From NCBI GenBank assembly GCA_964421125.1, contig CAYQVD010000004.1, positions 930 to 64,929 of the forward strand: a stretch of 64,000 nucleotides of DNA. Reading direction: 5' to 3'. This DNA is from an uncultured Bdellovibrionales bacterium. GTDB taxonomy: Bacteria > Patescibacteriota > Minisyncoccia > Moranbacterales > DUUL01. The notes beneath the pieces are model-generated. The model was not told where the DNA came from and did not search any database. It saw nothing but the letters and a program-made list of their open reading frames with translations. Positions 1-64,000 of the stretch are shown here, one piece after another. The position numbers and the translations under genes were made by a program. Within the stretch, counting starts at the first letter, position 1; the number at the start of each line of letters is the position of its first letter.

Positions 1-371
1 TACGGCAACAGTGCATCTTGTTGTGCCTTGTTCCAACGATGAATCTCATCAATAAAAAGAATTGTTTTTTTGCCTTCTTTTTGATCTTTAATAGCTTGAT
101 CAACAATTTCTAAAAGCATCTTTTTTCCACTAGTAACCGCACTGAGATGAACAAATTCAGAATTTGTTTTTTTAGCAATAATATTTGCCAATGTAGTCTT
201 TCCACTTCCTGGAGGTCCCCAAAAAATCATCGAGGGAACGTTGTCATTTTCAATCGCTTGTTTCAAAAAAGAACTCTTCCCCATTAATTCATCTTGACCA
301 ACAAAATCACTCAGCTTTTGAGGCCTGATCTTATCTGCAAGTGGTGAATTTTGTTGAATTTCTTGTTTCAT
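1..371 (-). CDS. rarA: Replication-associated recombination protein A (RarA/MgsA) AAA+ ATPase, N-terminal part; the 3' end of the gene runs off the window start
   Basis: The reverse-strand translation from ATG at 369-371 reads MKQEIQQNSPLADKIRPQKLSDFVGQDELMG...MIFWGPPGSGKTTLANIIAKK...HLSAVTSGKKMLLEIVDQA...ILFIDEIHRWNKAQQDALLP. It has the Walker A motif and the RarA-type N-terminus. Confidence 0.8.
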   Translation of the reverse strand, partial: MKQEIQQNSPLADKIRPQKLSDFVGQDELMGKSSFLKQAIENDNVPSMIFWGPPGSGKTTLANIIAKKTNSEFVHLSAVTSGKKMLLEIVDQAIKDQKEGKKTILFIDEIHRWNKAQQDALLP

Positions 372-477
372 ATGTATTATACTAACATTTCTAAACAATT
401 AATGCATTTTTAGACTTTTTTGTAAATAAAAAACCAAAATAATATATTCCGGTTTTCATAAAAATCTAATATAAATA

Positions 478-1692
478 CTATCTCAACGAAAGGCTCAGTT
501 TATTATGCGCGATACTTAAGAAAATTGAAAATACTGCCCCGAAAAGGAAAAGCCAATTAAGAGACAGGTAAAAAGACATTACCAGAACAATAGTTATCAT
601 AAAGATTCTCCCAAGAGAAAGTGAAATATTTCGAAAAATATTAAACTCATCAATAAGATGTTTTTGATCTTTTGCTTTTTCATAAATAAAAGTATCTAGT
701 GGAACTCGATAAAAAACCTGACTAATCCTATGAAAGGCATCTACTATAAAAACATGAAAAGCTGTTAAGACAAAAATCTTCAAAATCCAACAAATCGCAT
801 AAAAAATACCTCCAAATTTAAATAAACTATCTTGAAGTTTTCCTTTTTGATCAGCATACTTGCCTGCAATAAGTTGCATAATAATTGTCACCGCAACAAC
901 TAAAGTCGAAATAATACCAATTTTCAAATAATCTCCATTTAATAATTGAAAAATAAAAATTGGCCAAAGGATTCCCCCAATAATACCTTCTGCTCCATCT
1001 GCGAAGAAAATAGCTGCAGCAGTCCGGTTCTCTTTATTAAAAACTTTTTTAATTGTCTTTAGTCTTCCCCAACTAAATTTTTCCTTAGTTCTTGGCACAA
1101 AGATTAAAGGAATTATAGAAAGTGCAAAAACTAAAACTCCAACTAAGAACAAAAGATTAAAGCCATATTCAACAATAACAAGTCCTGCAACAATTGGAGT
1201 AATAATACTAATAATACTCAAAACTGAATCCATAAAACTCAATTCTTTTGCCCGATCCTTCTTACTTGTGAATTTTGCCATATCGACATTATAAGGAGTC
1301 CAGTATAAAAATCTCCAAAGACTAATTGAGACAATAATTAATGGAAGTAAATAAAAAAGATTATTCTCATTAAGAAAAAATAAACCTACATAAAAAAGAA
1401 CTGCAGCTAAAGCACTAAACCTCAACGCTCTTCTAAATCCAATCTTATTTAAAAGAGGAGATGCTACTAAAAGAAAAATTAAATAAACAAGGTAAGTTGC
1501 TAAATAGTAACCGGCAACCATTGCAACGTTTTCCTTAAAAATTGTATACAAAAAAATTGGCAAAAAGACTGCGAAAAGACCTGTGGCCACGCTTGAAATA
1601 ACTTGATTATAAAAAAGTGCCATAAATCCACGTGAAAGTTTTCCTTCAAAATATTTCACATGATGATGCGCAGAAGGAGTATGATAGTGCAT
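478..1692 (-). CDS. MFS-type polytopic membrane transporter
   Basis: 404 aa with about 12 hydrophobic segments and an MFS-like layout. Confidence 0.55.
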   Translation of the reverse strand: MHYHTPSAHHHVKYFEGKLSRGFMALFYNQVISSVATGLFAVFLPIFLYTIFKENVAMVAGYYLATYLVYLIFLLVASPLLNKIGFRRALRFSALAAVLFYVGLFFLNENNLFYLLPLIIVSISLWRFLYWTPYNVDMAKFTSKKDRAKELSFMDSVLSIISIITPIVAGLVIVEYGFNLLFLVGVLVFALSIIPLIFVPRTKEKFSWGRLKTIKKVFNKENRTAAAIFFADGAEGIIGGILWPIFIFQLLNGDYLKIGIISTLVVAVTIIMQLIAGKYADQKGKLQDSLFKFGGIFYAICWILKIFVLTAFHVFIVDAFHRISQVFYRVPLDTFIYEKAKDQKHLIDEFNIFRNISLSLGRIFMITIVLVMSFYLSLNWLFLFGAVFSIFLSIAHNKLSLSLR

Positions 1693-1723
1693 TTATTTTT
1701 TATTTTTACGAATTTAAAAAATG

Positions 1724-1796
1724 TGGGCCCGGCAGGGTTCGAACCTGCGACCAAGAGATTATGAGTCCCCTGCTCTACCACTGAGCTACGGGCCCG
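1724..1796 (-). tRNA. tRNA-Met (anticodon CAT; elongator Met, or lysidine-modified Ile2, cannot be distinguished)
   Basis: The reverse complement folds as a cloverleaf: GGGCCCG acceptor, GCTCAGTGGTAGAGC D-arm, CUCAUAA anticodon loop, GTTCGAA T-loop. Confidence 0.85.
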
Positions 1797-1880
1797 CTTG
1801 CCCAAATAACTAATATAATTATTGGAGCGGATTTCTGAAGAACTATAATTAAATATAATCAATTAAAAGACTTCAGTCAA

Positions 1881-2666
1881 TTACTCTTCCTCTAAAGACA
1901 AAGGATTTTTCGGTAAACTTTCCCAAAGTAAATCAAAAGTCAGTCTTTGAAGATCCACCAACTCTTTTGACTCAACAACAACTGCCATTTTTTCTTCCCA
2001 AGATGCAATCAGCATCTTGTTATTATAAATATTAATCTCTGGAGAAAAACTCATTTTATCTTCCGGTAAAAACCTTGTATCTCTCATTTCTTCTTGATTA
2101 CGTTTTGCTGTTTCAACAGAAAGCTTATTCTGTGGAATAATTGCTTTAATAAAAATCTTCTTTCCAGCTCTCCTTTTAAAATATTCCGGGAAAAATCCAG
2201 GTAATCCCTTATTCATCGTTTCTACATTAGCATAAGCCAAAATAATGTCTTTTGAAATTAATGTGTCTTCATATGCCTCTCTCATCCCCTTTTCTCCTTC
2301 AAAGAACTGAACTTTAGGCTTATTGGCTGAATAGATATTTTGTAAAGAAATCAACTGTGGCATCAATTCTGTCACTTTTTCTTTTTGTTTTTCTATTTTT
2401 TTAACACTTTCTTCTTTTTCCCTATCTAAATAGGTTACTAAATGTTTTGGATCAAGCGCATTAAAAAAAGTTGATGCGCCTTTTTTATACTTACTAATCA
2501 ACCCTCTCTGCAAAAGAGCATCACAAATATCATAGATAGTAGTCCTATTTAAGCCCGTTTTCCTTGATAAATCCTTAGCTTTCGCCGATCCTAACTCAAC
2601 TAAGCCCAAATAAACTTGGGTTTCTTTTTCTGAAAAATTAAGTTGTTTTAATAGTTTTTCTAGCAT
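1881..2666 (-). CDS. TrmB-like winged-HTH transcriptional regulator (paralog 1 of 6 in the window)
   Basis: The N-terminus ETQVYLGLVELGSAKAKDLSRKTGLNRTTIYDICDALLQRGLI matches the TrmB wHTH. The C-terminal domain is shared with the ORFs at 42634, 48558, 55687 and 63395. Confidence 0.7.
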   Translation of the reverse strand: MLEKLLKQLNFSEKETQVYLGLVELGSAKAKDLSRKTGLNRTTIYDICDALLQRGLISKYKKGASTFFNALDPKHLVTYLDREKEESVKKIEKQKEKVTELMPQLISLQNIYSANKPKVQFFEGEKGMREAYEDTLISKDIILAYANVETMNKGLPGFFPEYFKRRAGKKIFIKAIIPQNKLSVETAKRNQEEMRDTRFLPEDKMSFSPEINIYNNKMLIASWEEKMAVVVESKELVDLQRLTFDLLWESLPKNPLSLEEE

Positions 2667-2678
2667 ATTCTATTAATT

Positions 2679-2933
2679 TTACCCAATTAAATAAGCTTTG
2701 AGTCTCTTTTTGATAAACATCGTCCCGTGATAAGTTTTTAAATACTTTTCACGACGTGTAGCATCTTGTTGATTTAAACAGGCTTCATAATAAATCAATT
2801 TTAAAGGTCTTCTGTTTTTTGTAGAGTTAACTTCTCCTTTCACGTGCAACTCAAATCTTAATTTTAAATTTCTAGTATATCCAATATATCTTTTTCCATC
2901 TTTCTTACTTAAAAGTACATATACATAATACAT
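2679..2933 (-). CDS. GIY-YIG nuclease-family small protein
   Basis: 84 aa starting MYYVYVLLSKKDGKRYIGYTRNLKLRFELH, which matches GIY..YIG.T.NL..R...H. Confidence 0.75.
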   Translation of the reverse strand: MYYVYVLLSKKDGKRYIGYTRNLKLRFELHVKGEVNSTKNRRPLKLIYYEACLNQQDATRREKYLKTYHGTMFIKKRLKAYLIG

Positions 2934-3070
2934 ACCAGGGGGAATTTAAAATTATTTAATCGGGTGTTGTGGATATTACTTCGACAAAATAAGTATATTA
3001 AATAAAGGCTTAATTGTCAATTTTATTCACTTAATCAATGCACCCTCCGACATAATTTTACAATTTAGTA

Positions 3071-3107
3071 TATACTAATTTATTACGATGAAATAGTTTC
3101 ATTGTAA
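3071..3107 (+). promoter_or_regulatory. Putative -10 element (TATACT, 3071-3076) followed by the 25-bp near-perfect palindrome TTACGATGAAATAGTTTCATTGTAA (3083-3107). Candidate operator or leader hairpin for the 3145 cassette
   Basis: The palindrome is seen directly. Nearly the same 40 nt recur at 43571-43610. A related GTTAC-N17-GTAAC motif occurs at 56603-56629 and 8702-8728. Confidence 0.45.
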
Positions 3108-3144
3108 TGATAAACAAACAAGTTCTTTAAAAAAGGAGAAAACA

Positions 3145-3837
3145 ATGAATATTCTCATTATCGAAGATAACGAAAATCATATTGAAGATGCAAAAGCAAT
3201 TTTTGGCGAAAACATTGAAATTGCAAAAAACTTGGATGAAGCATGGGAAAAGTTAAGAAAAAATGAATACGATGGAGTAATTTCCGATATATTCTTCTCA
3301 AAGGGAGAATGTAAATCAATTTTTTCTGATGAACACCCAGATTTTGACATCATCACAAGCATGCAATGCCAATATATCCTTGCTGGATATGGAGCAGAAA
3401 ATGATTATGCATTGGGCGCAGATGCTGACGCAAGAGAGTGGTGGATAAAAGTTCTCAGGGAAGTTGAAAAGTGGAATGGATTCAGTGGATATGAACTTCC
3501 TCCAGCAGGGGTCTTGGTTCTCAATCACTGTATCAAACACAACATCCCGATCGTGATGAACACAGACATCAAACATCATGGCTTATCAATTGCTCCAGTT
3601 GAAAGATTATGCATAAACCTCCAAATCCCCGTTATTTGCGAATACGAAGGGAAAAAGCAGTGGAAAGAAGCTCTTGAATATCTCAAAGAAGAACTTCATC
3701 CAGATACAGAAACCATTGCTCACCGCCAAAAACGCCGATCAGAGAAATATGAAACCAAAAATTCTTACAATGGAGGAATTAGAATGAACATATTAAGACA
3801 CCTAATAGAAAGAGAGAAAGAAATTGATTTCTCCTAA
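3145..3837 (+). CDS. Receiver (CheY-like) domain protein with a C-terminal extension; orphan, no kinase nearby
   Basis: MNILIIEDNENH..., ...YDGVISDIFF (Asp-pocket position), ...IPIVMNTD. There is an RBS AAGGAGAA upstream. Confidence 0.6.
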   Translation: MNILIIEDNENHIEDAKAIFGENIEIAKNLDEAWEKLRKNEYDGVISDIFFSKGECKSIFSDEHPDFDIITSMQCQYILAGYGAENDYALGADADAREWWIKVLREVEKWNGFSGYELPPAGVLVLNHCIKHNIPIVMNTDIKHHGLSIAPVERLCINLQIPVICEYEGKKQWKEALEYLKEELHPDTETIAHRQKRRSEKYETKNSYNGGIRMNILRHLIEREKEIDFS

Positions 3838-3838
3838 A

Positions 3839-3961
3839 CATCCGGGAAGTTGCAAAACATTGCGACTTCCCAATTCTCTCGGCTTTATTTGAATTGTTCA
3901 AGCGAGCCCGAGTAGAATTAAAGAATGTACTTTAAAAACTGAATATATAAAGGAGATAGAA
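3839..3961 (+). repeat. Intercistronic structured repeat copy R1 (~110 nt): hairpin GGGAAGTTGC..GCGACTTCCC, then a CTCGG..CCGAG stem, then A-rich spacer and RBS
   Basis: About 108 nt are nearly identical to 4313-4420. A diverged copy with compensatory stem changes lies at 57058-57181. Confidence 0.7.
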
Positions 3962-4303
3962 ATGACTAATGGAACTTTATTATTAGTAAGTGACAAAGAA
4001 AAAGAAATTGCAATTAACGAATTATTAGACTGCGTCGGTAAAATTACAACTGCTAAAAACAAGTTCCGTGCGCAGGAACTTCTTGAAAAAAATAATTTCA
4101 GTTTAGTAATAACTGGAAATGAAGAGTGGATGATTCGTATCGCCGGAAAAGCACTAGATCGAGAAACTCCTAAAATCATTGTATTTGAAAAATCGAAGAC
4201 TTGGCTGGGAGGATCCATTTTAGGTAAAACAGCAGGGATAGGAAAAATTCTTTGTAAAGAAAAAATGAGTTACAAAGAAGCATTGGAATTATTTCCTAAA
4301 TAA
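3962..4303 (+). CDS. Small pseudo-receiver-like protein (113 aa), hypothetical
   Basis: TLLLVSDKEKE...FSLVITGNEEW...PKIIVFEKSK resembles the receiver fold but lacks the phospho-acceptor Asp. The ORF is flanked by R1 and R2. Confidence 0.5.
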   Translation: MTNGTLLLVSDKEKEIAINELLDCVGKITTAKNKFRAQELLEKNNFSLVITGNEEWMIRIAGKALDRETPKIIVFEKSKTWLGGSILGKTAGIGKILCKEKMSYKEALELFPK

Positions 4304-4312
4304 TCACAAAAC

Positions 4313-4431
4313 CCGGGAAGTTGCAAAACATTGCGACTTCCCAATTCTCTCGGCTTTATTTGAATTGTTCAAGCGAGCCCGAGTAGAATTAAAGAATGTA
4401 CTTTAAAAACTGAATATATAAGGAGTGGGAA
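4313..4431 (+). repeat. Intercistronic structured repeat copy R2; followed only by an 8-codon ORF remnant (MKYIRLSL*)
   Basis: Direct repeat of R1, including the RBS and start-codon context. Confidence 0.7.
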
Positions 4432-4560
4432 ATGAAATATATACGTTTAAGCTTATAGGGAGAGATAAATGAAAAGCATGCTCACCATACCTTCTTATTT
4501 ATAAGGATACATGGAGATAACGAAATATTAGTACCATATGAAATATCTTTAGAGAAAAAA

Positions 4561-4743
4561 ATGGTTTCTGCGGCTCATTATTTACATTATAATTTGTCCT
4601 TAGAGAAAAATGAAAGCGTTGAGATTAACTGTGACATATATTTCCTTCTTGATAATGGCAAAGCAATAAAAGAATATCTCGAAAAAATGGGAATAAAGGT
4701 GACAATGAAGTTACCAAAACAAACTACTTTCTATTCTCGTTAA
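4561..4743 (+). CDS. Hypothetical small protein (60 aa)
   Basis: ORF closed by a terminator-like hairpin; no recognisable domain. Confidence 0.3.
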   Translation: MVSAAHYLHYNLSLEKNESVEINCDIYFLLDNGKAIKEYLEKMGIKVTMKLPKQTTFYSR

Positions 4744-4750
4744 ATCAAAA

Positions 4751-4784
4751 GGCAACGATCAAACCTGATCACTGCCTTTTTTCT
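4751..4784 (+). terminator. Rho-independent terminator-like hairpin with T-tract
   Basis: GGCAACGATCA..TGATCACTGCC stem (two internal mismatches) followed by TTTTTTC. Confidence 0.45.
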
Positions 4785-5049
4785 TTGGTTTTTTTGTTTT
4801 TATAATCCTCAAACTTTATAAAGTTTGTCAATTTAACAAAACCTTACAAAGTTTCATTATTTTCTTAATAATTTCAACTCTATATAAATTACAAAAGATA
4901 AACCGTCAATATGTGACCTGCCTTAGAAATCTATCCTCAATAAAACAAGAAATTATTTGATTAACAAGCCAATGTCAATACTTCTTTCACATAATATTTC
5001 CCTTTGATCTTTTCTTCTTCCTTTCTTTTTTTTATTTTTCTTTAATTTT

Positions 5050-5331
5050 CTATATCTTCAAATCCGAATATTCTCGCAGAGTTTTTAGTGTCGCTTGCAC
5101 TGTCTCGTTTTCCGCGTTTAAAAGTTTTACGTTTTTGAATTTTTCGGCAATTTTTGTGATCACTTCATCTGCCCAAGATGGAGCAATGACTTTTACACCA
5201 GAAAAATCAATTTCAATTTCTTCGTCTTCTTTGAGATCTTTTAAATTATAAGCAGAGATTGCCAAAAATGCCTCTCTTCCAGCCGGACGAGAGACTAAGA
5301 CGTCACCAATTTTTTTAAGTTCAATTCTCAT
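5050..5331 (-). CDS. STAS-like (DUF4325-type) small protein; putative anti-sigma-antagonist-like partner
   Basis: 93 aa; ...VLVSRPAGREAFLAISAY...IEIDFSGVKVIAPSWADEVI... resembles STAS/DUF4325. It sits 4 bp downstream of the GHKL ATPase gene. Confidence 0.5.
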   Translation of the reverse strand: MRIELKKIGDVLVSRPAGREAFLAISAYNLKDLKEDEEIEIDFSGVKVIAPSWADEVITKIAEKFKNVKLLNAENETVQATLKTLREYSDLKI

Positions 5332-5335
5332 AAAA

Positions 5336-5938
5336 TTATAAAGTTATTATTGCTAAGCATCCTTCAATATTTTCCGCATTTTTTTCTATTTTCATTTGAT
5401 CATTAAGCTCCGCTCTAGCAGTTCCACTAAAAAAGTTTAAATGCATTTTTTTGTTTTTTATATTTTCCCTTACAAATTTTAAGCCATTGCCACGTTTTTC
5501 TGGTGCTCGTCCGGAAATTCTTTCTGTAAAAGCAACTTTCAATGCCTCTTGGTCATTTTCTATTTCCGATTTTACTTTTTTAAGCGTGCTAAAAATTCCC
5601 TGACCTCTATCAGCTAAAATTATTTCCACTTTATCCTCAGAAAAAAAATAACTAAAAAATATTCCAGGAATATCTTTCCAGTTTCCGATATTATGATCAA
5701 AAGAATTATTGGCAATTTCACCAACCACAGCAGAAACAATTGAAGCATCCTCTTCTCTTTTTTCAAAAAGATTCTTAATCATTTGATTGAACCTTACCTC
5801 AAAAACATCTCTTGTAGAACAGTAAAATTCACCAACAACATTAATCTTACCAGCCTCAGCCATTATCCATTCATAAGCTACTTTTTCTTGTGAATTTTCC
5901 ATACTTTGATTATAAACTATCCGAAAACTAAAAGTCAA
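5336..5938 (-). CDS. GHKL-family ATPase (HATPase_c), anti-sigma regulatory factor / Ser-protein-kinase-like
   Basis: N-box-like GEIANNSFDHN and G1-box ADRGQGI; 200 aa. Confidence 0.6.
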   Translation of the reverse strand: MTFSFRIVYNQSMENSQEKVAYEWIMAEAGKINVVGEFYCSTRDVFEVRFNQMIKNLFEKREEDASIVSAVVGEIANNSFDHNIGNWKDIPGIFFSYFFSEDKVEIILADRGQGIFSTLKKVKSEIENDQEALKVAFTERISGRAPEKRGNGLKFVRENIKNKKMHLNFFSGTARAELNDQMKIEKNAENIEGCLAIITL

Positions 5939-5945
5939 AAATTTT

Positions 5946-7445
5946 TTATTTCACGTAATACTTCCCTTTTGTCTCTTCTTCTTCCTTTTTCTGTTCTTCT
6001 TTGATTTTCTTTTTTGCTAGGAACCGAAGAGATTGCAAATCTTCTTTTCGAAGTTCTTCCACTCGCTTCATTAATCCTTCCTTTTCATTCAGCTCTGGCT
6101 TCTCAATCACTTCTGCCAAAAGCACATCCAGGATTGCACCAATTTCTCGACTCGGTTTAAAATTCATTTCAGTAATCATAATATCTCCATTAAGCTTTAG
6201 TTGCTTAACAGAAATCGGATCCTTAGAAACTTTCTCTACCATATATTTAAAATGTCGAAGTCGGTACGGCACCGCCTTTGGCACACCACTTCCTAATCGA
6301 TCTGCAATTCTAACATCAATCAAGTCATTAATATTTTCTAATCCCACTTTTCGAATCACTTTTCGCACTCCCGCTTCACCAACTTCATCCACATTATAAT
6401 AAAACATATGATTTTTCACTAATAAAACGGTTTTTTCAATAATTTTCCGTGGATATTTCATTCTATTCATAATTCGATCCACAATTTTTGCTCCTCCATA
6501 TTCATGTCCATAAAAAGTTGCCATTTCCCCTTCTCCTCTTTTTGAATTTGGTTTTCCAATATCATGAAAAAAAGATGCTAACCGCACTTCCAATTTTTCT
6601 GATGGACATTTCTTAAGACTTGCCAACATATGTGCATAAACCGTGTTGTATGGACCATAATAATGATGACGATTTTGTTTCACACCAATTGTTTCAATCA
6701 CTTCTGGAATAAATTGATCCATTAATTTACTTTTAATCAACAACTCAACTCCCTTGCTTGGATTTTGAGAAATAATAATTTTATCAAATTCATCCCGAAT
6801 CCGCTCTTGTGAAATATGTTGCAAGTTTTTTGAATTTTTTTCAATTGACACAAATGTCTTCTTTTCAATCTCAAATCCGATTTGAACTGAAAATCGAATC
6901 GCTCGCATCATTCGAAGCGCATCTTCATTGAATCGCTCATCTGGCTCACCAACCGCTCGAATAACTTTGCTCTCTAAGTCTTTTTGTCCATTAAACAGAT
7001 CAACAATCTCTTTTTGATTCCCTTTCTCATCCAATTCAATTGCCATTGCATTTACTGTGAAATCCCTTCGACTCAAATCTTCTTCTAAAGTTTCTGCAAA
7101 CTGCACTTCATCTGGATGACGCTTATCTGAATAAGTCGATTCAATTCGATAAGTAGTTATTTCAATATTTGGCCCATCAACAGTTTCTTCTTGCTCTGTT
7201 TTAATATATTTTAAAGGAACCATTACTGTTCCAAAACTATTTTCGTATTTCCCATCTGGAATTATTTTCAATAGCTCTTCTGGTTTAGCATTCGTTGTAA
7301 CATCCCAGTCTTTTGGCTCCCCTCCCAACAACAAATCACGCACACAACCACCAACTAGATATGATTCAAATCCAGCTTTTTTAATTTTATTCATAATAAT
7401 CAACACCGATTCCGATATTTTTTGACTTTTCATCAGGTTATCCAC
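5946..7445 (-). CDS. cca: CCA-adding tRNA nucleotidyltransferase / poly(A) polymerase family with C-terminal HD domain
   Basis: GFESYLVGGCVRDLLLGGEPKDWDVTT nucleotidyltransferase head; HD-like HDIGK further downstream. Confidence 0.8.
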   Translation of the reverse strand: MDNLMKSQKISESVLIIMNKIKKAGFESYLVGGCVRDLLLGGEPKDWDVTTNAKPEELLKIIPDGKYENSFGTVMVPLKYIKTEQEETVDGPNIEITTYRIESTYSDKRHPDEVQFAETLEEDLSRRDFTVNAMAIELDEKGNQKEIVDLFNGQKDLESKVIRAVGEPDERFNEDALRMMRAIRFSVQIGFEIEKKTFVSIEKNSKNLQHISQERIRDEFDKIIISQNPSKGVELLIKSKLMDQFIPEVIETIGVKQNRHHYYGPYNTVYAHMLASLKKCPSEKLEVRLASFFHDIGKPNSKRGEGEMATFYGHEYGGAKIVDRIMNRMKYPRKIIEKTVLLVKNHMFYYNVDEVGEAGVRKVIRKVGLENINDLIDVRIADRLGSGVPKAVPYRLRHFKYMVEKVSKDPISVKQLKLNGDIMITEMNFKPSREIGAILDVLLAEVIEKPELNEKEGLMKRVEELRKEDLQSLRFLAKKKIKEEQKKEEEETKGKYYVK

Positions 7446-7516
7446 AACTAGTTAATCCTTTAAATAAAGGTTTACATAATAATAGTACACTATCCACAGA
7501 TTATCAACTTATTTGT
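7441..7516 (+). promoter_or_regulatory. DnaA-box module copy 1: TTATCCACA ... CTATCCACAGATTATCAAC
   Basis: Two consensus-like DnaA boxes about 50 bp apart. The whole ~75-bp module recurs at 9221-9300. Confidence 0.55.
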
Positions 7517-8548
7517 TTATAACTCTTCCTCCTTATTATCAACATCCTCCTTTTTAACAGACAAAAGATCTGGATATTCAATCGCCATTTGAGTAAACTT
7601 ATCTATTTGATAAACCTCGTTCACTTCAACTTGAAAAATAATATCATTAAAATCATGTTTCATCTGATTTATCAACCCTCTTAACGCTTTTCGATCCTTA
7701 ATTTCAATATCCAACATAAGTTGCCAATTCCCCATCACTTTCACATAATTAACAATATTTGGATGTTTCACACAAAATTGATACAAAGACTCCACTTTTT
7801 CTTTGTTAAATTGTTTTATCTTAAATAAAACTCGAAACATTCTTAATCCAATAGATTGATAGTTTAAAGTAAATGTTGTTTTTGTAATAATTCCCTTTTT
7901 AATCATTTTTGTATAACTCCTATGAACAACCCCTGTTGTCACGCCCAAAACCTTTGCCATTTCTGAAAACTCCATTCTCCCATCAATTTGAAGAAGTGAA
8001 ATAATTTTTTGATCTAATTCTGACAGTTTCACTACCTTTTTAAATCCCCCTGAAACACTAACGCTTTCTTCTTCGTTTTCTTTATTAAGAAAATACGATC
8101 GAGGAAATTTCAAAAATCCCAATCCAACCACAATCTCACTCATTGTGATGTATTTACCAAATTCACCAAAAACCTCTTGAAGAATTTTATTGTGACTAAA
8201 AACATCTTGGGCAATGATTGCAATAAAAGCATCTGCATAGCCATCACATCGAAAAATAATTGGGATATACTTATTTTCTTTTAATTTCAAAAACATCGCA
8301 TCTTGTTGATCTTTAGTGAGACCACTAAATTTCAACCAATATCCCCAAAAAAATGAATATCCCACTCGATCATAATCAATAAAAGCCCAAAAATGCTTAA
8401 TAACCTCTTCATCCCTAAATCTTGCCATATGATACTTTACTACTTGTGGAGAAGTTTTAATATTTCTAGCTATTTTTGAATAACTAGCTCTTCCATCTTT
8501 TTCAAGCTCAAATAGTATTTTTTTGTCTAAATCTGTTAATTTAACCAT
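7517..8548 (-). CDS. Tandem-duplicated Lrp/AsnC-type wHTH regulator (two HTH_AsnC-like modules in one 343-aa protein)
   Basis: The first module LDKKILFELEKDGRASYSKIARNIKTSPQVVKYHMARF is repeated as LDQKIISLLQIDGRMEFSEMAKVLGVTTGVVHRSYTKM. Confidence 0.55.
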   Translation of the reverse strand: MVKLTDLDKKILFELEKDGRASYSKIARNIKTSPQVVKYHMARFRDEEVIKHFWAFIDYDRVGYSFFWGYWLKFSGLTKDQQDAMFLKLKENKYIPIIFRCDGYADAFIAIIAQDVFSHNKILQEVFGEFGKYITMSEIVVGLGFLKFPRSYFLNKENEEESVSVSGGFKKVVKLSELDQKIISLLQIDGRMEFSEMAKVLGVTTGVVHRSYTKMIKKGIITKTTFTLNYQSIGLRMFRVLFKIKQFNKEKVESLYQFCVKHPNIVNYVKVMGNWQLMLDIEIKDRKALRGLINQMKHDFNDIIFQVEVNEVYQIDKFTQMAIEYPDLLSVKKEDVDNKEEEL

Positions 8549-8701
8549 TTTTCGATATTAATTTCACTAAATTTACAAAAATAACTGTTTTTAAAAACTT
8601 ATTATTTTTAAATAATTCTATTTTAATAACATCTTACACTACTTTTTAAAACTAATCAACAAAACTATTGAAATATTATCTATTCTATGCTATTATATCT
8701 C

Positions 8702-8728
8702 GTTACGATAAAATAGGTTCAAAGTAAC
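8702..8728 (+). promoter_or_regulatory. GTTACGATAAAATAGGTTCAAAGTAAC leader palindrome (family of 3083, 43586, 56603) upstream of the ORF at 8773
   Basis: GTTAC-N17-GTAAC preceded by TATTATAT; the downstream GAAAATTGAATAAAAGGAGAGGGAAATG is also conserved with the 43658 leader. Confidence 0.45.
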
Positions 8729-8772
8729 AACTTAAAGGAAGTTCATTGAAAATTGAATAAAAGGAGAGGGAA

Positions 8773-9153
8773 ATGAAAAAAAGAAATGAGTTATTAAAAT
8801 CCTTGGATAAAATTAATGGTGGAAGCGACTGGAAAGACATGCAATTTGAATTCTACTGCTTTTGGTCTAATAACCATACGTCCTCGGTCCCTCCTGGACA
8901 CATAGACACAAAAGAAGAAAATTTATTGAGAAATTTTGGTTTTGACCTAAATGCTCGTTTTATCTTCCATGTCAATTATGTAAGTTATGGTAGCATGGGA
9001 CATGAAAATTACACAGTTGCTCATATTGTCAGAAACGCGATTCTTGATCCAGAATATGACATGGAACAATTCCGAGAAGAATACACCAAAGGGAGTGATG
9101 GTTATACTTATTGTTCTACCTTCTCCATAACCATAAATCCTAAAACTTCTTAA
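8773..9153 (+). CDS. Hypothetical protein (126 aa)
   Basis: Strong RBS GGAGAGGG and the conserved leader; no recognisable domain. Confidence 0.5.
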   Translation: MKKRNELLKSLDKINGGSDWKDMQFEFYCFWSNNHTSSVPPGHIDTKEENLLRNFGFDLNARFIFHVNYVSYGSMGHENYTVAHIVRNAILDPEYDMEQFREEYTKGSDGYTYCSTFSITINPKTS

Positions 9154-9220
9154 TTTCTTATTACCAAAATCTTATCAAAAACCTACTAAAAACCTCTTTT
9201 ATTATCATGATTTCATTTTT

Positions 9221-9300
9221 TCTTAAGTTATCCACAAGGATTTAACCCTTTAAGTAAAGCTTTTTATGATAAACTTTTTCTATCCACAGATTGCTAACAG
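9221..9300 (+). promoter_or_regulatory. DnaA-box module copy 2: TTATCCACA ... CTATCCACAGATTGCTAAC
   Basis: Near-duplicate of 7441-7516 with the same box spacing and the shared CCTTTAA.TAAAG core. Confidence 0.55.
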
Positions 9301-9410
9301 AAACTATACAACTAAATACCTTTTTGTGCCCCCAGCAGAAATCCCTTATTCCCTGTCTGCCATTATTCAAATCTTAAACACAACTAAAATAAAGAAACTC
9401 CTCTAAAATG

Positions 9411-9482
9411 TGTCCTTGCCAGGAGTCGAACCTGAATCTAAAGTTTAGGAAACTCTTATTCTATCCATTGAACTACAAGGAC
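9411..9482 (-). tRNA. tRNA-Arg (anticodon CCT)
   Basis: The reverse complement GTCCTTGTAGTTCAATGGATAGAAT...UUCCUAA loop...GGTTCGACTCCTGGCAAGGACA folds as a cloverleaf. Confidence 0.75.
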
Positions 9483-9488
9483 TTGTTG

Positions 9489-9561
9489 TGGAGATAAGGA
9501 GATTTGAACTCCTGCCCTTTTCCGTGCCACGGAAACGCTCTACCAACTGAGCTATATCCCC
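9489..9561 (-). tRNA. tRNA-Ala (anticodon GGC) with the G3:U70 identity pair
   Basis: The reverse complement GGGGATATAGCTCAGTTGGTAGAGC...GUGGCAC loop...AGGAGTTCAAATCTCCTTATCTCCA folds as a cloverleaf. Acceptor position 3:70 is G:U. Confidence 0.75.
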
Positions 9562-9650
9562 AAATATTTATATAAAACAACAAACAAATTTCTAATTAAT
9601 CAAATCTCATTCTCCTTTGACGAAAATCAAATTACTAAAGTGTTAAAGGT

Positions 9651-10340
9651 TTAATTGAAACTAAAATTAATTAATATTTTATTTACAATATTAATATCCC
9701 AAAAAACATCAGAGGAAAAATAATCAATTCTACAAACCCCTTTGTAATCTTTCTTTTTTGATGGTTTTCCAATTGTGCGGGGATCAATTTGAACCTTGTA
9801 AAATTGTTCAAAAGAAATCTGGGTTATCTCTTGCCAAAATTTTTCTAACCCTAAGACATCTTGATTAAATCTACATTGTAATGTACACCTAAATTTTGAT
9901 TCGTCAATCTTATAACAATATCTTAAAAGTTTCAAGAATAATTTAATAATGTCTGGATTTGAATTTCCAAAAACCAATGCCCCATTCTCTCTTTTTCCTC
10001 CCTCACCTAAATATAAAACCGCTAAAGCAATTTTAGCAACATCAAAGTCTTTTATTTTAATATCTACTTGCTTATTTTTAAAGAAAAGTGAGTTTAAATA
10101 ATCCTGTTTCTTTTTTCTTTTTGAAATAATTGATTTTTTTCTAGCCTTCTTTAAATTCTTATTTACAATTAATCTTACTTTTTCCTTATAAAAAACAGGT
10201 AACACTAAGCCTTTGCACCAAGTTGACATCGTGCTTTTTGGTATCTCAATCCCAATACTTTTTTTTATTTCTGAATAAGTTAATCCTTTTTTTCTGAAAC
10301 TTATTATCTTTTCTTTAATTTCTTTTGTGTATTTTTTCAT
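9651..10340 (-). CDS. HTH-containing protein with a LAGLIDADG-like motif (LAVLYLGEGG); possible free-standing homing-endonuclease-like or DNA-binding protein
   Basis: N-terminal KIISFRKKGLTYSEIKKSIGI is HTH-like; LAVLYLGEGGKRENG resembles a single LAGLIDADG motif with an acidic Glu. The gene lies directly beside the palindrome array. Confidence 0.4.
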   Translation of the reverse strand: MKKYTKEIKEKIISFRKKGLTYSEIKKSIGIEIPKSTMSTWCKGLVLPVFYKEKVRLIVNKNLKKARKKSIISKRKKKQDYLNSLFFKNKQVDIKIKDFDVAKIALAVLYLGEGGKRENGALVFGNSNPDIIKLFLKLLRYCYKIDESKFRCTLQCRFNQDVLGLEKFWQEITQISFEQFYKVQIDPRTIGKPSKKKDYKGVCRIDYFSSDVFWDINIVNKILINFSFN

Positions 10341-10496
10341 ATATTTATTTGTATTTATATTAATAATCGTACCATACAGTTATTACATGTGTCAACTTTT
10401 GTTCGAACTATTTTTATCACAAGCACCTTCATTGGTCAATTTATTATGCAATGTATATTGTATTATGTCAAGACCACTAATTTCCTCTCTTTAAAT

Positions 10497-11045
10497 TGTT
10501 TCACGTGAAACATTCTGAAATATAAAAATCCTCTTATTAAGGCCTTCAAAAATTAACAAATTTTTAAATTTTCCCTTTTTGTTTCACGTGAAACAATCTG
10601 AAATGTAAAAGCCTTAATAATAGGGGTTTTATAAATTAACAAACTTTTGAAACGCATGAAAATGTTTCACGTGAAACATTCTGAAATGGAAAAGCCTTAA
10701 TAATAGGGTATTGTAAATTAATAAACTTTTAAAGTATCCCTTTTTGTTTCACGTGAAACATTTCTTAGTTTTTAATTGCTGTTTTTTAATCTAAATTGTT
10801 TCACGTGAAACATTTTATAACGTTAAACATAAATAAAGATCCTTTCTTAAATGATCCTTTTTGTTTCACGTGAAACATTCTGAAAAAACCAAATAAAACC
10901 AACTAGCTATAAAGACCATGAGATAAGCATATCCAAAAGTTATCAAATTTTAAAAGGATTATAATTGTTTCACGTGAAACATTTTAATAATAACCTACTT
11001 GACAATTTCACCTCCCTTAAATGCTATAATGTTTCACGTGAAACA
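10497..11045. repeat. Array of 8 copies of the perfect 16-bp palindrome TGTTTCACGTGAAACA (at 10497, 10580, 10663, 10745, 10797, 10862, 10966, 11030); the first four sit in ~83-bp tandem units
   Basis: Every copy is identical. Flanking sequence is partly conserved between units: CCTTTTTGTTTCACGTGAAACATTCTGAAAT.GAAAAGCCTTAATAATAGGG..TAAATTAACAAAC. Confidence 0.9.
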
Positions 11046-11214
11046 TTTTGACTATATTAATATCTCTACCCCTTGACATAATTATATATTCGTGTTTTAA
11101 ATAATTTATTAGTCCTTTTCTACGTAATTTTACAAAGTCCCCCAATATTAACAAATGTATGCATTTGCTTAAAAAATAACTCTGTAGTTTCAGCCTATGG
11201 TTGATCACCCGAAA

Positions 11215-11260
11215 ACAAAAGTTATCCACACCCTCCACAGGATATCCACAAGTTCTGAAC
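11215..11260 (+). promoter_or_regulatory. DnaA boxes upstream of dnaA (GTTATCCACAC, GATATCCACAAG), probably within the dnaA promoter region
   Basis: Matches to TTATCCACA about 100 bp before the dnaA start. Confidence 0.6.
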
Positions 11261-11351
11261 ACTTACCTTGTTGCTTAGTTGTAGATAATAATATAAGATA
11301 TATAAATCAATTACTTAGGGGGTAATTTTTTTATTGTAAATACAAAAAGTT

Positions 11352-12761
11352 ATGACCCATGACGAATTTTGGCAGGCAGTTCTTGGAGAAATAGAGCTTT
11401 CCTTGTCAAAAGCAAGTTTCACAACTTGGTTTAAAAATACTTCAGTTAATCAAATCGGCGACTCCGAGTTTGTTTTGAATGTTCCAAATATTTTTGCTAA
11501 AGAATGGTTAGAAAAAAAATATCGAAAAAATATTCTGGATTCTGTTCAAAAATTTTACCCCAAAGTAACAAAGTTTTCTTGTTTAATCTCTGATAGTCAG
11601 GATTCTTCTCGAAGCATTGACTCTATTGTAAACTTAAAAACAAATCAGTCTCAACAACAAACAAATGCTTCTTCACAGCCACAACGAAATAAACTTAACA
11701 AACCTTCTTCAAAGCCTTTTGGAGGATTTTCTGTTAATAGTAACCTTAACAATCGATATGGCTTTAATTCTTTTGTAATTGGTTCCAATAATGAACTCGC
11801 TTATGCCGCTTGTCGATCAGTCGCGGAAAATCCAGGAAAAAATTATAATCCACTTTTTGTTTATGGGGGAGTAGGACTAGGAAAAACGCATCTTCTTCAA
11901 TCAACAGGGAGTGAGATTCTTCAAAATTTTCCTAATAAAAAAGTGAAGTATATTAGCATGGAAAGATTTGCTAATGAGCTTGTTACTGCAATTCAAACAT
12001 CAAAAGCTAAGAATTTTAAAAATGAATACATTCAACTCGACGTATTAATTATTGATGATGTTCAATTTCTTTCTAATAAAGAAAAGACTCAGGAAGAGTT
12101 TTTTCATGTATTCGAATCATTATATCAACTAGAAAAACAGATAATTATCAGTTCTGATCGACCACCAAAATCAATTCCAACCCTTGAAGATAGACTTCGT
12201 TCAAGATTTGAGGGAGGGATGATGGCTGATATTAGTAAGCCTGATTTAGAAACAAGAATGGCAATTATTAAAAAGAAATTGGCAGAAAAGAATTTCAAGC
12301 TAGACGAGGATATTATTATTTATTTAGCTGAAAATATCTATCATAACGTTCGAGAACTCGAAGGAGCTCTAAATAAAATAATTGTAACCTATCAACTAAA
12401 AAATTATCCTCCATCTCTTGAAAAAATAATGGGTCAAACAGAAGATGTTATATCAACTAATCGACAAAAAGATTTAAGCCCAGATAAAATTATCTGTTCT
12501 GTTGCAGAATTTTTTGATGTTAAAAAAGAAGAAATAATAGGTCGTTGCAGAAAAAAGAAAATTATTAAACCAAGACAACTTGCAATATACCTATTAAGGA
12601 CTGAATTAAACCTTTCTTTTCCTGAAATAGGGAAGGCAGTTGGTGGTCGAGATCACTCAACTGCTATTTATGCTTGTGGAAAAATTGAAAAAGAATTGGA
12701 GGGTAATAAAATTATGGAAGATCATTTAAAATTTATTAAGGAAAAATTTGTAGATTTTTAA
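11352..12761 (+). CDS. dnaA: Chromosomal replication initiator protein DnaA
   Basis: N-terminus WQAVLGEIELSLSKASFTTWFKNT, Walker A GGVGLGKTHLLQ, and the C-terminal DNA-binding region KPRQLAIYLLRTELNLSFPEIGKAVGGRDHSTAIYA. Confidence 0.95.
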   Translation: MTHDEFWQAVLGEIELSLSKASFTTWFKNTSVNQIGDSEFVLNVPNIFAKEWLEKKYRKNILDSVQKFYPKVTKFSCLISDSQDSSRSIDSIVNLKTNQSQQQTNASSQPQRNKLNKPSSKPFGGFSVNSNLNNRYGFNSFVIGSNNELAYAACRSVAENPGKNYNPLFVYGGVGLGKTHLLQSTGSEILQNFPNKKVKYISMERFANELVTAIQTSKAKNFKNEYIQLDVLIIDDVQFLSNKEKTQEEFFHVFESLYQLEKQIIISSDRPPKSIPTLEDRLRSRFEGGMMADISKPDLETRMAIIKKKLAEKNFKLDEDIIIYLAENIYHNVRELEGALNKIIVTYQLKNYPPSLEKIMGQTEDVISTNRQKDLSPDKIICSVAEFFDVKKEEIIGRCRKKKIIKPRQLAIYLLRTELNLSFPEIGKAVGGRDHSTAIYACGKIEKELEGNKIMEDHLKFIKEKFVDF

Positions 12762-12936
12762 TTTTTACGAAATACGAATTATTATTGCGATTTTAGAGAA
12801 TTATCAACAAGAGGACGTCTTAGTGGTTATACTAGAAGTTTTACTTAAATAGATGCCAGGAGGAATGGGGTTTATTTTAAATAAAATATAACTTAATTAA
12901 TAAATAACTTTAACAAATTAATTAATATAAAAATTT

Positions 12937-13521
12937 ATGAACAAAGAAACACCACAACAAGAAACTATTAAAGGTCAAAAAGAAGTCTCAATAGAAAACC
13001 AGGAAAAGATAGATTTAAAATGGAATATAGTAAATAACCCTAACTCTACTGAGGAATATCTTGAAGACATCACTGATTCTAATAAACAACTTGAACGGTA
13101 CCAAGAAAGAGGGAACGGATTTAGACATCTCAGTATTTTTAAAGAAAATATTAATCAGGGAGAAATGATAAAGGAAGTGCTTAATGAAAATGGTGATAAG
13201 GATAAGTTTAATGAGGTTGATGAAAATTTACAAAATTATAAAGAAAAACTAAAAGAGACAGTTGATATAATTGCAAAAAAATGGGAAGACGATTTAAATA
13301 TGGGGCGATTAATGATTTTAGAAGAATTATATACAACTTTAGAGGATAATAAAGAAGCACAAAAATTTAAAGAAATGTTTGAAGAAAAAAGGAGACCAAA
13401 GGATTTAGTTAAAAATGAGGATGTGGTAGATAAAAAACCAAAACTGATTGATTATTCAGCCCAAGAACAAGAGGATAAACAGCAGACAGAAGAAATAAAA
13501 AAGAAGATAGATGAATTATAA
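12937..13521 (+). CDS. Acidic, Lys/Glu-rich hypothetical protein inserted between dnaA and dnaN
   Basis: 194 aa, low complexity, predicted coiled coil. Confidence 0.5.
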   Translation: MNKETPQQETIKGQKEVSIENQEKIDLKWNIVNNPNSTEEYLEDITDSNKQLERYQERGNGFRHLSIFKENINQGEMIKEVLNENGDKDKFNEVDENLQNYKEKLKETVDIIAKKWEDDLNMGRLMILEELYTTLEDNKEAQKFKEMFEEKRRPKDLVKNEDVVDKKPKLIDYSAQEQEDKQQTEEIKKKIDEL

Positions 13522-13589
13522 CTTATTAAATTTATAATTTAATATCCTGTTAACAACCTGTGAATTAGATGTTAAGGATGTTAATTAAA

Positions 13590-13796
13590 ATGTTAATAAG
13601 TTATCCAAAAACTACTCTACTTTACTATTAATAAGTTATCAACATTAATATTTAATACTTTTAAACTTTTTTATCCCCAAGTTTTAATGCTAATTATATT
13701 TATAAATAAAGGATTTTTATAACTTATTAACATAAAAGTTTATAGTAGTAATAATAGTATTTAATAATATATATAATTTATATAACTATACACACC
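13590..13796 (+). promoter_or_regulatory. Putative oriC core: DnaA-box-like sites (TTATCCAAA, TTATCAACA, TTATCCCCA) followed by an extremely AT-rich unwinding element just upstream of dnaN
   Basis: The boxes lie at about 13597, 13627 and 13671. Positions 13680-13795 are more than 85% A+T, and the region sits in the canonical dnaA-dnaN position. Confidence 0.55.
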
Positions 13797-14945
13797 ATGA
13801 AATTTACTTGTAAAACAAATAATTTAAAAGAAGCAGTTAGTAAAGTTGAAAGAATTGTTTCTAAACAAACAACCTTACCAATTTTAGCTAATATTTTAAT
13901 TAAAACAGAAAAAGGAAGGTTGTTAATTGGAGCAACTAATCTTGAAATAGCAATTCGTTCTTATGTGGGAGCTAAAATTGAAAAAGAAGGAGAAATAACT
14001 ATTCCAGCTAGAATATTAAGTGGTTTTTTAACTAGCATTAGAGATGATACTGTAAAATGTGAGTTAAGTGGAACAGAATTAAAGGTTAATTCTGAAAATC
14101 ATAAAATTAAAATAAAGGGGATGGAAGCAAAGGATTTTCCAATTATTCCTCAAGTGCCAAGTGAGTATTTTATTAAAATAAATTCTAATAATTTTAATAA
14201 AGCAATTCCAGGATTATTAGTTTCAGTTGCTCATAATGATACTAGACAGGAATTAAATGGGATATTAATTAAGTTTTCGTTGAAGGAAATTGTTTTTGCT
14301 TCAACAGATAGTTTTCGATTAACTGAAACTAAAATTGAATTACCAGAAGAGGCAATAGGTGAGGATTATGAGGTTTTTATAAATAATACACCGTCAATTA
14401 TTATTCCTTATTTAACTCTTTCTGAATTACAGAGAATTATTGAAGATGGTGAGTTTGAATTAATAATTAGTCAAAATCAATTATTTATTAAAAATGATTC
14501 AGTTAATTTAATTTCAAGGCTAATTAATGGAAGTTATCCAGAATATAATCAGGTTTTACCAGAAAAATATGAAATAGAAGCTAGGATTAATAAAAGCGAA
14601 TTTTTAAATGCTCTTAAAATTGCTTCGTTAGTAGCATCGGTTAATAATGGTGAAGTTAAAATTAGTAATTCTAAGAATAATAAATTTTTAAAAATATCCG
14701 CTGAGTCAGTTGATTCAGGAGAAAATATTTCTAAAATTGAGGCTGAGATAAGTGGTCCAGAATTTGAAGTTATATTTAATTGTCGTTATTTATTAGAAGG
14801 ATTGAATATAGTTGAATCAGATGTTGATAATATTTTATTGAAGTTAAATCCTAGTAAATCACCAGTTATGATTAGAGGATTGAAATCTGAAAAAGAGGAA
14901 GATGAAAAATTTTCTTATGTGATTATGCCTATAATTAAAGGATAA
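13797..14945 (+). CDS. dnaN: DNA polymerase III beta sliding clamp
   Basis: 382 aa; the opening MKFTCKTNNLKEAVSKVERIVSKQTTLPILANILIKTEKGRLLIGATNLEIAIRSYV is typical of DnaN. Confidence 0.9.
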   Translation: MKFTCKTNNLKEAVSKVERIVSKQTTLPILANILIKTEKGRLLIGATNLEIAIRSYVGAKIEKEGEITIPARILSGFLTSIRDDTVKCELSGTELKVNSENHKIKIKGMEAKDFPIIPQVPSEYFIKINSNNFNKAIPGLLVSVAHNDTRQELNGILIKFSLKEIVFASTDSFRLTETKIELPEEAIGEDYEVFINNTPSIIIPYLTLSELQRIIEDGEFELIISQNQLFIKNDSVNLISRLINGSYPEYNQVLPEKYEIEARINKSEFLNALKIASLVASVNNGEVKISNSKNNKFLKISAESVDSGENISKIEAEISGPEFEVIFNCRYLLEGLNIVESDVDNILLKLNPSKSPVMIRGLKSEKEEDEKFSYVIMPIIKG

Positions 14946-14951
14946 TTTATA

Positions 14952-15257
14952 ATGTGGCAAACATTTCAAGGGGCATTAGAGCGAAAAGTTAAATTAACAG
15001 GGAGGGGTATTGGGAAAAAGAAACAGAGAATTGATAAATATGTTATTGAAAAGGCTTTTCGAGAAGTTTTATTAGAGCAATTTGGTGAAATTGGTTTAAG
15101 TTCTGTTAATTTAGAGATTAAAGATCAAAATAATGTGAGAGCGAAGTGCAGAAGTTCTGTTTGGAAAAGCGAATTGAGAATGAAAAAAATGAGTTTAATG
15201 AAAATGATTAATGATAAAATAGGAGATAAAATTATTAAGAATATTATTATTGCCTAA
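14952..15257 (+). CDS. DUF721 / DciA-like small protein
   Basis: W near the N-terminus and ...SSVNLEIKDQNNVRAKCRSSVWKSELRMKKMSLMKMINDKIGDKIIKNII match the DUF721 pattern. It lies immediately after dnaN. Confidence 0.55.
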   Translation: MWQTFQGALERKVKLTGRGIGKKKQRIDKYVIEKAFREVLLEQFGEIGLSSVNLEIKDQNNVRAKCRSSVWKSELRMKKMSLMKMINDKIGDKIIKNIIIA

Positions 15258-15261
15258 AGTA

Positions 15262-16887
15262 ATGTTAGATAAAGTTAAGAAAACGATAAGTTTTTTAGAG
15301 AATAGTCTTAAGGGGGGATTAACACTTTGGATAGTCTCCTTTTTTAGTGTTATTATTGCAAGACTTATTATTGAAGGATTCCTTTTTGGATTTAAAAATC
15401 AAACTTTTGAAGAGTTTGTAATTTGTTTTTTGCATACTTTTTTGTTTTTTCTTTTAACTTATTTAGTTTTTTTAATTTATATTCATTTTACAATAGGGAA
15501 TGATTTTAAAAAAACTGCTAGTATTTTATTGTGGGGTTTTTGGATAATAATATTTCCTCCTATAATTGATAAAATATATTTTAAAGATAGAATGTTTTTC
15601 GATTTTTATCTTTTTGATGGAGTTAGGGGTCTTTTTGAAAAATTTATTTCATTTTTTGGTGATAATATATCAATAGGGATAACTCTTGGACCTCGAATCC
15701 AAGTAGTTTTAGTGCTTATTCTTCTAGGTTTTTATTTTTTTTACTATAAAAGAAGTTGGTTTAAAACGGTATTTTTTGTTTTTGGAGCTTATTGTCTATT
15801 TTTCATTTTAGCTTCTATTCCGAGTATTATTGTTTTAATTGGAACGATTTTTGGAGAAAAAAACGTTTTAGAAATCACTTATAATGAGGTTTCCGCAATG
15901 TTTTTATCTCCATTGAGATATTTTTCTCATGAAGGGGTTTCTTTTATTTCCTTCATGGGATATAAACTTTCATTTTTTTATATAATATTATTGTTTATTA
16001 TTATTAGTTTAATGCAGTATTTTATTAATAAGGAAAAATTTTTAGCAATTTTAAAAAATATTCGGTATCCTCAAATGATTTTTAACTTCGGATTATTTTT
16101 TATTGGAATGAGCTTGGGCGCTTTTTATTTTCCAGAGTATTTTAAATTGGGATTTTTCCCAATTTTAGCTGTTTTAAATTTATTAATAGCAATTTTATTT
16201 ATTTGGCTTTTCTCAGTAGTAGTAAATGATATTTTTGATTTAAATATTGATAAGATGACAAATCAGAAACGTCCCTTAGTTAAAGGAGTTTTTAGTGAAA
16301 AAGAATATTGGGAATTGGGATTTATTTTTCTTTTAATTGCATTTATTTCTTCGTTATTAATTGGATCTAAATTTTTTATTATCATAATTGTGTATACTAT
16401 TTTAACTTGGGTTTATTCATCTCCACCTTTTCGGTTAAAGAAATTTTTTCCAATTTCTCTTATTATTGCTTCTTTCTCTTCGTTACTTTTTTTAATAATG
16501 GGATATATTTTAATTTCTAAAGAACAATCACTAGTTGAATTTCCTTGGAGAATATTTTGGTTTTTATTTATCGCTTATTGTTTAATTATTCCAATTAAAG
16601 ATCTTAAGGATATTGAAAGTGATCGAAGATTTGGGATTAAAACATTACCAGTCTTATTTGGTGAAAAAAATACAAGATTTATTTTGGCAGTATTGGTATT
16701 TTTTTGTTATACATTTTCTATTTATGTGATTAGTGAAAAAGAGTTATTAATACCAGCAGTATTATTTGGAGGAATTAGTTTTTGGAAAATAGTTAATAAA
16801 AAAATACCTACCTCTTGTTTAAATTGGTGGCTTTTAGGCTTGGTTTCTGTGTATGGATTATTCATTATAAGTTTCATGTTTTTATAA
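15262..16887 (+). CDS. Polytopic membrane protein with a C-terminal UbiA-family prenyltransferase domain fused to an N-terminal ~300-aa membrane domain
   Basis: NDIFDLNIDKMTNQKRPLVKG matches the UbiA NDxxDxxxD motif. The ATG at 15262 is preferred over the upstream TTG at 15250. Confidence 0.6.
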   Translation: MLDKVKKTISFLENSLKGGLTLWIVSFFSVIIARLIIEGFLFGFKNQTFEEFVICFLHTFLFFLLTYLVFLIYIHFTIGNDFKKTASILLWGFWIIIFPPIIDKIYFKDRMFFDFYLFDGVRGLFEKFISFFGDNISIGITLGPRIQVVLVLILLGFYFFYYKRSWFKTVFFVFGAYCLFFILASIPSIIVLIGTIFGEKNVLEITYNEVSAMFLSPLRYFSHEGVSFISFMGYKLSFFYIILLFIIISLMQYFINKEKFLAILKNIRYPQMIFNFGLFFIGMSLGAFYFPEYFKLGFFPILAVLNLLIAILFIWLFSVVVNDIFDLNIDKMTNQKRPLVKGVFSEKEYWELGFIFLLIAFISSLLIGSKFFIIIIVYTILTWVYSSPPFRLKKFFPISLIIASFSSLLFLIMGYILISKEQSLVEFPWRIFWFLFIAYCLIIPIKDLKDIESDRRFGIKTLPVLFGEKNTRFILAVLVFFCYTFSIYVISEKELLIPAVLFGGISFWKIVNKKIPTSCLNWWLLGLVSVYGLFIISFMFL

Positions 16888-16902
16888 ATAATTTTAAAAT
16901 AA

Positions 16903-17742
16903 ATGAATATAAAAAAAATTATTGAATATTATAATCAATGTGAAATTGATTATTCTTTATTCTGGGGACTTAAAAAAAATCTTTCAATGCACATGGGGTA
17001 TTGGGATGATACTACTAAAAATTTATCTCAAGCATTGTTACGTGAAAATCAAATATTAGCAGAGATAGCAGAAATTAAAAAAAGTGATCTTGTTTTAGAT
17101 GCTGGTTGTGGGGTTGGTGGTGGAGTGATTTATCTTGCTGAAAAAGTTGGTTGTAATGTTGTAGGTATTTCAATAGTTGATAAACAAATAGAAAAAGCTC
17201 GATTAAATGCAATAAAAATTGGTGTTTTCGATAAAACAAATTTCAAAACTGTAGATTTTGTAAAGACTGGTCTTCCGGATAATTCATTTGATGTAGTTTG
17301 GGCAATTGAAAGTGTTTGTTACGCAAATGATAAAAAGGACTTTATTCAAGAGGCGTATAGAGTTTTAAAAAAGGGAGGAAGACTTGTAGTTGCCGATGCA
17401 TTTGCCCTTGACAATTTAACTGAAAAACAAAAAAAATATCTTTCGGAAACAGCAAGGGGATGGATGCTTGATGATTTTTGTAATAAAAATTATTTTCAAA
17501 AATCCTTACAGAAAATTGGATTTAGTAATATTTTATTTAAGGATATAACGAAAAATATCATGCCTTCTTCAAGAAGATTGTATATACTCTCTTTTCCTGG
17601 TATTATTTTTGGTAAAATATTAAATAAAATAAAATTTAGGAGTAAGATACAGATGGGGAACATTTGGGCTGCTCACTATCAATACAAGGCTCTTAAGGAA
17701 GGAAGTGGACAATATGGTATTTTTTATGCAATTAAAAAATAA
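16903..17742 (+). CDS. Class I SAM-dependent methyltransferase
   Basis: VLDAGCGVGGGVIYLA (motif I) and ...LKKGGRLVVAD. Confidence 0.75.
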   Translation: MNIKKIIEYYNQCEIDYSLFWGLKKNLSMHMGYWDDTTKNLSQALLRENQILAEIAEIKKSDLVLDAGCGVGGGVIYLAEKVGCNVVGISIVDKQIEKARLNAIKIGVFDKTNFKTVDFVKTGLPDNSFDVVWAIESVCYANDKKDFIQEAYRVLKKGGRLVVADAFALDNLTEKQKKYLSETARGWMLDDFCNKNYFQKSLQKIGFSNILFKDITKNIMPSSRRLYILSFPGIIFGKILNKIKFRSKIQMGNIWAAHYQYKALKEGSGQYGIFYAIKK

Positions 17743-17865
17743 TAAAAAAAGAATATAAGATTAGAATGTTGGAAGATGTTTATTTATAAAAAAAGAATAT
17801 TTTTTGTTTGCTAATATTACAAAAGTAATTTATAATATGAAAAGACTTGTATTATAGAAATATAA

Positions 17866-18906
17866 ATGGAAAAGAAAAATAAAAAACAAGAACGACAATT
17901 ATTATTTAATAAGATTGCAATCTTTTTTGCGATTATGTTTTTGGCTTGGTTTAATTTGTCAAGGGCGGATATTAATGGTCTTAATGTTTTTCAAGATAAG
18001 GATCAAGATGGTATTTCTGATAAAGAAGAATATTCTTATGGAACAGATCCAGAGAAAAAAGATACTGATGGAGATGGTTATTCTGATAAGGTTGAAATTG
18101 AAAGTGGATATGATCCACTAAAACCTGCTCCAGGAGATAAGTTAATTGCGGATAAAGAGACCCAGGTCTTAGGAGATAACGATGTTAATCTTACAGAAGA
18201 GTTTTTTGAAGAAATTAAAAACGAAGAATTTGGTGAGGCGGCGATTTTAAATGAATTAATAACCACAGGAGATGTTACTGAAGAAGAATTAAGTGAATTA
18301 TATTCTGAAAGTGGAGGAGAAGGTGATTTAAGTGAGATTATTAATGGATTAGCTGATGAAAATTTAACCAAAGAAATAGAAGTTGAAATTTCCGAGGATG
18401 ATATAAAGATTCTGTCTAAGCCAGAAGGAGAAGAAGATGAGGTGAGACAAGTCGAAAAAGAGCAAATAGAAGGATACATGAGTTCAATTTTATATATTTT
18501 AGCAGTAAATCGTCCTTTTGAATTAGATGATATTAGTGATTTACCTAGTAAGATATCAGATTATATTTTTCAAATTGAAGGTGATATTGAAGGAGGAAAT
18601 TTAAAGGAGATACAAGAATATAAAAACACAATAAAAGAAACATTTGAACAAATCAAAAAACTTGAAGCCCCATATGTTTTAGTGGAACAGCATTTATCCA
18701 TTTTAAATATTTATCAAATTTTTTACAATGAAATTGATGAAATGAAACTATTAAGTGATGATGACCCTCTTACGCTTTTAGTTTATGCTGGAAAAATAGA
18801 AGGACTTTTTTTTGAACTTGAGCTTGTTCAACAAGAAATACAAGAAGTTTTAGATGAATATGAAATAGACTCCTTTGATTTATCATCAGTGGCTGATAAT
18901 TTTTAA
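17866..18906 (+). CDS. Secreted acidic protein with thrombospondin-type-3-like Ca-binding repeats (DKDQDGISDKEE / DTDGDGYSDKVE)
   Basis: N-terminal signal/TM segment, DxDxDG repeats, and Glu/Asp-rich remainder. Confidence 0.55.
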   Translation: MEKKNKKQERQLLFNKIAIFFAIMFLAWFNLSRADINGLNVFQDKDQDGISDKEEYSYGTDPEKKDTDGDGYSDKVEIESGYDPLKPAPGDKLIADKETQVLGDNDVNLTEEFFEEIKNEEFGEAAILNELITTGDVTEEELSELYSESGGEGDLSEIINGLADENLTKEIEVEISEDDIKILSKPEGEEDEVRQVEKEQIEGYMSSILYILAVNRPFELDDISDLPSKISDYIFQIEGDIEGGNLKEIQEYKNTIKETFEQIKKLEAPYVLVEQHLSILNIYQIFYNEIDEMKLLSDDDPLTLLVYAGKIEGLFFELELVQQEIQEVLDEYEIDSFDLSSVADNF

Positions 18907-18949
18907 GGATTTTTGGTAAATAAATTTATTAAAAGATTTATCTTAAGGA

Positions 18950-19882
18950 ATGTTAAATAAAAGTAAAAAAACTTTAATTATATTTTTAATAGCAATATTT
19001 TTTGTTTTTAATTTTAATATTAAAAAAGTCAATGCGGGAGGATTGTGGTTTGAGTCGATTGCAGCCGAAATAATGCATGAAACTTGGGCGGAACTGTCAG
19101 AACAAATTAAAGGGATATTTATTGCAAAACTTAAGCAAGAAGGACTGAAGGCCTTTGCTAATACAGTTAGGGGTGAAGCAGATGATCAGTTAATTACTAA
19201 TTTTAATTCCTATTTAAGTGGTGAAGTTAAAAATGAAACAGAAGATTATGTAACTAATCTTTATGCAACAGTAGCAGATAGAGATAGTGGGGGTGATTAT
19301 ACTGATATGGCAAGAGGAATAACGCAAAAGGCTATTCAAAACGATTTATCTTCTGAAGTAGGGGGATCAGAAATAGAAAATATACTTAATCCGGGTGCTA
19401 ACGTGAAAGAAGATCTTTTTAAAGCATCTTCTGGGGGAGGAGTTGAAGTTATCCCTCGGATATTAGGTGATAGAGAAAATTTATATGGAAGATTTATGGG
19501 TGAAGCTACAAATATAAGTAATACCAGAGAAGTTATTAAAGAAGCGAAGATAACGGAGGCAACTGGACATGGCTACAGGGGAAATGGAGAGGTTTCTGGA
19601 GAAGTACTTGCTAGTAAGGTTGCTAAAGCAGAGACACTACAACAAGACTTGATTGCTAATGCGACAACTGCTGGAGAGATAGCAGCAATAATGGGAACGG
19701 AATTTGATCCATCGGAGATATTAGCAGCATCTTTAAGATCAGGGAAAGAGGCTTTAAGGAGCCTGGCAAAAGGAGCTTTAGGACCTCTTTATAAAGGTGT
19801 TGCAGGAGTAACAGGTTTGCAGGCTGTAGATGCAATAGCAGGAGGAAATTATTCAGGAATGGGATCTGTTTCATTTCAATAA
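18950..19882 (+). CDS. Secreted Gly/Ala-rich hypothetical protein
   Basis: Signal peptide ...KKVNA|GG; no recognisable domain. Confidence 0.5.
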   Translation: MLNKSKKTLIIFLIAIFFVFNFNIKKVNAGGLWFESIAAEIMHETWAELSEQIKGIFIAKLKQEGLKAFANTVRGEADDQLITNFNSYLSGEVKNETEDYVTNLYATVADRDSGGDYTDMARGITQKAIQNDLSSEVGGSEIENILNPGANVKEDLFKASSGGGVEVIPRILGDRENLYGRFMGEATNISNTREVIKEAKITEATGHGYRGNGEVSGEVLASKVAKAETLQQDLIANATTAGEIAAIMGTEFDPSEILAASLRSGKEALRSLAKGALGPLYKGVAGVTGLQAVDAIAGGNYSGMGSVSFQ

Positions 19883-20047
19883 TAAGGTTTAATGCAAAAA
19901 TTTAAAATAAAAAATCATTATTTTAAAAACAAGCAATTTTTAAGCAGTTGTTATTTTTTAATGAGTAATTATATTTTTAAAATTAAAAAAACAATAGAAG
20001 ACAGATTGTTTCTGTTTTATTTTAAGTTAGAAAATTTTACTGGAAAG

Positions 20048-22057
20048 ATGAGAAATAAAAAAACAATTAGTTTTGTGGCTTCATTTTTTTTATTACTTAT
20101 ACCATTTTTTTCTTTTGCAACAGAAGAGGGAGTCAAGGCTCCTGACTTATTGGAAGAACCTACCGGTGGCTTTTGGGGAAATATGTTTTTTAAAGGAACG
20201 CTTACTATTTTTTATTTAATATTCAAACTTATTGCATATATTTATTTTTTCTTTTTAAAAATTTTAGATTTTACGATATCTGGTAGATTATTTGATGATG
20301 TTTTTTTCTCCCCAACATCTTTAGTTGTTTTAAATACTTCATGGGCAGTTATTCGTGATTTTTTTAATTTATTTTTTATTCTTATTATAGTTTTTATTGC
20401 AATTTCAATCATTTTGGGAATTGATAAATATAATGATAAAAAATTAATTTTTAGAGTGATAATGGCAGCAGTTTTGGTAAATTTTTCAAAAGCAATTTCT
20501 TTAGTGATTATTGATATTTCACAATTAACTATGGGATTTTTTAGTCAAGCAATTACTTTGGTTGGGAATAATTTCATTAATGTTTTTGCTGATAAGCTTA
20601 GTATGGGAAAGGTATTAGGAGGCTTTCCATTTGACAATTCCGCTACTTTTTTTGTTGCATTATTGATATCAATTATTTTTTTGTTTTGTTTGACAGTTTT
20701 AATAGGAATTTTAGCGATAGCTATGGTAATTCGTTTAGTGGCTTTTTGGGTTTTAGTGATTCTTTCTCCAATGGCTATGTTTGGACTTTCTCTTCCGGGA
20801 ACTGCAATTGGAAAGTTAACAAAAAAATGGTTTGAAAAAATGGTTTCATGGGCATTTTTTGGTCCGTTAATGATGTTTTTTTTATGGTTAGCTTTGATAG
20901 TGGTTAGTACGGCTTCAGCGGCTATAACTAGTGGCGATGCTGGTATGTTTGGATCGGTATCCGTTGGTGTTAATCAAAAGGCCTTAGAACAAATGATTTC
21001 TGAAGTTTTAAAAATGCTAATTCCTTTTATCGCAGGAGCTTATTTGCTTTGGTATGGATTTGATCAATCCAGAACATTGTCTCAAGGAGCGGCAAGTGCA
21101 GTTATAGGGTGGGGAGGGGAAAATATGAGTAAATGGGGAAAAACAGCTGCTAAGGGAGTTGGTTATACCGCAGCAGCTCCTCTTGTTGCAGCAGGGGCAG
21201 TAGGAGCTTATGGAGCGAATATGGCGGCAGGAGGAAGTAAAAATCCTCTTAGATTAAAAGAGGATTTAAAAGCTAGATATGAAGGAACAAAAAATCGTGT
21301 AAAAAATTCAAAAATAGTTAAGCCTTTTACAAAAGAAGAAAGAGAAAAAGACTATAAAAATAAAGTTGCTAGGTATTCTGGTGAAACAGAAGAACTTGAA
21401 CGAAGTGTAAATAATGAGGAAGTGAAAAAACTTGAAGAGGATAAGTCTCTTACTAAGGATGATGCTATGTCAAAAATGAATAACACAAGGGCCAGTAAAG
21501 AATCAAGAGTTGCAGCAGCAATGTATTTATCAAAAAAAGGATTTTTAAATAAAGGAAAAGAGCATTCAGCGGCTGAGGAGGCGATGAAATTAACAGGAAA
21601 TAATTCACTCAAGGATACTTTTGATAAAAATTCAAAAGATAAAAATTCTCTTGGTAGATACGAAAGTAATATTAATAAACAAAAAGCTATTGTTAAAAAG
21701 GAAGGGGTAATTACAAATGAAAAGCAGATTGGAATAGAAGCGGAAAACCGTGCAAAGTCTGAAGTTAAAAAAGATATAGACAAAAAATCTCTTGATGACA
21801 TATTAAAAATGGATAAAGAGCTTCTTGAGGATAAAGAAATTTTTGATCATATTAAAAAGATGGGATTTGATCTTAATAATGCTGTTAAAAAAGGCAATAA
21901 GAACTTAACAGGAAAAAAGGCAAGAGCAATTAGAGGGAATCTTAATCTACAAGAAGATAAAAAAACAGTTAAGAATATAAGAACTCATTCTGATGTACAA
22001 AGAGACTTAAGACTTAGAAATGACAAAGAGATAAAAAAACATTTTCCTGAAAAATAA
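20048..22057 (+). CDS. VirB6/TrbL/PrgH-like polytopic membrane protein with a charged C-terminal tail (T4SS channel-component candidate)
   Basis: Signal peptide plus about 8 TM segments, then a ~280-aa Lys/Glu-rich tail. It lies upstream of the PrgI-like and VirB4 genes. The likely start is ATG at 20048 (MRNKKTISFVASFF...) rather than the track's 19892. Confidence 0.5.
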   Translation: MRNKKTISFVASFFLLLIPFFSFATEEGVKAPDLLEEPTGGFWGNMFFKGTLTIFYLIFKLIAYIYFFFLKILDFTISGRLFDDVFFSPTSLVVLNTSWAVIRDFFNLFFILIIVFIAISIILGIDKYNDKKLIFRVIMAAVLVNFSKAISLVIIDISQLTMGFFSQAITLVGNNFINVFADKLSMGKVLGGFPFDNSATFFVALLISIIFLFCLTVLIGILAIAMVIRLVAFWVLVILSPMAMFGLSLPGTAIGKLTKKWFEKMVSWAFFGPLMMFFLWLALIVVSTASAAITSGDAGMFGSVSVGVNQKALEQMISEVLKMLIPFIAGAYLLWYGFDQSRTLSQGAASAVIGWGGENMSKWGKTAAKGVGYTAAAPLVAAGAVGAYGANMAAGGSKNPLRLKEDLKARYEGTKNRVKNSKIVKPFTKEEREKDYKNKVARYSGETEELERSVNNEEVKKLEEDKSLTKDDAMSKMNNTRASKESRVAAAMYLSKKGFLNKGKEHSAAEEAMKLTGNNSLKDTFDKNSKDKNSLGRYESNINKQKAIVKKEGVITNEKQIGIEAENRAKSEVKKDIDKKSLDDILKMDKELLEDKEIFDHIKKMGFDLNNAVKKGNKNLTGKKARAIRGNLNLQEDKKTVKNIRTHSDVQRDLRLRNDKEIKKHFPEK

Positions 22058-22063
22058 AAATAT

Positions 22064-23107
22064 ATGAAAATAAATAAATTACAACTTAATCCTGTTTTTG
22101 CGAGAATTAATAGTGATGACAAAGTTGATGGAGATGAGTTTGAGATATGGTATGAAGAAAAATTTCAAAAAGCTTCGCTTGAAGTGAGACTTGGAATTGG
22201 TGGTGACACGGTAGAAGAAGAAATTCAAAAAATTTGTGAGAAATTTGGGATTTCTGATTGGCAGAAAATTGGATATACAGCCAGGATAATTAGAGATATT
22301 TTTTGTGATGATCTCAAAGAAGACGGAATAAAAAAGATAGCAATTGAGAATATTAATATTGAAAAAGCTGATTTAGCAGTTTTTCTTCAGTTAATTAAAG
22401 AAATAGTAAAAAAAATTAAACAAGCTGGAGAAAAAGAATATACTGAAATAATTGATAAATTAACACTAAAGGAAGCAGTGAGGCTATATCCAGAAATTCA
22501 AAAACAACAAATTTCAGAGAAAGCATTGAGACCTGAAGGTAGCGAATATTTAGTGGCGGGTAATGTAAAAAATTGGTTAACAAATTATTTTCAAGAAGTA
22601 GGGGGGAATAAGCATAGTTCTCTTGAAAGAAGTGATTATTTGTTTAAATCAAAGAGCGTTAAGGGTTTAGATCAAGATGAAATAGAGAATCTAGGAGTGA
22701 TTTTAAAAGCCTTTGATGATGATTCTCTTGTGGCAGTTGACAAGGAATTTAAGGAGATTGATTTTAACGAAAGTAGAGCGTTGGATAATGGGAAAAGAAA
22801 ATTAAATGGTATTATGAAAAGTTATGATAATAACTTGGAAAATGATTTAGTTGAAAATAAAGGAATAGAAAGAATTTCAAAACAACCTGAATATAATTTA
22901 AAACAAAAAGATAAATTTGAAAAAATTGAGAGTACTCCTAGGTTTGAAGTGGACGGAAATTCCAAAAAAAATAATTCAGAAATTCCAAGTAATAATGTCA
23001 TTAGTCTTAAACAAACAGATCCGAATCTTCAGGTAGAAAAAAAAGAAAAGAAAAAAAGTAGAAGTGAAAACGATCAAAATGTTTTAGATTTGAGTGATTT
23101 TGTATAA
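22064..23107 (+). CDS. Hypothetical soluble protein within the T4SS-like cluster
   Basis: 347-aa ORF lying between the VirB6-like and PrgI-like genes; no recognisable domain. Confidence 0.5.
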   Translation: MKINKLQLNPVFARINSDDKVDGDEFEIWYEEKFQKASLEVRLGIGGDTVEEEIQKICEKFGISDWQKIGYTARIIRDIFCDDLKEDGIKKIAIENINIEKADLAVFLQLIKEIVKKIKQAGEKEYTEIIDKLTLKEAVRLYPEIQKQQISEKALRPEGSEYLVAGNVKNWLTNYFQEVGGNKHSSLERSDYLFKSKSVKGLDQDEIENLGVILKAFDDDSLVAVDKEFKEIDFNESRALDNGKRKLNGIMKSYDNNLENDLVENKGIERISKQPEYNLKQKDKFEKIESTPRFEVDGNSKKNNSEIPSNNVISLKQTDPNLQVEKKEKKKSRSENDQNVLDLSDFV

Positions 23108-23119
23108 GCAAATAATAAA

Positions 23120-23521
23120 ATGCGTTATCAAGTCCCACAATTTATTGATATAGAAGACAAAATTGCTTTTCAGTTAACCGCTAAGCAATTGGGTTGGTTT
23201 GCTATTGGTGGAGTAATGCTATTTGTTCTTTGGACTTTTGTTTCGTTTGTCCTGTTTGTTGTTTTTGGCATTATGATCATTGGTGCCTCAGCTGGATTAG
23301 CCTTTGTTAAGATTAATGGAGCGTCGTTATTAGAATATCTTGGTAATAGTTCAACATTTTTTTTCAAACCAAGAATTTTTATTTGGAGAAAAACAGTTAG
23401 TTCTGCAGAAGGTTTATATCAAAAAGCTAGCCCTAATTTACAGAAAAATAATAAAACAAGAGTAAAAAAGAAAAAAATTGAAGATTTAGACAAAATAGTA
23501 AACATTCTTAATTCACAGTAA
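23120..23521 (+). CDS. PrgI-family / VirB3-like small membrane protein
   Basis: MRYQVPQFIDIEDKIAFQLTAKQLGWFAIGG followed by two TM segments is the typical PrgI opening and architecture. Confidence 0.5.
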   Translation: MRYQVPQFIDIEDKIAFQLTAKQLGWFAIGGVMLFVLWTFVSFVLFVVFGIMIIGASAGLAFVKINGASLLEYLGNSSTFFFKPRIFIWRKTVSSAEGLYQKASPNLQKNNKTRVKKKKIEDLDKIVNILNSQ

Positions 23522-23538
23522 CTTTAAAGTTAACGGTT

Positions 23539-24216
23539 ATGCAAGAAAATAAAAACAAAGATAAATATCCATCCTTTCAGGATCAAATGGATATTGCTGA
23601 AATAAAAGAAAATGCAGTTGTCTTAAAAGATGGTTCTTTGAGAGCAGTTCTAGCTGTTTCTGCGATTAATTTTGATTTAAAATCTGACCAAGAACAAGAA
23701 GGACTAATTTTTGCTTATCAAGGATTTTTAAATGCTTTTGATTTCCCTTTTCAAATAGTTGTTTCTTCAAAGAAATTTGATGTTGATCCATATTTATCAA
23801 TGTTGAAAAGAAAAGGTCGAACAGAAACAAATGAATTACTTCGAAGACAAATAGAGGATTATACAACTTTTGTTGGTGAATTAGTTGGAATGGCTAATAT
23901 TATGACTAAACTTTTTTATATTATTATTCCTTTTTACTCAATAGAAAATAAACAAAAAGGATTTTTAAGTAAGATTTCTTCTACTATTAATCCAAGAAAA
24001 ACTATCTATCAAAAAAACGAAGATTTTGAAACATATAAAAATCAACTTTTTCAAAGAGTTGATCAAATAAGTGAAACATTATCTGGCACAGGTGTTAAAA
24101 TGGTTCCACTTAGCACAGAAGAATTAATTGAACTTTTTTATAATTCATATAATCCATCTGAATTTGAGTATGTAAAAATGGAGGATTTAAATAAAATGGA
24201 ATTGGAGAAGAAGTAA
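23539..24216 (+). CDS. Hypothetical T4SS-associated protein
   Basis: 225-aa ORF lying between the PrgI-like and VirB4 genes; any resemblance to a VirB4 N-terminal domain is speculative. Confidence 0.45.
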   Translation: MQENKNKDKYPSFQDQMDIAEIKENAVVLKDGSLRAVLAVSAINFDLKSDQEQEGLIFAYQGFLNAFDFPFQIVVSSKKFDVDPYLSMLKRKGRTETNELLRRQIEDYTTFVGELVGMANIMTKLFYIIIPFYSIENKQKGFLSKISSTINPRKTIYQKNEDFETYKNQLFQRVDQISETLSGTGVKMVPLSTEELIELFYNSYNPSEFEYVKMEDLNKMELEKK

Positions 24217-24234
24217 AAATAAGAAATAATTAAG

Positions 24235-26085
24235 ATGTTCAAGTTATCTAAAAAGAAAAAAGAAAATAAAGAAAAGCAACAAATTGCTCAAGTTCCGAAT
24301 ATTAATAAGAATGATATTCAAGAGCAAAATAGAATTTACAGAGAAGGTCTAGTCAGGGTTTTAGATTTTATTGCTCCTTCAGCTTTAGCTATTTCTTCTT
24401 CTAATATTCAAATTGGAGAAGTTTATTGTCGAACGTTGTTTATAACAGCTTATCCAAAAATTTTACCAATTGGATGGATGGGGGGGATTATTTCCTTGGA
24501 TTTGCCAATGGATATATCTATTTTTGTTCACCCAATTGAAACTGTTAAGATAATGAAGTCTTTGCGAAAAAAAACCACTCAAATTCAATCAGAGCTTGAC
24601 ATCGAATCAAAAAAGGGATTAACCCGTAATCCAATGCTTGAAATGGCGTATAGAAATGTAGAAGAATTAAGAGATAAATTGCAAGAAGGAGTTGAAAAGT
24701 TTTTTAAGATGGGCGTTTATGTAAATGTTTTTGGAAAAAGTTCTGAAAAGCTTGATAAAAATGCTTCATATCTAATCACAACTCTTGAGTCACAATCAAT
24801 TTATGCGAAAAAATCAATTTTTCGGATGAAAGAAGGTTTTGACTCATGTTTACCATTATGTACGGATAAGCTTATGACTGGAATTGATTTTAATACAGCA
24901 CCTTTATCAACTTCATTTCCTTTTATTTCTGCTGATGTGACTTCTAATGAAGGAATTTTGTATGGAGTAAATAAGCACAATAATTCTTTGATTCTTTTTG
25001 ATCGTTTTACAATGGAAAATGCCAATATGGTAGTTTTTGCAAAATCTGGAGCTGGTAAAAGTTATGCGATTAAATTAGAATTATTACGTTCATTAATGCT
25101 TGGAACGAGTGTTATTGTCATTGATCCAGAAGACGAGTATCGATATTTAGCAGAGGCAGTAGATGGAAGTTTTATAAAAATTTCTCTTAACTCTCCTCAT
25201 CATGTTAATCCTTTTCAGTTAGCTATTGAAAAAGGTGTTGATATAAGCGAATTATTGAGATCTAATATCGCTAATTTACTTGGTCTTTTTAAGTTAATGC
25301 TTGGAAGTATAACCCCAGAAGAAAGCGCTGTTCTTGAGAGAGCGATTAGGGAAGTTTATGCATCAAGAGATATCTCAGAAAAAACTTCGCCAGAAAGATT
25401 AGCGGGGATTACCATGCCAATTTTATCTGATTTATATGAAGTTTTGAGAAATATGCAAGGCTCAGAGGATTTAGCAATTAGACTAGAAAAATATACAAAA
25501 GGAGTCTTTTCGGGGTTCTTAAATCATCCATCAAATATATCACTTAATAATCAGTTAGTAGTTTTTAACATTAGAGACCTTGAGGAAGAATTGAGACCAA
25601 TTGCTATGTATCTAATTTTACATCATATTTGGAATGAAATTCGAGTAGATATTAAAAAACGAATAATTGTGGTTGATGAAGCTTGGGTAATGATGGAACA
25701 TGAAGCTGCTGCAAAATTCTTATATTCAATTGCAAAAAGAGTTAGAAAATATTATGGAGGATTAACTACTATAACTCAAGATATTTCCGATTTTATGTCT
25801 TCAAAATATGGAAAACCAATTGTTTCAAATTCTTCTATGCAACTTCTTATGAAACAATCACAATCTTCGATTGATGTAGTGGCTAATACATTTTATTTAA
25901 CAGATAGAGAAAAATATCTTTTAATGAATAGTGGAGTAGGGGAAGGGATCTTTTTCGCTGGTTCTAAGCGAGCTGCAATTCAGGTGGTGGCTTCGTATAA
26001 TGAGGATAAACTTGTGACAACTGATCCAGCACAGCGCTTAGAAATGAAAAAAGAAGAAGTTTCTGATGAGATTGAATTACTTTAA
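24235..26085 (+). CDS. virB4: VirB4/TrsE/PrgJ-family type IV secretion ATPase
   Basis: ...DFIAPSALAISSSNIQIGEVYCRTLFITAYPKILPIGWMGG..., Walker A FAKSGAGKSY, Walker B IVVDEAWVMM, and ...TTITQDISDF. Confidence 0.85.
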   Translation: MFKLSKKKKENKEKQQIAQVPNINKNDIQEQNRIYREGLVRVLDFIAPSALAISSSNIQIGEVYCRTLFITAYPKILPIGWMGGIISLDLPMDISIFVHPIETVKIMKSLRKKTTQIQSELDIESKKGLTRNPMLEMAYRNVEELRDKLQEGVEKFFKMGVYVNVFGKSSEKLDKNASYLITTLESQSIYAKKSIFRMKEGFDSCLPLCTDKLMTGIDFNTAPLSTSFPFISADVTSNEGILYGVNKHNNSLILFDRFTMENANMVVFAKSGAGKSYAIKLELLRSLMLGTSVIVIDPEDEYRYLAEAVDGSFIKISLNSPHHVNPFQLAIEKGVDISELLRSNIANLLGLFKLMLGSITPEESAVLERAIREVYASRDISEKTSPERLAGITMPILSDLYEVLRNMQGSEDLAIRLEKYTKGVFSGFLNHPSNISLNNQLVVFNIRDLEEELRPIAMYLILHHIWNEIRVDIKKRIIVVDEAWVMMEHEAAAKFLYSIAKRVRKYYGGLTTITQDISDFMSSKYGKPIVSNSSMQLLMKQSQSSIDVVANTFYLTDREKYLLMNSGVGEGIFFAGSKRAAIQVVASYNEDKLVTTDPAQRLEMKKEEVSDEIELL

Positions 26086-26134
26086 GTTACGATAAGAATC
26101 TTTATAAAAAAAGAATGTTATAAGGGAAATTTAA

Positions 26135-26812
26135 ATGAAAGCAAAAATATTAAATAAAAAAAATCAATTTTATGTAACATTATTAATTAGTGTTATTATT
26201 ATTGGTTTGCAATGGTTATTAATGAGAGATGTTAAAACTAATGGCGTTTGGGAATGGCTTCTTTCTTCTCTTTTTTTGTTTTTTATTTTACCAATAATCG
26301 TTATTAAATTTTATTTTAAAGAAAATCTTTCTAGTTTTCATTTATCTTTTAATTTTGGATTACGAGAAATTTTAACTACATTAATTTCTGGAGGAATTTT
26401 TATTGGAATATTTTTGTTATTAATGGTAAAATTTAGTTGGTATGAAAATTTCCCTTTTTCAGATTTTTACTTAGGAGATAAAAACGTTTTTCTTTTTATT
26501 TGTTTTTTAATTTCTCCATTAGTTATTTTTTTTAGACAATTTTTCTTTTTGGGATTTTTGTTAAAATCAGCTGAAAAAGTAGTTGGAGCATGGAGGGGTG
26601 TGATAATTTTTTTTATTTTTCTTTTTCTTGCATTTTTTATATCGGGAAAAGATTTTTCAGTTGTGGTTTTTTCTTTAACTTTATTTGTGAATATTTTTCT
26701 TGCATGGTTAGTTTTAAGAACGAGAACAGTCATTTTAACATCTTTGGTTGCTTGGATTATTAGTATGGTAATTGATTTTACTATTTTTTATCAGATAAGT
26801 CTTATTAGATAA
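26135..26812 (+). CDS. Polytopic membrane protein, possibly a degenerate CPBP/Abi-like protein
   Basis: About 6 TM segments; no clear catalytic motifs. Confidence 0.4.
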   Translation: MKAKILNKKNQFYVTLLISVIIIGLQWLLMRDVKTNGVWEWLLSSLFLFFILPIIVIKFYFKENLSSFHLSFNFGLREILTTLISGGIFIGIFLLLMVKFSWYENFPFSDFYLGDKNVFLFICFLISPLVIFFRQFFFLGFLLKSAEKVVGAWRGVIIFFIFLFLAFFISGKDFSVVVFSLTLFVNIFLAWLVLRTRTVILTSLVAWIISMVIDFTIFYQISLIR

Positions 26813-26824
26813 TATGATATATAA

Positions 26825-29800
26825 ATGAAAACAAAAATTAAAAAAATATTAAGCATTTTTCTTGTTATTTTTCTTTTTATTCCATATATTTCTTTGGCTG
26901 AAAGTTTTGGTATTAGCGGAGGCAATCTTGATTCTCTTGGCACTCTAGGTAGTGTTGGTAGTCTAGGTAGTCTTTTGGGTATTAGTAGTGTTAGCGAATT
27001 TGTAACGCAAGGATCAGCTACAGTAGAAGATCGCTATGGGTTTGATAAAAATATGATGCGTCGGGCTCAGCAAAAAGAAGATGTTCCAACGGCTGAAATA
27101 AATTTTAGCAACACTTCTCCTGAAGAAGGGGATTTTGTTTCTGCCACAGCTTATTCACAAAGATTCAAAAATGTTGCTGAAGATCTTTATTATACTTGGT
27201 ATATTGTTCATGTTGATCAAAAGGGAGATTATGTTGATTCTTCTGGTAATAAAATTATCAAGGACTGTGATGAAGAAGAAGACAAAGAAGAGTGTAAGGA
27301 GTGGAATGAGTCTGCGGTGATTGAAAAAGGAAAAGTGGAAGCGATGGGAAGAATTGCAAGAGGGGATTTTGATCCTGCCCTTTTTGGGGTGGATTATGAT
27401 GCAATTGTTAATCAAGGGGTCAATAACGATGGCACTGTGTATATTGATGATGATGATGGTTTTTATACCCCCTTTGGCGGAAGAGAAGGGGTTGGAGGAA
27501 GAGATGGTGACCGTGATGAAATTGGAGGGATTGGTTCATATGAGACAGAAGACGAAAACATGAAAGACAAAAAAAGAGGAATTGTTCGAGGTGATCGAAT
27601 TACCCGTTGTTATCGACACAATTTTGGAAATGTTTCAGGTGGAGTAGAAGATGTGGATTCAGGAAAGGATTTAATTGTTGAATGTAAGCATAAGTTTGCA
27701 GATCCTGATTATTTAGAAGATTATAGTGGGTATAAAGAAATGGGTGACACGATTAAGAAATACACTATTTCATGTGTTAATCCAGGAAAAATAGGAGACA
27801 ATAAGTTTGATGAAGAAGATGAGGCTTGTTGGAGATTGAATCCAAATAGCGCAGATACTGACGGGGATGGTTTCGTGGATGAAGCAGATCTAGCAGGGGT
27901 AGGTCAGTCAACTTTTTCTTGGAGATACAAAGAAGGGGATCGGGTTGGAGTGATTATTGAAGGAACATCAATGACGGCTATAAATGATGATGGCTCTATT
28001 CCAGATGAAGAAAGTGATTATAAAGATGAAATAGCAGAAACAGCTGGTATTCAAGAAGAAGAAAATACTTTATATATAGGAGGAGGATTTATTGAAAAAG
28101 CTTCTCTTGTTGTGGCTATAAGAGAGATTTTTAATAGAGAATTTGATTCTGCTTCTTGGAATTCTGCAAATGACGAGACGAATATTGAAGATCTTATTGA
28201 AGCAATTGATTCAGCTGGAGTTACAAAAACCGGAGGAATTATTAATGCAGAGGAATTAGAAGAAGCGCTTCATGACGGAAAAACTATTAGTAGTCTTCAA
28301 AGAGAATTTTCTAATAATCATATGGAAGTGGATGATTATATGAATGATGATTATATTGAAATAACAGGTCAGTTTAGTGCAAAAGATCTTTTCTTAACTT
28401 TAGCAGGGTATTTTCGTATAAATCAATATGAACTGAGAGATATTATTATGGATCAATCTTTAGGAGTCCAATTAGAAATTGCTGAAAAAATAATTCCCAG
28501 ACTTTATAATATGTATGATTGGACATTGATGACAGAAGCAGAGGCATTGCAAACATTAGAGGACGATGTTTGGTATTGTAATTCTTGTGGAGGACCATAT
28601 GAAATCACCTCCTTTCTTTTTGAATATTGGTCAGGAACAGACAAAAACGATCCAGAGGAATACTATGAACTTACTCAAGAAGATATAAATGGCTGGTATT
28701 TTAATGAATTAGTTTTAGGAGATGCAGGATATAATCCTCTTATAACAACTCCTCAGTATCCATATGCCGTGTCAATTCCTGTTGATAGTGTTTATCATTT
28801 TTTTGAAGATGGAATTAATATGTTTAGTACTAGTTTAGTGCAGACTTCATCTGAAGTAGAAACGACTCTTGAAGATGGTCTTCATGCAGCTTTTATTTCG
28901 AGTTCAAGCGGTTCTTCTCAGGATGATTTAGAAGACGACTTAGCAGAATTTGATTCAAAAAGTGCGTCGAGTGCTTATTATAAGATAATGTGGGCAGGAT
29001 TGGGTATTTGTTCAAAGGAGAATGATGAAGATGATGAGGGTGGTTTAGATGGAAATGAATGTGCAAAAAATCCTGAGGATTATTATGAGAACAAGAATTA
29101 TGAAGATTATGACATGGATGAGAATCCAGAGGATGGAAGTAAATATGACCCAACAGAATATGGCTTTAATTATTTAGAAACTAGACCTGTTCTTCTAAAA
29201 GAAGCTGAAACTCTTAAAACAGCACTAATTTATTCCCCAAGAAATCCTTTGTATGATGATCTAAATCCATTTCTTTCTGATACGATAACTATTTATTCAC
29301 AACTTGAGGACGCAACAGTGGATAGTAATTTTGTTCATTATGATTGGGAGATATATAAATGTAGTAGCTTAAATGATGATACTTGTACGGAAAGTGATGC
29401 TAATTGGCTTACGAAGAAATGTGCAGGTTCAACAGGAAAGGTTCTAGGTCTTTCTTTAGAAGAGTGTACAGAAAAAAGTACGGGGACAATAGAGAATGTA
29501 ACAATGTTTACGTCTGATTCACTTGCTTCGGGAATGGGTGTTTCTAGTATTAGTTTTACTCCTAATGGATATTATTCTAATGAATATGAAACAGGTAATT
29601 TATTGACAGATGACAGTGAGGGAAAACTTTTCTTTAAAATTGCCTTAAAAACAAAAGAGTTGAATTCTTCTGATACAATGGCACTTTCAACTACTATGAT
29701 TCAAGTGGACAAAAAAGATCTTAAGATAGAATTTTACAAAACACGTAAAAATAGTGACGGAGAATTTACTTATCTAGATGAAAAAGAAGCTGAAATGGAG

Positions 29801-30721
29801 ATTTGTAATGATGGATTCTATAGTCTTCTTTGCCCGGTTTATCCTTTTCAGTTATTAGCAGCTAAAGTGGCTCATGATGACGATGAAAAAATTCATGGTT
29901 ATTTTTGGGAGATAGACGGAGAAAGAATCGATGCTCCTCAGAATTGTGAAGGAGATGGCTGTAATCAGGACAAGGAGGATGCTTTAATTTATTTTCCAAT
30001 AACAAGAGCTTTTGAAGATATACAGGAAATAACATTAAATGTTCAAGTAGAAAAGACGTTTAATTCAGGAAAGGAGAGTGTAATTAAAAACTTAACTACA
30101 ACGAGATATATTTCAGTTAAGAATCCAATGGCTTTTATTAAATCAGAACCTCCTTATTCAGCTTGGAGTAGGGTTGAAAGAGATCCTGATTATAGTGGAG
30201 ATTATGTAAATATCTTTTATACTAATCCGGGCAAAAGAGTTGAATTTCGAGCTGATTTAGTCCCTTCTTATCTTGATCTAAATAATGATGAAGTTAGTTT
30301 AATATGGTCTCTGAATGGAAAAAAGGTTGATGAATATTTTATTGAGAATAATCCAGAGTTAGATGTTTTTGTTAATGAAGATAAAATTTCTTTTATTATA
30401 CCTAGTGTTGATTTTAAAGGAATGACGTTAGGAGTTAATGTAATTAAGCAACTTTCTAATAATGAAGATATAACTACTGCGTGGGGGGTCAATATTGGAA
30501 AAGATAAGTTAGAGGATTTTTCTTCTATTTCAATTAGGCCAGATTTATCAGCTTTAAATATAACTGGAGATATTGGTTCAGTGAAAATGTTTTTTGCTTC
30601 TACTGTTAAAAATGCACCGGAATATATTTTGTTTTCTTTGAAATTATCAGTGATTATTATGTTGATATGGGGTGCGTTATTTGGGTCAACAATTTTCTTG
30701 AATACTTATAAAAAAGATTAA
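26825..30721 (+). CDS. Giant (1298 aa) secreted acidic surface protein with a C-terminal TM anchor and TSP3-like Ca-binding motifs
   Basis: Signal peptide, NPNSADTDGDGFVDEADLAGV, many Cys residues, Asp/Glu-rich, C-terminal hydrophobic segment ...LKLSVIIMLIWGALFG. Confidence 0.7.
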   Translation: MKTKIKKILSIFLVIFLFIPYISLAESFGISGGNLDSLGTLGSVGSLGSLLGISSVSEFVTQGSATVEDRYGFDKNMMRRAQQKEDVPTAEINFSNTSPEEGDFVSATAYSQRFKNVAEDLYYTWYIVHVDQKGDYVDSSGNKIIKDCDEEEDKEECKEWNESAVIEKGKVEAMGRIARGDFDPALFGVDYDAIVNQGVNNDGTVYIDDDDGFYTPFGGREGVGGRDGDRDEIGGIGSYETEDENMKDKKRGIVRGDRITRCYRHNFGNVSGGVEDVDSGKDLIVECKHKFADPDYLEDYSGYKEMGDTIKKYTISCVNPGKIGDNKFDEEDEACWRLNPNSADTDGDGFVDEADLAGVGQSTFSWRYKEGDRVGVIIEGTSMTAINDDGSIPDEESDYKDEIAETAGIQEEENTLYIGGGFIEKASLVVAIREIFNREFDSASWNSANDETNIEDLIEAIDSAGVTKTGGIINAEELEEALHDGKTISSLQREFSNNHMEVDDYMNDDYIEITGQFSAKDLFLTLAGYFRINQYELRDIIMDQSLGVQLEIAEKIIPRLYNMYDWTLMTEAEALQTLEDDVWYCNSCGGPYEITSFLFEYWSGTDKNDPEEYYELTQEDINGWYFNELVLGDAGYNPLITTPQYPYAVSIPVDSVYHFFEDGINMFSTSLVQTSSEVETTLEDGLHAAFISSSSGSSQDDLEDDLAEFDSKSASSAYYKIMWAGLGICSKENDEDDEGGLDGNECAKNPEDYYENKNYEDYDMDENPEDGSKYDPTEYGFNYLETRPVLLKEAETLKTALIYSPRNPLYDDLNPFLSDTITIYSQLEDATVDSNFVHYDWEIYKCSSLNDDTCTESDANWLTKKCAGSTGKVLGLSLEECTEKSTGTIENVTMFTSDSLASGMGVSSISFTPNGYYSNEYETGNLLTDDSEGKLFFKIALKTKELNSSDTMALSTTMIQVDKKDLKIEFYKTRKNSDGEFTYLDEKEAEMEICNDGFYSLLCPVYPFQLLAAKVAHDDDEKIHGYFWEIDGERIDAPQNCEGDGCNQDKEDALIYFPITRAFEDIQEITLNVQVEKTFNSGKESVIKNLTTTRYISVKNPMAFIKSEPPYSAWSRVERDPDYSGDYVNIFYTNPGKRVEFRADLVPSYLDLNNDEVSLIWSLNGKKVDEYFIENNPELDVFVNEDKISFIIPSVDFKGMTLGVNVIKQLSNNEDITTAWGVNIGKDKLEDFSSISIRPDLSALNITGDIGSVKMFFASTVKNAPEYILFSLKLSVIIMLIWGALFGSTIFLNTYKKD

Positions 30722-30757
30722 TAAAAAATGAGAAATATTTTATACTAGTTTTAATTT

Positions 30758-31876
30758 ATGACAAAAAAAATTTTTATTATTTCTTCTATTCTTTTTTTAA
30801 TTGCTGGGATTTATTTATTTGTTCAGTTTTTTTTGTTTCAAGAGAAGCCTATTATTCATGAGAATAAAACAAAGGATGATTTAAGCGTATTAAGCAATAA
30901 AGAAAATAGTCTTGATAAAAAGATAGAGAGAGTTATTAAAGAGGAGGTAGTAACTCCCTTAATGGATGTTTCTGGTAATAAAATTTTATACTTTAATCAA
31001 GGTAATTTTCTTTTATCAAACTTGAAAGGTACTGTAAAGTCATCAATAGGTGCCTATCCATTTAATGTGTTGGAAGAAATAAAATGGTCTTCAGATAATA
31101 ATCAGGCAATTATCAAAGATGCTGATAAATATTACATTTTTGATATTAGCAGTTTAGACGCAAAACCTTTTAAGTCAGATGCAGATAATCTTATTTGGGG
31201 AAGTAAAAAAGACCAGGTTATTTATAAGTTTTATGACTCAAATTCTCAGAAGCGATCATTAAATATTGCTGATTCAAGTGGGGCAAGTTGGGAAGAGATT
31301 ACAGAAATTCCTTTTCGTTATGCTGAAATAGAAGTAAATTCAAAAGATAAAAAAGTGGCTCTTTTTTCTTTGCCGAAAGCTTCTCAGGAAACACAGCTTT
31401 TTATTGTGGATTTATTAAAAAAGGAGAAAAGAGAAATTGAAAAGAAGTATAAGGGAGCAGATTATCGATGGTCACCAAATGGAGAAAAACTTCTTTTTTC
31501 TTATACAAAAGATAGCGGAAAAACTAGCTTAGCTATTTTAAATATTAATGATGAAAGTGTTTCAGAATTGAATTTTCCAGGATTAGTAGATAAGTGCGTT
31601 TGGCTAAGTGATTCAATCGGTATTTATTGTGCTAATCTTACTTATAGTGATACAGAAGTTGTTCTTCCTGACGACTGGGAGTCTGGAAAAATATCTTCAT
31701 CAGATACTTTTTGGAAAATAGATACTGTTAAGGGAGAACAAAAAAGAATTCTTGAGTTAAATGAAATAAATGAAAATGTTGATGCAACTTCTTTGTTTAT
31801 GGATAAAGATGAAAAGATTCTGTTTTTTGTAGATAAAAAAACTAATAATTTATTTAGAATTAAACTAGAAAACTAG
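30758..31876 (+). CDS. N-terminally anchored TolB-like/PD40 beta-propeller-like protein
   Basis: N-terminal TM segment; ...YRWSPNGEKLLFSYTKDSGKTSLAILNIND... is PD40-like. Confidence 0.5.
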   Translation: MTKKIFIISSILFLIAGIYLFVQFFLFQEKPIIHENKTKDDLSVLSNKENSLDKKIERVIKEEVVTPLMDVSGNKILYFNQGNFLLSNLKGTVKSSIGAYPFNVLEEIKWSSDNNQAIIKDADKYYIFDISSLDAKPFKSDADNLIWGSKKDQVIYKFYDSNSQKRSLNIADSSGASWEEITEIPFRYAEIEVNSKDKKVALFSLPKASQETQLFIVDLLKKEKREIEKKYKGADYRWSPNGEKLLFSYTKDSGKTSLAILNINDESVSELNFPGLVDKCVWLSDSIGIYCANLTYSDTEVVLPDDWESGKISSSDTFWKIDTVKGEQKRILELNEINENVDATSLFMDKDEKILFFVDKKTNNLFRIKLEN

Positions 31877-31888
31877 AAAACTAGAAAA

Positions 31889-33124
31889 CTAGAAAAGTAG
31901 AAGTATAAACCAAAACAAAAGAGTAGTATCGTTGTGCCAAATTGTTGTGTCGAAAATTCCGTGGATAAGGAAATAAATTAATATAGTAAAAGCCAAGAGT
32001 ATTTCTGGCTTTTTTTGTTGTTTATTTGAAAATAGTTTTATAATAACTAAGATAAAAAAAGAGATAAAAGCGATAACTCCAAGCTCAAGATAAATATGAA
32101 GAAAATTATTATGGGCGTGAGGGACTGCCCATTGTGGATAGGGATCGAAATATTTTTGATTATTTAAGTAAAAAAATTGGAAATTTCCAGGACCGATTCC
32201 CCATGGGGAATTATTTTTAGCGATTTTTTCACTAGATTGGTAGATTGCAATTCTGGAATCAAAAGAGGATGTTTGAAGAGAGGGAATGTAGGCTAATTTA
32301 TTGGTAAAAAAAGAAGTGTTTAATATTATTAGTGTGGAAGTAAAGATTAATAATAAAATAAAAATTTTTAATGCTTTGGTTAAAATAAAGCTTTTTTTTC
32401 TTAATAGGTATAAAAAAATTATTGATATTAATATTGCAATGATTGCTCCAAATGATTTTGTAAAAATAAAACTTATTATTAAAAAAATAAGGATTAGTAT
32501 TATCAAACAGAAAGATTCTTTTTCCGATAGAAATTTTTTATTCAAGGATTTTTTGTAAAATAACATCCAAATTCCAATTATTATTGCTGGTGATAGAACC
32601 ATTGCAAGGTGATTTGGTGAATCATAAAAGAGAGATAGTCTTTTGTCAAAAGTGAGGTTATTTGTAATAATAGTTATCATTCCAAGAATTGAAATAATGC
32701 CCGTGGAGATAAGAAAACTTTTCCAAAGGTCGAAACTTTTAATGAATGCTTTGCTGATAAAAAAAGAGGTAAATATTGAAAAAATGATTGGTAGTATTAT
32801 AAAGCTTTTTATGAGTCCAAGACTATTTGTCCAGTCGGAGGCTGATAAATTAATAATCCATGCAATAATTGCACTAAATATAAATAATACTAAAAATATG
32901 AGAATTAATAAATGTTTTTTTGTCCAATAATTCCAAAAATCAGTGGTCCATTTTTTTATTATTAAAACATAAAGACTAGCAATAATAGTTCCTATCAGAA
33001 GGATATCAAGAAAGTTAATGCTGGCATTTTTAAAAATTGAAATACGCCATAAAAAAGCGAAAGAAAGTAAAAAGGGGAGGTAAAAAAAGATTTTTAAATT
33101 AAGATTTTTCATTAGGAATGGCAA
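31889..33124 (-). CDS. O-antigen-ligase-like (Wzy_C) polytopic membrane protein
   Basis: About 10 TM segments with a periplasmic loop containing ...HAHNNFLHIYLELG (the Wzy_C-like H...N.. motif). Confidence 0.5.
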   Translation of the reverse strand: MPFLMKNLNLKIFFYLPFLLSFAFLWRISIFKNASINFLDILLIGTIIASLYVLIIKKWTTDFWNYWTKKHLLILIFLVLFIFSAIIAWIINLSASDWTNSLGLIKSFIILPIIFSIFTSFFISKAFIKSFDLWKSFLISTGIISILGMITIITNNLTFDKRLSLFYDSPNHLAMVLSPAIIIGIWMLFYKKSLNKKFLSEKESFCLIILILIFLIISFIFTKSFGAIIAILISIIFLYLLRKKSFILTKALKIFILLLIFTSTLIILNTSFFTNKLAYIPSLQTSSFDSRIAIYQSSEKIAKNNSPWGIGPGNFQFFYLNNQKYFDPYPQWAVPHAHNNFLHIYLELGVIAFISFFILVIIKLFSNKQQKKPEILLAFTILIYFLIHGIFDTTIWHNDTTLLFWFILLLF

Positions 33125-34361
33125 GAAAAATTAAAATTAAGGGGAAAATTCTTATAGAATAAAAAGGTGTTTCAAAAAGGGAAAAAATAAAGAGTATAAT
33201 AAAAAAAGAGATGATTATATTATTTAAATTAGAAGCATTATTTTTTTTGTGAAGAGAGGAATGTGAAAAAACTGCAACAAAAATTAATAATAATAGAATT
33301 ATTGATAAAATGCCAATTTCTGAGCCGAAATCAAGAAAGAGATTATGAGCATAAATTGGTTCACGAAAGGATGATGATGGTTTGATGTGATAGGAAAAAT
33401 TTCCAATACCAACTCCATTCCAAGGATGTTTTTTAATTAGATCTATTGATTTTCCCCACATCTCAAGTCTTCCTTGATTTGACCCTTCGTTTAAATTGAA
33501 AGAAGAGTTAAATCTTTTGGAAACAGGATTGGGTGTTATGATTATAGCTAATATTAAAAATAATCCAAACAAATAAATCCAAATATTTTTCTTTTGCTTA
33601 ATTGCTTGGCTTAATTCTGTTATCCCGAGGATTATTAAAAATATAAGTACTGCTAGGTAACTAGATCTACTAAAGCTTAACATAATAGCGATTAACTGAA
33701 AAAGAGCAATTATTAGGTAGATTTTGTTTTTTGTTTTTTTAAAGAAGTACCAAGAGACTGGTATGGAAAGTGCGATAAAAAGACTGAAAAGATGAGGATC
33801 AGGAAATGTTCCAAAAGCTCTTAGTATTGTTTCCCCATTTATATTTACTAGCCAGCTAGAATATTGATGAACGGTTTCTGCAAAATTTTTCCCCAGAAAG
33901 AATCGACTGTTTACTTGCCATAGATTTAGTGAGGTACTTATTCCAACGATAAATTGTAATAAAAATTGAAATATTCCTAGAATTGCCTGAACAAGACTTG
34001 TTGCTAGAATTATTTTTAAAAAAGCGTTTTTTGAGAGATTTTTTTTAAATAAATCAAAAGCTACAAGATAAACTGGAAAGATGGAAAAAATAAAAAGAAT
34101 TTTTCTCCAAGCCCTTTGTTGTTCTGTAGCCCAGAAAATAGAAAGGAAAATAAGTGTTAAAAAAAGAATAAGGAATAAAAATCGAGGTCTAGTATCAATA
34201 AATATTTTTTTATAAAAGAAGGATTCTCCTATCCAAATTAAAAAAAGAATAGGAATAATAACTCTAATTAGACTTAGATCAATCCCGGAAACAGGATTAA
34301 TGGCAAAGCTAAAGGGAAGAACGACTATAGTAACTAGAAAGATTATTTTAGATATTCTCAT
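33099..34361 (-). CDS. O-antigen-ligase-like polytopic membrane protein (second copy)
   Basis: ...YAHNLFLDFGSEIG loop motif; about 10 TM segments. Confidence 0.5.
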   Translation of the reverse strand: MRISKIIFLVTIVVLPFSFAINPVSGIDLSLIRVIIPILFLIWIGESFFYKKIFIDTRPRFLFLILFLTLIFLSIFWATEQQRAWRKILFIFSIFPVYLVAFDLFKKNLSKNAFLKIILATSLVQAILGIFQFLLQFIVGISTSLNLWQVNSRFFLGKNFAETVHQYSSWLVNINGETILRAFGTFPDPHLFSLFIALSIPVSWYFFKKTKNKIYLIIALFQLIAIMLSFSRSSYLAVLIFLIILGITELSQAIKQKKNIWIYLFGLFLILAIIITPNPVSKRFNSSFNLNEGSNQGRLEMWGKSIDLIKKHPWNGVGIGNFSYHIKPSSSFREPIYAHNLFLDFGSEIGILSIILLLLIFVAVFSHSSLHKKNNASNLNNIIISFFIILFIFSLFETPFYSIRIFPLILIFLAIPNEKS

Positions 34362-34365
34362 TTTA

Positions 34366-35130
34366 TTAATGGCCTTTAGTGATTTTTCTGATTATTCTTA
34401 ATAAATATTGTTGAAATAAATTATGATGTTTTTGAAAAAAAAGATCTTGTGACTTATAATAGTGATTTTTCTGACCTTTTTTATTATTCCAGCTTTTTCC
34501 GTCGTGATGAAGAACTTTGAAATCAGGATAAAAAAGAATTTTTTTATTCTGTTCTTTAATTCTTAAACAAAGATCTTGATCTTCAAAATACATAAAAAAG
34601 GTTTCATCAAATCCTCCTACTTTAATAAATTGTTTTCTTGAAATTAAAAGTGTTGTTCCAGAAACCCAGTCGACGCTGACGGGGTTTTTTTTATTCCAAG
34701 ATTTTTTAATTGTGTTGCGAAAAAGAATTTGTGAAAGAGAGGTTTTTTTGCCACTAGTCCAGGGTTGAGCTCTTTTTGTAGAATTTTGAATTATTTGTGG
34801 TCCTATTGTAGCAATTTTTTTATTTTTTTGAAGAAATTTAATTGCTTTTTCTAGTGAATTATCAATAAATTCAAGATCAGGATTAACAAATAGAAGCCAT
34901 TCTTTTTTGGCATTATGAGCGCCGACATTACTAGCTGCCCCGAATCCAATATTTTCCCCTTTATGGATAATATTAGTTCGAACCAAATGATTATCTATTT
35001 TAAGTCTCTTTTTATCGTTATTTACAATGATTAATTCGATTTTATTTGTATCGAGATGTTTTTTAATAGAAGTGATAAGTTTTTCCAAATAGTTTTTGCT
35101 ATTGTAGTTGACTGTAATAATAGATATCAT
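34366..35130 (-). CDS. Family 2 glycosyltransferase
   Basis: MISIITVNYNSKNYLEKLI..., the DxD-like ...NPDLEFID, and ...FYPDFKVLHH. Confidence 0.75.
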   Translation of the reverse strand: MISIITVNYNSKNYLEKLITSIKKHLDTNKIELIIVNNDKKRLKIDNHLVRTNIIHKGENIGFGAASNVGAHNAKKEWLLFVNPDLEFIDNSLEKAIKFLQKNKKIATIGPQIIQNSTKRAQPWTSGKKTSLSQILFRNTIKKSWNKKNPVSVDWVSGTTLLISRKQFIKVGGFDETFFMYFEDQDLCLRIKEQNKKILFYPDFKVLHHDGKSWNNKKGQKNHYYKSQDLFFQKHHNLFQQYLLRIIRKITKGH

Positions 35131-35258
35131 GAAAATTGTATTATTTATTCCTATATATTAGTTTACTAGTAAACTAGCTTATTTTCAAATAATATATATT
35201 TATATTGAGAAAAAAAAGAATACATGTTAAAATAAAAAAAATAATTTAATTAAAAATT

Positions 35259-35981
35259 ATGCCAAAAAAGAAGATAAAGATAAAAATAAATCACGACACT
35301 CTTTTTTCTGATGTAACAAAAAAACAAAAAGATGATGCGGTTGAGACTATTATTGAAGCCTCTTGTCCGCGAAAGAGTTTTTTCGTTATGACAACAATTT
35401 CTGCGATTATTTGTACTTTAGGGATTATGACAAATAATGCAGCAATAATAATTGGAGCAATGTTGGTGGCTCCAATGCTTTCTTCAATATTAGCTATTTC
35501 CCTGGGAGTGGGGATGGGAGATTTTAAATTGATATATCGATCATTAAATGTGATTTTAAAGGCAGTTGTTCTCGCGATAGGATTTTCTTTTTTAATCTCT
35601 CTAATGTTGGATAAACCAGCGGAATTTAATCATGAAATGTTGCTTCGAATTAAGGTGTCTACAGAAACACTAATAATTGCTCTTGTAGCAGGTATAGCAG
35701 CTTCTCTTTCTATGATTAGACATGAACTTCGACAATATCTTGCAGGAACAGTTATTGCTGTAGCGTTGATTCCACCTCTTTCAATGAGTGCAATTGCCTT
35801 ACGAATGTTTGAATTTCAAGTGTTTTATAATTCCCTAATGGTTTTCGTTTTTAATCTCATTGGGATTGTTCTTTCTTCATTGCTTGTCTTTTCGTTGACT
35901 AAGTTCTACACTTCTCAGGATAAGGTTGTGGAGGAATTGAAAGAAGAGGGAGATTTACTAGGAAAAGAAGAGAACGTGTAA
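35259..35981 (+). CDS. DUF389-family membrane protein
   Basis: ...IIGAMLVAPMLSSILAISLG... hydrophobic core typical of DUF389. Confidence 0.5.
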   Translation: MPKKKIKIKINHDTLFSDVTKKQKDDAVETIIEASCPRKSFFVMTTISAIICTLGIMTNNAAIIIGAMLVAPMLSSILAISLGVGMGDFKLIYRSLNVILKAVVLAIGFSFLISLMLDKPAEFNHEMLLRIKVSTETLIIALVAGIAASLSMIRHELRQYLAGTVIAVALIPPLSMSAIALRMFEFQVFYNSLMVFVFNLIGIVLSSLLVFSLTKFYTSQDKVVEELKEEGDLLGKEENV

Positions 35982-35998
35982 AAAGGGAAAATAATTTT

Positions 35999-37444
35999 AT
36001 GAAGAAAAGAAGATATTTTACTACCACATTGCCATATGTAAATGCTCATCCTCACATTGGGCATGCAAGAGAATTCGTCCAAACGGATGTTTTTTGTCGT
36101 TTTTATCAAGAAAGGGGATTTGAGACTTTTTTAAATACAGGAACAGATGAGCATGGCCTAAAGATTTATCGAAAGGCTCAAGAAGAGGGCTTAGATGTTA
36201 AGGACTATGGAAGAATTCAATCACAGTACTTTATTAATCTAGCTGAAAGTCTCAATATGAAATGTGATGCATTTATTAGAACGTCTGATGAAAAACACAC
36301 TAAAGCAGTTCAGGAATTTTGGGAAAGATGTGATGATAATGGGTATATTTACAAAAAGGAATATAAAGTTAAATATTGTGTTGGTTGTGAGTTGGAGAAA
36401 ACTGATTCTGAGTTAGTTGATGGATTTTGTCCGGATCATCCAGGTCAGGAGATAGAAATTATTGAAGAAGAAAACTACTTCTTTAAATTTTCAGCATTTG
36501 AAAAAAAATTATTGGATTTTTATAAAGAAAATCCTGATTTTGTTAAACCAGAAAAGAGATTTAGAGAGATTATTTCTTTTGTTGAAGGAGGACTTAAGGA
36601 TTTTAGTATTTCTCGTGTGAAAGAAAAGATGCCTTGGGGAATTGAGGTTCCAGGAGATTCAGGTCAGGTTATGTATGTTTGGTTTGATGCATTGGTAAAT
36701 TATATTTCAACAATTGATTGGCCTCAGGATCAAGAAAATTTTGAGAAATGGTGGCCAGCAACTCAATTCTGTGGAAAAGATAATCTTCGTCAACAAACTG
36801 CAATGTGGCAGGCAATGTTGATGGCGGCCGATTTACCTGAGTCTAAAAAGATTTATGTAAATGGCTTTGTGAATGTAGATGGTAAAAAGATGAGTAAATC
36901 AATTGGAAATGTAATAGATCCTACTGATATGATTGAGAAATTTGGAACGGATGCTACGAGATATTTACTAGTTTCAATTGGGAGTTTTGGAGAGGATTCT
37001 GATACGAGCTGGGAAAAGTTAACTGAAAAATATAATGCAGATCTTGCAAATGGTATTGGAAATCTAGTTTCTAGAATTGTAACTTTGTATCAAAAAACTG
37101 AGAACAATCTTCTTAATGAAGAAGATGTTTTATTGAGAATAAAAGATCAATCTAAAGATGAGATCATCAAATTATTAGAAGAAGGGAAATTAGAAAATAT
37201 TCTTACTTCAATTAGAATTAGAATTGCTTATTTAGACGGAAAAATTGAAAAAACAAAGCCTTGGGAGTTGATAAAGACTGATATCGAGCTTTTTGAAAAA
37301 GAAATGACAGAATTAATAAATGTTTTATATGAAATTGCTCTAATGATAAAACCTTTTATGCCAGAAACTTCAGAAAAAATTCAAAAAAGCTTAAAGGATA
37401 AAGAAAAAGTAAATTTATTTCCTCGATTTGTAGTGAAAAATTAA
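35999..37444 (+). CDS. metG: Methionyl-tRNA synthetase (short form)
   Basis: HIGH motif NAHPHIGHA, KMSKS motif KMSKSIGN, and Cys knuckles CVGCELE / CPDHPG. Confidence 0.9.
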   Translation: MKKRRYFTTTLPYVNAHPHIGHAREFVQTDVFCRFYQERGFETFLNTGTDEHGLKIYRKAQEEGLDVKDYGRIQSQYFINLAESLNMKCDAFIRTSDEKHTKAVQEFWERCDDNGYIYKKEYKVKYCVGCELEKTDSELVDGFCPDHPGQEIEIIEEENYFFKFSAFEKKLLDFYKENPDFVKPEKRFREIISFVEGGLKDFSISRVKEKMPWGIEVPGDSGQVMYVWFDALVNYISTIDWPQDQENFEKWWPATQFCGKDNLRQQTAMWQAMLMAADLPESKKIYVNGFVNVDGKKMSKSIGNVIDPTDMIEKFGTDATRYLLVSIGSFGEDSDTSWEKLTEKYNADLANGIGNLVSRIVTLYQKTENNLLNEEDVLLRIKDQSKDEIIKLLEEGKLENILTSIRIRIAYLDGKIEKTKPWELIKTDIELFEKEMTELINVLYEIALMIKPFMPETSEKIQKSLKDKEKVNLFPRFVVKN

Positions 37445-37534
37445 TAAACATTCATTTTACTTGAAACAGTTCCTGTAACTAGTAGTCGTAAGGACGGACG
37501 TAAGTACGTACGTCATTACGAAATAAAATTTAAA

Positions 37535-38689
37535 ATGAAAAAACAAAATAGAAAAAGACAAAACTTGTTTTTACTAAGACTACGACAGACAAAACAATTC
37601 AAAACAATTCTCATTCTAATAATATTTTTTAGTTTTTTTGGGTTGGTGAAAAGTTCTAATGCGGTTTGTCCTGATCCGTATCCAGACGGAATGATATTTT
37701 GTGACGACTACGAAGACTGGGTCTGGGAAGAAATGCTTAATCCTGACACCGGAGAAGAAACAGGAGAATATACATGGGTTCACAATAAATATTATTCAAC
37801 ATCGTATGCAGAGTGGTACGGCAGTTTTCAGGCACACAATTTTAGATCAACAGATGCTTATAGCGGAGAATATTCTTTTAATAAAGATTTTCATAGACCG
37901 TATTATCATGCAACAACTATAGGTTTAACTGGACTGGGATATGGAAACACTGAAAACTTCAATCTAGCAGACGCGATGGATGGAGAAACCCAAGCATATT
38001 TCAAATGGCAACAAAAATTCGAAGAAGATATTGATTGGAGTGCAGGTTCTCAGCATAAATTATTATATATCAATTATCAGAATCAGGGTGATTTTGTATA
38101 TGTAATAAACATCGGTGGACCTAATAGTTTCCATGTAACTGTTAGTCCTCAAACACCTTATGAGGCAACTCTCTCTCATTACGCACATTATGATTATTCA
38201 GACTCACTTGATGATGACCAATGGCACACATATGAAGTGTATTTGGATTGGACAAGTACAGAAGTCCCTGTTATGTATTTTAGTAATGGCAATGTAGAAC
38301 CTGAGGTATCAGATGGATTCCATGGCAATTATATTCAAGGAATGACCTCAGGTGCTAGAGGATATATTCAAAACATAGATGTCACATCAGGAAGCTTTGC
38401 GGGAGGTGATGCTATGGGAACATTTCAGCTTCTTTCGGTTACAGGTGAATTTGAAGATGGTGAATCCATGCTAAATAATGGGCTAGGTGTCGATAATTTT
38501 GCGACAGTCGTTCATTCCCCAATAAATAGCGGAACCTGTTGGGCAAAAATTGATGGGAATATATTATCAAGTAGCATCGGCAGTTGCTATATAAGAGATT
38601 CAGATGAACCTGGAGATGACTTGGTTAAATTTTCTTTTCCTGCTAATTGCCCTCCTGCTGGAGAAAAACCAGGAATCGCAAATGAATAG
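37535..38689 (+). CDS. Secreted hypothetical protein
   Basis: Signal peptide; no recognisable domain. Confidence 0.5.
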   Translation: MKKQNRKRQNLFLLRLRQTKQFKTILILIIFFSFFGLVKSSNAVCPDPYPDGMIFCDDYEDWVWEEMLNPDTGEETGEYTWVHNKYYSTSYAEWYGSFQAHNFRSTDAYSGEYSFNKDFHRPYYHATTIGLTGLGYGNTENFNLADAMDGETQAYFKWQQKFEEDIDWSAGSQHKLLYINYQNQGDFVYVINIGGPNSFHVTVSPQTPYEATLSHYAHYDYSDSLDDDQWHTYEVYLDWTSTEVPVMYFSNGNVEPEVSDGFHGNYIQGMTSGARGYIQNIDVTSGSFAGGDAMGTFQLLSVTGEFEDGESMLNNGLGVDNFATVVHSPINSGTCWAKIDGNILSSSIGSCYIRDSDEPGDDLVKFSFPANCPPAGEKPGIANE

Positions 38690-38810
38690 GTGGATGACTT
38701 GGAAGTCTGGAACGAGCTTCCTGATTCTGACACCACTCCATCATCATATCCAACAAATTTGATTGTTAATTAATTTAGATTTATAAATTAAGATTTTTAA
38801 TAAAAAATAA

Positions 38811-39602
38811 ATGATAGATACACATACACATTTGGATTTTGAGAATTTTAATGAAGATCGAGATGATGTTATTGAAAATTTCTTTAAAGATAACGGGAGG
38901 GCAATTGTAAGTATTGGTGTTAATGAAGAGCGAATTCAAAAAACAATTGAAATTTCTAAAGAATATAAAAACGTGTTTGTTTCAGTTGGTTTTCATCCAG
39001 AAGAAATTGAAAATCTTGAGAATTTTGATGATATCGAAAAGTATCTTAAAAAAGTTATCAAGGAAAATGATAAAGTTGTTGCAATTGGTGAAATTGGTTT
39101 GGATTATTTTCATTCGAAAAAAGAATCAGAACATCAAAAACAAAAAGAGCTTTTTGAGATTCAATTAAAATTAGCTAAAGAGTTAAGTCTACCGGTAGTG
39201 GTGCATTGTCGGGACGCTTATGCTGATATGTTTGAGATTCTATCCAAAGAAGAATATCTAGAAATTTCAAAAGTTTTACATTGTTATTGCGGGGAGCCAG
39301 AGCATACTAAAAGGTTTTCTGAGCTTAAAAATTTAATGTTTTCTTTTACAGGGAATATTACATTTGTTAAAGATGACAATTTTTTATTAGAGTCTTTAAA
39401 AATGATTCCAATAGAAAAAATTATGACAGAAACCGATTGTCCTTTTCTTGCGCCTGTTCCACAAAGAGGAAAAAGAAATGAGCCAAAATTTGTTCGATAT
39501 GTTATTGAAAAAATAGCAGAAGTAAAAAAAATAAGCGCAGAGAAGGTTGAACAACAAGCTGATCAAAATGCAATTGATTTTTTTAAATTAGATATTTCTT
39601 AG
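38811..39602 (+). CDS. tatD: TatD-family metal-dependent hydrolase
   Basis: MIDTHTHLDF..., ...GEIGLDYF..., ...VVVHCRDA.... Confidence 0.8.
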   Translation: MIDTHTHLDFENFNEDRDDVIENFFKDNGRAIVSIGVNEERIQKTIEISKEYKNVFVSVGFHPEEIENLENFDDIEKYLKKVIKENDKVVAIGEIGLDYFHSKKESEHQKQKELFEIQLKLAKELSLPVVVHCRDAYADMFEILSKEEYLEISKVLHCYCGEPEHTKRFSELKNLMFSFTGNITFVKDDNFLLESLKMIPIEKIMTETDCPFLAPVPQRGKRNEPKFVRYVIEKIAEVKKISAEKVEQQADQNAIDFFKLDIS

Positions 39603-39670
39603 AGAGTGGACAAGATAAAATGTTTATTTTCTTTTGATTATGGACTACTAAGTGAGTGAGAGGAGTTGAG

Positions 39671-39768
39671 AATGTAGAATCTTTATTTTTTTCACTGAAT
39701 TTATTTTTGCTAATTCAAAGTCTTTCTTTTTAATATCATTACGTTCAAAAAATAAAGATTCTACATTT
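39671..39768. repeat. Palindromic intergenic element A: conserved core (TTTTCACTGAATTTAT ... TCTTTCTTTTTAATATCATTACGTTCAAAAAATAA) flanked by 17-bp inverted repeats (AATGTAGAATCTTTATT / AATAAAGATTCTACATT)
   Basis: Copies with the same core but different, self-complementary outer arms lie at 41781-41909 and 42517-42621. Confidence 0.75.
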
Positions 39769-39865
39769 CATAATATTAGAGATAAATTTAAGGGAGTTGT
39801 TATAAAAAAACAAAAAGCTTATTCATATGAATAAGCTTTTTTGTATATTAAAGTGCTGTGTATTG

Positions 39866-41659
39866 TTAAATTTTTCTTTTAATTTCTTCTTCTTTGTAGC
39901 AAAGAAGGGAGTCTCCGACTTCTATTTTTTCTTTTCCATTAAAAGTAATTCCGCATTCTAGTCCAGATTTTACTTCTGCGACCTCTTCTTTGTTTTGTTG
40001 AAGTTGAACAAGTTCTCCTACTCCAATATGAATTTTTTCGCGAAGGATTTCCATTTTTTCTCCTTTTATAATTTTCCCATCATTAACTTTTCCTCCAATA
40101 ATCATTTGACCTTTTCCACTCTTGAAAATTGCTAAAACTTTCATTCTTCCAAGGTCAGTTCTTTTTATTTCAGGCTCAAGTAATTCTGACATTTCATTTT
40201 TAATATCTTCAACAAGTTCATAGATAACATTATATGATTTTACTTTTACATTGCTATCTTGGGCTATTCTTGTTGCAATAGATGTTGGGAAAACATTAAA
40301 TCCATAAACAAGAGCTGTTCCTGATTGAGCAGCCTTGATATCTGATTCAGTGATGAACCCAACTCCATTTTTAACAATGTCAATTTGAATTTCGTCTGAA
40401 GGTAGGGATTGTAGTATTTGGACAACTGCTTCAAGTGATCCTTGGACATCTGTTTTGAGGACTATTGATAGCTTTGTCTTTTTGGTTTCATCAATATTTC
40501 TAATAAGTTGCTTTGAACTTAAATTCATCAATCCAACAAGTGAATCATTATCAATTCCTTGAAATTGCTTTATTTTTCTTTTTAATTCTGCTTTGTTGGT
40601 TTCCACTCTAAAGACATCATTGCTTTCAGGGGACTTTGGAAGTCCTATTATTGTTACTGGAGTAGACGGACCAGCTTCTTTAATTGTTTTGCCAGTATAA
40701 TCTTCCATGCTTCTTGCTCGTCCAATAATTTTTCCAATAATGATATCATCTCCAACCTTTAGCGTTCCGGTTTTTATTAAAATTGTTGCAACTGGACCGC
40801 GCTGAGGATCTTTGTGAGACTCTAATACGATTCCAATAGCTCCTTTTTTTGCATCAGATTTAAAATCGTGAATATCTGAAACTAGGAGAAGTGTATCTAA
40901 AAGTTCATCAAGTCCCGTGTCATTTTTAGCAGAGATTTCATTAAAAGGTGTATCTCCTCCGTATCCTTCAACAAGTAATCCTATTTCAGCTAATTCTTGT
41001 TTAACTCGGTTAGCATTAGCCTCTGGTTTGTCGATTTTATTTATTGCTACAACTGTAGGAATTTTATTTTCAGTTAAAAACTTAACAACTTCTTTTGTTT
41101 GTGGTTTTACTCCATCATCTGCTGCAACAACAAGAATGGTAATATCAGCAATAGCTGCTCCTCTTTGTCTCATTGCCTGAAAGGCTTCATGCCCAGGAGT
41201 GTCAATGAATGTTATTAAGCGATCTTTTTTCTTTACTTGATAAGCATTGATGTGCTGAGTGATTCCTCCCGATTCTCCTTCGGCAATGTGGGCCTTTCTG
41301 AGCGTATCTAGCAGAGTTGTTTTCCCATGATCAACATGACCAAGAATGGTCACAATTGGTGGTCGGAAGGTAAGATCTTCTTCTTTTGCTTCTTCCTGTA
41401 ATTCTTTTTTAAGGTTTTCTATTGTAAAGATCTCACTGTTTTCTTGTATAACTTCTTGTTCTGCAATAAATCCAAGTTCTTCGCTGATAATATAAGCAGT
41501 TTCAAAATCAATCGTATCATTAAGATTTGCGATTATCCCGTTTTCCATTAATTTTTTCAATACTTCGGCAATTCCCAAGTCTAATCTATCTGAAAGTTCC
41601 TTAACTGTTAGTTGAGATGGAAGAGAAACTGGCTTTTTTTCTACTTGTTCTTCTGTCAT
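39866..41659 (-). CDS. infB: Translation initiation factor IF-2 (short N-terminus)
   Basis: GHVDHGKTTLLD, DTPGHEAF, NKIDK, and a C-terminal beta-barrel domain. Confidence 0.9.
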   Translation of the reverse strand: MTEEQVEKKPVSLPSQLTVKELSDRLDLGIAEVLKKLMENGIIANLNDTIDFETAYIISEELGFIAEQEVIQENSEIFTIENLKKELQEEAKEEDLTFRPPIVTILGHVDHGKTTLLDTLRKAHIAEGESGGITQHINAYQVKKKDRLITFIDTPGHEAFQAMRQRGAAIADITILVVAADDGVKPQTKEVVKFLTENKIPTVVAINKIDKPEANANRVKQELAEIGLLVEGYGGDTPFNEISAKNDTGLDELLDTLLLVSDIHDFKSDAKKGAIGIVLESHKDPQRGPVATILIKTGTLKVGDDIIIGKIIGRARSMEDYTGKTIKEAGPSTPVTIIGLPKSPESNDVFRVETNKAELKRKIKQFQGIDNDSLVGLMNLSSKQLIRNIDETKKTKLSIVLKTDVQGSLEAVVQILQSLPSDEIQIDIVKNGVGFITESDIKAAQSGTALVYGFNVFPTSIATRIAQDSNVKVKSYNVIYELVEDIKNEMSELLEPEIKRTDLGRMKVLAIFKSGKGQMIIGGKVNDGKIIKGEKMEILREKIHIGVGELVQLQQNKEEVAEVKSGLECGITFNGKEKIEVGDSLLCYKEEEIKRKI

Positions 41660-41780
41660 ATAAAGTTTATTTAATTACTCTTCTTTATATCAGGTTATCA
41701 GTCTAAAGTCAAAAAAAGTCCCTAATTACGGGAAATTTTAATGTACTTGAACGGAAGTAGTGAAATTTGATAGAATTAAA

Positions 41781-41909
41781 ATTAAGTATATTTATTTTTT
41801 CACTGAATTTATCTTTCTTTTATAATAAATTAGTGGTTTTCTAGGGGGTTTTATGACTCTTGAGTCTTTCTTTTTAATATCATTACGTTCAAAAATAAAC
41901 ATACTTAAT
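41781..41909. repeat. Palindromic intergenic element B (same core as A; outer arms ATTAAGTATATTTATTTTTT / AAAAATAAACATACTTAAT)
   Basis: Seen directly; lies between the infB start and the stop of the upstream gene. Confidence 0.75.
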
Positions 41910-41966
41910 TTCAATTCTACTTTTAAAGGGGTAGTAAACAGAGAGGTAAGAGATATTTTGTGACTA

Positions 41967-42470
41967 TTAAAGATTCTTTTTAATCTTCTGGTTATTTTTA
42001 TCTATAGAAGCTGTTTTTATCGCTTGTTTTTCCTCTTCAGTTAAAGGATATTTAGCAGATGCTCCTTTTTGGATTGATTTTGAATAAATTCTAACCCCAT
42101 CTCTTGAATAAAGGGATGAAATAACGACTCCGTTGTCGTCTCCGTCTAAGAGTGCTAATGAAAAACTTTGATCTCCTCCGATGTCTCGAAAGGGATTAAA
42201 TCGAATAAAGCCGGTTTTATGAATTCCCTTAAGGGCAAGGGATTGAATTTTAGAAGTAATTTCATAGAGATCATGAACCTCCTCGTCTAGTTTTTCAGTT
42301 TTTTGGTTATTTGATAAGACGATTTTTTCAAGATCTTTTCCGTTTTTTCCCTTGAAAAGAATTGTTTGTTTCTTTTGAAGTTGAGATATTTTGATTTGCA
42401 GAAAAATTACCCAAAATAAAAGAATTACAATTCCTCCTGCTAGAATATATATAATATTTGAATTTTCCAT
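41967..42470 (-). CDS. DUF4446-like protein with an N-terminal TM helix
   Basis: ...GFIRFNPFRDIGGDQSFSLALLDGDDNGVVISSLYSRDGVRIYSKSI... matches the DUF4446 signature as recalled. Confidence 0.5.
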   Translation of the reverse strand: MENSNIIYILAGGIVILLFWVIFLQIKISQLQKKQTILFKGKNGKDLEKIVLSNNQKTEKLDEEVHDLYEITSKIQSLALKGIHKTGFIRFNPFRDIGGDQSFSLALLDGDDNGVVISSLYSRDGVRIYSKSIQKGASAKYPLTEEEKQAIKTASIDKNNQKIKKNL

Positions 42471-42516
42471 TGTTTTTGCTTAATATTCTAATAGTTACTC
42501 ATGAGTACTAAATGTG

Positions 42517-42621
42517 TACAAAGATAAAATATTTATTTATTTTCACTGAATTTAATCCTGGTAACTTTAGGCCTCATTTCTTGATATCATTATGTTCAAA
42601 AAATAACTATTTTATCTTTGT
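42517..42621. repeat. Palindromic intergenic element C (same core as A and B; outer arms ACAAAGATAAAATATTTATTTATTTT / AAAAAATAACTATTTTATCTTTGT)
   Basis: Seen directly. Confidence 0.7.
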
Positions 42622-42633
42622 GTTTATCTTAGT

Positions 42634-43422
42634 TTATTCTATCTTATCGGTCGTATTTTGCAAATCTTTTTCTTGGAAATTCTTGGTTTCTGGTAGAAGA
42701 TTCCACATCACTTCAAAGATAGACTTAATTCCTTCAAAAATTTTTGAACTTTCAATGATAATCCCCAAGTCTTCTTTGTATGAAATTATTCCTAGTTTTG
42801 TCTTCCCGTAAATTTTTATTTCTAAATCAAGTCCAGAAAAGGCATTATCTGCGGAAAATTTTGTTTTAGTGATTCCTTTTTCTTTTATATCTTGAGCAAA
42901 GACTCTGTTTTCGGGGGAGTCAGGGACAATAGCTCTGGCCCAAATTTTTTTATTAATTCTTTCGGGCAAGTAATGTTTCCAGAAGTATTCTTCACCAAGA
43001 TTAATGTATGGATAAGGATACCAAGTCAGGATTTCCTGGTTACTATAGCGTAATGTGTCCTCAAAAACTTCTTTAACTCCAGTTAATCCCTCGAAATACC
43101 TTATTTTTGGCTTTTTATCAAGTAAGTTCATTATTGAGAGCAGTTCAGGCATGGTTTCTTCAAGCGTCTTTTTTTTAGTCTCCAGTGACTCAATGAGTTT
43201 TTGGGGGTTTTCTGCTAGGAAAATCGGCTTTTTCCCGCGGTTTGTTTGGCTTATTATTCCTTTTTTCTTAAGGTTTTCAAGGACATCATAGACAGTAGAA
43301 CGCTTGATTCCTGATTTTTGGACAATTTTAGCAATACTGGCTTCACCAAGTTCCATGATCGCTAAATAGACTTTAGCTTCTTTTTCTTCTAGCCCTGCAT
43401 CAATAAGTTTTTGAATAAGCAT
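42634..43422 (-). CDS. TrmB-like wHTH regulator (paralog 2)
   Basis: KEAKVYLAIMELGEASIAKIVQKSGIKRSTVYDVLENLKKKGII; C-terminal domain conserved with the other paralogs. Confidence 0.7.
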   Translation of the reverse strand: MLIQKLIDAGLEEKEAKVYLAIMELGEASIAKIVQKSGIKRSTVYDVLENLKKKGIISQTNRGKKPIFLAENPQKLIESLETKKKTLEETMPELLSIMNLLDKKPKIRYFEGLTGVKEVFEDTLRYSNQEILTWYPYPYINLGEEYFWKHYLPERINKKIWARAIVPDSPENRVFAQDIKEKGITKTKFSADNAFSGLDLEIKIYGKTKLGIISYKEDLGIIIESSKIFEGIKSIFEVMWNLLPETKNFQEKDLQNTTDKIE

Positions 43423-43573
43423 GGTTTTTGTTAAAAATAACGCTTTTTGCGTCGTTATTACTAGTATAGCATATATTGCTAAATTTGTCTATAGATAAAG
43501 CGTTTCCAATATCTTCCTAAACTTTTAAATAGGCTTGTTTGACATAACTATTGCCAAATGGGTCATTTTGTTG

Positions 43574-43610
43574 TATACTAATTTATTACGATGAAATAGC
43601 TTTATTGTAA
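43574..43610 (+). promoter_or_regulatory. TATACT -10-like element followed by the palindrome TTACGATGAAATAGCTTTATTGTAA (second copy of the 3071-3107 element)
   Basis: GTATACTAATTTATTACGATGAAATAG is identical to the 3069-3095 region. Confidence 0.45.
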
Positions 43611-43657
43611 GAAGAGGAAGATAGTTCGTTGAAAATTGAAGATAAGGGAGAGGGGAA

Positions 43658-44218
43658 ATGTTTGGAAAAATAAATAAAGTAGAAAGATTTGTTGCTATCA
43701 AAGATGCAAAACATAACATGCTTTATCACAGAATTAGCCCAAGATTTTATATGAACATTAGAAAAGCAATGTTAGGTGATAAGGAGTGGAATCAAGTCTT
43801 TGATGAAGCTTCTTTTGATGAGTGTATCAGGTTTTTGAAAATGGATCTTTATGAGAATGGGAATGTTAATTCCTATGCTATTGAAAAAATGATCGAGATT
43901 ATTTCTGAAGAAAAAGGAGAAAAGAAGTTTTGGTTGTTAGTGAAGGCAACTCCTTTTCTTCAAAGACGAAGTGACTATGGAGGGTGGCAATATATCACTC
44001 AAGAAGCCAGGGAAGTGTTAATGGCTATTTATTGGGAAATTGAAAGTGCTCCTAATTATTCAATTTTTCTTTGGGCTTCTGATGAAAATAATCATCGAGC
44101 TTGTGGAAACATTCCTTTTATGAAGGCAATTAACCAGAAAGTACGAAAGCTTTCAGGAAACAAGGCTTTTAAAATTAAATATTTAAAGGAGGGAAAGAAA
44201 AAATTTCGGATGAAATAA
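43658..44218 (+). CDS. Hypothetical protein (186 aa), divergent from TrmB-like paralog 2
   Basis: RBS GGGAGAGGGG; no recognisable domain. Confidence 0.5.
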   Translation: MFGKINKVERFVAIKDAKHNMLYHRISPRFYMNIRKAMLGDKEWNQVFDEASFDECIRFLKMDLYENGNVNSYAIEKMIEIISEEKGEKKFWLLVKATPFLQRRSDYGGWQYITQEAREVLMAIYWEIESAPNYSIFLWASDENNHRACGNIPFMKAINQKVRKLSGNKAFKIKYLKEGKKKFRMK

Positions 44219-44257
44219 AAGGTGAAAGCAAGTCTGTCTAGAAAATTTGCTAACTAA

Positions 44258-44304
44258 AAAACCGAGCCAAGTTTGTTATCATACAAACTTGGCTCTTTTA
44301 TTTT
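44258..44304 (+). terminator. Rho-independent terminator
   Basis: ACCGAGCCAAGTTTGT..ACAAACTTGGCTC stem followed by TTTTATTTTT. Confidence 0.7.
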
Positions 44305-44423
44305 TCGTGGAAAGTCTTGAAAAAAAGAATTATTTAATATAGTATTAGTTTTAGTTTAGTTAATGTTTTTGTATTGAAAGAATCTTTTCTAAAAACTAAT
44401 AACTATAAGCTAAAAACTAAAAA

Positions 44424-44497
44424 GGGTGATTAGCTCAGTTGGTTAGAGCGCTTGCTCGACACGCAAGAGGTCAGTGGTTCAAATCCTCTATCACCCA
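44424..44497 (+). tRNA. tRNA-Val (anticodon GAC); the anticodon loop reads UCGACAC, so position 33 is C rather than U
   Basis: GGGTGAT acceptor, GCTCAGTTGGTTAGAGC D-arm, CTTGC/GCAAG anticodon stem, TTCAAAT T-loop. Confidence 0.7.
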
Positions 44498-44503
44498 CAA
44501 ATG

Positions 44504-44535
44504 AAAAAACGCCTTTTTTGAAGGCGTTTTTGTAT
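44504..44535. terminator. Bidirectional rho-independent terminator between tRNA-Val and xerC
   Basis: AAAACGCCTT TTTTG AAGGCGTTTT with A-tract and T-tract flanks. Confidence 0.7.
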
Positions 44536-44544
44536 ATTTCAAGT

Positions 44545-45489
44545 TTATTTTCTCTTAGAATATTTTTCATAAACTTCTTTTAGTTTTTCATTGGTGACAT
44601 GGGTGTAGATTTGGGTAGTGCTGATGGAGCTGTGGCCAAGCAGGGATTGAACGCTTCGAATGTCAGCGCCATTTTGAAGAAGATTTGTGGCGAAGCTGTG
44701 ACGAAGAACGTGAGGGGTAACCTTTTTGAGAATACCGGCTTTGGCGGTGTATTTTTTTATCATTCTTTGTATTGATCGAGGAGTGAGACGCAAGTTTGAG
44801 TGCTCGCCGGGATTTTTAACGATTCTAACAAAAAGAGCGGGGTCAACATCGGTTCTTTTTTCGAGATATTTCTGAATGATGTCTCGAGCCTCTTCTGAAA
44901 TAAAAACAATTCTAATTTTTGAGCCTTTTCCTATCACGGAAAATTCTCTCTTTTTTAAATTAATTTGATCACGGTTTAACCTTGTTAATTCAGAAATTCG
45001 AAGTCCAGAAGAAAACAAGAGAATTAGAATGGCTTTATCTCTTTTTTGAGCCAGGGCTTCTCCGTCGGCAGATTTGATTATTTCTCGAACTTCTTCAATA
45101 GTGAGAAAATCAATTACACGGTCTTTCGTTTTTGCTAGTTCAATTTTTTCTGGAGCAAGTGATTTAATATTTTTTTTAGTAAGATACCCCAAAAAACCTC
45201 TTAGTGCGATAATGTAATAATTTTGAGTTCTGTGAGTGATTAATTTTTTATGAGGTCCCTTTTGACGGCTTAAAGAAACTCTGAATTTATGAACAATTTC
45301 TTCTGTGATTTCTTCTGGATTTTTTAGTTTTGACCATTTTAAAAATTTTAAAAGATAGCGATCATAGTTTTCAATTGTTTTTGGAGAACGATTTTTATCT
45401 ACTTCTAAATATTCTAGGAAATCAGTCTTTAATTTTTGTAAATTATTCATTGAAAAATGATATTTTTTATGATACACTCTTTTTACCAT
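44545..45489 (-). CDS. xerC: Tyrosine site-specific recombinase, XerC/XerD-like
   Basis: C-terminal HVLRHSFATNLLQNGADIRSVQSLLGHSSISTTQIYTHV (R..H..Y triad) and a Xer-type N-terminus. Confidence 0.8.
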   Translation of the reverse strand: MVKRVYHKKYHFSMNNLQKLKTDFLEYLEVDKNRSPKTIENYDRYLLKFLKWSKLKNPEEITEEIVHKFRVSLSRQKGPHKKLITHRTQNYYIIALRGFLGYLTKKNIKSLAPEKIELAKTKDRVIDFLTIEEVREIIKSADGEALAQKRDKAILILLFSSGLRISELTRLNRDQINLKKREFSVIGKGSKIRIVFISEEARDIIQKYLEKRTDVDPALFVRIVKNPGEHSNLRLTPRSIQRMIKKYTAKAGILKKVTPHVLRHSFATNLLQNGADIRSVQSLLGHSSISTTQIYTHVTNEKLKEVYEKYSKRK

Positions 45490-45590
45490 AAATTCAGGCT
45501 TTTCGCAAAGAGCTGATAAAATATTGACAAAAATTGACTAGATTGCTATGATTATCTCTGTTTTATGATTCGATTTATTATTCAATATGA

Positions 45591-46880
45591 TTGTCGATTG
45601 ATGAGAGTTTTCTTCTAGGGAGTTCTCTCTATAGATTGGTAATTAAAGAAGGAAATAAAGCCATTAAACGCTTTAATTTTAAAAAATTCGAAAAAACTGA
45701 AGAAAAAAAAAGGGGAAGGATAATAAAAGAAAAAGCTACTGATTTTTATCAGATAGTTATTGGATTTCTTTTAAGAGTAGAGAAAAAAATAATAGCGATT
45801 ATTAAGCGCAACAAGACCAAAGTTTTGTTGGATTTTTTTAGAAAAAATTCAGCAGTTTTAGTTGTTGTGGTTGTTTCTATTTTAGTTATTGCTGGAAATA
45901 TAAATATAGAAAAAGATCATAATAGTTTTTTATTTGATTACTTCAGTGATTCAACAAATAATATGAGTAAGATTCAACATCGAGTGGAAAGTCAAACTCA
46001 TCAAATTAATTTAACAATGGCGTCGCTTGTTCTAGCTGATTCAAGTGATCAAGAAGATATTTCCGATTTAATAATTAAGGATGGAAATTTAAATCAAAAT
46101 CAAATGCAACATCAGGTTTTAACAGCTTCTGCTGCGCCGGATGCTAAGAAATTATTGAGCGAGGGAGCTGATGTAGCTGTTTATGAAGTTCAAAAAGGGG
46201 ATACAGTGAGTACGATTGCTGATGACTTTGAAGTTACAACTAATACTCTTTTGTGGGCGAATGATATTGATGATCCTGACATGATTAAGCCGGGAGATAA
46301 GATTTTTGTTCTGCCTATTACTGGATTGAAGCATATTGTTAAAAGTGGTGATAATATTAAAGCAATCGCCAAGGAATACGAAGCAGATGAAAAAAGAATT
46401 ATTGCCTTTAACGAACTTCCAGCAGATGGAGCACTTAAGGTTGGTGAGGAGATAATAATTCCTGGTGGAGAAAAAGATGAACCGGTTCCAGTAATTCAAC
46501 AAAGAGATTATTATAGTTCTGATGTTACAAGTGATTCCAGTAGAGGACCTTCTGTTATTGATAAGAATCCAAAAGGTGGACACTCTTTTCCTTATGGATA
46601 TTGTACTTGGTATGTAGCTTCTAAAAAATATGTTCCATGGGGTGGGAATGCAGGTACTTGGCTTTATAACGCTAGAGCATATGGAGCGAAAACTGGCAAG
46701 AAACCAAAGAAGGGAGCAATTCTTGTGACCAATGAGAGTTGGTATGGTCATGTTGCTATTGTAGAAAAAATTAAAGGAAGTTCGATTACAATTTCTGAGA
46801 TGAATTATAAAGGATTTGGAAAAATTAGTTCACGAACACTTTCAACAAAGAGTTCTGTGATTAAAGGCTATATATATTAA
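45591..46880 (+). CDS. Two LysM repeats plus a C-terminal CHAP-domain peptidoglycan hydrolase (start uncertain)
   Basis: LysM motifs YEVQKGDTVSTIADDF and IVKSGDNIKAIAKEY; CHAP signature GYCTWYVASK...GHVAIVEKI. Confidence 0.75.
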   Translation: MSIDESFLLGSSLYRLVIKEGNKAIKRFNFKKFEKTEEKKRGRIIKEKATDFYQIVIGFLLRVEKKIIAIIKRNKTKVLLDFFRKNSAVLVVVVVSILVIAGNINIEKDHNSFLFDYFSDSTNNMSKIQHRVESQTHQINLTMASLVLADSSDQEDISDLIIKDGNLNQNQMQHQVLTASAAPDAKKLLSEGADVAVYEVQKGDTVSTIADDFEVTTNTLLWANDIDDPDMIKPGDKIFVLPITGLKHIVKSGDNIKAIAKEYEADEKRIIAFNELPADGALKVGEEIIIPGGEKDEPVPVIQQRDYYSSDVTSDSSRGPSVIDKNPKGGHSFPYGYCTWYVASKKYVPWGGNAGTWLYNARAYGAKTGKKPKKGAILVTNESWYGHVAIVEKIKGSSITISEMNYKGFGKISSRTLSTKSSVIKGYIY

Positions 46881-46924
46881 AAAAATCAAAACTTAAAAAT
46901 CAAATATCAAAATTAATGATAAAT

Positions 46925-46953
46925 AAAATCGCCTTAAGGCGATTTTATTTTTA
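46925..46953. terminator. Bidirectional terminator hairpin AAAATCGCCTT/AAGGCGATTTT
   Basis: Perfect 11-bp inverted repeat with flanking T-tracts. Confidence 0.65.
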
Positions 46954-47009
46954 TTTAGTAACCCGTTTTATTTTTTAGTATTTTATTAGAGATAAATTAT
47001 TTAGTTTTT

Positions 47010-48539
47010 TTAATTTTCTTCCCGGAAGCGATATTGGATGGCTTCGGCGAGGTGGGGGACTTGAATGTTTTCTGATTTTTCTAAATCAGCAATTGTTCTG
47101 GCGACTTTTAGAAGACGATGATAGGCACGAGGGGAAAGATTCATTTTGTCTATTGCATTACGCAGTAGATTTTTTTCTTCAATTCCAATTTTGCAAAACT
47201 CTCGAATATGCTTATTTTCCATTTCTGAGTTTAATAAAACAGAAGAATTATTAAATCTTTGGAGTTGAATTTCTCTTGTTTCAAGAATTCTTTGGCGAGC
47301 ATTTTCACTTTTTTCTGATAATTCATCTTGAGAAAGTTTTTCAAATTTTATTAATGGAACTTCGATGTGAAGATCAATTCGGTCCATAATTGGTCCGGAT
47401 ATTTTTCTTTTATAACGAGATATTTGGACTGGAGTGCAAGTGCATTGTTTTTGAGGGCTGGAAGCATTTCCACATGGGCATGGATTCATAGCGGCAATTA
47501 GAATGAAATTAGCAGGAAAAGTGAGGCTTCCTTGGGCTCGTGCAATTGAAACTTTTCCGTCTTCAAGTGGTTGACGAAGATTTTCAATTACTTCTCGAGA
47601 AAATTCTGGAAATTCATCTAAAAATAAAACACCTCTGTTGGCTAGTGAGATCTCTCCTGGTTTCGGGAATGATCCACCCCCGACTAGTGAAACTGCTGAG
47701 GCACTGTGATGCGGACTTCTGAAAGGGCGATTGAAGATTAATGGTTTTTCTGCATTGGTGAGTCCAGCGATTGAATAGAGTTTAGTGACTTCGAATGATT
47801 CTTCTTTTGTCATTGGTGACATAATTGAACAAACAGATTTTGCTAACATTGTTTTTCCTGACCCTGGAGGTCCGGAAAGAATAATATTATGGCCACCGGC
47901 CACAGCGATCTCCAAGGCTCTTTTTGCATGTTCTTGACCTTTTATAAAACAAAAATCAAAAGGATTATCAATAGGTTTTAGATTTTCTTGAGAAAAACTT
48001 TTTTTCTTAAGAGGTTTGATAGGAATTTTTCCATCCAGTATTTCAAAGATATGCTTTAGACTTTTTATTGGGATTATATTAATTTCTTCTACAAAATTTG
48101 CTTCTTCTGCAACTTCAGCAGGGAGGAATATGTTTTTTATTCCTTTATCTTTCAATGAAAGCGTAATTGGGAGAACACCTTTAATTCTTCGAAGGTCTCC
48201 GTTAAGAGCAAGTTCTCCTAAAAAGACAGAATCTTTTGGAATTTTTGAAAGTTGTTCTGATGCTAACAAAAAACCAATAGCGATTGGCAGATCAAAAGCT
48301 GGTCCTTCTTTTTTAAGGTCAGCTGGAGCAAGATTAACGGTGATTCTTCCGAAAAAATGAGGTGGACGAAGATCGGAATTTTTAATAGCGCTGGAAACTC
48401 GATCTTTTGCTTCTTTGACAGCGGTGTCAGGAAGTCCAACAATATTAAAAACCGGTTGTCCCGGTGATGTGTCCACTTCCACTTCAATTATTTTTCCTTC
48501 CATTCCAAATGTAGTTGCTGAAAAAACTTTTGATGCCAT
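47010..48539 (-). CDS. comM: YifB/ComM-family Mg-chelatase-like AAA+ ATPase
   Basis: GPPGSGKTMLAK Walker A and ...VLFLDEFPEF... Walker B. Confidence 0.85.
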   Translation of the reverse strand: MASKVFSATTFGMEGKIIEVEVDTSPGQPVFNIVGLPDTAVKEAKDRVSSAIKNSDLRPPHFFGRITVNLAPADLKKEGPAFDLPIAIGFLLASEQLSKIPKDSVFLGELALNGDLRRIKGVLPITLSLKDKGIKNIFLPAEVAEEANFVEEINIIPIKSLKHIFEILDGKIPIKPLKKKSFSQENLKPIDNPFDFCFIKGQEHAKRALEIAVAGGHNIILSGPPGSGKTMLAKSVCSIMSPMTKEESFEVTKLYSIAGLTNAEKPLIFNRPFRSPHHSASAVSLVGGGSFPKPGEISLANRGVLFLDEFPEFSREVIENLRQPLEDGKVSIARAQGSLTFPANFILIAAMNPCPCGNASSPQKQCTCTPVQISRYKRKISGPIMDRIDLHIEVPLIKFEKLSQDELSEKSENARQRILETREIQLQRFNNSSVLLNSEMENKHIREFCKIGIEEKNLLRNAIDKMNLSPRAYHRLLKVARTIADLEKSENIQVPHLAEAIQYRFREEN

Positions 48540-48557
48540 TTTTATTTTAATAAAATA

Positions 48558-49310
48558 TTAATAACTTTTTATTTTTACTTTGGGCAAATTATCCCACAAA
48601 AGTTCAAAAATTGTTCTTAGTGTTTTATGGATTTCTGCTCCTTCAATAATAATTCCTATCTCTTCTCTCGAAGACATTAAGGCAACTTTTTGATGACCAT
48701 AAATATTAATTTCAACAGAAAAGGGATATTTTTTAGCATCAATTAATTTTGATGTACGTAACTGTTTTTGGTCTTTGTCGAAAAAGTTTTTCTCAATTAT
48801 TCCAGTTTTAGTCATAATTGCACGTACTCGTAAACCTTTTTCTATTCTTTTTTTAAGATAATCATTTGTCCAATCGATTCCCAAAACATTTACTACGTCT
48901 TCTGAGGCGAATGCTAACATTTCTCCGGAGTAACTTAGTGTATCCGTATAAACTTCCCTAAGACCGTTTTTTCCTTCATAAAATCTAATTTTTGGTCTTA
49001 TTCCTTTAATATTATACATGGATTTTAATATAGGCAACATTTCATCGAGTATTCTCTCTTTTTCAATTACTTCTTTCTTTATTTTTTCTGGATTTTCTGC
49101 TACAAAAAAACGCCTTTTTTCTTTAAAAGTCTCATAAATGAAATTTTCTTTTTTTAGATTAACTAAAATGTCATAACAAGTCGTTCTCTTCACTTCTGAT
49201 TTTTTGGCGATTTCAATAACTGTTCCGCTACCTAATTCTAAAACAGCTAAATAAATATTTGCTTTTTTTCCTTCAAGATCAAATTTTTTCAGAAAATCTT
49301 TTATTTGCAT
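48558..49310 (-). CDS. TrmB-like wHTH regulator (paralog 3)
   Basis: KKANIYLAVLELGSGTVIEIAKKSEVKRTTCYDILVNLKKENFI. Confidence 0.7.
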   Translation of the reverse strand: MQIKDFLKKFDLEGKKANIYLAVLELGSGTVIEIAKKSEVKRTTCYDILVNLKKENFIYETFKEKRRFFVAENPEKIKKEVIEKERILDEMLPILKSMYNIKGIRPKIRFYEGKNGLREVYTDTLSYSGEMLAFASEDVVNVLGIDWTNDYLKKRIEKGLRVRAIMTKTGIIEKNFFDKDQKQLRTSKLIDAKKYPFSVEINIYGHQKVALMSSREEIGIIIEGAEIHKTLRTIFELLWDNLPKVKIKSY

Positions 49311-49454
49311 AGTGGAGTCTTTTATGAATAGATGACGACATAATTCGTCAACATTTATATTATATTATAAAAACATATTTTGTCAATAAAATGCGTAAAT
49401 AAAGGGTAATTTAAAAAAATTACAAAAACTTTTTTAATTGTATAACGTTAATTA

Positions 49455-49483
49455 TTGACATAAATTAGGAATTATTATAGAAT
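49455..49483 (+). promoter_or_regulatory. Sigma70-like promoter: TTGACA, 17-bp spacer, TAGAAT
   Basis: Spacing counted directly in the sequence. Confidence 0.5.
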
Positions 49484-49543
49484 TAGTAACTGAAATTGAA
49501 AAGCACATTGATAATTTAATAAGATAAGAAAAGGAGGTAACAT

Positions 49544-49984
49544 ATGATTGATGTTAAAGAGGTAAGAAAAAAAACGGCAAAAGCTTTATCTAAAAAAAAA
49601 CAAAAAGATAAAATTGAAAAAGAAGAAAAGAAAAAACAACAGAAACAGCTAAATAGTACTTATCGAAAATTAGGAAAAAAGATGGCTGATGAATTACTTC
49701 CATCTTTAGAAGCTAAAATAATAGAAGAAGCTGAAAACGGATATTCTAATACTGACTTAGAAGTTCTTTCTTGTGAAGGAGCGCATGAATACCTTTCAAA
49801 AAATAGCGAAAAATATCGTGTTGCTAAATTTGCGGCAGAAATCCTGGTTAAATATGAAAAAAGTAAGGGGATGTCTTCAAATGTAAACTTTTATAACTAT
49901 CCTAACAAAGAATTTGATGGATGGAGTATGGTTAAGTATACTAGTGGTTATGTGACAAAAATAGAAGTTTCTGTGAGTTGGTAA
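49544..49984 (+). CDS. Hypothetical protein with a Lys-rich N-terminus
   Basis: RBS AAGGAGGT; no recognisable domain. Confidence 0.5.
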   Translation: MIDVKEVRKKTAKALSKKKQKDKIEKEEKKKQQKQLNSTYRKLGKKMADELLPSLEAKIIEEAENGYSNTDLEVLSCEGAHEYLSKNSEKYRVAKFAAEILVKYEKSKGMSSNVNFYNYPNKEFDGWSMVKYTSGYVTKIEVSVSW

Positions 49985-50141
49985 TCAAATATGCAAAATT
50001 AACTTGCCATTTTTGGAAAGAGTCTCTGTTAGTATAATCGTTTTTAAAAGTATCTTAAGTTGTTGGTTATTTATTTGCTCACTATGGAATAAGAAAATTT
50101 TTATATAATGATTAACTAAAGCAAAAGGAGGAGAGAAAGTC

Positions 50142-50591
50142 ATGGCTAAAATATTAGGCAAAAGTAAATTAGATGATTTGCACAGAGCAATTTCTTCTAG
50201 CGGCAAATTAACAGTAATAACAAAAAAACAGGGGAATGGTCAGGAAATAATTGTTGAGGAAAAAAAGTTAAGGATGGTTTTTATTAAAAAACTTGTAAAA
50301 AATAATCCTGAATTAATTAACATGCCTCAAGGAAAAGAGAATCTAACTGCTCTACACAAAGCAGTACAAAGAAAAGATATTAAGTTGCTCGATTTTTTTA
50401 TTAACAATGGGGGAAATCTTATGAAAGTCGATAAATATGATCGTACTGCTTTGGATATTGCTAATAATAATCACGGAGGCAAAAAAATTGATAAAGATAT
50501 TATGAAACTTTTTGTTTCGACCATAAAAAATAAAAAAGAATCATCAGAAGATGGGTGTTCTCTTTGGCCTCTTTTATTGTTTTTTTTATAG
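50142..50591 (+). CDS. Ankyrin-repeat protein
   Basis: ...NLTALHKAVQRKDIKLLDFFINNGGNLMKVDKYDRTALDIANNNHGG shows two ankyrin-repeat consensus units. Confidence 0.6.
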   Translation: MAKILGKSKLDDLHRAISSSGKLTVITKKQGNGQEIIVEEKKLRMVFIKKLVKNNPELINMPQGKENLTALHKAVQRKDIKLLDFFINNGGNLMKVDKYDRTALDIANNNHGGKKIDKDIMKLFVSTIKNKKESSEDGCSLWPLLLFFL

Positions 50592-50640
50592 CAGATTAAA
50601 CAGGTTGTAAAAGTATAGAAAAAAATTAATGATAAATAAC

Positions 50641-50674
50641 TATGTAAATTAAGAAGCGCTTGAAAAATTTGGCG
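50641..50674 (+). terminator. Rho-independent terminator
   Basis: AAGAAGCGC..GCGCTTCTT stem followed by TT. Confidence 0.6.
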
Positions 50675-50782
50675 CTTCTTTTAATTTGGACAAGTGTTGA
50701 TTTTTTATAATTATATGCTAGACTTTGAGAAGTTTTCAATCAACTAGTTAACTGCAAAAGGTTATTTGTTAATTGTTGACAC

Positions 50783-51092
50783 GCCGGGGTAGCTCAGTGG
50801 TAGAGCAAAGGACTGGTTTTCGGTCCACTTCAGAGTAATCTGTTGTTAAAAATTGGGTGAATTCGGGGAAACCTAAGTTTGTTTAAACAAATAAGGCAAT
50901 CCCGAGCCAAGCTTCAAAGGGCTTTGTTTTTGAAGAAGGTGTAGAGACTAGCAGGTGAGTCCCAACAATAATCTTGCATAAGCGCCCAACTCCTATTAGT
51001 TAAATAGGATGATGAGATAGTCCAATCTTTTAGGAAACTTTAAGGCAAACAGGAAAATCCTTGTGTCGAGAGTTCAATTCTCTCCCCCGGCA
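50783..51092 (+). tRNA. tRNA-Phe (anticodon GAA) interrupted in the anticodon loop by a group I intron. Exon 1 is 50783-50814 and exon 2 is 51053-51092
   Basis: Joined exons give GCCGGGGTAGCTCAGTGGTAGAGCAAAGGACU|GAAAAUCCUUGUGUCGAGAGUUCAAUUCUCUCCCCCGGCA. This matches bacterial tRNA-Phe in its anticodon loop (ours CUGAAAA, 32C; E. coli UUGAAAA) and in the variable loop GUGUC. Confidence 0.75.
50815..51052 (+). ncRNA. Group I self-splicing intron (~238 nt, no ORF)
   Basis: P1 forms between the exon end GGACU and the internal guide GGUCC, with a U.G pair at the 5' splice site. A P7-like pairing is present (GACUAG at 50946 with UAGUC at 51018). The element CGGGGAAACC is present, the terminal G precedes exon 2, and the exons rejoin into a canonical tRNA. 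Confidence 0.65.
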
Positions 51093-51253
51093 CTAAATTA
51101 TTGTGGAGCAGAAATAGCTGTTTAAAGAGTTTCAGTAGCAGTTGATTCGCGCCGTATGGGTGGGCAATTTTCTTTTTCAGCACCATTAAAAAATCAAAGT
51201 TCATTTAAATAGGCTAATGTTAAGCGGGCCTGTCCGCCGAAGCGTAGCGAAAG

Positions 51254-51325
51254 GCGGGTGTAGTATAATGGTTATTACATCAGGTTGCCAATCTGAATAC
51301 GGCGGTTCGATTCCGCTCACCCGCT
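51254..51325 (+). tRNA. tRNA-Gly (anticodon GCC)
   Basis: GCGGGTG acceptor, UUGCCAA anticodon loop, GGCGG TTCGATT CCGCT T-arm. Confidence 0.75.
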
Positions 51326-51335
51326 CACTTTTACA

Positions 51336-51364
51336 AAAAACACTCAGATGAGTGTTTTTTGTTT
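51336..51364 (+). terminator. Rho-independent terminator after tRNA-Gly
   Basis: ACACTCAGATGAGTGT hairpin followed by TTTTTTGTTTT. Confidence 0.75.
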
Positions 51365-51412
51365 TATAGTATAGTATTATTTTGTTTTACTGAAACCATA
51401 ATTACTGCGTAT

Positions 51413-52546
51413 TTACTTTTTAAAATAATTTTTTCCGTAATTTTCATAGTATTTGAAAATTTCCGGAATTGCCAGCCATTTATCTGACTGGAAACGAAGA
51501 TCTTCTGAAACTTTTAAGCGCTCATTTACTGGCAATTGCATGTGGTAGCAAGTTGTCAGTATTCCATCGGCGTCCATTCTTACTCGGTTAATAAAGTCTC
51601 CGGGAAAAGGATATGCTCCCAGAAAAAGATTGGGAGCGAGTTGGCGAATTAAAAATCCTTCATCTAAATCAGTAATCAAATCTGAAAACTCCAGGTTGGA
51701 AAAATATTTTTTCCATATTACGTGCAGAAGATTTGGAGAAAGAAAATCAACTTTAATCAAAACCTTGGTTTGCAGAGTTTTAGTTTGTAAATCTTCAATT
51801 AATTTTATCAGCAAAGAATCACTATCGCTTTTTCCTTCAAGGGTACATCTTGTAAAAAAGACCATTGGCAAGTTGAGATTTGAAATGTCATTGATTGTTT
51901 GAAAAGGATCGACACCATTTTTAACGAGAATGCAAGAAGCAGTGGCCTTAACATTATTCTCATTTAACATTTTAGCAGCTTTCAGTGATGCTGGGTAATT
52001 CTTTTTTTCGCCGATACTAAAATCTGTAAGAATATTGTTTTTTGCTAAATAAACAGCAATATCCTTGGTTAAATTTATGCCATTAGTAATAATGGCTTTG
52101 CGGGGAGCTTGCACCATTTCTAGAACGTTACGGGTGCGGTTCCATGTTTCAAGCGGTTCCATGCCAACGATGGCAAAATCAACCGCCTGAAGTTTATTGC
52201 TGACAGAAGAGAGTTCTTTTTCAGTGGGAAGGCTTTTGATCTGCATATTGCGTTTTCGTAAGTAGCAATGTCGGCATCCCAAAGAACATTGATTATTTGA
52301 AAAGGCTGAAACGCTCATGTTCAACGGAATGTTTTGTATGGTGGAGAAAAAATCAGTCCAAGACATTTTTTTGTTTGCTGTCATGAGAGTTGCTTTCTGA
52401 AAATTTTCATTTGGCTTCGTGAGTGAAGCTTTCTCTGTCAGCAGTTCTTTGCTTCCTTCTATTCCTAATGCCATAATATCATCTCCTTTCCTTTCTTGAT
52501 TATATGAATAAAGTATTCCTTTGCTTCCTTCAAATCCTACTGCCAT
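51413..52546 (-). CDS. Radical SAM protein of unknown function (CxxxCxxC motif CSLGCRHC); start ambiguous
   Basis: The C-x3-C-x2-C motif is followed by about 300 aa, with no SPASM-type Cys cluster. Two alternative RBS-supported starts (52546, 52474) result from a ~35-bp direct duplication of the start region. The track's start at 52618 would overlap the divergent promoter. Confidence 0.55.
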   Translation of the reverse strand: MAVGFEGSKGILYSYNQERKGDDIMALGIEGSKELLTEKASLTKPNENFQKATLMTANKKMSWTDFFSTIQNIPLNMSVSAFSNNQCSLGCRHCYLRKRNMQIKSLPTEKELSSVSNKLQAVDFAIVGMEPLETWNRTRNVLEMVQAPRKAIITNGINLTKDIAVYLAKNNILTDFSIGEKKNYPASLKAAKMLNENNVKATASCILVKNGVDPFQTINDISNLNLPMVFFTRCTLEGKSDSDSLLIKLIEDLQTKTLQTKVLIKVDFLSPNLLHVIWKKYFSNLEFSDLITDLDEGFLIRQLAPNLFLGAYPFPGDFINRVRMDADGILTTCYHMQLPVNERLKVSEDLRFQSDKWLAIPEIFKYYENYGKNYFKK

Positions 52547-52611
52547 AGTATCTTCTCCTATTATTAAATGTTTTTTCAAGGAACTAACTGTATGCAATAT
52601 AGTATGTAGAA

Positions 52612-52649
52612 TTGACAAGAATGTAAAAAAATGTACAATTTATGTACAT
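52612..52649 (+). promoter_or_regulatory. Promoter (TTGACA, 16-bp spacer, TACAAT) overlapped by the inverted repeat ATGTACA-N5-TGTACAT (candidate autoregulatory operator); it implies a near-leaderless mRNA for the 52650 ORF
   Basis: Spacing counted directly; the palindrome spans 52631-52649. Confidence 0.5.
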
Positions 52650-53336
52650 ATGAAAAAGAATCAATTAAAATCTAGTGAATATCTTGTCTTAACTTCAACT
52701 GAAGAAAAAATCGTTTTTCTTTTGGAATCACAACATAAAAAAATGTCAATTTCAGAAATTTCAAAAGAAGTTCAGCTTGCTCGATCTAGCATTTATCGAT
52801 CAATAAGGTCATTGATTAATAAAGAAGTTGTAATAAAAGAACAATTTAAATATTTTTTGACTTTGGATGGTTTAGTGCAAAGTAAGAAATATGTCTTTAA
52901 AGAAAAGATAGAGGATCTTTTGAAAGAAATGCTTAGTTTAAAAAAAGGAGAAATTATTTATTCAATAGAATCTGATGAGGAAATAGAATATCTTTTTAAA
53001 AAAGAGAAGGGTCTTTTAAATTGGCAAAAAAATATTGCCGATAAAGGTATAGTTCTCAAGGGAATAGGAAGTATTAGGGCGTTGTCTTTTTTTAGAAGTA
53101 TTCAGAGTAAAAATTTAAATGCTCAAATAAAAAGAAGAAGCGGTTCTGCGAGATTTATAGTTGAAACTCTCTCTGGCCCTTGTATATTAGTTTCTTTTCG
53201 AAGTTCAATTATATTTTTTTCAAGAAAAAATAAATATTTTTATCGTATAGATGATATTAATGTTTCACGATTTATACAAATTGTTATTGAGACGCTTTAT
53301 TTAAATCTTCAGTATGAACCATTAGTTATTAATTAG
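52650..53336 (+). CDS. TrmB-like wHTH regulator (paralog 6, plus strand), divergent from the radical SAM gene
   Basis: SSEYLVLTSTEEKIVFLLESQHKKMSISEISKEVQLARSSIYRSIRSLINKEVV. Confidence 0.55.
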   Translation: MKKNQLKSSEYLVLTSTEEKIVFLLESQHKKMSISEISKEVQLARSSIYRSIRSLINKEVVIKEQFKYFLTLDGLVQSKKYVFKEKIEDLLKEMLSLKKGEIIYSIESDEEIEYLFKKEKGLLNWQKNIADKGIVLKGIGSIRALSFFRSIQSKNLNAQIKRRSGSARFIVETLSGPCILVSFRSSIIFFSRKNKYFYRIDDINVSRFIQIVIETLYLNLQYEPLVIN

Positions 53337-53518
53337 TTTTGACTATAAATAAAATTGAACTATACTTAAAACTAACAGATTAAGTAACACAAAAAGAAGA
53401 TTCTTATTTAATTATATTTATGGTATAATAAGTTTGATCAGAAAATTTTAAATAAAAACTATTAAAAATTAAAAATCTTGTGAAACAATTTGCTTCTTAA
53501 ATTAAAAATTGAAGATTT

Positions 53519-54520
53519 TTGCTTCACTGGTCAAGTAAAAAAATGATTGCACTGAACGAAAAAGTTAAAAAAGCTTTTAAAATAGTGGGGGTAATAGTAG
53601 TGTTGTTAATTCTGTGGGGAATTTATAGTCTTTTTACGGGAGGTGAAAATAGGTTAGGCTCCTCATCTTATGAAACAGGACTTTCTTCTTCTGATCGAAG
53701 TGTGAATATTAGTGCTCCTCTTGTTGCTATCCCTGAAATGGTACAAAAAAGTCATCAAACAGATTCAATGGAGTTAGTGGAAGGTAATTTTATTGAAGAT
53801 AGAGTTGGTAGTGCAATTCCAGTTGATAAAAAGGTTATTAAAAATGGAAATCTTAGTTTGAAAATTGAAAAAACAGAAGAAGCGGCGGAAGAAATTTCTC
53901 AGATTATAAAAGGTCAAGGAGGTGAAATATTTTCTACTAATTTTTATGAAAGAGTGAAGGGACAGAAAAGTGGAAATATGACAGTAAAGGTTCCAGTTCA
54001 AAAATTTGAAGAAACTATTGGAAAAGTAAAAGAGATAGCTACGCAGGTTATTTCAGAATCAACTACTGGTCAAGATGTGACGGAGCAATATGTTGATCTT
54101 CAAATTCAAGCTAAGAATAAGAGGGCAGAGGAAGAAAGTTTTGTAAAAATTCTTGATCGAGCAGGAGAAATTGATGATGTATTAGCGGTCACTAAACAAA
54201 TCTCGAGAGTGAGAGGTGAAATCGAAAGATTAGAAGGCAGAATTAAGGTTATGGATTCTCAGACGGATATGTCCACAATCACAATTAGTTTGAGTGAGGA
54301 TATTGAGATAGCACCAATTAGTAATGATTGGCGACCATGGCAAGTAGTTAAGAAATCTTTTAGTGAATTAGTTGATAGCATGCAAGGATTTATTAATGGA
54401 GTAATTCATTTTGTTATTGTGACACTTCCATCGTTGATCATTTTTTTGTTGATTGTTTGGATTGTGTGGAGTGTTGGAAAGAGAATTTTCAAGAAAATAT
54501 TTGGCAAGAAAGCTGAATAG
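53519..54520 (+). CDS. Membrane-anchored hypothetical protein (N- and C-terminal TM helices, coiled-coil middle), DUF4349-like layout
   Basis: Hydrophobic segments at residues ~20-40 and ~300-320; no recognisable domain. Confidence 0.45.
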   Translation: MLHWSSKKMIALNEKVKKAFKIVGVIVVLLILWGIYSLFTGGENRLGSSSYETGLSSSDRSVNISAPLVAIPEMVQKSHQTDSMELVEGNFIEDRVGSAIPVDKKVIKNGNLSLKIEKTEEAAEEISQIIKGQGGEIFSTNFYERVKGQKSGNMTVKVPVQKFEETIGKVKEIATQVISESTTGQDVTEQYVDLQIQAKNKRAEEESFVKILDRAGEIDDVLAVTKQISRVRGEIERLEGRIKVMDSQTDMSTITISLSEDIEIAPISNDWRPWQVVKKSFSELVDSMQGFINGVIHFVIVTLPSLIIFLLIVWIVWSVGKRIFKKIFGKKAE

Positions 54521-54541
54521 AATTAAAGATTATCTTATTTT

Positions 54542-54572
54542 AAAACAAGGCCAATAGGGCCTTGTTTTTTTA
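54542..54572. terminator. Bidirectional terminator AAACAAGGCC AATAG GGCCTTGTTT
   Basis: Perfect 10-bp stem followed by a T-tract. Confidence 0.7.
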
Positions 54573-54591
54573 GCAACTAAGTATGAAGTCA

Positions 54592-55629
54592 TTATCTTAA
54601 GATGTCGACTATATTTTTTATACCCATTTTCTTCCAAGGTGTGTAAATAAGGTATGAGACTAAAGAATATTTTTTTGAAAGTGTTCTTGGGGTACAAATT
54701 GTGTTATAGGCATTAATGTCATCTTGAGTGAGTTGGGGGTTGTTTATATCTTGCTCATTCATGAGATAATGCATGATTGATTTTGGATTTTCGACATGTT
54801 CTTCAATTCCAAGGGAATGACCAAATTCGTGCATTAAAACGAGCAAAAGATCATCTTTCGCTTTGAATTGGAAAATTGTAATATTATCGAGAGGGGAAGT
54901 ATAAAGACCTTGAACAAAAGGTTGAGGTTCTCCATATTTTTCCTTGAAAGTTTCTAATTTTTCGTTGATATTATTAGATTGAAGGTTTAGTTGACTGGCA
55001 AGAGAATTGATTTTGTTAACTAAATCATTTATTTCATTGTTAAGATTTTCAAGTTTTTTTTGATCTTTTTCTAAGTCTTTTCTGTCATCCTTAAGGTCGT
55101 CATAAACATCTGGCGGAGCTCCTCCTTTTTTATTCCATTTTTCTATCGTCTTTTCATATTCCGAAACATTTTTTTCGAATTCTTTCAGGAGTTCATTGTA
55201 TTGGTTGGTTAATTTTTCATATTGAGATTGAAGGGAGTCATATTGTTGTTGAAGAGGTGCCTTGGTCTCTTCGTATTCTTCAATTCTTTCATCCAATGCC
55301 TGTCCTTCATAAGTCATTTCTTGTCGTTCGTCATAAAGTGTTTGTAGTTCAAAATCTGAATTTTGATCATAAATAAAAAGCTTCTTCCCAAGTGCTTTTT
55401 CCCAAAGAAGATGAGCTTTGAAGGTGGTTGCGAGGAAATCTGATTGAGAAACAGGAAAGCGTTCATCAATTTTTTCTAGTTTCCAGTGAATCGGCTCATC
55501 ACAACCTGGTTGTCCGGGAGGTAAAACGAAATATTTTGGTGCAGACTGAAGAGTAGTTGTGATTAACAGTACTCCAAAAATTAGAAGCATTCCCAATCGC
55601 CAATATTTTTTTAGAAAGTTTTTTATCAT
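54592..55629 (-). CDS. Secreted metzincin-like zinc metalloprotease with a coiled-coil middle region
   Basis: HEFGHSLGIEEH matches the HExxHxxGxxH metzincin motif; N-terminal signal/TM segment. Confidence 0.65.
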   Translation of the reverse strand: MIKNFLKKYWRLGMLLIFGVLLITTTLQSAPKYFVLPPGQPGCDEPIHWKLEKIDERFPVSQSDFLATTFKAHLLWEKALGKKLFIYDQNSDFELQTLYDERQEMTYEGQALDERIEEYEETKAPLQQQYDSLQSQYEKLTNQYNELLKEFEKNVSEYEKTIEKWNKKGGAPPDVYDDLKDDRKDLEKDQKKLENLNNEINDLVNKINSLASQLNLQSNNINEKLETFKEKYGEPQPFVQGLYTSPLDNITIFQFKAKDDLLLVLMHEFGHSLGIEEHVENPKSIMHYLMNEQDINNPQLTQDDINAYNTICTPRTLSKKYSLVSYLIYTPWKKMGIKNIVDILR

Positions 55630-55686
55630 GAGGTTATTATAGCATAGATTTCCTCCCTTAATATAAGGGAGGATTAAGGAGGGTTA

Positions 55687-56430
55687 TTAAAAAGAATTTT
55701 CATCTTCTTTTGCACCTTTCCATGCAAGCTTGAAAAGAAAGGTCATGTTTTTTGAAATTTCGGTGCTTTCGATGATTAGTCCGAGTTGTTCTGAAAAACT
55801 CATGAAAGCCACTTTGTTTTCATAAATATTCATTTCAATTGTGAAAGGAAAATCTTCTTTTGAGACAAGTCGAGTTTCTTTAATGTCTCTTAAGTCACCC
55901 TTCTTGTATTCAATTAGCTCTTCTGTGTCTGGCCCAATAGCCCGAACTGCAATTTGGGCTTTTTTTCTCTTGTCTCGATATTCATCAGCAAATTCTTGTC
56001 CAAGTTTTTTAATAATATTTTCTGTGACAAAAGCATAGAGATCTCCTCGGTATTTCAATGTATCTCGATAAACATCCTTGATTCCATTAATTCCTTCATA
56101 GTATCGAATAACAGGTTTTTCTCCGGATGTGTTCACTAAAGATTTTAAGGCTGGCATAAGAATCTCCAGTTTTTTTTGTTTTTCCTCAATAATTTTTTCA
56201 AGATTTTCTGGTTCTTCGGCGATAAACAAGCGTTTTTTGCCTTTTTTGGTTTGAGCAATCAAGCGTTTTTTTTCAAGTTCCGCCAAAACTTCATAAACAG
56301 TGGTTCTTTTGATGCCAGTTTTTCTTGATATTTCAATAACAGTCGATTGTCCCAGCTCCAAAAGGGCAATATAGGTTTCTGCTTGGTTATAATTCAGTCC
56401 AAATTGAGATAATTGTTCTGATATTTGCAT
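55687..56430 (-). CDS. TrmB-like wHTH regulator (paralog 4)
   Basis: NQAETYIALLELGQSTVIEISRKTGIKRTTVYEVLAELEKKRLI. Confidence 0.7.
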   Translation of the reverse strand: MQISEQLSQFGLNYNQAETYIALLELGQSTVIEISRKTGIKRTTVYEVLAELEKKRLIAQTKKGKKRLFIAEEPENLEKIIEEKQKKLEILMPALKSLVNTSGEKPVIRYYEGINGIKDVYRDTLKYRGDLYAFVTENIIKKLGQEFADEYRDKRKKAQIAVRAIGPDTEELIEYKKGDLRDIKETRLVSKEDFPFTIEMNIYENKVAFMSFSEQLGLIIESTEISKNMTFLFKLAWKGAKEDENSF

Positions 56431-56602
56431 GTTTTTGTTGTTAAAACATTAAAATGTCGTAAAAATATGACAACATTTATATTATATCATAATCACCATA
56501 AAAGTCAATTAAATAGGGCATTATTCAAAAGTTTAGAAACTTTTAAAACAGTCATAAGTCGTAAACGATTGACAAATACTTAAAATTGTGATATATTATA
56601 TT

Positions 56603-56629
56603 GTTACGATGAAGTTGTTTCAAAGTAAC
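56603..56629 (+). promoter_or_regulatory. GTTACGATGAAGTTGTTTCAAAGTAAC leader palindrome preceded by TATATTATAT
   Basis: Same GTTAC-N17-GTAAC architecture as 8702-8728 and related to 3083-3107. Confidence 0.45.
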
Positions 56630-56652
56630 AAGTAAAAAAAGTTCTTTAAATT

Positions 56653-57057
56653 ATGAAAAGGAGAGGGAAAATGTCAGAAGAAAAAAGAATGAAATTAACG
56701 GTGCCTGGTTGTCATAAGACTGAAATGATTACACACAGTCCAGTTTCCGAGAGTGTCTATAATTGGGGAGGTGGGTTTATTATTAAAACTTATGCAAAAA
56801 CTTCCTTTGGATCGGAAACTCTTAACGAGCAATTTTCGATTCTCTCTGACATGGTTATAGAAAATTCAAAAACTGGTGATTGTGAGGGCTGTGTCTGCAA
56901 TAATGATCAATGCAAAAGGTTACCGGGGCTTATTGATGCCGTTGTTAAAAATTTCTCTGGGACAGCTTGGTTTATAGACGTAACTAAGAAAAAAATTGTA
57001 AAAGTTGAAAATCGTGAGGAGGCGATCAATATTATGAGAAAAGTTGAGAAAAGTTAA
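56653..57057 (+). CDS. Hypothetical Cys-containing small protein (134 aa)
   Basis: RBS GGAGAGGG; no recognisable domain. Confidence 0.5.
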   Translation: MKRRGKMSEEKRMKLTVPGCHKTEMITHSPVSESVYNWGGGFIIKTYAKTSFGSETLNEQFSILSDMVIENSKTGDCEGCVCNNDQCKRLPGLIDAVVKNFSGTAWFIDVTKKKIVKVENREEAINIMRKVEKS

Positions 57058-57181
57058 AAAATCGGGAAGCTCTGCTTAATAAGCACCTTCCCAATTCTCT
57101 CGGGGTTATTTGAGTGGTTTAAATAGCTCCGAGTAGAGTTAAAGTTATTTGAAATTGAATATAAAAAAAAGGAGAAAGAAA
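57058..57181 (+). repeat. Intercistronic structured repeat copy R3 (diverged; GGGAAGCTCTGC..GCACCTTCCC hairpin, CTCGG..CCGAG stem, TTAAAG, RBS)
   Basis: About 70% identical to R1 and R2, with compensatory substitutions in both stems. Confidence 0.65.
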
Positions 57182-57593
57182 ATGAAACATAGATTAATGA
57201 TAGTGGAAGATCAATTAATTAATATGATTTGTGCATTAACTGCTTTTACTGAGATGATTGATATTGAGGTGGGCGATGTGCAAGGGACTGTTTTGGGTGC
57301 ATTGAAGATGATTGACGAGTTTTGTCCAATGATGGTCCTTAAATTCTATTCCAAATCTTAATGGCGGAGGGAGTGGAACTGAAATCGGAGAAGTTTTGAA
57401 AGCAAAAAATATCCCGTTTCTTTATGTGACAGGGGTTGGACCAAATCCGAGTCATGACTGTATTAACGCAGTCGAAATTCAAGATTCTGACTTCAAAACT
57501 CTTGAGAGATTTGAATGTGTTGATAAGAATCCTGAAATTTGGCAAAAGGGTTTTGAAATTTTAAAGGAAAGAATCAGAAGGGAGATTGAATAA
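57182..57593 (+). pseudogene. Receiver-like domain gene apparently disrupted by a +1 frameshift between 57333 and 57358 (alternatively two small ORFs)
   Basis: Frame A gives MKHRLMIVEDQLIN...DEFCPMMVL then stops; frame B continues ...NGGGSGTEIGEVLKAKNIPFLYVTGVG...KGFEILKERIRREIE, which is receiver-like (IPFLYVTG is close to the usual IPVIMLTA). Confidence 0.4.
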
Positions 57594-57595
57594 TC

Positions 57596-57637
57596 ATAAG
57601 CAGGAAGATATAAAATATTTTCCTGCTTATTTTTTAT
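57596..57637 (+). terminator. Rho-independent terminator
   Basis: AAGCAGGAA..TTCCTGCTT stem followed by ATTTTTTATTTT. Confidence 0.65.
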
Positions 57638-57697
57638 TTTCAATAAATAAGCTATACTTAGTATAGGTTTTTAAATGATAAATTATATATAGTATTT

Positions 57698-58825
57698 ATG
57701 GATAAATTTTTTAATAAAATTTTCAATAAGCCATCAAGTAAGATTGAGAAAGAAAAAGAAGAGGAGTTAAAGCTCAATCTTCTTATCTTTGATGATTCAG
57801 ATGATCAGGAGTATGCTTTTCATTTAGATTTTCAATTCAATGATAATGATGATTTTAAGACAAAGGCTGAAGTGGCAAGTAATGTTGATGAAATAATAAA
57901 AAAAGCGGAACAGGAGGAGTTAGATATTATTTTTATTTCAAATCCGGATTCGATAAATGAAAACTTGTTTAAGGGAATTGTAAAAATGAGAAATGATGTG
58001 AACGTGAAAAAGCAACCAATCGTTTTTATTATGACTAGTGATAAAAATAGAAGTGAAGTGGAGAGAATACAAAAGTATGCTACAGATATAATTGAATTGC
58101 CTCCATATATAAATCTTGAAAAACTTCCTAGTCAAATTAATTCTGTTCCAGGACTACTTGGATGGGTTGATGATGAATATGGTGAAAAGATGACAAGGAA
58201 TAAGATTTCTTTTTATAAGGAATATAAGGACAAGTTGATGGAGCGATCTGATTTTACAGCGGATACAGAAAAAGAGTTGGAAATTTTAGAAGAAATTTTT
58301 GAAAAAAATAATGTTAAAAAAGTTTTAGATGCTGGTGGTGGGGAAGGGAGAATTGCCGTTCCTCTAAGTGAGAATGATTATGAAGTAGTGAACATTGATT
58401 CTTCACAAAAACTTATTGAAAAGATGAATGAATCTCAAAGTGAAGTGATTGGAACGGTTGGTGATTTGAAAAAAATACCAATAGAAGCCGAAAGCCAAGA
58501 CGCGGTTACTTATAACTGGCATGTTTTTTGTGATATTCTGGGAAACAAAGGGAAGGAGGAAACGTTAGATGAAGCTCATCGTGTGCTTAAGAGTGGAGGT
58601 GTTATTGTTCTTGATATTCCAAATAGAGAAGGAGGGTCTTATGAGAAAGATGGGGTTTATGTTCAAAATCCTGGTGGAGAAAATATTTTCATTGGATATA
58701 CTCCAGGGGAAGATGAGATGAAAAAATATTTAGAAAATTCAAAATTTCAAGATATAGAAATTAAAAAATGGGAAACCAAAACTGGTTTCAAAAAAATTAC
58801 CTTTATCGCGAAAAAGATAGATTAA
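57698..58825 (+). CDS. Receiver-like N-terminal domain fused to a class I SAM-dependent methyltransferase
   Basis: LLIFDDSDD...LDIIFIS...PIVFIMTSDKN (receiver-like); VLDAGGGEGRIAV and VLKSGGVIVLD (methyltransferase motifs I and post-II). Confidence 0.65.
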   Translation: MDKFFNKIFNKPSSKIEKEKEEELKLNLLIFDDSDDQEYAFHLDFQFNDNDDFKTKAEVASNVDEIIKKAEQEELDIIFISNPDSINENLFKGIVKMRNDVNVKKQPIVFIMTSDKNRSEVERIQKYATDIIELPPYINLEKLPSQINSVPGLLGWVDDEYGEKMTRNKISFYKEYKDKLMERSDFTADTEKELEILEEIFEKNNVKKVLDAGGGEGRIAVPLSENDYEVVNIDSSQKLIEKMNESQSEVIGTVGDLKKIPIEAESQDAVTYNWHVFCDILGNKGKEETLDEAHRVLKSGGVIVLDIPNREGGSYEKDGVYVQNPGGENIFIGYTPGEDEMKKYLENSKFQDIEIKKWETKTGFKKITFIAKKID

Positions 58826-58963
58826 AATTAAAATTTTATTTGCACAAAAAGTTTTTGTTTAGATCTATGAGAGATTGACAAAACGATTTAGATGGTATAT
58901 AATAGATGTATTAAGTTTTGGGTGATTCGAATTTTTTCGGGTCGCCTTTTCGTTTGAAAAAAC

Positions 58964-59992
58964 ATGAAAATAAATAAAAATAAAAATTTAATAGCCTGTT
59001 TACTGGTAGTTTCTGGATTTCTATTCGGAAGTGTTTTTATTGCATCTGCGGCTTCTACTGATCTAATTGAAGATGGAATAATTAAGTTAGTAAATGAAGA
59101 GCGTGAAAACGAGGGACTTTCTGCTCTTGTAGAAAATGAACTTTTAAATGAGGCTGCAAAAATGAAAGCTCAGGATATTTTAGGAAATGATTACTTTGCT
59201 CACACTTCTCCTTCTGGAGTAGATCCATGGTATTGGTTTGAAGAAGTTGATTATGGGTATAAATATGCTGGAGAAAATCTTGCAATGGATTTTACAAGTG
59301 CTTCTTCTGTTCATAAAGCTTGGATGAAAAGCGAAACTCACAAAGAAAATATTATGTCTCCTAAATATCAAGAAATTGGAGTTATCGTGATGGATGGAAT
59401 TATTGATAAACATGAAACAAGAATTGCTGTTCAAATGTTTGGAGCGAAAATGGATGAGTCCGTTGGAATGAAAGAAATTTTTTCTGAAGAGGAATCTTCT
59501 ATTGAAATAATCGAAGTATCTGTTTCTCCTTGGCAAGCAAACGGGAAGGATGAAATGTTAGCTTTTGCTGAAATAGAAGGGGAGCCTGATAAAGTTGAGG
59601 CAATTATTGGAGATGATTATTACGAATTGGAAAAATTGCGAGAAGGAGTTTATATGAATTTAATTTATTTCGAAGAAGAAGATATAAAGGGACGAAAGAT
59701 TGCTATTAAAGCAACAGATAGTGATCAAAAGAGTGTTTCCAGGGAGGTTCCGAATTTTTTCCTTGATGATTATTTAGCTACGAAAAAAGAAAAAGGAGAT
59801 AATCAGGAAATGGTTGCATTAGCTGGAATTAATAGTAATGATGATGGGATTTTTGGAGGAATGTTTTCTAGTCAAAATAATATAATGTTGTTAGTGATGG
59901 GAATATTTATTCTTACAATTTTCAATGTCTGGTTCCTGGAAAAAGAAGAAGAGCGATTGCTGAGTTTCAAAGTGATGGAAGCGGTAAATTAA
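58964..59992 (+). CDS. CAP/SCP/PR-1-domain secreted protein with a C-terminal TM anchor
   Basis: YFAHTSPSGVDPWYWF...YAGENLAMDF...HKAWMKSETHKENIM CAP motifs, plus signal peptide. Confidence 0.7.
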   Translation: MKINKNKNLIACLLVVSGFLFGSVFIASAASTDLIEDGIIKLVNEERENEGLSALVENELLNEAAKMKAQDILGNDYFAHTSPSGVDPWYWFEEVDYGYKYAGENLAMDFTSASSVHKAWMKSETHKENIMSPKYQEIGVIVMDGIIDKHETRIAVQMFGAKMDESVGMKEIFSEEESSIEIIEVSVSPWQANGKDEMLAFAEIEGEPDKVEAIIGDDYYELEKLREGVYMNLIYFEEEDIKGRKIAIKATDSDQKSVSREVPNFFLDDYLATKKEKGDNQEMVALAGINSNDDGIFGGMFSSQNNIMLLVMGIFILTIFNVWFLEKEEERLLSFKVMEAVN

Positions 59993-60031
59993 ATTTAGTT
60001 TGTATAATTAATTAAATAATAAAACAAAAAA

Positions 60032-60673
60032 ATGAGTGAATCATTGGAGATTAAAAATGGGGTAGAGGATTACGAGGAAAGCAAAAAAGATTTACTAAAG
60101 AAGGATAGTGATCCAGATTTGGATTATTTAGCAAGTTCTTTTTCTGGCTTAGTTGAGAAAAAAGAGCTTGAAGAAATGTTGAATTCTACTGGTGACTTAG
60201 AGATAAGAAAAGACTTAAAAGATGATTTAGAAAAATTTAAAGAGATTATCAGAAGTTTAAAGGAAGATAATAAGGGAGAGAAAGCTGTTCTTGAATTTAT
60301 TAATAGTCCAGAAAAAATGAAAAATTTTCATGAGGGCTATTGTTCTATGGAAATTAATGGTACCTGGTTTAATCTTTATGTAAGTGGTGAGAAAACATTA
60401 AAACTTGGGATTAGAACGGATGCTTTTGTGGGAAATAGAGATGATAATCCTGAGCTAGGAACGGGTCATAATAATGCAGGATTTGGATTTTTAGAAATAA
60501 AAATTAAGGATGATGAGGTAGATAAAATTATTGAGGCAATTGAAGAAAGTGCTCATTTTAAATATGATGATCATAGCACTCACACAAAGGAATACGATGT
60601 GGTCTATGAGCAACAATCAAGAGCATGCGATGCTATAGATATGATTAAGGGGATTACCTATGAAACAGAATAA
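60032..60673 (+). CDS. Acidic hypothetical protein
   Basis: 213-aa ORF; no recognisable domain. Confidence 0.5.
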   Translation: MSESLEIKNGVEDYEESKKDLLKKDSDPDLDYLASSFSGLVEKKELEEMLNSTGDLEIRKDLKDDLEKFKEIIRSLKEDNKGEKAVLEFINSPEKMKNFHEGYCSMEINGTWFNLYVSGEKTLKLGIRTDAFVGNRDDNPELGTGHNNAGFGFLEIKIKDDEVDKIIEAIEESAHFKYDDHSTHTKEYDVVYEQQSRACDAIDMIKGITYETE

Positions 60674-61100
60674 TTATAATTCAATGGAAGCGGGATTAAC
60701 CTAGTTATTAAGATTAATTAATATAAAAACAAAAATAGTACCTTAAAACAAAAATACAACCAAACAAACCTGACCTTTATAGGTCTTGAAATTAAAACAA
60801 GATATCAATTTTGTTTAACATTAAGAGCAGAAATCTCTGTTCTTGTTCCGAAGATTTATTCTTTAGAACAAAAACCATTTACTATAAACTTCCCATTCAG
60901 GGGAGTTTTTAGTTATTTTAAAAGCTTGACATGGGATTCAATATATGCTATTCTTTTCTATTATCTCAATTCGTGAGATAATTTTTATTTCTCATTTATT
61001 GAGAAATAAATCTGTCTAGGAAGCTACTTTATTATTTTCTAAAAGTCAGAAGTAGTGTGTAGACAGGTCTCCTTGGAGACATAATACCTTAACATTTTTA

Positions 61101-61655
61101 ATGAAATTAGTTAGTACCCTGATAATCGCAAGATTATTGATAATAATTGCTTTCCCGGCATTTGCCATGGAAAGCGATTCAATGAAGACACTAACTGAAA
61201 CAAAAATTAAAAATCAAGAGATTATTGAAGTTTTTGAAAAAGATAGATTAGTTACTTTTTCTGATAGCATTTTGAAAAATCAACCGAATCCATCTCAAGA
61301 AAACCTTTCTGTTTTTAACACTAAGGTTAAGGGATATTCTTCTACTAAAACTGTCAGTGAGGCGGTTTATGGAAAGAAAATGGACATATTGGTTACTGGG
61401 TATTCATCTACGCCAGATCAATGTTGGGGAAACCCATTCATTACAGCCAGTGGTGCACGTGTTCACGTGGGAACCATGGCTTGCCCTCGAGAGTATGCTT
61501 TTGGGACAAAAATCGAAATTGACGGAATGGGAACTTATAGTTGTGAAGATCGTGGGGGAGCGATCAAGGGAAATCATTTCGACATGTGGTTTGAGTCTCG
61601 AGGAGAAGCTCTTCAATGGGGAAAGAGAACGGTTGAAGCTAGAATTATTCAATAA
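61101..61655 (+). CDS. Secreted 3D-domain (MltA/Rpf-like) protein
   Basis: ...GYSSTPDQCWGNPFITASGARVHVGTMACPREYAFGTKIEIDGMGTYSCEDRGGAIKGNHFDMWF matches the 3D-domain signature. Confidence 0.7.
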   Translation: MKLVSTLIIARLLIIIAFPAFAMESDSMKTLTETKIKNQEIIEVFEKDRLVTFSDSILKNQPNPSQENLSVFNTKVKGYSSTKTVSEAVYGKKMDILVTGYSSTPDQCWGNPFITASGARVHVGTMACPREYAFGTKIEIDGMGTYSCEDRGGAIKGNHFDMWFESRGEALQWGKRTVEARIIQ

Positions 61656-61660
61656 ATTAG

Positions 61661-61828
61661 TTAAGAGCCTGTTAAGAAAATCTTTTTTCTTATGCAATTT
61701 CCAAATTTAAGCTACAAGAAATTCATCACTCGTCAATATATCACCGATATATTTCCTCGTGCTTCATTCCTTTCACTTTAAATTTGAAAATTTCGTAACG
61801 AAAAAGATTTTCTTAACAGGCTCTGGGA
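61661..61828. repeat. Imperfect ~27-bp inverted repeat (TTAAGAGCCTGTTAAGAAAATCTTTT ... AAAAGATTTTCTTAACAGGCTCT) enclosing ~115 bp, followed by a terminator-like hairpin
   Basis: Seen directly downstream of the 3D-domain gene. Confidence 0.6.
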
Positions 61829-61952
61829 AAACCAGGCATTTCGCCCGGTTTTCTTTTTGAACTAGATTGACTTCGAACAATCTTGTTGTTATTATTCAAA
61901 AGTAGTTTTGGGTTAGCTTAATAGAGATGTTGTTTGTGTTAGCTGAATTATT

Positions 61953-62023
61953 GGTCGCGTGGCCGAGCGGTTAGGCAAGGGTTTGCAAAACCCTGTACTC
62001 CGGTTCAAATCCGGACGCGACCT
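61953..62023 (+). tRNA. tRNA-Cys (anticodon GCA)
   Basis: GGTCGCG acceptor, UUGCAAA anticodon loop, TCCGG TTCAAAT CCGGA T-arm. Confidence 0.75.
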
Positions 62024-62067
62024 CAAGTCAAGTTAATTGTAAAATGTGGAATGTAAGTTGTTATCAC

Positions 62068-62151
62068 GCCCGGGTGCTGGAATTGGTAGACAGTCTGGAC
62101 TTAAAATCCAGTGATCGTAAGGTCGTGCGGGTTCAAGTCCCGCCCCGGGCA
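62068..62151 (+). tRNA. tRNA-Leu (anticodon TAA) with long variable arm
   Basis: GCCCGGG acceptor, CUUAAAA anticodon loop, long variable arm TGATCGTAAGGTCGTG, GCGGG TTCAAGT CCCGC T-arm. Confidence 0.8.
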
Positions 62152-62157
62152 CATAAT

Positions 62158-62187
62158 TAAAACAGGCGATTTGCGCCTGTTTTTTGT
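62158..62187 (+). terminator. Rho-independent terminator after tRNA-Leu
   Basis: AACAGGCG ATTTG CGCCTGTT followed by TTTTG. Confidence 0.75.
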
Positions 62188-62228
62188 TATTTTCTTAGAT
62201 TCTATTCCAAATCTTAATTAAATAAAAA

Positions 62229-62822
62229 TTAATTTAAGATTTTTTCTTTCTCAATCAATTTCAGAACTCTAGGAATTTTTTTGAAATCCTTTAGTAGAGT
62301 TTCACGGAGATTACCGTTGTAAAGGGCGGCAGCGGGGTGATAGCAAGGGAAGAAGACAATTTTTTTGAGTGGAGGAAAAGGTTTTCGGAAAGCTCGGCCG
62401 TGAGCTTCGGAAATTCTTGCATTAGGTAGAAATATTTCAAGACTGTGGCGTCCAAGTGGAATGATTATTTTTGGTTGGATTATTTCTAGTTGTTTTTCAA
62501 GCCAAGGCCAACAAGCTTCTTTTTCTTTTGGGAGTGGATCACGATTATTAGGGGGACGACATTTTACGGTGTTAGCGATATAAATGTCTTCACGTTTAAG
62601 ATTAATTGAGGCGATTAATTCATCAAGAAATTTTCCAGCTGCACCAACAAAAGGGTGTCCAGTTTCATCTTCTTTTTTGCCAGGTCCTTCACCAATAAAC
62701 ATAATTTCAGCTGAAGCAGACCCTTCTCCTGGGACAACTTGATTGCAAGTTTTTCTTAAATCACATTGATTGCAAGTGGCCATTTGTTTGTTTAATTTTT
62801 CGAGTTGTTCTTTTTTGGTCAT
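62229..62822 (-). CDS. Family 4 uracil-DNA glycosylase (Fe-S type)
   Basis: ...CNQCDLRKTCNQVVPGEGSASAEIMFIGEGPGKKED...HPFVG. Confidence 0.8.
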   Translation of the reverse strand: MTKKEQLEKLNKQMATCNQCDLRKTCNQVVPGEGSASAEIMFIGEGPGKKEDETGHPFVGAAGKFLDELIASINLKREDIYIANTVKCRPPNNRDPLPKEKEACWPWLEKQLEIIQPKIIIPLGRHSLEIFLPNARISEAHGRAFRKPFPPLKKIVFFPCYHPAAALYNGNLRETLLKDFKKIPRVLKLIEKEKILN

Positions 62823-62884
62823 AATTATTACAATTTTATAATTTTTAATTTTATAAATAAATCTAAAATCTAAATTTTTAAATA

Positions 62885-63388
62885 TTAACTAAGATCGTCT
62901 ACTCTAATTAAACTAAATTTATTATTACTTGTTTCCCACACCGCAAAAGTTGGTAAGTAAATTTCTCCAGCAAGAGTTCCGGGGTTGAGCATTTTGCATT
63001 TTCCAAAATGTTGTTCCCACGGTTGATGAGTATGCCCATAGAAAACAAAAGAATATTTTCCGCTTTTAGCGAGTTTTCTGGCAATTTCAGGGAAGTGAAC
63101 GAATGCAATCTTTTTACCATCAATTTCAGTTTCACCAAACTTTTTATAAATAAAAGTATTTTTATATTTTTTTTGTGATTCAAGATTTCGCAAGTCGTCA
63201 TAGTCGGCATTACCAAAAGTGTAGTGAATGTCACCGGAAAAATTGTCATTCATAACATCCATCATTTCGAGTGATGCCATGTCTCCACAATGAATGATTG
63301 TTTCAATTTTTTCTTCCTTGCAGTAATTTAAAAATTTTCTAAGATTTTTTTCATTGCCGTGAGAATCAGATATAATTGCTATTTTCAT
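62885..63388 (-). CDS. YfcE-like metallophosphoesterase
   Basis: MKIAIISDSHGN..., ...IHCGDM..., ...GHTHQP. Confidence 0.75.
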   Translation of the reverse strand: MKIAIISDSHGNEKNLRKFLNYCKEEKIETIIHCGDMASLEMMDVMNDNFSGDIHYTFGNADYDDLRNLESQKKYKNTFIYKKFGETEIDGKKIAFVHFPEIARKLAKSGKYSFVFYGHTHQPWEQHFGKCKMLNPGTLAGEIYLPTFAVWETSNNKFSLIRVDDLS

Positions 63389-63394
63389 TGAGGT

Positions 63395-64000
63395 TTATGA
63401 TTTCTTACTTTGTTTCCATAGAATTTTAAAAATATTTTTCATCATTTCACTGTGTTCCGGGCTTTCAATTAAAAGTCCGAAATTTTCTTTTTCTGATGAT
63501 ATGTAGAATGTATTGTTATCATATATTATAAATGATTGGGAAAAATTAGCATCATTTTTGTTAGTATAGCGTAATTTTCGGAGTTGTTTATTATGTTTTG
63601 AAAAAACTTTATCTTCTTGGCTTGTTTGCGAACTTAGTCGGATGGTTTTAGTTTCAATTTTTTGATTAATTCTTTTAGAAACATAATCTTTAACAAAATC
63701 TATTCCCAGAATATTATAGAACTTCTTACTTGCCACAACTGCTAAAATTTCTTTTTTTTGGCATTTTAAAGAATCTAGTAATATATTTCTAATCCCTTCT
63801 TTATCGTCAATAAATTTTATATTTGGGACACTTTCACTTTTATTATTAAGTGCGTTTATTTCAGGAATGGCCATTTTTAAATATTTCTTTTTTTTGTCAA
63901 TATTTCTTTTTTGTCGTTCAAGAAACTTTTCAAGATTTTCCGGTTCTTCCATGACAAAGCGTTGATTGTATTTGCTTCCTGCGGTATGAACTAGCCCCTT
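63395..64000 (-). CDS. TrmB-like regulator (paralog 5); the N-terminal wHTH runs off the window end
   Basis: The reading frame stays open upstream of the Met at 63952 (...KGLVHTAGSKYNQRFVMEEPENLEKF...); the C-terminal domain aligns with the other paralogs. Confidence 0.6.
   Translation of the reverse strand, partial: KGLVHTAGSKYNQRFVMEEPENLEKFLERQKRNIDKKKKYLKMAIPEINALNNKSESVPNIKFIDDKEGIRNILLDSLKCQKKEILAVVASKKFYNILGIDFVKDYVSKRINQKIETKTIRLSSQTSQEDKVFSKHNKQLRKLRYTNKNDANFSQSFIIYDNNTFYISSEKENFGLLIESPEHSEMMKNIFKILWKQSKKS

Follow-up and report, generated by a model that had tools for sequence, protein, structure and literature searches.

Two paralogous DnaA-box modules beside the predicted replication origin of an uncultured patescibacterium

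Introduction

In Bacillus subtilis, DnaA-box clusters (DBCs) outside oriC are located mostly near oriC in intergenic DNA, where they stably bind DnaA, regulate neighboring genes, and restrain initiation (PMC3245932). In Escherichia coli, the locus datA, which follows the glyV-X-Y tRNA operon, consists of DnaA boxes clustered around a central IHF site, and it acts negatively on the initiator via DnaA-ATP hydrolysis (PMC10950094). DnaA also serves as a transcription factor, which is known from dnaA autoregulation, from B. subtilis targets (PMC3245932), and from gidAB-parAB of Pseudomonas aeruginosa (PMC13438810). Unwinding at oriC has been described by the BUS rule, under which a box (at most two mismatches) is followed within 0 to 16 bp by at least three trios with a fixed center, leading into AT-rich DNA (PMC8287927).

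Most Patescibacteria (CPR) are uncultured, their genomes are very reduced, and a literature search found nothing on the control of replication initiation in this group. Here, 64,000 nt of DNA from a patescibacterium with a G+C content of roughly 30% were analyzed; this whole stretch is called the window, and the module and box statistics refer to it. Two copies (M1 and M2) of an ~80-bp cassette of DnaA boxes are found to the left of the predicted dnaA/dnaN origin, at distances of approximately 2 and 4 kb. Like some of the B. subtilis DBCs, M2 lies between convergent genes, and the origin predicted here is, like that of B. subtilis, a two-part origin flanking dnaA.

Results

Each module consists of box a, a 43-bp spacer holding a short palindrome, and box b, with box c next to box b (Table 1). 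The distance from box a to box b is 52 bp from start to start in M1 and M2 alike. The two near-duplicate modules of the preliminary description are real, with the starts corrected to 7438 and 9228 and with a spacer of 43 bp rather than about 45 bp, and they do bracket an Lrp-like gene, which encodes a tandem AsnC/Lrp helix-turn-helix protein, and a small ORF of 126 amino acids. A repeat search of the window aligned M1 and M2 with 74% identity over 82 nt, 1790 bp apart, and their 65-nt cores are identical at 50 positions. Pairs with at least 50 of 65 identities were found at only six other places in the window, mostly obvious repeats, the parS array among them, and no core pair of this level arose in eight first-order Markov simulations of the window.

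Boxes with at most one mismatch occur 39 times in the window (20.1 ± 4.6 expected), a count reached in none of 100 shuffles. Only three boxes are perfect, namely, box a of each module and the box at 11222 upstream of dnaA, all on the plus strand and within 3.8 kb. Within 72 bp, each module carries one perfect box and one box with a single mismatch, to which M1 alone adds a box with two mismatches; the position of box c in M2 (9291-9299) is degenerate. Boxes b and c of M1 (7490..7509) are arranged head to tail, 11 bp from start to start and 2 bp apart. With near-consensus boxes clustered above chance in noncoding DNA outside the predicted unwinding origin, the modules qualify by sequence as DnaA-box clusters. 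The central palindrome of M1 is thermodynamically weak (about -3 kcal/mol, with a z score near 0, no better than shuffled sequence), and that of M2 is followed by TTTTT on the plus strand. Outside the modules, the palindrome and the extended box b have no further match in the 64-kb window at one to two mismatches or fewer.

Table 1. Positions of the modules, the predicted origin elements, and neighboring genes in the window
Feature	Position	Strand	Basis or remark
cca, CCA-adding enzyme/poly(A) polymerase-family gene	5946..7433	-	Pfam PolyA_pol, PolyA_pol_RNAbd, HD
M1 box a, perfect DnaA box TTATCCACA	7438..7446	+	Motif scan
M1 central palindrome CCTTTAAATAAAGG	7457..7470		Motif search
Sigma-70-like promoter, predicted for cca	7479..7507	-	TTGATA (7507-7502), 17-nt spacer, TATTAT (7484-7479)
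M1 box b CTATCCACAGATT	7490-7502	+	Motif scan; nonamer CTATCCACA at 7490-7498, 1 mismatch
M1 box c TTATCAACT	7501-7509	+	2 mismatches
Lrp2, fused tandem Lrp/AsnC-type regulator	7517..8548	-	Two HTH_AsnC-type/HTH_24 stretches
126-aa ORF	8773..9153	+	No family match
M2 box a, perfect TTATCCACA	9228..9236	+	Motif scan
M2 central palindrome CCTTTAAGTAAAG; CCTTTAAGTAAAGC	9247-9259; 9247..9260		Motif search
M2 box b CTATCCACAGATT	9280..9292	+	Motif scan
tRNA-Arg(CCT) and tRNA-Ala(GGC) operon	9410..9561	-	tRNA search
dnaA-upstream DnaA-box cluster	11222..11288		11222 (+) perfect; 11242 (+) and 11280 (-), 1 mismatch each
dnaN-upstream spacer, predicted unwinding part of oriC	13522..13796		Boxes, trio-like run

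The cca gene, whose call begins at the ATG at 7433, is directly downstream of M1 on the minus strand. The regulator Lrp2 is shared by many Patescibacteria with 55 to 66% identity, and neither DnaA boxes nor such modules flank it in 30 distant loci. The 126-aa ORF runs away from Lrp2 and toward the tRNA operon, and M2 is located between the converging ends of the ORF and the operon, 118 nt downstream of the operon along its direction of transcription. A repeated promoter/leader motif (D6, 8662-8736) precedes the 126-aa ORF. Between the modules and dnaA lie genes, the tRNA operon, and a parS array of 550 bp.

The comparison covered four copies of the module in three species, namely, M1 and M2 of the window and one copy each from L050 (CCA enzyme 80% identical) and L047 (DnaA 88% and CCA enzyme 78% identical). 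Alignment with orthologous loci, as proposed in the preliminary description, placed the L050 copy at the M1 position, between Lrp2 and cca, and the L047 copy at the M2 position, where it is preceded by two tRNAs and immediately followed by a strong bidirectional terminator. M1 is absent from L047, though the spacers flanking dnaA are kept there at 85 to 87% identity. Box b is invariant in all four copies, as A[TC]CTGTGGATAG, and its spacing from box a is 52 to 53 bp; box a is only partly conserved, being degenerate in L047 (TTATTAACA) and L050 (TTATCAACA). The arms of the palindrome vary among copies (CCTTTA/TAAAGG, CCTTA/TAAGG, and CTTGT/ACAAG), and the arm spacing also differs between species. 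These arms covary, with three pairs changed on both sides across the four copies, and this covariation, observed in four copies only, was equalled in 11 of 500 shuffles. The conservation statistics are thin because only four module copies from three species are included.

In the variable parts of the module, M1 of the window groups with the L050 copy and M2 with the L047 copy, which suggests that both paralogs are older than the species split. Only the ~80-bp module was duplicated, before the split from the relatives, so the duplication proposed earlier as an alternative holds for the module and not for the 1.8-kb segment. When the window was compared with L047 by blastn, no noncoding DNA of the 7.4- to 10.4-kb region aligned apart from the module. 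Among the fetched loci, the composite of boxes b and c (GATAAYCTGTGRAT) is confined to the modules and the beginning of the dnaA-dnaN spacer in this clade, with no match in 57 of the 67 loci, and the modules are absent from more distant relatives. The conserved copies, with their invariant box b, constant spacing, and covarying palindrome, support the view that M1 and M2 are under selection. A module repeated many times elsewhere in the genome had been named as evidence against a link with the origin; just two copies are present in the window, and approximately 60 kb of DNA from close relatives contained none beyond the orthologous ones and the oriC spacer. A dispersed repeat or mobile element (MITE or att) was considered and, for the DNA covered, rejected, with two copies in the 64-kb window and no recombinase gene in the bracketed segment.

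The cumulative GC skew reaches its minimum at 11.2 to 12.5 kb, 2 to 4 kb from the modules. Both further box clusters noted previously were recovered; the third, upstream of dnaA, is conserved (85% mean column identity among the window, L047, and L061), and the fourth, between dnaA and dnaN, has boxes at 12801, 13601, 13636, and 13671 with one mismatch each. The spacer upstream of dnaN has 87% column identity among relatives and begins with an inverted tandem-box unit (13546-13567), in which the tandem-box part of the module recurs, followed by plus-strand boxes at 13601, 13636, 13671, and 13724 and by a trio-like AT-rich run (TAGTAGTAATAATAGTAT...). Under the BUS rule in its customary strand orientation, the DNA upstream of dnaN has runs of eight trios, one after the box at 13671 and one after the box at 13724. 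At the modules, one or two triplets follow the boxes of M2 and three follow boxes a and b of M1; a run of three formally reaches the permissive minimum of the rule and is the commonest chance value in the window. Box c of M1 is followed by a run of six triplets, but this run is Lrp2 coding sequence that is not AT rich, and M2 has neither a trio-like run nor an unusually AT-rich element beside its boxes. No unwinding element of the BUS type was thus recognized at M1 or M2. The skew minimum, the conserved spacers flanking dnaA, and the restriction of trio-like runs to the DNA just upstream of dnaN place the predicted unwinding origin at dnaA/dnaN, away from the modules, which speaks against the multipartite unwinding origin suggested in the preliminary description.

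On the minus strand, M1 coincides with a putative cca promoter, which matches the consensus hexamers at 10 of 12 positions and has box b inside its 17-nt spacer. No other promoter-like site was found in the 83-bp gap from the Lrp2 stop codon to the cca ATG, and box a, viewed on the minus strand, ends 4 nt before this ATG. At the equivalent place, L050 has TTGATA-17-TAGTAT and L047 has TTGATA-17-TATTGT, and L050 shares the arrangement of a box and the ATG (TTGTGGATAAACTGATGAAAAGT). M1 and its L050 orthologue therefore have the predicted layout of a DnaA-regulated promoter, with -35 and -10 hexamers and with boxes overlapping or just downstream of them ahead of a gene. M2 has no downstream gene, and its hexamers are poor (TTAGCA/TTTATC), so a promoter reading fails to cover both copies. 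In addition, the -35 hexamer TTGATA is also part of box c, and the promoter match may therefore be a by-product. In relatives, cca has its own promoter-like site at that place, for example, TTGATGATCTG...TAGAAT in L013, which lacks a DnaA box. The cca upstream regions of more distant relatives (L013, L047/L062, and L051/L064) contain no boxes, which indicates that DnaA regulation of cca would be at best lineage specific. The preliminary description had overlooked the overlap of M1 with the putative cca promoter on the minus strand.

Discussion

The explanation that we favor, to which we give an even chance, is that M1 and M2 are old paralogous, origin-proximal auxiliary DnaA-binding modules that act as DnaA sinks and switches. 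Binding of DnaA to the modules, and the repression and titration that might follow, are read here from sequence. Domain IV of the DnaA protein is canonical and retains the box-reading motifs KPRQ...GGRDHST. DnaA would occupy box a, taken as the high-affinity site, and the pair of boxes b and c; at about five helical turns from each other, the two sites would face the same side of the DNA. At M1, box b lies between the predicted -35 and -10 hexamers and box a between the predicted transcript start and the ATG; since this occupancy would overlap the cca promoter, DnaA would repress or gate cca transcription. At M2, where there is no gene to drive, the role would be limited to sequestering the initiator near the origin, blocking tRNA read-through, or both. 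The modules have three boxes each, far fewer than characterized titration loci. Titration or regulatory sites, as first suggested, nevertheless remain the best reading, since two related species carry copies at these positions in which box b is unchanged, the spacing is conserved, and the palindrome covaries, and since the composite is shared with the oriC spacer.

An extended origin, in which the modules, the dnaA-upstream cluster, and the dnaA-dnaN spacer loop into one ~6-kb initiation complex, would account for this shared composite and for the box orientations; the strong boxes to the left of dnaA all point to dnaA and the tandem unit to its right is inverted, so the layout has an approximate symmetry about the skew minimum. 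An origin in two parts on either side of dnaA is known from B. subtilis (oriC1/oriC2; PMC3245932) and from Helicobacter pylori. Such a complex is unlikely here, with the genes, tRNA operon, and parS array that lie between the modules and dnaA, the distance to the skew minimum, the lack of an unwinding element at either module, and the absence of M1 from L047, whose spacers are preserved. Little probability attaches as well to M2 being the older copy and a datA-like DnaA-inactivating or DnaA-sequestering locus, in which the boxes flank a bendable element bound by a nucleoid protein, tRNA read-through removes or rearranges the complex according to growth, and M1, a secondary copy, was taken over as a promoter. 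Both M2 and the L047 orthologue do hold the position just downstream of a tRNA operon in the direction of read-through, with no convincing terminator between the operon and M2 in the window, and an AT-rich palindrome lies between their boxes, whose distance is fixed. However, the likeness is one of analogy, no IHF consensus (WATCAANNNNTTR) was seen by eye in the spacer, only two genomes have the arrangement, the L047 terminator stands after the module and not before it, and the covarying arms argue for a structure over a fixed protein site. A related proposal is somewhat more doubtful still, namely, that M2 and its orthologue are a datA-like trap of three DnaA boxes at the end of a tRNA operon which arose independently in Patescibacteria, that read-through resets its occupancy and couples initiation to translation capacity in an ultra-small genome, and that it was later copied before cca, tying tRNA maturation to DnaA status.

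The modules might instead be features of transcription units, each a promoter with a 5'-terminal RNA hairpin, M1 driving cca and M2 an unannotated small RNA or an antisense or long-leader transcript, with the DnaA boxes as a regulatory addition or incidental. Minus-strand -35 and -10 hexamers with a 17-nt spacer are retained in three of the four copies, the palindrome with its three compensatory changes comes right after the predicted start, and the L047 terminator, about 100 nt beyond the module, would yield an RNA of roughly 110 to 125 nt. We consider this improbable, given a hairpin no more stable than shuffled sequence, no Rfam match, nothing conserved downstream of box a between M2 of the window and L047, and the poor M2 hexamers; moreover, conservation is highest in the DnaA box, which also occurs in the oriC spacer, where a promoter reading fails. 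A neutral relic, that is, a duplicate of 80 bp of origin DNA made by chance or recombination and presently without function, is very unlikely. It would fit the presence of just two copies, their absence from more distant relatives, and the decayed promoter-like hexamers of M2, but both paralogs keep their positions where the surrounding noncoding DNA of the 7.4- to 10.4-kb region no longer aligns, and the invariant box b, the constant spacing, and the compensatory palindrome changes also oppose it. Binding sites of Lrp/AsnC-type regulators are generally AT rich with inverted arms, and the palindrome (12 to 14 bp) has this character in both copies, which flank the regulator gene. An operator for such a regulator or another dimeric factor, with the two copies delimiting a local regulon, is the least probable of the explanations, because arm sequence and spacing vary between species, no similar palindrome is present in the regulator's own promoter region, no such modules accompany the conserved regulator gene in the 30 distant loci, and L047 has just one copy near it.

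If DnaA binds M1 and M2 as auxiliary sites, this deep-branching group would, on that evidence, also have DnaA-box clusters outside oriC with regulatory and buffering roles, and the modules could serve as ready-made probes when recombinant CPR DnaA is studied in vitro; if DnaA fails to bind, the finding would be an ordinary small duplication near an origin. The locus offers a compact, testable picture of one origin region, with an origin flanking dnaA, a dense array of parS sites, and two conserved modules of probable auxiliary role, one of which coincides with the predicted promoter of a gene for tRNA maturation.

Compared with known DnaA-regulated promoters, M1 is alike in having one box within the core promoter and a second in the leader, and cca is near the origin; this predicted layout is confined to a small clade (the window and L050), and cca was not found among the DnaA-regulated genes named in the literature consulted. 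The pair of boxes b and c corresponds to the box part of a BUS, with head-to-tail boxes 2 bp apart (PMC8287927), and the same composite starts the dnaA-dnaN spacer; a BUS-like arrangement is present here just upstream of dnaN, whereas the modules have only the boxes, with no unwinding element after M2. M2 resembles datA in being noncoding, in having boxes that flank a central element, and in its place immediately downstream of a tRNA operon, where read-through may reach it. However, M2 has no sequence homology to datA and no recognizable IHF site, and datA is neither duplicated nor overlapped by a promoter. The modules differ from the B. subtilis DBCs in their three boxes, fixed architecture, and two paralogous copies, and in belonging to an uncultured patescibacterium. 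On the best reading, M1 and M2 are comparable to the B. subtilis DBCs and, loosely, to E. coli datA.

Architecture and gene context of the modules

M1 and M2 are a real, conserved and duplicated unit near the origin, with putative DnaA binding predicted from its boxes. Each module consists of box a, a 43-bp spacer containing a palindrome, and the tandem boxes b and c, with c degenerate in M2. The distance from box a to box b is 52 bp in both, and CCTTTAA.TAAAG occupies the same position of the two spacers. In a repeat search of the window, M1 and M2 shared 74% identity over 82 nt, with 50 of the 65 bases of their cores identical, and no repeat pair of matching core quality was found in eight Markov-simulated windows. 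The preliminary description of two near-duplicate DnaA-box modules, with this motif in the spacer and with an Lrp-like gene and a small ORF between them, is borne out by these values and by the positions of Lrp2, the gene of a fused tandem Lrp/AsnC-type regulator, and the 126-aa ORF. DnaA boxes with ≤1 mismatch are about twice as frequent in the window as expected (39 observed versus 20.1), and only three boxes in the 64 kb are perfect, all on the same strand and within 3.8 kb. No extra module copies were found in the window or in the fetched DNA of relatives.

Features of the module and origin region (window coordinates)
Feature	Position	Strand	Remark
cca (CCA-adding enzyme)	5946-7433	minus	
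M1 box a	7438		TTATCCACA
M1 box b	7490		CTATCCACAGATT
M1 box c	7501		TTATCAACT; 2 mismatches; head to tail after box b
Lrp2, fused tandem Lrp/AsnC regulator	7517-8548	minus	
126-aa ORF	8773-9153	plus	
M2 box a	9228		TTATCCACA
M2 box b	9280		CTATCCACAGATT
tRNA-Arg and tRNA-Ala	9410-9561	minus	
229-aa ORF	9651-10340	minus	
Non-coding stretch	10497-11045		eight perfect parS palindromes
dnaA	11352-12761	plus	
194-aa ORF, between dnaA and dnaN	12937-13521		lysine/glutamate-rich; no family match
dnaN	13797-14945	plus	

The host is a member of the Patescibacteria with a G+C content of ~30%, and the closest named homologues of the window proteins are annotated as Moranbacteria or Parcubacteria. Lrp2 carries two complete AsnC/Lrp-type HTH units in one polypeptide chain. 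Proteins with 55-66% identity and many invariant residues occur in Moranbacteria, Kaiserbacteria, Wolfebacteria and other Patescibacteria, in varying gene neighbourhoods, and Lrp2 looks like a core CPR regulator. The window also carries three TrmB-family regulator genes inside 14 kb (42634-43422, 48558-49310 and 55687-56430) and a Xer-like tyrosine recombinase gene (44545-45489).

parS array and other repeats

The 16-bp palindrome TGTTTCACGTGAAACA, a match to the parS/ParB-site consensus, occurs in eight perfect copies within 550 bp directly upstream of dnaA, where chance would give none; the spacing of the first four is 82-83 bp. At the equivalent place of L047, a locus from a close relative, there are 17 copies with 0-1 mismatch (L047 4492-5793), and the more distant L051 has five TGTTCCACGTGGAACA sites within a gene. 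No ParB gene was found among ten window ORFs checked, and a full-text literature search combining parS, ParB and 'Candidate Phyla Radiation' returned no related paper.

A ~75-nt repeat occurs at window 3061-3142, 8662-8736, 43545-43619 and 56563-56637 and at L047 10610-10728; in it, a promoter-like TTGACA...TATAtT leads into a conserved leader hairpin, GTTACGATGAAATAG...AAGTAAC. The copy between the modules lies ahead of the 126-aa ORF, and that of L047 lies upstream of a TrmB-family gene; the repeat has no Rfam match in window 1-20 kb. A 114-nt direct repeat has two copies that are 98% identical and lie at a distance of 471 bp (3837-3950 and 4308-4421); a partial third one (79%) is found 53 kb away at 57087-57144. 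A 79-nt inverted repeat with 78% complementary arms 3 nt apart (61664-61824) lies just upstream of tRNA-Cys and tRNA-Leu.

Conservation among relatives

The clade comparison comprised three species and four module copies; the search for genomes of the clade, taken as those with DnaA ≥80% identical, yielded only about five. In the relative L050, whose CCA enzyme is 80% identical to that of the window, a module (TTGATAATCTGTGGATAG...CTTGTAATAACAAG...TGTTGATAA) lies between Lrp2 and cca, and a perfect box right before the cca ATG is split from it by an insertion of ~160 bp. This insertion (L050 835-985), with a GC-rich hairpin (CCCCCTTTCGGAAAGGGGG) and a motif (GGGGACTAAGGGGGATT) that is found again at L050 640-657, may be a small repeated element. 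In L047 (DnaA 88% and CCA enzyme 78% identical), the order is dnaN-dnaA-parS array-tRNAs-module-TrmB gene-Lrp2-cca; its module, TTGATAACCTGTGGATAG...CCTTATTTTAAGG...TGTTAATAA, is at the M2 position, and none is present in front of cca. All four aligned copies share A[TC]CTGTGGATAG without change, with a box spacing of 52-53 bp. In the variable parts, M1 resembles the L050 copy and M2 the L047 copy, which indicates that both copies are older than the species split and that M1 and M2 are, by this alignment, old paralogs. No other non-coding DNA of 7.4-10.4 kb was aligned between the window and L047 by blastn. Same-species contigs from other samples were 100% identical to the window and offered no polymorphism to compare; the source metagenomes include ERZ27316756, JGI 3300031657 and 3300031645, and SRR8862237. 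The window lies on a 96.7-kb contig and stops ~0.2 kb short of its right end, and DNA to the left was represented by a 2.7-kb contig alone.

Of 38 fetched genome loci with a tandem-Lrp gene (44-64% identical), 30 were examined for boxes. In these 30 distant loci, no DnaA boxes flank the gene, which means that the modules do not belong to the Lrp2 gene family as such. A metagenome scan with the pattern TTATYMACA-N42-45-CTATCCACAGRTT gave seven matches, all in unrelated organisms (51-69% GC) and in box clusters resembling those organisms' own origins; the collection evidently lacks this clade, since neither the window contigs nor L047 were returned, and is uninformative on copy number.

Relation of the modules to DnaA and the origin

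Among the 67 fetched loci, 57 of which lack any match, the composite of boxes c and b, GATAAYCTGTGRAT, is restricted to the modules and, in inverted form, to the start of this clade's dnaA-dnaN spacer. This restriction ties the module to DnaA and not to another factor; domain IV of the window DnaA is canonical. The idea that the oriC-spacer unit is the module minus one helical turn was rejected: box b' and box a' are 32 bp apart in the window, the L047 box is imperfect, and the two units are roughly in phase, no more. The 194-aa ORF interrupts this spacer, which is undivided (~265 bp) in the relatives L047 and L061.

The cumulative G-C minimum lies at 11.2-12.5 kb, and gene orientation switches between 10340 and 11352. 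The spacers upstream of dnaA and dnaN are 85-87% conserved among the window, L047 and L061, the last two having DnaA proteins 87-88% identical to that of the window. Within the origin region, a scan with the published box, spacer and trio rule (PMC8287927), applied with an assumed strand orientation, found eight-long trio-like runs next to two boxes alone, those at 13671 and 13724 shortly before dnaN. The skew minimum, the conserved spacers and these runs together predict an unwinding origin at dnaA/dnaN, with the modules 2-4 kb to its left. The proposal that the modules belong to an extended, multipartite origin is disfavoured: the skew is contrary to it, M1 is missing from L047, and the modules lack unwinding features, their strong boxes a and b having trio-like runs of 1-3 and the run of 6 at the weak box c of M1 lying inside non-AT-rich Lrp2 coding sequence. 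A possible mirror-image box cluster at 31.8-32.1 kb was rejected, as its boxes are dispersed and mostly within coding sequence.

M1 as a candidate cca promoter and alternative readings

M1 takes up the 83 bp that separate the stop codon of Lrp2 from the ATG of cca. Its minus strand reads TTGATA, 17 nt holding box b, TATTAT, the palindrome, box a and CCTG, after which cca begins with its ATG. At this place the cca gene of relatives has an independent promoter, and that of the locus L013 (TTGATGATCTG...TAGAAT) looks like a module with a decayed box. The simplest reading is that M1 would be a cca promoter occludable by DnaA. A plus-strand promoter reading, TTAA[TC]C-17-[CT]AT[AG]AT, was rejected: the two window copies have this pattern, but it is not conserved in L047 or L050.

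Another conserved promoter-like region, TTGACA-17-TATACT on the minus strand at window 2965-3023, has a DnaA-like box ATATCCACA (2968-2976) ~15-25 nt downstream of its -10 hexamer. Over 59 nt the region shares 86% identity with L047 14262-14320, which precedes a TrmB gene, and it may represent a further DnaA-controlled promoter near the origin. In the more distant L051 (9930-10000) and L064 (5740-5810), a tRNA gene lies directly upstream of the CCA-adding enzyme gene, no more than ~10 nt from its ATG, which suggests that the tRNA is co-transcribed with its maturation enzyme.

A unit of promoter plus RNA hairpin would account for M1 and perhaps for L047. Three of the six palindrome pairs are altered on both sides (C-G to U-A, U-A to C-G and U-A to G-C), a covariation equalled by only 11 of 500 shuffles, in just four sequences. 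This reading explains neither M2 nor why the box composite recurs in the oriC spacer. The 46-nt folds around the palindrome have minimum free energies of -4 to -6.1 kcal/mol and z scores of +0.25 to -0.69, and no hairpin stability beyond that of shuffles was found in any of the four copies; the stem (~-3 kcal/mol in the M1 centroid) is absent from most predicted folds, and Rfam matches in window 1-20 kb and around the L047 module were confined to tRNAs. The palindrome arms vary in sequence and spacing, which speaks against an operator for the Lrp-type protein encoded between the modules, and the conservation pattern of the modules speaks against a neutral relic. A mobile element or att site was rejected, as the segment between the modules carries no recombinase gene and neither the window nor the fetched DNA of relatives has additional copies.

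M2 and comparison with known systems

A promoter reading does not explain M2, which has poor hexamers and is situated between the 3' ends of the tRNA operon and the 126-aa ORF, with no downstream sequence conserved in L047. Its conservation is best explained by putative DnaA binding as such. The modules are best filed as candidate auxiliary DnaA-box clusters and DnaA-controlled promoters, which are a known class, and not as parts of a multipartite origin. M2 could act as a local sink for initiator DnaA. Comparable DnaA-box clusters near oriC in B. subtilis regulate adjacent genes and also restrain initiation (PMC3245932). M2 could also be a roadblock against tRNA read-through. The parallel here, a functional analogy and not a homology, is E. 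coli datA, a locus that follows immediately after a tRNA operon and is itself under read-through control (PMC10950094).

Follow-up and report, generated by a model that had tools for sequence, protein, structure and literature searches.

An array of eight consensus parS sites upstream of dnaA as a probable chromosomal centromere in Moranbacteria-like Patescibacteria

Known parS systems and the array at the origin

The parS site is the near-universal "centromere" of bacteria and is bound by the chromosome-segregation protein ParB. In B. subtilis and C. crescentus, the chromosomal parS/ParB (Spo0J) systems use the same 16-bp consensus, with several origin-proximal copies per origin; in the model species the few parS sites are scattered over kilobases to hundreds of kilobases. 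The Noc sites (NBS, TATTTCCCGGGAAATA) are likewise 16-bp palindromes and are bound by a ParB paralogue; they are dispersed, avoid the terminus and are not known to cluster at the origin. In M. xanthus, 22 parS sites lie within 3 kb, about 4 kb upstream of parA, and are bound by ParB in vitro (PMC3899335). In the sopC centromere of the F plasmid, a 43-bp unit is repeated 12 times in tandem, and every unit contains a 16-bp inverted repeat to which SopB, a protein of the ParB family, binds; the repeats of the pTAR parS are placed at integral helical turns (PMC3597684).

The window (the whole 64-kb stretch of DNA that was analysed) contained eight exact copies of the palindrome TGTTTCACGTGAAACA, starting at 10497, 10580, 10663, 10745, 10797, 10862, 10966 and 11030. 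They formed an unstranded array of 549 bp (10497–11045), with start-to-start spacings of 83, 83, 82, 52, 65, 104 and 64 bp. No copy was expected by chance, and none occurred in 100 dinucleotide-preserving shuffles. The initial annotation had placed the eight palindromes exactly at this position, and all eight were recovered. It had also left their origin specificity to a copy count, which bore the idea out: no further copy was found elsewhere in the 64 kb, with up to two mismatches allowed, and no site was found in the other loci of the clade genomes (20 kb each). The GTTTCAC half-sites outside the array showed no notable enrichment (11 observed, 6.6 expected).

The array was tandemly repeated in part, as had been claimed. 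Tandem Repeats Finder detected an 83-bp unit repeated 3.2 times with 77% matches at 10496–10762 (unstranded), which carried the first four palindromes. The cores of the eight copies were 100% identical, and their 15 + 15 bp flanks only 45% identical in pairwise comparison. The 83-bp unit is a local duplication or expansion; the unit itself was not conserved, and the sites of the relatives were spaced differently.

Assembly breaks inside repeats are frequent. Over 18,141 bp that take in the entire array, an independent Logan assembly (L081, SRR8862237) did not differ from the window, and the array is therefore real and no assembly artefact. A second assembly from ENA (L082) was broken inside the array, yet matched over its last 577 bp.

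The array ended 306 bp upstream of dnaA (11352–12761, plus strand), which encodes a 469-aa protein with the Pfam domains DnaA_N, Bac_DnaA and Bac_DnaA_C. The gene of the beta clamp, dnaN (13797–14945, plus strand), was identified by Pfam, and the sign of the GC skew switched at about 11–12 kb. The array was oriC-proximal and dnaA-upstream as first described, lying at the skew switch and beside DnaA boxes. Exact DnaA boxes (TTATCCACA) were found at 7438, 9228 and 11222 (0.6 expected), and boxes with one mismatch at 11242, 11280 (minus strand), 13601, 13636 and 13671. The unstranded cluster between the array and dnaA (11222–11288), which was kept in the relatives, consisted of TTATCCACA at 11222–11230, ATATCCACA at 11242–11250 and TGTAGATAA (reverse, one mismatch) at 11280–11288. 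The three one-mismatch boxes upstream of dnaN (13601–13679, plus strand) were 35 bp apart and are likely the second half of a bipartite oriC, judging from Firmicutes-type origins. The earlier separation of the DnaA boxes from the palindrome stands; the positions given for them were roughly right, the exact boxes being those listed above. A DnaA-box or iteron class was rejected for the array, the palindrome being unrelated to TTATCCACA and the real boxes lying apart from it at 11222–11288 and 13601–13679.

An invariant, −35-like TTGACA at 11073–11078 (plus strand), recognised from alignment and sequence, lay 27 bp downstream of the last palindrome and may belong to the dnaA promoter. A −10 element could not be placed confidently beside it, which makes the suggested connection to dnaA regulation weak. 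A sigma-70 promoter across the last palindrome was rejected, as the spacer of its TTGACA...TATAAT was 20 bp and the promoter scan did not accept it. On the other side of the array, a promoter-like TTGACA-17-CATAAT at 10443–10471 (minus strand) pointed towards the ORF at 9651–10340, on the basis of an 11/12 consensus match alone; its −35 box was 25 bp outside the first palindrome.

Two other features of this region were recorded. A 194-aa ORF without Pfam match (12937–13521, plus strand) lay between dnaA and dnaN; it was absent in the related loci L083, L085 and L087, where the dnaA–dnaN gap was just about 260 bp. Downstream of dnaN-DciA-UbiA, a type-IV-secretion-like cluster (17866–31876, plus strand) encoded a TSP3-repeat protein, PrgI, a VirB4/TraG-like ATPase (24235–26085) and a 1298-aa protein without Pfam match, and this arrangement was syntenic in L084, L087 and L111.

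Motif identity, conservation and spacing

By its sequence, the 16-mer is the consensus chromosomal parS, the loading site of ParB/Spo0J, and the motif itself is already well known. A review gives the consensus parS as TGTTNCACGTGAAACA (PMC7022226), and 8/8 copies in the window matched it exactly. Jalal et al. (10.1101/724823) give TGTTTCAC-GTGAAACA as the consensus parS and TATTTCCC-GGGAAATA as NBS, and the identical 16-mer serves as the ParB probe parS67 (PMC3597684). The literature containing the TGTTTCACGTGAAACA string consisted of ParB/parS papers throughout. The initial annotation had treated the motif as unfamiliar; it is in fact a published consensus, matched at 16/16 positions. Its proposal of a dimeric DNA-binding protein as the natural binder agrees with our reading and, the 16-mer being the textbook consensus parS, the expected binder is ParB.

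The rule that G2/A7 with their partners T10/C15 are ParB-specific and not Noc-specific was taken from 10.1101/724823. In the 59 copies compared, which came from six clade genomes, these four discriminating positions (2, 7, 10 and 15) did not vary (100%); NBS differs from parS at two positions per half-site, and all 59 copies carried the parS bases there. Variation in the 59-copy logo was appreciable only at the central C8/G9 (93% and 98%), with T1 and T5 at 98%. In the 17-copy array of L083, all five degenerate parS copies (8511, 8614, 9182, 9240 and 9426) were changed at the central CpG alone, from CACGTG to CATGTG or CACATG. These changes were transitions as expected from cytosine deamination, and CACGTG is a typical restriction-modification target.

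Compared with the model ParABS species, in which parS sites are few and far apart, the window had one site per 66–77 bp, all copies were perfect, and the array was upstream of dnaA and unlinked to parAB (none found in 64 kb). The M. xanthus cluster is, like this array, a dense chromosomal group of many parS sites near the origin. However, at roughly one site per 139 bp it reaches about half the density, contains degenerate copies and lies next to parAB, whereas the copies here were nearly all exact and located at dnaA with no parAB nearby. The array resembles sopC and pTAR in being an array of 16-bp palindromes that is partly tandem (83 bp × 3), with spacings tending to whole turns; sopC differs in its site sequence, and the array described here is chromosomal, has no fixed unit across the array or the relatives and is not beside a partition operon. 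A plasmid-type, sopC-like tandem centromere was rejected, there being only 3.2 tandem units, other spacings of 40–197 bp and no partition operon nearby. What is new here is the presence of parS in a Moranbacteria-like CPR clade, the density of one site per about 66–77 bp with nearly all copies consensus, the fusion of the parS array to the dnaA regulatory region instead of to parAB, and a tendency to helical phasing.

Homologues of DnaA and DUF4446 placed the window in the Patescibacteria (CPR), and its named relatives were Candidatus Moranbacteria. All seven dnaA loci of the clade (7/7, window included) carried 4–17 parS copies upstream of dnaA, with DnaA identities of 59–88%. L083 (DnaA 88% identical) had 17 copies over 1302 bp; L085 (87%) had at least four, its array running to the contig end; L086 (67%) had seven over 609 bp; L087 (66%) had four over 344 bp; L111 (64%) had 15 over 984 bp; and L261 (59%) had five. 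Another locus without dnaA, L196, had eight copies beside the same CCA-enzyme gene. Farther away, no parS with up to one mismatch was found within ±10 kb of dnaA in 80 GTDB Patescibacteria loci (0/80), whose DnaA was 40–50% identical.

Across the 59 copies of the six genomes, the core was 93–100% conserved and the flanks were close to background. This bears out the earlier view of a selection that targets the palindrome rather than the repeat unit: copy number, spacing and flanks changed while the core stayed exact, which is purifying selection on a binding site. Of the two features to be compared in the dnaA upstream region of relatives, the palindrome was kept in 7/7 loci and the 83-bp phasing was not, the spacings of the relatives ranging from 40 to 197 bp. 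By alignment, the dnaA-proximal, last parS (11030–11045, unstranded) kept both its place and its sequence in relatives with DnaA identities down to 67%, and its distance to the dnaA ATG was 306 bp in the window, 307 bp in L083 and 309 bp in L085. The alignment of the dnaA-proximal 420 bp showed a conserved module in the order last parS, 27 bp, invariant TTGACA, DnaA boxes and dnaA. As this proximal module was fixed, the array grows and shrinks on its distal side, the core sites staying exact.

Two other loci with parS clusters and no parAB were observed. L174 (GC 0.24) had 6–7 parS copies (630–1088 and 2429) next to a gene of a CCA-adding enzyme, and L201 had a parS pair (549–629) 2.7 kb upstream of dnaA. 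They are probably other Patescibacteria lineages with parS clusters.

The spacings of the clade clustered at 41–42, 51–52, 60–65, 72, 82–83, 93, 101–104, 112–116 and 123–126 bp. For the pooled spacings (n = 56), which are partly non-independent owing to tandem duplication, the best period was 10.4 bp (R = 0.47, scan-wide p about 0.001), and 70% of them were within 2 bp of n × 10.4 compared with 38% expected. The signal persisted when any one locus was left out (p ≤ 0.003), and the unique spacing values alone gave p = 0.013. Phasing was pronounced in the window, L111 and L196, whereas L083 and L261 showed none. Therefore the idea that the sites face the same side of the helix holds as a pooled tendency at 10.4 bp and fails for the two unphased arrays; whole-helical-turn spacing is a supported tendency that is not present in every array. 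A fixed 83-bp phase was ruled out by the 40–197 bp spacings of the relatives. Unrelated arrays showed no 10.4-bp phasing (R = 0.2), and A-tract (AA/TT) periodicity gave no consistent signal in the arrays.

ParA, ParB and neighbouring genes

A metagenome scan for two exact 16-mer copies 30–60 bp apart returned at least 120 loci, from which two of the window's clade were left out. Among the matches listed, ParA or ParB was encoded in 79/118 unrelated loci. Where at least 3 kb was visible on both sides, parAB lay within 3 kb in 20/22 loci, at a median distance of 148 bp, again among the matches listed. This adjacency ties the motif to ParABS without leaning on the literature. None of the parAB-bearing loci among the matches listed was patescibacterial. 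At least 11 unrelated loci had five or more sites in 1.5 kb, so dense arrays are not unique to the window; one of them, L194, had 10 copies with a period of about 60 bp beside parAB.

Tight clusters of 2–8 exact consensus chromosomal parS were also observed in 43 IMG/VR 'viral' contigs (L217–L259), for example eight copies, mostly 38 bp apart, in L248 (6137–6460). A chromosomal-type ParB was present in the fetched stretch of 1/43 of these contigs, which may be mobile elements hitch-hiking on the ParB of the host.

In the window, no ParB or ParA was found by six-frame motifs (GERR, KGGxGK), by Pfam scans of about 50 ORFs, by custom profile HMMs built from 55 ParB and 65 ParA sequences, or by tblastn with B. 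subtilis Spo0J and Soj. Both tblastn queries are valid, since parAB was detected with them in 79 of the metagenome loci listed. Neither gene turned up within ±10 kb of dnaA in any relative of the clade or in the 80 other Patescibacteria loci. For Patescibacteria, CPR, Moranbacteria, Saccharibacteria and Parcubacteria, the searchable literature yielded nothing relevant on ParB or on partitioning. A ParB is very likely encoded elsewhere in the genome, a view that derives from the sites and not from an observed gene: a 16/16 match has been kept in 4–17 copies across DnaA divergence down to 59% identity.

In about 20 unrelated metagenome loci of other phyla (L103, L136, L181 and others), parB was followed directly by a DUF4446 homologue, which suggests a role of DUF4446 linked to ParABS. 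The DUF4446 gene of the window (41967–42470, minus strand) lay in the order xerC-DUF4446-infB without parB, and three Patescibacteria loci (L212, L213 and L260) had the conserved order xerC-DUF4446-infB(-rbfA), also without parB. The parB-DUF4446 linkage was therefore rejected as a route to the ParB of the clade, DUF4446 being uncoupled from parB in Patescibacteria. Between xerC (44545–45489) and DUF4446, the window had two insertions, a TrmB-like gene and an ORF of 186 aa. In the 1.13-Mb relative L212, a reverse transcriptase (RVT_1) and an adjoining bAvd gene (12793–14214) lay beside infB; the pair looks like a diversity-generating retroelement.

The ORF at 9651–10340 (minus strand) encodes a 229-aa protein (ORF229) that combines an HTH at its N-terminus with one LAGLIDADG-like domain, whose alpha-beta-beta-alpha-beta-beta-alpha core corresponds to the LAGLIDADG fold of homing endonucleases and WhiA-like proteins. 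Its family comprises more than 800 CPR members of about 225 aa, unannotated, without Pfam model and with a transposase-like HTH. The nearest homologue was only 57% identical, and genomes with an 88%-identical DnaA exist in which the gene was lacking. The gene lay beside the array only in L086; it was absent beside the arrays of L083, L087, L111, L196 and L261, and the homologue in L212 was about 54 kb from the array of that genome. Given this patchy distribution and the many members on short contigs, ORF229 is probably a mobile homing-endonuclease-like gene outside the parS system. The initial annotation had suggested this adjacent protein as the binder of the palindrome, and the suggestion had to be given up: the gene was missing beside 5/6 other arrays and belongs to a patchy family, a distribution that rules it out.

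Further DNA-binding genes were observed in the window. Five TrmB-type winged-helix paralogues of 247–271 aa were located at 1881–2666 (minus), 42634–43422 (minus), 48558–49310 (minus), 52521–53336 (plus) and 55687–56430 (minus), and copies also occurred in L083 (two), L087, L196 and L212, a strikingly expanded family for a tiny genome. A stand-alone 84-aa GIY-YIG nuclease-domain ORF (2679–2933, minus strand) adjoined a TrmB-like gene, and a similar small ORF was seen in L212. A 343-aa double-wHTH protein was encoded at 7517–8548 (minus strand), and no orthologue of this gene was detectable in the relatives.

Explanation of the array and its meaning

Taken together with its position, the motif makes it highly probable that the array is a chromosomal centromere, formed by eight consensus parS sites next to oriC and dnaA. 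Among the other explanations, the one that survives best holds that the parS sequence was kept in this lineage while ParB was lost, so that a different binder, for example a TrmB-type wHTH paralogue, uses the sites or they are a relic. The missing ParB and ParA in the 64 kb around the origin and near dnaA in the relatives fit this explanation, as do the parS pairs that adjoin parAB in 20/22 loci elsewhere (among the matches listed) and never in this clade, the uncoupling of DUF4446 from parB, and the TrmB-like wHTH genes, which are abundant and often near the array. However, it is very improbable that the site of an unrelated binder would match 16/16 the one set by the HTH of ParB itself, none of the neighbouring DNA-binding genes was conserved beside the arrays, and the search covered only about 6% of a roughly 1-Mb genome. 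A relic is ruled out by the 4–17 conserved copies across DnaA divergence down to 59% identity. We regard the loss of ParB as improbable.

It is still less probable, to a degree that we would call slight, that the array serves a local transcription factor as a cluster of operators for the control of dnaA and/or the divergent gene. The array does fill the intergenic region between divergent genes, its outermost sites are 25–27 bp from −35-like TTGACA boxes, and ORF229 combines an HTH with a LAGLIDADG/WhiA-like fold. However, the candidate factors do not follow the arrays: ORF229 is absent beside most of them and its family is patchy and mobile-like, and the double-wHTH gene at 7517–8548 has no detectable orthologue in the relatives. 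The motif, on the other hand, accompanies parAB in unrelated organisms and is the universal parS site.

Structural or selfish DNA (iterons, REP/MITE-like or CRISPR-like repeats, RNA hairpins) is a very remote explanation: the array is partly tandem, a perfect palindrome can form hairpins and Rfam gave sub-threshold miRNA-precursor-like hairpin matches only, but conservation was confined to the 16-mer, unlike a REP/MITE the motif had no copy elsewhere in the 64 kb or in other clade loci, and the iteron-like array named by the initial annotation was not borne out, the sites being palindromes and not direct repeats with no Rep gene nearby. CRISPR and known structured RNA were rejected for a 16-bp repeat with irregular spacing (40–197 bp) and no Rfam family at threshold.

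The expected mode of a parS centromere at this locus would, by analogy, be that of other ParABS systems, with ParB nucleation, CTP-dependent sliding, origin segregation and SMC loading. We infer ParB binding and spreading at the array, a role of the phasing and an effect on dnaA along the following lines. ParB dimers, encoded elsewhere in the genome, would bind each palindrome via their HTH domains. On binding CTP, ParB would close to a clamp and slide onto the flanking DNA, leaving the site free for reloading. The many adjacent loading sites would give a high local density of ParB and thereby a partition complex. This complex would mark the origin, once freshly replicated, for SMC loading and/or for segregation by ParA. 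Spacing by whole turns would put neighbouring dimers on the same side of the DNA and could favour ParB-ParB bridging. With the innermost parS 27 bp from the −35-like box and just upstream of the DnaA boxes, the occupancy of ParB may modulate dnaA transcription.

A bolder proposal, which we hold to be rather unlikely, is that Moranbacteria-like Patescibacteria uncoupled the centromere from parAB and rebuilt it as a plasmid-style array of perfect parS sites, often phased, that is joined to oriC and the dnaA promoter. This would link the loading of ParB, the segregation of the origin and the expression of dnaA physically and, in the extreme version, the sites would be used without ParA or by a non-canonical binder. 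If ParB were absent from these genomes, the arrays would be much more interesting.

The centromere reading assigns a function to a conspicuous repeat and would pinpoint both the centromere and the origin region of an uncultivated, ultra-small CPR lineage. Since the sites are dense and all consensus and range from 4 to 17 copies among close relatives, they would provide a useful natural series for relating site number and helical phase to ParB clamp loading and the assembly of the partition complex.

Follow-up and report, generated by a model that had tools for sequence, protein, structure and literature searches.

Ten genes, all reading in the same direction and separated by gaps of 6–165 nt, occupy positions 17866–31876 (plus strand) of the window, by which we mean the whole 64-kb stretch of DNA analysed. 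The block starts 3 kb 3′ of dnaA (11352–12761, +; Pfam Bac_DnaA 5e-70) and dnaN (13797–14945, +; Pfam DNA_pol3_beta domains), the GC skew changes sign near 12 kb (the switch falls between 10–12 kb and 12–14 kb) and the block adjoins the replication origin. Four of its genes encode the cytoplasmic-membrane core of a type IV secretion system (T4SS): a polytopic protein resembling VirB6/TrbL, a hairpin protein resembling PrgI/VirB3 and a VirB4 in two pieces, a TrsD-like N-domain and an ATPase.

The ORF at 24235–26085 (+) is clearly VirB4, as first proposed: it matches the NCBIfam model ‘VirB4-like conjugal transfer ATPase, CD1110 family’ (364 bits, where 325 is the cut-off; E 1e-108) and Pfam P-loop_TraG (1e-31), its closest solved structure is Thermoanaerobacter VirB4 (4ag5, 1.5e-47) and it retains intact Walker motifs (A, KSGAGKS; B, IIVVDEAW). 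It corresponds to the C-terminal two-thirds of a canonical VirB4. The ORF at 23539–24216 (+), for which the original prediction had offered a VirB8-like or a VirB4 N-terminal fold, proved to be the latter, a separate TrsD-like protein equivalent to the N-terminal domain of VirB4. It matches NCBIfam TrsD/TraD (NF041427, 5.2e-9), aligns with positions 96–289 of the Mbov_0397 VirB4 model, has PF26593 (TraC-like) as its precomputed Pfam family and is 31% identical (5e-32) to the gene 5′ of VirB4 on the megaplasmid of Pontibacillus sp. ALD_SL1 (NZ_CP062975), whose CD1110-family VirB4 cluster is the top plasmid match (34.7% identity). The two ORFs share one frame, separated by TAA-AAA-TAA with its two in-frame TAA codons, and the TrsD-like gene is separate from VirB4 in all relatives. 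As judged from the sequence VirB4 is thus split in two, a feature that the original prediction had missed. The PrgI/VirB3-like small membrane protein (23120–23521, +), likewise proposed earlier, scores 36.5 bits (7.4e-9; gathering score 27) with Pfam PrgI (PF12666) and 0.004 with TcpE, carries a hydrophobic hairpin of about 40 residues and matches its syntenic counterpart in Pontibacillus (9e-5).

The proposed VirB6-like protein (20048–22057, +) has a signal-like N-terminus, about six transmembrane helices and a lysine/glutamate-rich tail of about 270 aa; the start at 20048 is preferred over 19892 on the basis of the N-termini of homologues. It gave no direct match in Pfam or NCBIfam, but three indirect tests identify it as VirB6-like. 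First, when the AlphaFold2 (AF2) model of residues 1–430 (pLDDT 67) was compared with the PDB by Foldseek, the first three places went to R388 TrwI/VirB6 (probability at least 0.99, E about 0.01), although it should be noted that the TM-scores were low (0.22–0.26 query-normalised, 0.32–0.37 target-normalised); a DotA-IcmX entry came next. Secondly, its family profile retrieved 24,075 cluster representatives, and when family members were compared with Pfam 11 of 60 matched TrbL/VirB6 (best 1.2e-6) and 3 of 60 matched TrbL_4. Thirdly, the gene is syntenic with the corresponding gene of the Pontibacillus megaplasmid.

Between the VirB6-like and PrgI genes lies an ORF for a 347-aa protein (22064–23107, +) with no transmembrane segment, predicted to be cytoplasmic, which found nothing in Pfam, NCBIfam, PHROG or PDB sequences. 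Homologues occupy the same place in seven related loci (L004, L005, L007, L009, L011, L013 and L017) and, as a partial sequence, in an eighth (L008), sharing a core NW-x-DY...G...H...ER..YL and a C-terminal motif (V/I)-(L/V)-DL-(S/K), but the Pontibacillus cluster has none. This protein may be a lineage-specific accessory or substrate-handling subunit.

The remaining five genes encode lineage-specific envelope or putatively secreted proteins. The first gene of the block (17866–18906, +) specifies an acidic protein (pI 4.05) with one hydrophobic segment, N-terminal at residues 11–29, and two bacterial TSP3 calcium-binding repeats (Pfam TSP3_bac 9.4e-12); homologues hold the same position in L004, L007, L009, L013 and L017. 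A possible promoter (TTGCTA-17-TATAAT) lies at 17808–17836, although promoter matches in the region are at chance level. TSP3-like repeats had been attributed to the flanking secreted proteins in general, and this holds for the first gene but not for the next (18950–19882, +), which has none. The latter encodes a 310-aa protein with a signal-peptide-like N-terminus and no match in Pfam, NCBIfam or PHROG except MG280 (E 0.025); its family profile found nothing meaningful among PDB sequences, homologues are detectable at the shared position in L013, L004 and L009, and L007 has there an ORF of equal size without detectable similarity. On the 3′ side of VirB4 a 225-aa protein with about seven transmembrane segments by hydropathy (26135–26812, +), without a family match in Pfam or NCBIfam, is conserved in seven relatives (L004, L005, L006, L007, L008, L009 and L012). 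The last gene (30758–31876, +) encodes a protein of 372 aa that is anchored at its N-terminus and has a β-propeller of the PD40/TolB type. Here the earlier TolB-like assignment rests on matches that are weak yet mutually consistent: TolB TIGR02800 8.8e-5, PD40 0.027, DPPIV_N 0.016, a precomputed Pfam family of PF26550 (Tricorn_2nd), and, among the 17 best matches of the family profile to PDB sequences, 12 to TolB (E 0.13–0.28).

The largest product of the block is an acidic surface protein of 1298 aa (26825–30721, +) with the signal peptide and C-terminal membrane anchor expected of the giant anchored protein originally described. All of its 70 homologues are annotated ‘hypothetical’, and those with names belong to Candidatus Moranbacteria. 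Two regions are conserved (about 53–391 and 714–1287), while the coverage profile marks residues 392–713 as an insert found in this genome; in place of TSP3-like repeats the family has one invariant calcium-type motif, DTDGDG. An AF2 model (pLDDT 83.4) was obtained for a family member, P0035, to which the 1298-aa protein aligns. The model consists of tandem Ig/cadherin-like β-sandwiches, and its Foldseek matches include Sidekick, contactin, protocadherins, an RTX adhesin, an archaeal S-layer protein and the Ig-like domains of PrgB, the adhesin of the pCF10 T4SS (8beg, 1.4e-8). The likeness to PrgB is that of a generic Ig fold and not of family membership. Such a predicted string of domains fits the earlier idea of the giant protein as an adhesin-like partner of the T4SS.

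Eight or more related Patescibacteria genomes keep the gene order. In relatives with VirB4 proteins 55–89% identical to that found here (42–89% over the Patescibacteria relatives) it reads dnaN-DciA-UbiA-TSP3-VirB6-o22064-PrgI-TrsD-VirB4-...-propeller-Wzy-Wzy-GT2-DUF389-MetRS. Judged by the names on related proteins, these genomes are Moranbacteria-like. As the synteny extends into housekeeping genes, gene order alone is no proof of a functional link between the envelope genes and the T4SS, and it is possible, though somewhat unlikely, that the T4SS comprises the four core genes and 22064–23107 only, the TSP3, 1298-aa, seven-transmembrane and propeller proteins being ordinary envelope neighbours retained by inherited order. 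They would then belong with the two O-antigen-ligase-like (Wzy) genes and the GT2 gene that follow directly 3′, and tandem Ig-like domains are indeed a generic surface-protein fold, as the archaeal S-layer match illustrates. On the other hand, in eight relatives a T4SS pilin gene is placed among these envelope genes, in L010 and L017, relatives that are more distant and differ in many other respects, the propeller gene is still found 3′ of VirB4, and all ten genes are closely spaced and co-directional.

The same synteny bears on a rival reading, in which the block represents an intact or residual integrated conjugative element whose oriT and genes for relaxase and coupling protein lie immediately beyond the stretch analysed. 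The best-scoring VirB4 family model is a conjugal-transfer ATPase model and the closest VirB4 homologues outside Patescibacteria are on plasmids; the top plasmid matches (Bacillota and Actinomycetota) are at most 35% identical. However, widening the search to the 64-kb window (every ORF of at least 200 aa and most shorter ones scanned against Pfam) revealed no relaxase, VirD4 or VirB11 family among the ORFs scanned, in agreement with what had been noted for the 14-kb block, and no adjacent integrase or integrase-bounded island. Gram-positive-type systems are not known to have VirB11 in any case, so its absence is uninformative. GC content and GC skew of the block are those of its flanks, with no compositional break, and the same housekeeping neighbours are present where VirB4 is only 55–69% identical, which indicates long vertical descent. 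In a phylum-wide survey relaxases occur in only 103 of 3,035 genomes (PMC12102498). We therefore regard a conjugative element as exceedingly improbable; synteny with dnaN, UbiA and MetRS, together with the match in composition and skew, points to vertical inheritance.

It is thus highly likely that the block is an origin-proximal, vertically inherited Patescibacteria-clade T4SS that descends from monoderm (MPF-FATA) conjugation systems but has ceased to belong to a conjugative element. This supports the earlier proposal of a non-conjugative T4SS in a small-genome, probably episymbiotic bacterium, on the strength of a core without relaxase or coupling protein and of conserved synteny, but the reading is not new, having been published as a phylum-wide feature of the ultrasmall Patescibacteria, or CPR bacteria (PMC12102498, PMC10633639, PMC12857230). 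Quinonero-Coronel et al. 2025 (PMC12102498) and Wang et al. 2023 (PMC10633639) already describe such a system, which derives from the Gram-positive-type class, comprises TrsD, VirB4, PrgI and VirB6, adjoins dnaA/dnaN and is relaxase-free; the survey of PMC12102498 counts this architecture, origin proximity and lack of a relaxase in 2,417 of 3,035 Patescibacteria genomes, places VirD4 homologues far from virB4 in many of them and records pilins near virB4 in 1,135 assemblies. In Southlakia epibionticum the T4SS is essential for epibiotic growth and is without recognisable coupling and relaxase proteins (PMC10633639; PMC12857230). What is added here is the Ig-like giant-protein family, the absent pilin and the conserved cytoplasmic 22064–23107 protein.

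The block shares with the Patescibacteria-clade systems, including Southlakia SEML1_0006-0019, those features that PMC12102498 and PMC10633639 describe: a TrsD-like gene directly 5′ of virB4, PrgI/VirB3 and VirB6 homologues nearby, a chromosomal position adjoining dnaA/dnaN, monoderm-type architecture, no relaxase or coupling protein near virB4, and VirB8 and VirB1 that are hard to recognise (neither was recognised in our block). It differs from that description in having no peptidase/lysozyme gene immediately 3′ of virB4, and its TSP3, Ig-like giant, propeller and 22064–23107 proteins are not among the components in the survey portion used (PMC12102498). Trs of pGO1/pSK41 (Staphylococcus; MPF-FATA subclass TrsC-TrsD-TrsE), whose TrsD/TraD model matches 23539–24216, is according to the same survey alone among the classical subclasses in having, beside the VirB4 ATPase, a separate TrsD protein that is a homologue of the VirB4 N-terminus, and pGO1 is there without a recognisable VirB6 homologue, whereas a VirB6-like protein is present here. 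pGO1 is also a plasmid that conjugates by means of its own relaxase and coupling protein, whereas conjugation-specific genes were not found here. With pCF10 Prg/Pcf (Enterococcus faecalis; PrgH-PrgI-PrgJ) the block shares the order VirB6-like, VirB3-like, VirB4, the Pfam PrgI family and a large surface protein with Ig-like domains (the adhesin PrgB) in the locus, but it has the additional cytoplasmic gene and a split VirB4, and counterparts of the PcfC coupling protein, PcfG relaxase, PrgK hydrolase and VirB8-like PrgL were not recognised. The Pontibacillus cluster has the same order of large polytopic, small PrgI-like, TrsD-like and VirB4 genes; unlike the block it has an Mbov_0395-family pilin-like gene 5′ and a 1050-aa peptidoglycan metalloendopeptidase gene 3′, and it lacks homologues of the giant and propeller proteins.

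By analogy with solved T4SS structures, a VirB4 hexamer would dock on VirB3/VirB6 and power the passage of macromolecules across the single membrane, while the TSP3 protein, the anchored Ig-like-domain protein and the anchored β-propeller may form an extracellular contact apparatus toward the host cell. With no relaxase or coupling protein among the ORFs scanned in the window, the substrate would most likely be protein or other host-interaction cargo rather than conjugative DNA. Alternatively the machine might import host nucleic acid or other macromolecules, like archaeal Ced or Helicobacter ComB, and so feed a cell unable to make nucleotides. VirB4 has weak similarity to CedB (48 bits), but the cut-off is 700, and so low a score reflects the homology that ATPases share in general; family scans recognised no other Ced or ComB components. 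For one cultivated representative of the phylum, a parasitic diet of host RNA has been proposed in a 2026 preprint, which deems VirB4 ‘presumably associated with macromolecule transfer’. A PNPase gene lies directly 5′ of the cluster in L009, although in that locus only. In Southlakia deletion of comEC ends competence but not viability while the T4SS is still essential (PMC12857230), so that this essentiality does not act via transformation. Overall import seems unlikely.

This copy of the clade's T4SS is unusual mainly for the missing pilin gene, which its relatives carry and whose absence had gone unnoticed in the original prediction. A PF18895 T4SS pilin gene is present in the cluster of all nine relatives with a contig spanning the region, in eight of them (L004, L005, L006, L007, L009, L010, L012 and L017) 3′ of the giant-protein homologue, or of the place where it would stand, and 5′ of the propeller gene. 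With Pfam T4SS_pilin, six of these genes, taken from L004, L006, L010, L012 and L017, score 22.8–36.2 bits, and the pilins of L005, L007 and L009 were assigned by homology to these. Here the 1298-aa and propeller genes are separated by only a 36-nt junction (30722–30757), a pilin-profile search of the six-frame 64-kb window gave a best E of 1.3, and none of the small ORFs of the window combines a signal peptide with two transmembrane segments. This genome thus appears to run its T4SS without a VirB2-like pilin, unless the gene lies outside the window, whereas pilins are essential in Southlakia. Both this genome and UBA2193, its closest relative, also lack a second gene (coiled coil and three transmembrane segments), which follows VirB4 in L004, L005, L006, L008, L009 and possibly L011 and would stand here between the genes for VirB4 and the seven-transmembrane protein. 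Loss of these two genes could mark inactivation of a decaying system, but this is very unlikely, as none of the ten ORFs is disrupted or shortened compared with its homologues, the Walker motifs are intact, the identical arrangement recurs in independent assemblies, with the same 36-nt junction in L001, and the giant protein has grown rather than shrunk.

Profile searches assigned the ORF at 24235–26085 to VirB4, as the original prediction had it. The product matches the NCBIfam model NF045971 (CD1110 family VirB4-like conjugal ATPases) at 364.5 bits against a cut-off of 325 and the Pfam families P-loop_TraG (1.4e-31), AAA_10, DUF87 and CagE_TrbE_VirB; its best solved relative is the C-terminal domain of Thermoanaerobacter VirB4 (4ag5, 1.5e-47), the next best being TrwK of R388. 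Both nucleotide-binding motifs, Walker A (KSGAGKS) and Walker B (IIVVDEAW), read intact in the translation. The PrgI-like call for the ORF at 23120–23521 also held (Pfam PF12666, 36.5 bits with a gathering score of 27), which places the protein in the VirB3/PrgI family. The ORF at 23539–24216, which the original prediction had left open, matches the TrsD/TraD model NF041427 (5.2e-9, 36 bits, under the curated cut-off of 200) and the syntenic Pontibacillus gene (5e-32). Its precomputed family is PF26593 (TraC-like), and two VirB4 models align with it over their N-terminal region (positions 96–289 in a full-length one). By sequence comparison it is a TrsD/TraD-family protein, homologous to the N-terminal domain of VirB4 and encoded on its own. 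The TrsD-like ORF and VirB4 lie in one frame with TAA-AAA-TAA between them, and as they are separate ORFs in every relative the split is genuine and does not stem from a sequencing error. Searching the PDB with TrsD and PrgI as single sequences gave no matches. A PHROG ‘terminase large subunit’ match to TrsD and VirB4 was put down to shared ATPase ancestry and not to phage.

In the third core protein (20048–22057) a signal-like N-terminus precedes about six transmembrane helices, and the tail is long and charged. The original prediction had called it VirB6-like, and no direct HMM match to VirB6, TrbL or PrgH was found in Pfam or NCBIfam; with family profiles run against PDB sequences TrwI appeared only at E 1.3, amid coiled-coil noise from the charged tail. 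As no direct assignment could be made, transitive Pfam matches and a fold search were used. An AlphaFold2 model of residues 1–430 (pLDDT 67) was searched against 350,542 PDB chains with Foldseek, and the top three hits were TrwI/VirB6 chains of the R388 T4SS (probability at least 0.99, E about 0.01, low TM-scores), the fourth being a DotA–IcmX entry from Legionella Dot/Icm. Searched against 1.84 billion proteins, a profile of the membrane domain recovered 24,075 cluster representatives; Pfam TrbL/VirB6 was matched by 11/60 of the strongly related members (best 1.2e-6) and TrbL_4 by 3/60, and no other family recurs. The VirB6/TrbL-like identity is thus moderately well supported, on the fold search, the transitive matches and synteny. 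Part of that synteny comes from a Pontibacillus megaplasmid, the best plasmid match of VirB4, where large polytopic, small PrgI-like, TrsD-like and VirB4 genes follow one another in the order seen here and pairwise similarity to the window is detectable for all four core genes; this Bacillota cluster differs in having no homologue of 22064–23107. Judged by its genes, the block encodes a complete monoderm-type inner-membrane T4SS core, comprising VirB6-like and VirB3-like proteins and a two-piece VirB4 with intact ATPase motifs.

Such a system has already been described, and the window holds a further member of the published kind. In the survey by Quinonero-Coronel et al. (2025; PMC12102498), VirB4 is reported in 2,417 of 3,035 Patescibacteria genomes, nearly all grouping in a single clade inside the monoderm MPF-FATA class, with TrsD as the most abundant associated component and PrgI/VirB3 and VirB6 nearby. 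According to the same survey, VirB8 and VirB1 can seldom be recognised, most VirD4 homologues lie far from virB4, relaxases occur in only 103 genomes, a pilin is found near virB4 in 1,135 assemblies, and the T4SS genes of Paceibacteria and Microgenomatia lie near dnaA and dnaN. A 2025 review (PMC12857230) includes them among T4SS as a new type. In Southlakia epibionticum, whose T4SS has no recognisable coupling or relaxase proteins (PMC10633639), Tn-seq found the T4SS genes SEML1_0006–0019 to be essential for epibiotic growth (Wang et al., 2023; PMC10633639).

The ten genes of the block (17866–31876, all on the + strand) are separated by intergenic gaps of 6–165 nt; a promoter and terminator scan of the block gave matches at chance level, which do not define an operon. 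GC content is about 31% over the 64-kb window, with a range of 0.26–0.34 throughout, and the sign of the GC skew switches near 12 kb, where dnaA (11352–12761) lies. After dnaN (13797–14945) come genes for a DciA-like protein, a UbiA-family protein and a methyltransferase, and the block beginning at 17866 occupies the chromosomal site near dnaA/dnaN that is typical of T4SS loci in Paceibacteria and Microgenomatia. dnaA and dnaN are usually adjacent; here a 194-aa, highly charged ORF matching no family (12937–13521, + strand) lies between them. Outside the block the window carries housekeeping genes, among them MetRS, IF-2, TatD, a CCA-adding-type nucleotidyltransferase, seven tRNAs and a ComM-like Mg-chelatase ATPase. 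Two more assemblies contain the identical sequence, and the window corresponds to about positions 32493–96492 of a 96,707-bp ENA contig.

A VirB4 search with one genome per species returned 15 loci, 14 of them patescibacterial by synteny or record title, though other automatic names stand in several of the titles; VirB4 identity is 42–89% in the patescibacterial loci, 27% in a Clostridia MAG and at most 35% in the best plasmid proteins. The whole gene order is visible in four contigs reaching far on both sides (related loci L004, L007 and L009, and the closest relative UBA2193, L012/L013). Its 5′ part, dnaN–DciA–UbiA–TSP3 protein–(18950 homologue)–VirB6-like–22064 homologue–PrgI–TrsD–VirB4, is common to L004, L007 and UBA2193 and differs upstream in L009, while the 3′ part, VirB4–7-TM protein–giant protein–propeller–Wzy–Wzy–GT2–DUF389–MetRS, is shared by all four. 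Matching parts of the same order are found on the shorter contigs of relatives. Accessory proteins are merely 25–40% identical where VirB4 is 67–69%. In L009 a PNPase gene (806–2905, two RNase_PH domains, KH, S1) replaces the dnaN–UbiA genes directly upstream of the T4SS block; the adjacency occurs at this one locus, from a Moranbacteria relative, and a 2026 preprint connects both PNPase and VirB4 with a parasitic exploitation of host RNA.

This conservation indicates, at the level of gene order, that the arrangement of the block is old and vertically inherited, and its T4SS core is chromosomal, vertically inherited and origin-proximal. The alternative that the block is a mobile element was rejected on the vertical gene order, the continuous GC content and skew, and the distance of 12.7 kb between the block and the nearest tyrosine recombinase (44545–45489). 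GC content and skew run unbroken across the block, the flanks are conserved housekeeping genes, and no integrase, attachment sites or compositional island was found at its edges. The original prediction had seen no relaxase, VirD4 or VirB11 in the 14-kb neighbourhood, and this extends beyond it: the Pfam scan of the window, which took in every ORF from 200 aa upwards and the majority of the shorter ORFs, detected no relaxase of a MOB family, no VirD4/TcpA coupling protein and no member of the VirB11 family, and no type IV coupling protein was present among ten further ORFs scanned in the flanks of relatives.

The locally unusual feature of this T4SS is the lack of a pilin gene. No VirB2-like pilin (PF18895/PF04956) was found near virB4 or elsewhere in the 64-kb window, and a T4SS pilin is present in the cluster of 9/9 relatives whose contig covers the region, with Pfam support for seven representative genes. 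In eight of these (L004, L005, L006, L007, L009, L010, L012 of UBA2193, and L017) the gene, which encodes a signal peptide and two hydrophobic helices, is flanked by the propeller gene on one side and by the giant-protein homologue, or its position, on the other; in L011 a pilin-domain protein is encoded downstream of VirB4. Six of the genes, from 5/8 loci, scored 22.8–36.2 bits with the Pfam model PF18895 (T4SS_pilin; gathering score 26.6, passed by 4/6), and those of L005, L007 and L009 were assigned by homology to the Pfam-tested ones. Here just 36 nt separate the stop of the giant-protein gene (30721) from the start of the propeller gene (30758), and an independent Logan assembly has the same junction. 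The relatives’ pilin profile run against the six-frame translation of the window with all filters off gave a best E of 1.3, and no small ORF with pilin topology was found in the 64 kb. As far as the 64-kb window reaches, the pilin essential in Saccharibacteria has been lost from this genome or moved elsewhere in it. As pilins are frequent and not universal in the published survey, the absence lowers the typicality of the locus and not its membership among T4SS. The locus offers a natural comparison, with close relatives with and without a pilin gene at an otherwise identical locus. That the pilin gene of relatives is embedded between the giant-protein and propeller genes argues that both of these are part of the T4SS module, more than chance neighbours of it.

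The giant 1298-aa protein (26825–30721) is one of a family with at least 70 members, every one annotated as hypothetical and, where named, from Candidatus Moranbacteria. Common regions span about residues 53–391 and 714–1287 of the window protein; residues 392–713 (window 27998–28963) form an acidic insert of about 320 residues found in this genome and nearly missing from the other 69 members, only one or two of which cover part of it. The insert makes this the longest protein of the family, in the one genome without a neighbouring pilin gene. An AlphaFold2 model of an 849-aa member (P0035; 69 sequences, pLDDT 83.4) predicts that beta-sandwich domains follow one another in a string after a signal peptide and that the chain closes with a C-terminal transmembrane helix, in line with the anchored surface protein originally proposed. 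Its Foldseek matches are tandem Ig/cadherin-type adhesion molecules, among them an RTX adhesin, an S-layer protein of an archaeon and the pCF10 adhesin PrgB, matched through its Ig-like domains. The modelled structure fits a cell-surface stalk or adhesin, this being a generic fold match and not a family assignment, and the earlier suggestion of an adhesin gains in plausibility. The proposal that secreted proteins with TSP3-like repeats flank the T4SS genes stood for 17866–18906, where the repeats are real (Pfam TSP3_bac, 9.4e-12); the giant protein has a single invariant DTDGDG motif. The TolB-like propeller (30758–31876) was borne out by weak but concordant matches (TolB 8.8e-5, PD40 0.027, precomputed Tricorn_2nd), and TolB dominates the sub-threshold matches of the family profile to the PDB. 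Nothing beyond a weak MG280 match was obtained for 18950–19882, a PDB match of this ORF being spurious and due to low complexity.

In L004, L005, L007, L009, L011, L013 and L017 a homologue of the ORF at 22064–23107 separates the VirB6-like gene from the PrgI gene, and L008 has a partial one. The protein consists of a conserved core and, beyond a disordered linker, a short conserved C-terminal motif. Searches of Pfam, NCBIfam, PHROGs and PDB sequences gave no matches, a word-based homologue search returned only 4 proteins, and a profile of 10 homologues found nothing in the PDB or Pfam. A fusion of this protein with VirB6 was considered in L005 and L009, where the extension turned out to be low-complexity, N-terminal and devoid of transmembrane segments, so it provides no gene-fusion evidence tying 22064–23107 to VirB6. 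A gene encoding a coiled coil and three transmembrane segments follows VirB4 in L004, L005, L006, L008, L009 and possibly L011, and is absent from that position here and in UBA2193. No VirB8-like or VirB1-like protein was matched by Pfam or NCBIfam in the block. The only candidate VirB1 analogue in the window is a peptidoglycan hydrolase with two LysM domains and a CHAP domain (45591–46880), 19 kb from virB4, which is grouped at 44424–46880 with a tRNA-Val gene and the XerC/D-type tyrosine recombinase gene (minus strand). Two tandem genes of L017 fuse T4SS_pilin (PF18895) to cell-wall enzymes, namely a YkuD L,D-transpeptidase domain (12516–13430, 32.7 bits) and an SLT lytic transglycosylase domain (13458–14327, 32.9 bits), and such fusions could supply the ‘missing’ VirB1 function. 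In more distant Patescibacteria the PrgI-family domain forms the N-terminus of 314- and 799-aa proteins (L014 1281–2225 and L016 6370–8769) with a C-terminal region carrying a CarboxypepD_reg-like domain.

By analogy with established T4SS structures, VirB4 and TrsD would dock on VirB3/VirB6 and power the transfer of macromolecules over the single membrane. The extracellular contact side may be formed by the TSP3 protein, the protein with Ig-like domains and the anchored propeller, as their topology and fold and, in relatives, the place of the pilin gene suggest. The non-conjugative use put forward in the original prediction matches the published view and the vertical synteny; the cargo would not be conjugative DNA, since no relaxase or coupling protein is present in the window, and the Southlakia Tn-seq points the same way. 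A 2026 preprint suggests that host nucleic acid is imported, and we regard an import role of this kind as rather unlikely here; the CedB model, a mark of DNA-import systems, scored 48 bits against a cut-off of 700, and no other Ced or ComB family occurs among the Pfam and NCBIfam matches. One specific scheme would be that the lineage does without a VirB2-like pilus, that the enlarged anchored Ig-like-domain protein and the propeller contact the host, and that 22064–23107 is an unrecognised core subunit recruiting substrate in the absence of a coupling protein; we hold this combination to be a long shot. Few machines have been shown to be indispensable to the epibiotic lifestyle, and the Patescibacteria T4SS is among them. 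The locus adds nothing to its core picture; it flags three conserved unannotated partners, the tandem Ig-like-domain protein, the anchored propeller and the cytoplasmic protein between VirB6 and VirB3.

Some further features of the window were recorded. The 54 ORFs of at least 100 aa end in TAA (46) or TAG (8) and never in TGA, and the TGA-terminated long frames all overlap real genes. Recoding of TGA was set aside, as table 11 leaves every long ORF intact and TGA stops do occur in relatives (7/14 in L007, 3/14 in L004 and 1/15 in UBA2193); a strong bias is the more likely explanation. Adjoining the tRNA-Ala and tRNA-Arg genes is a 229-aa ORF (9651–10340, minus strand) with no Pfam match at 1e-5, in which LAVLYLGEGGK resembles by eye the LAGLIDADG motif of homing endonucleases. 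At 50783–51092 (+ strand) an Rfam group I intron (RF00028, 87.9 bits, 50805–51044) lies within a tRNA gene unreported by ARAGORN. The joined exons give a 73-nt tRNA, five equivalent junction choices lead to the anticodon GAA (tRNA-Phe), and the exon sequence is like E. coli tRNA-Phe as judged by eye; the Phe identity rests on these junction choices and this resemblance, since shifting the junction further changes the anticodon call. Finally, besides a double winged-helix protein of the HTH_24/AsnC type (7517–8548), five TrmB-family regulators are encoded (1881–2666, 42634–43422, 48558–49310, 52521–53336 and 55687–56430), an unusually high density of one regulator family within 64 kb.
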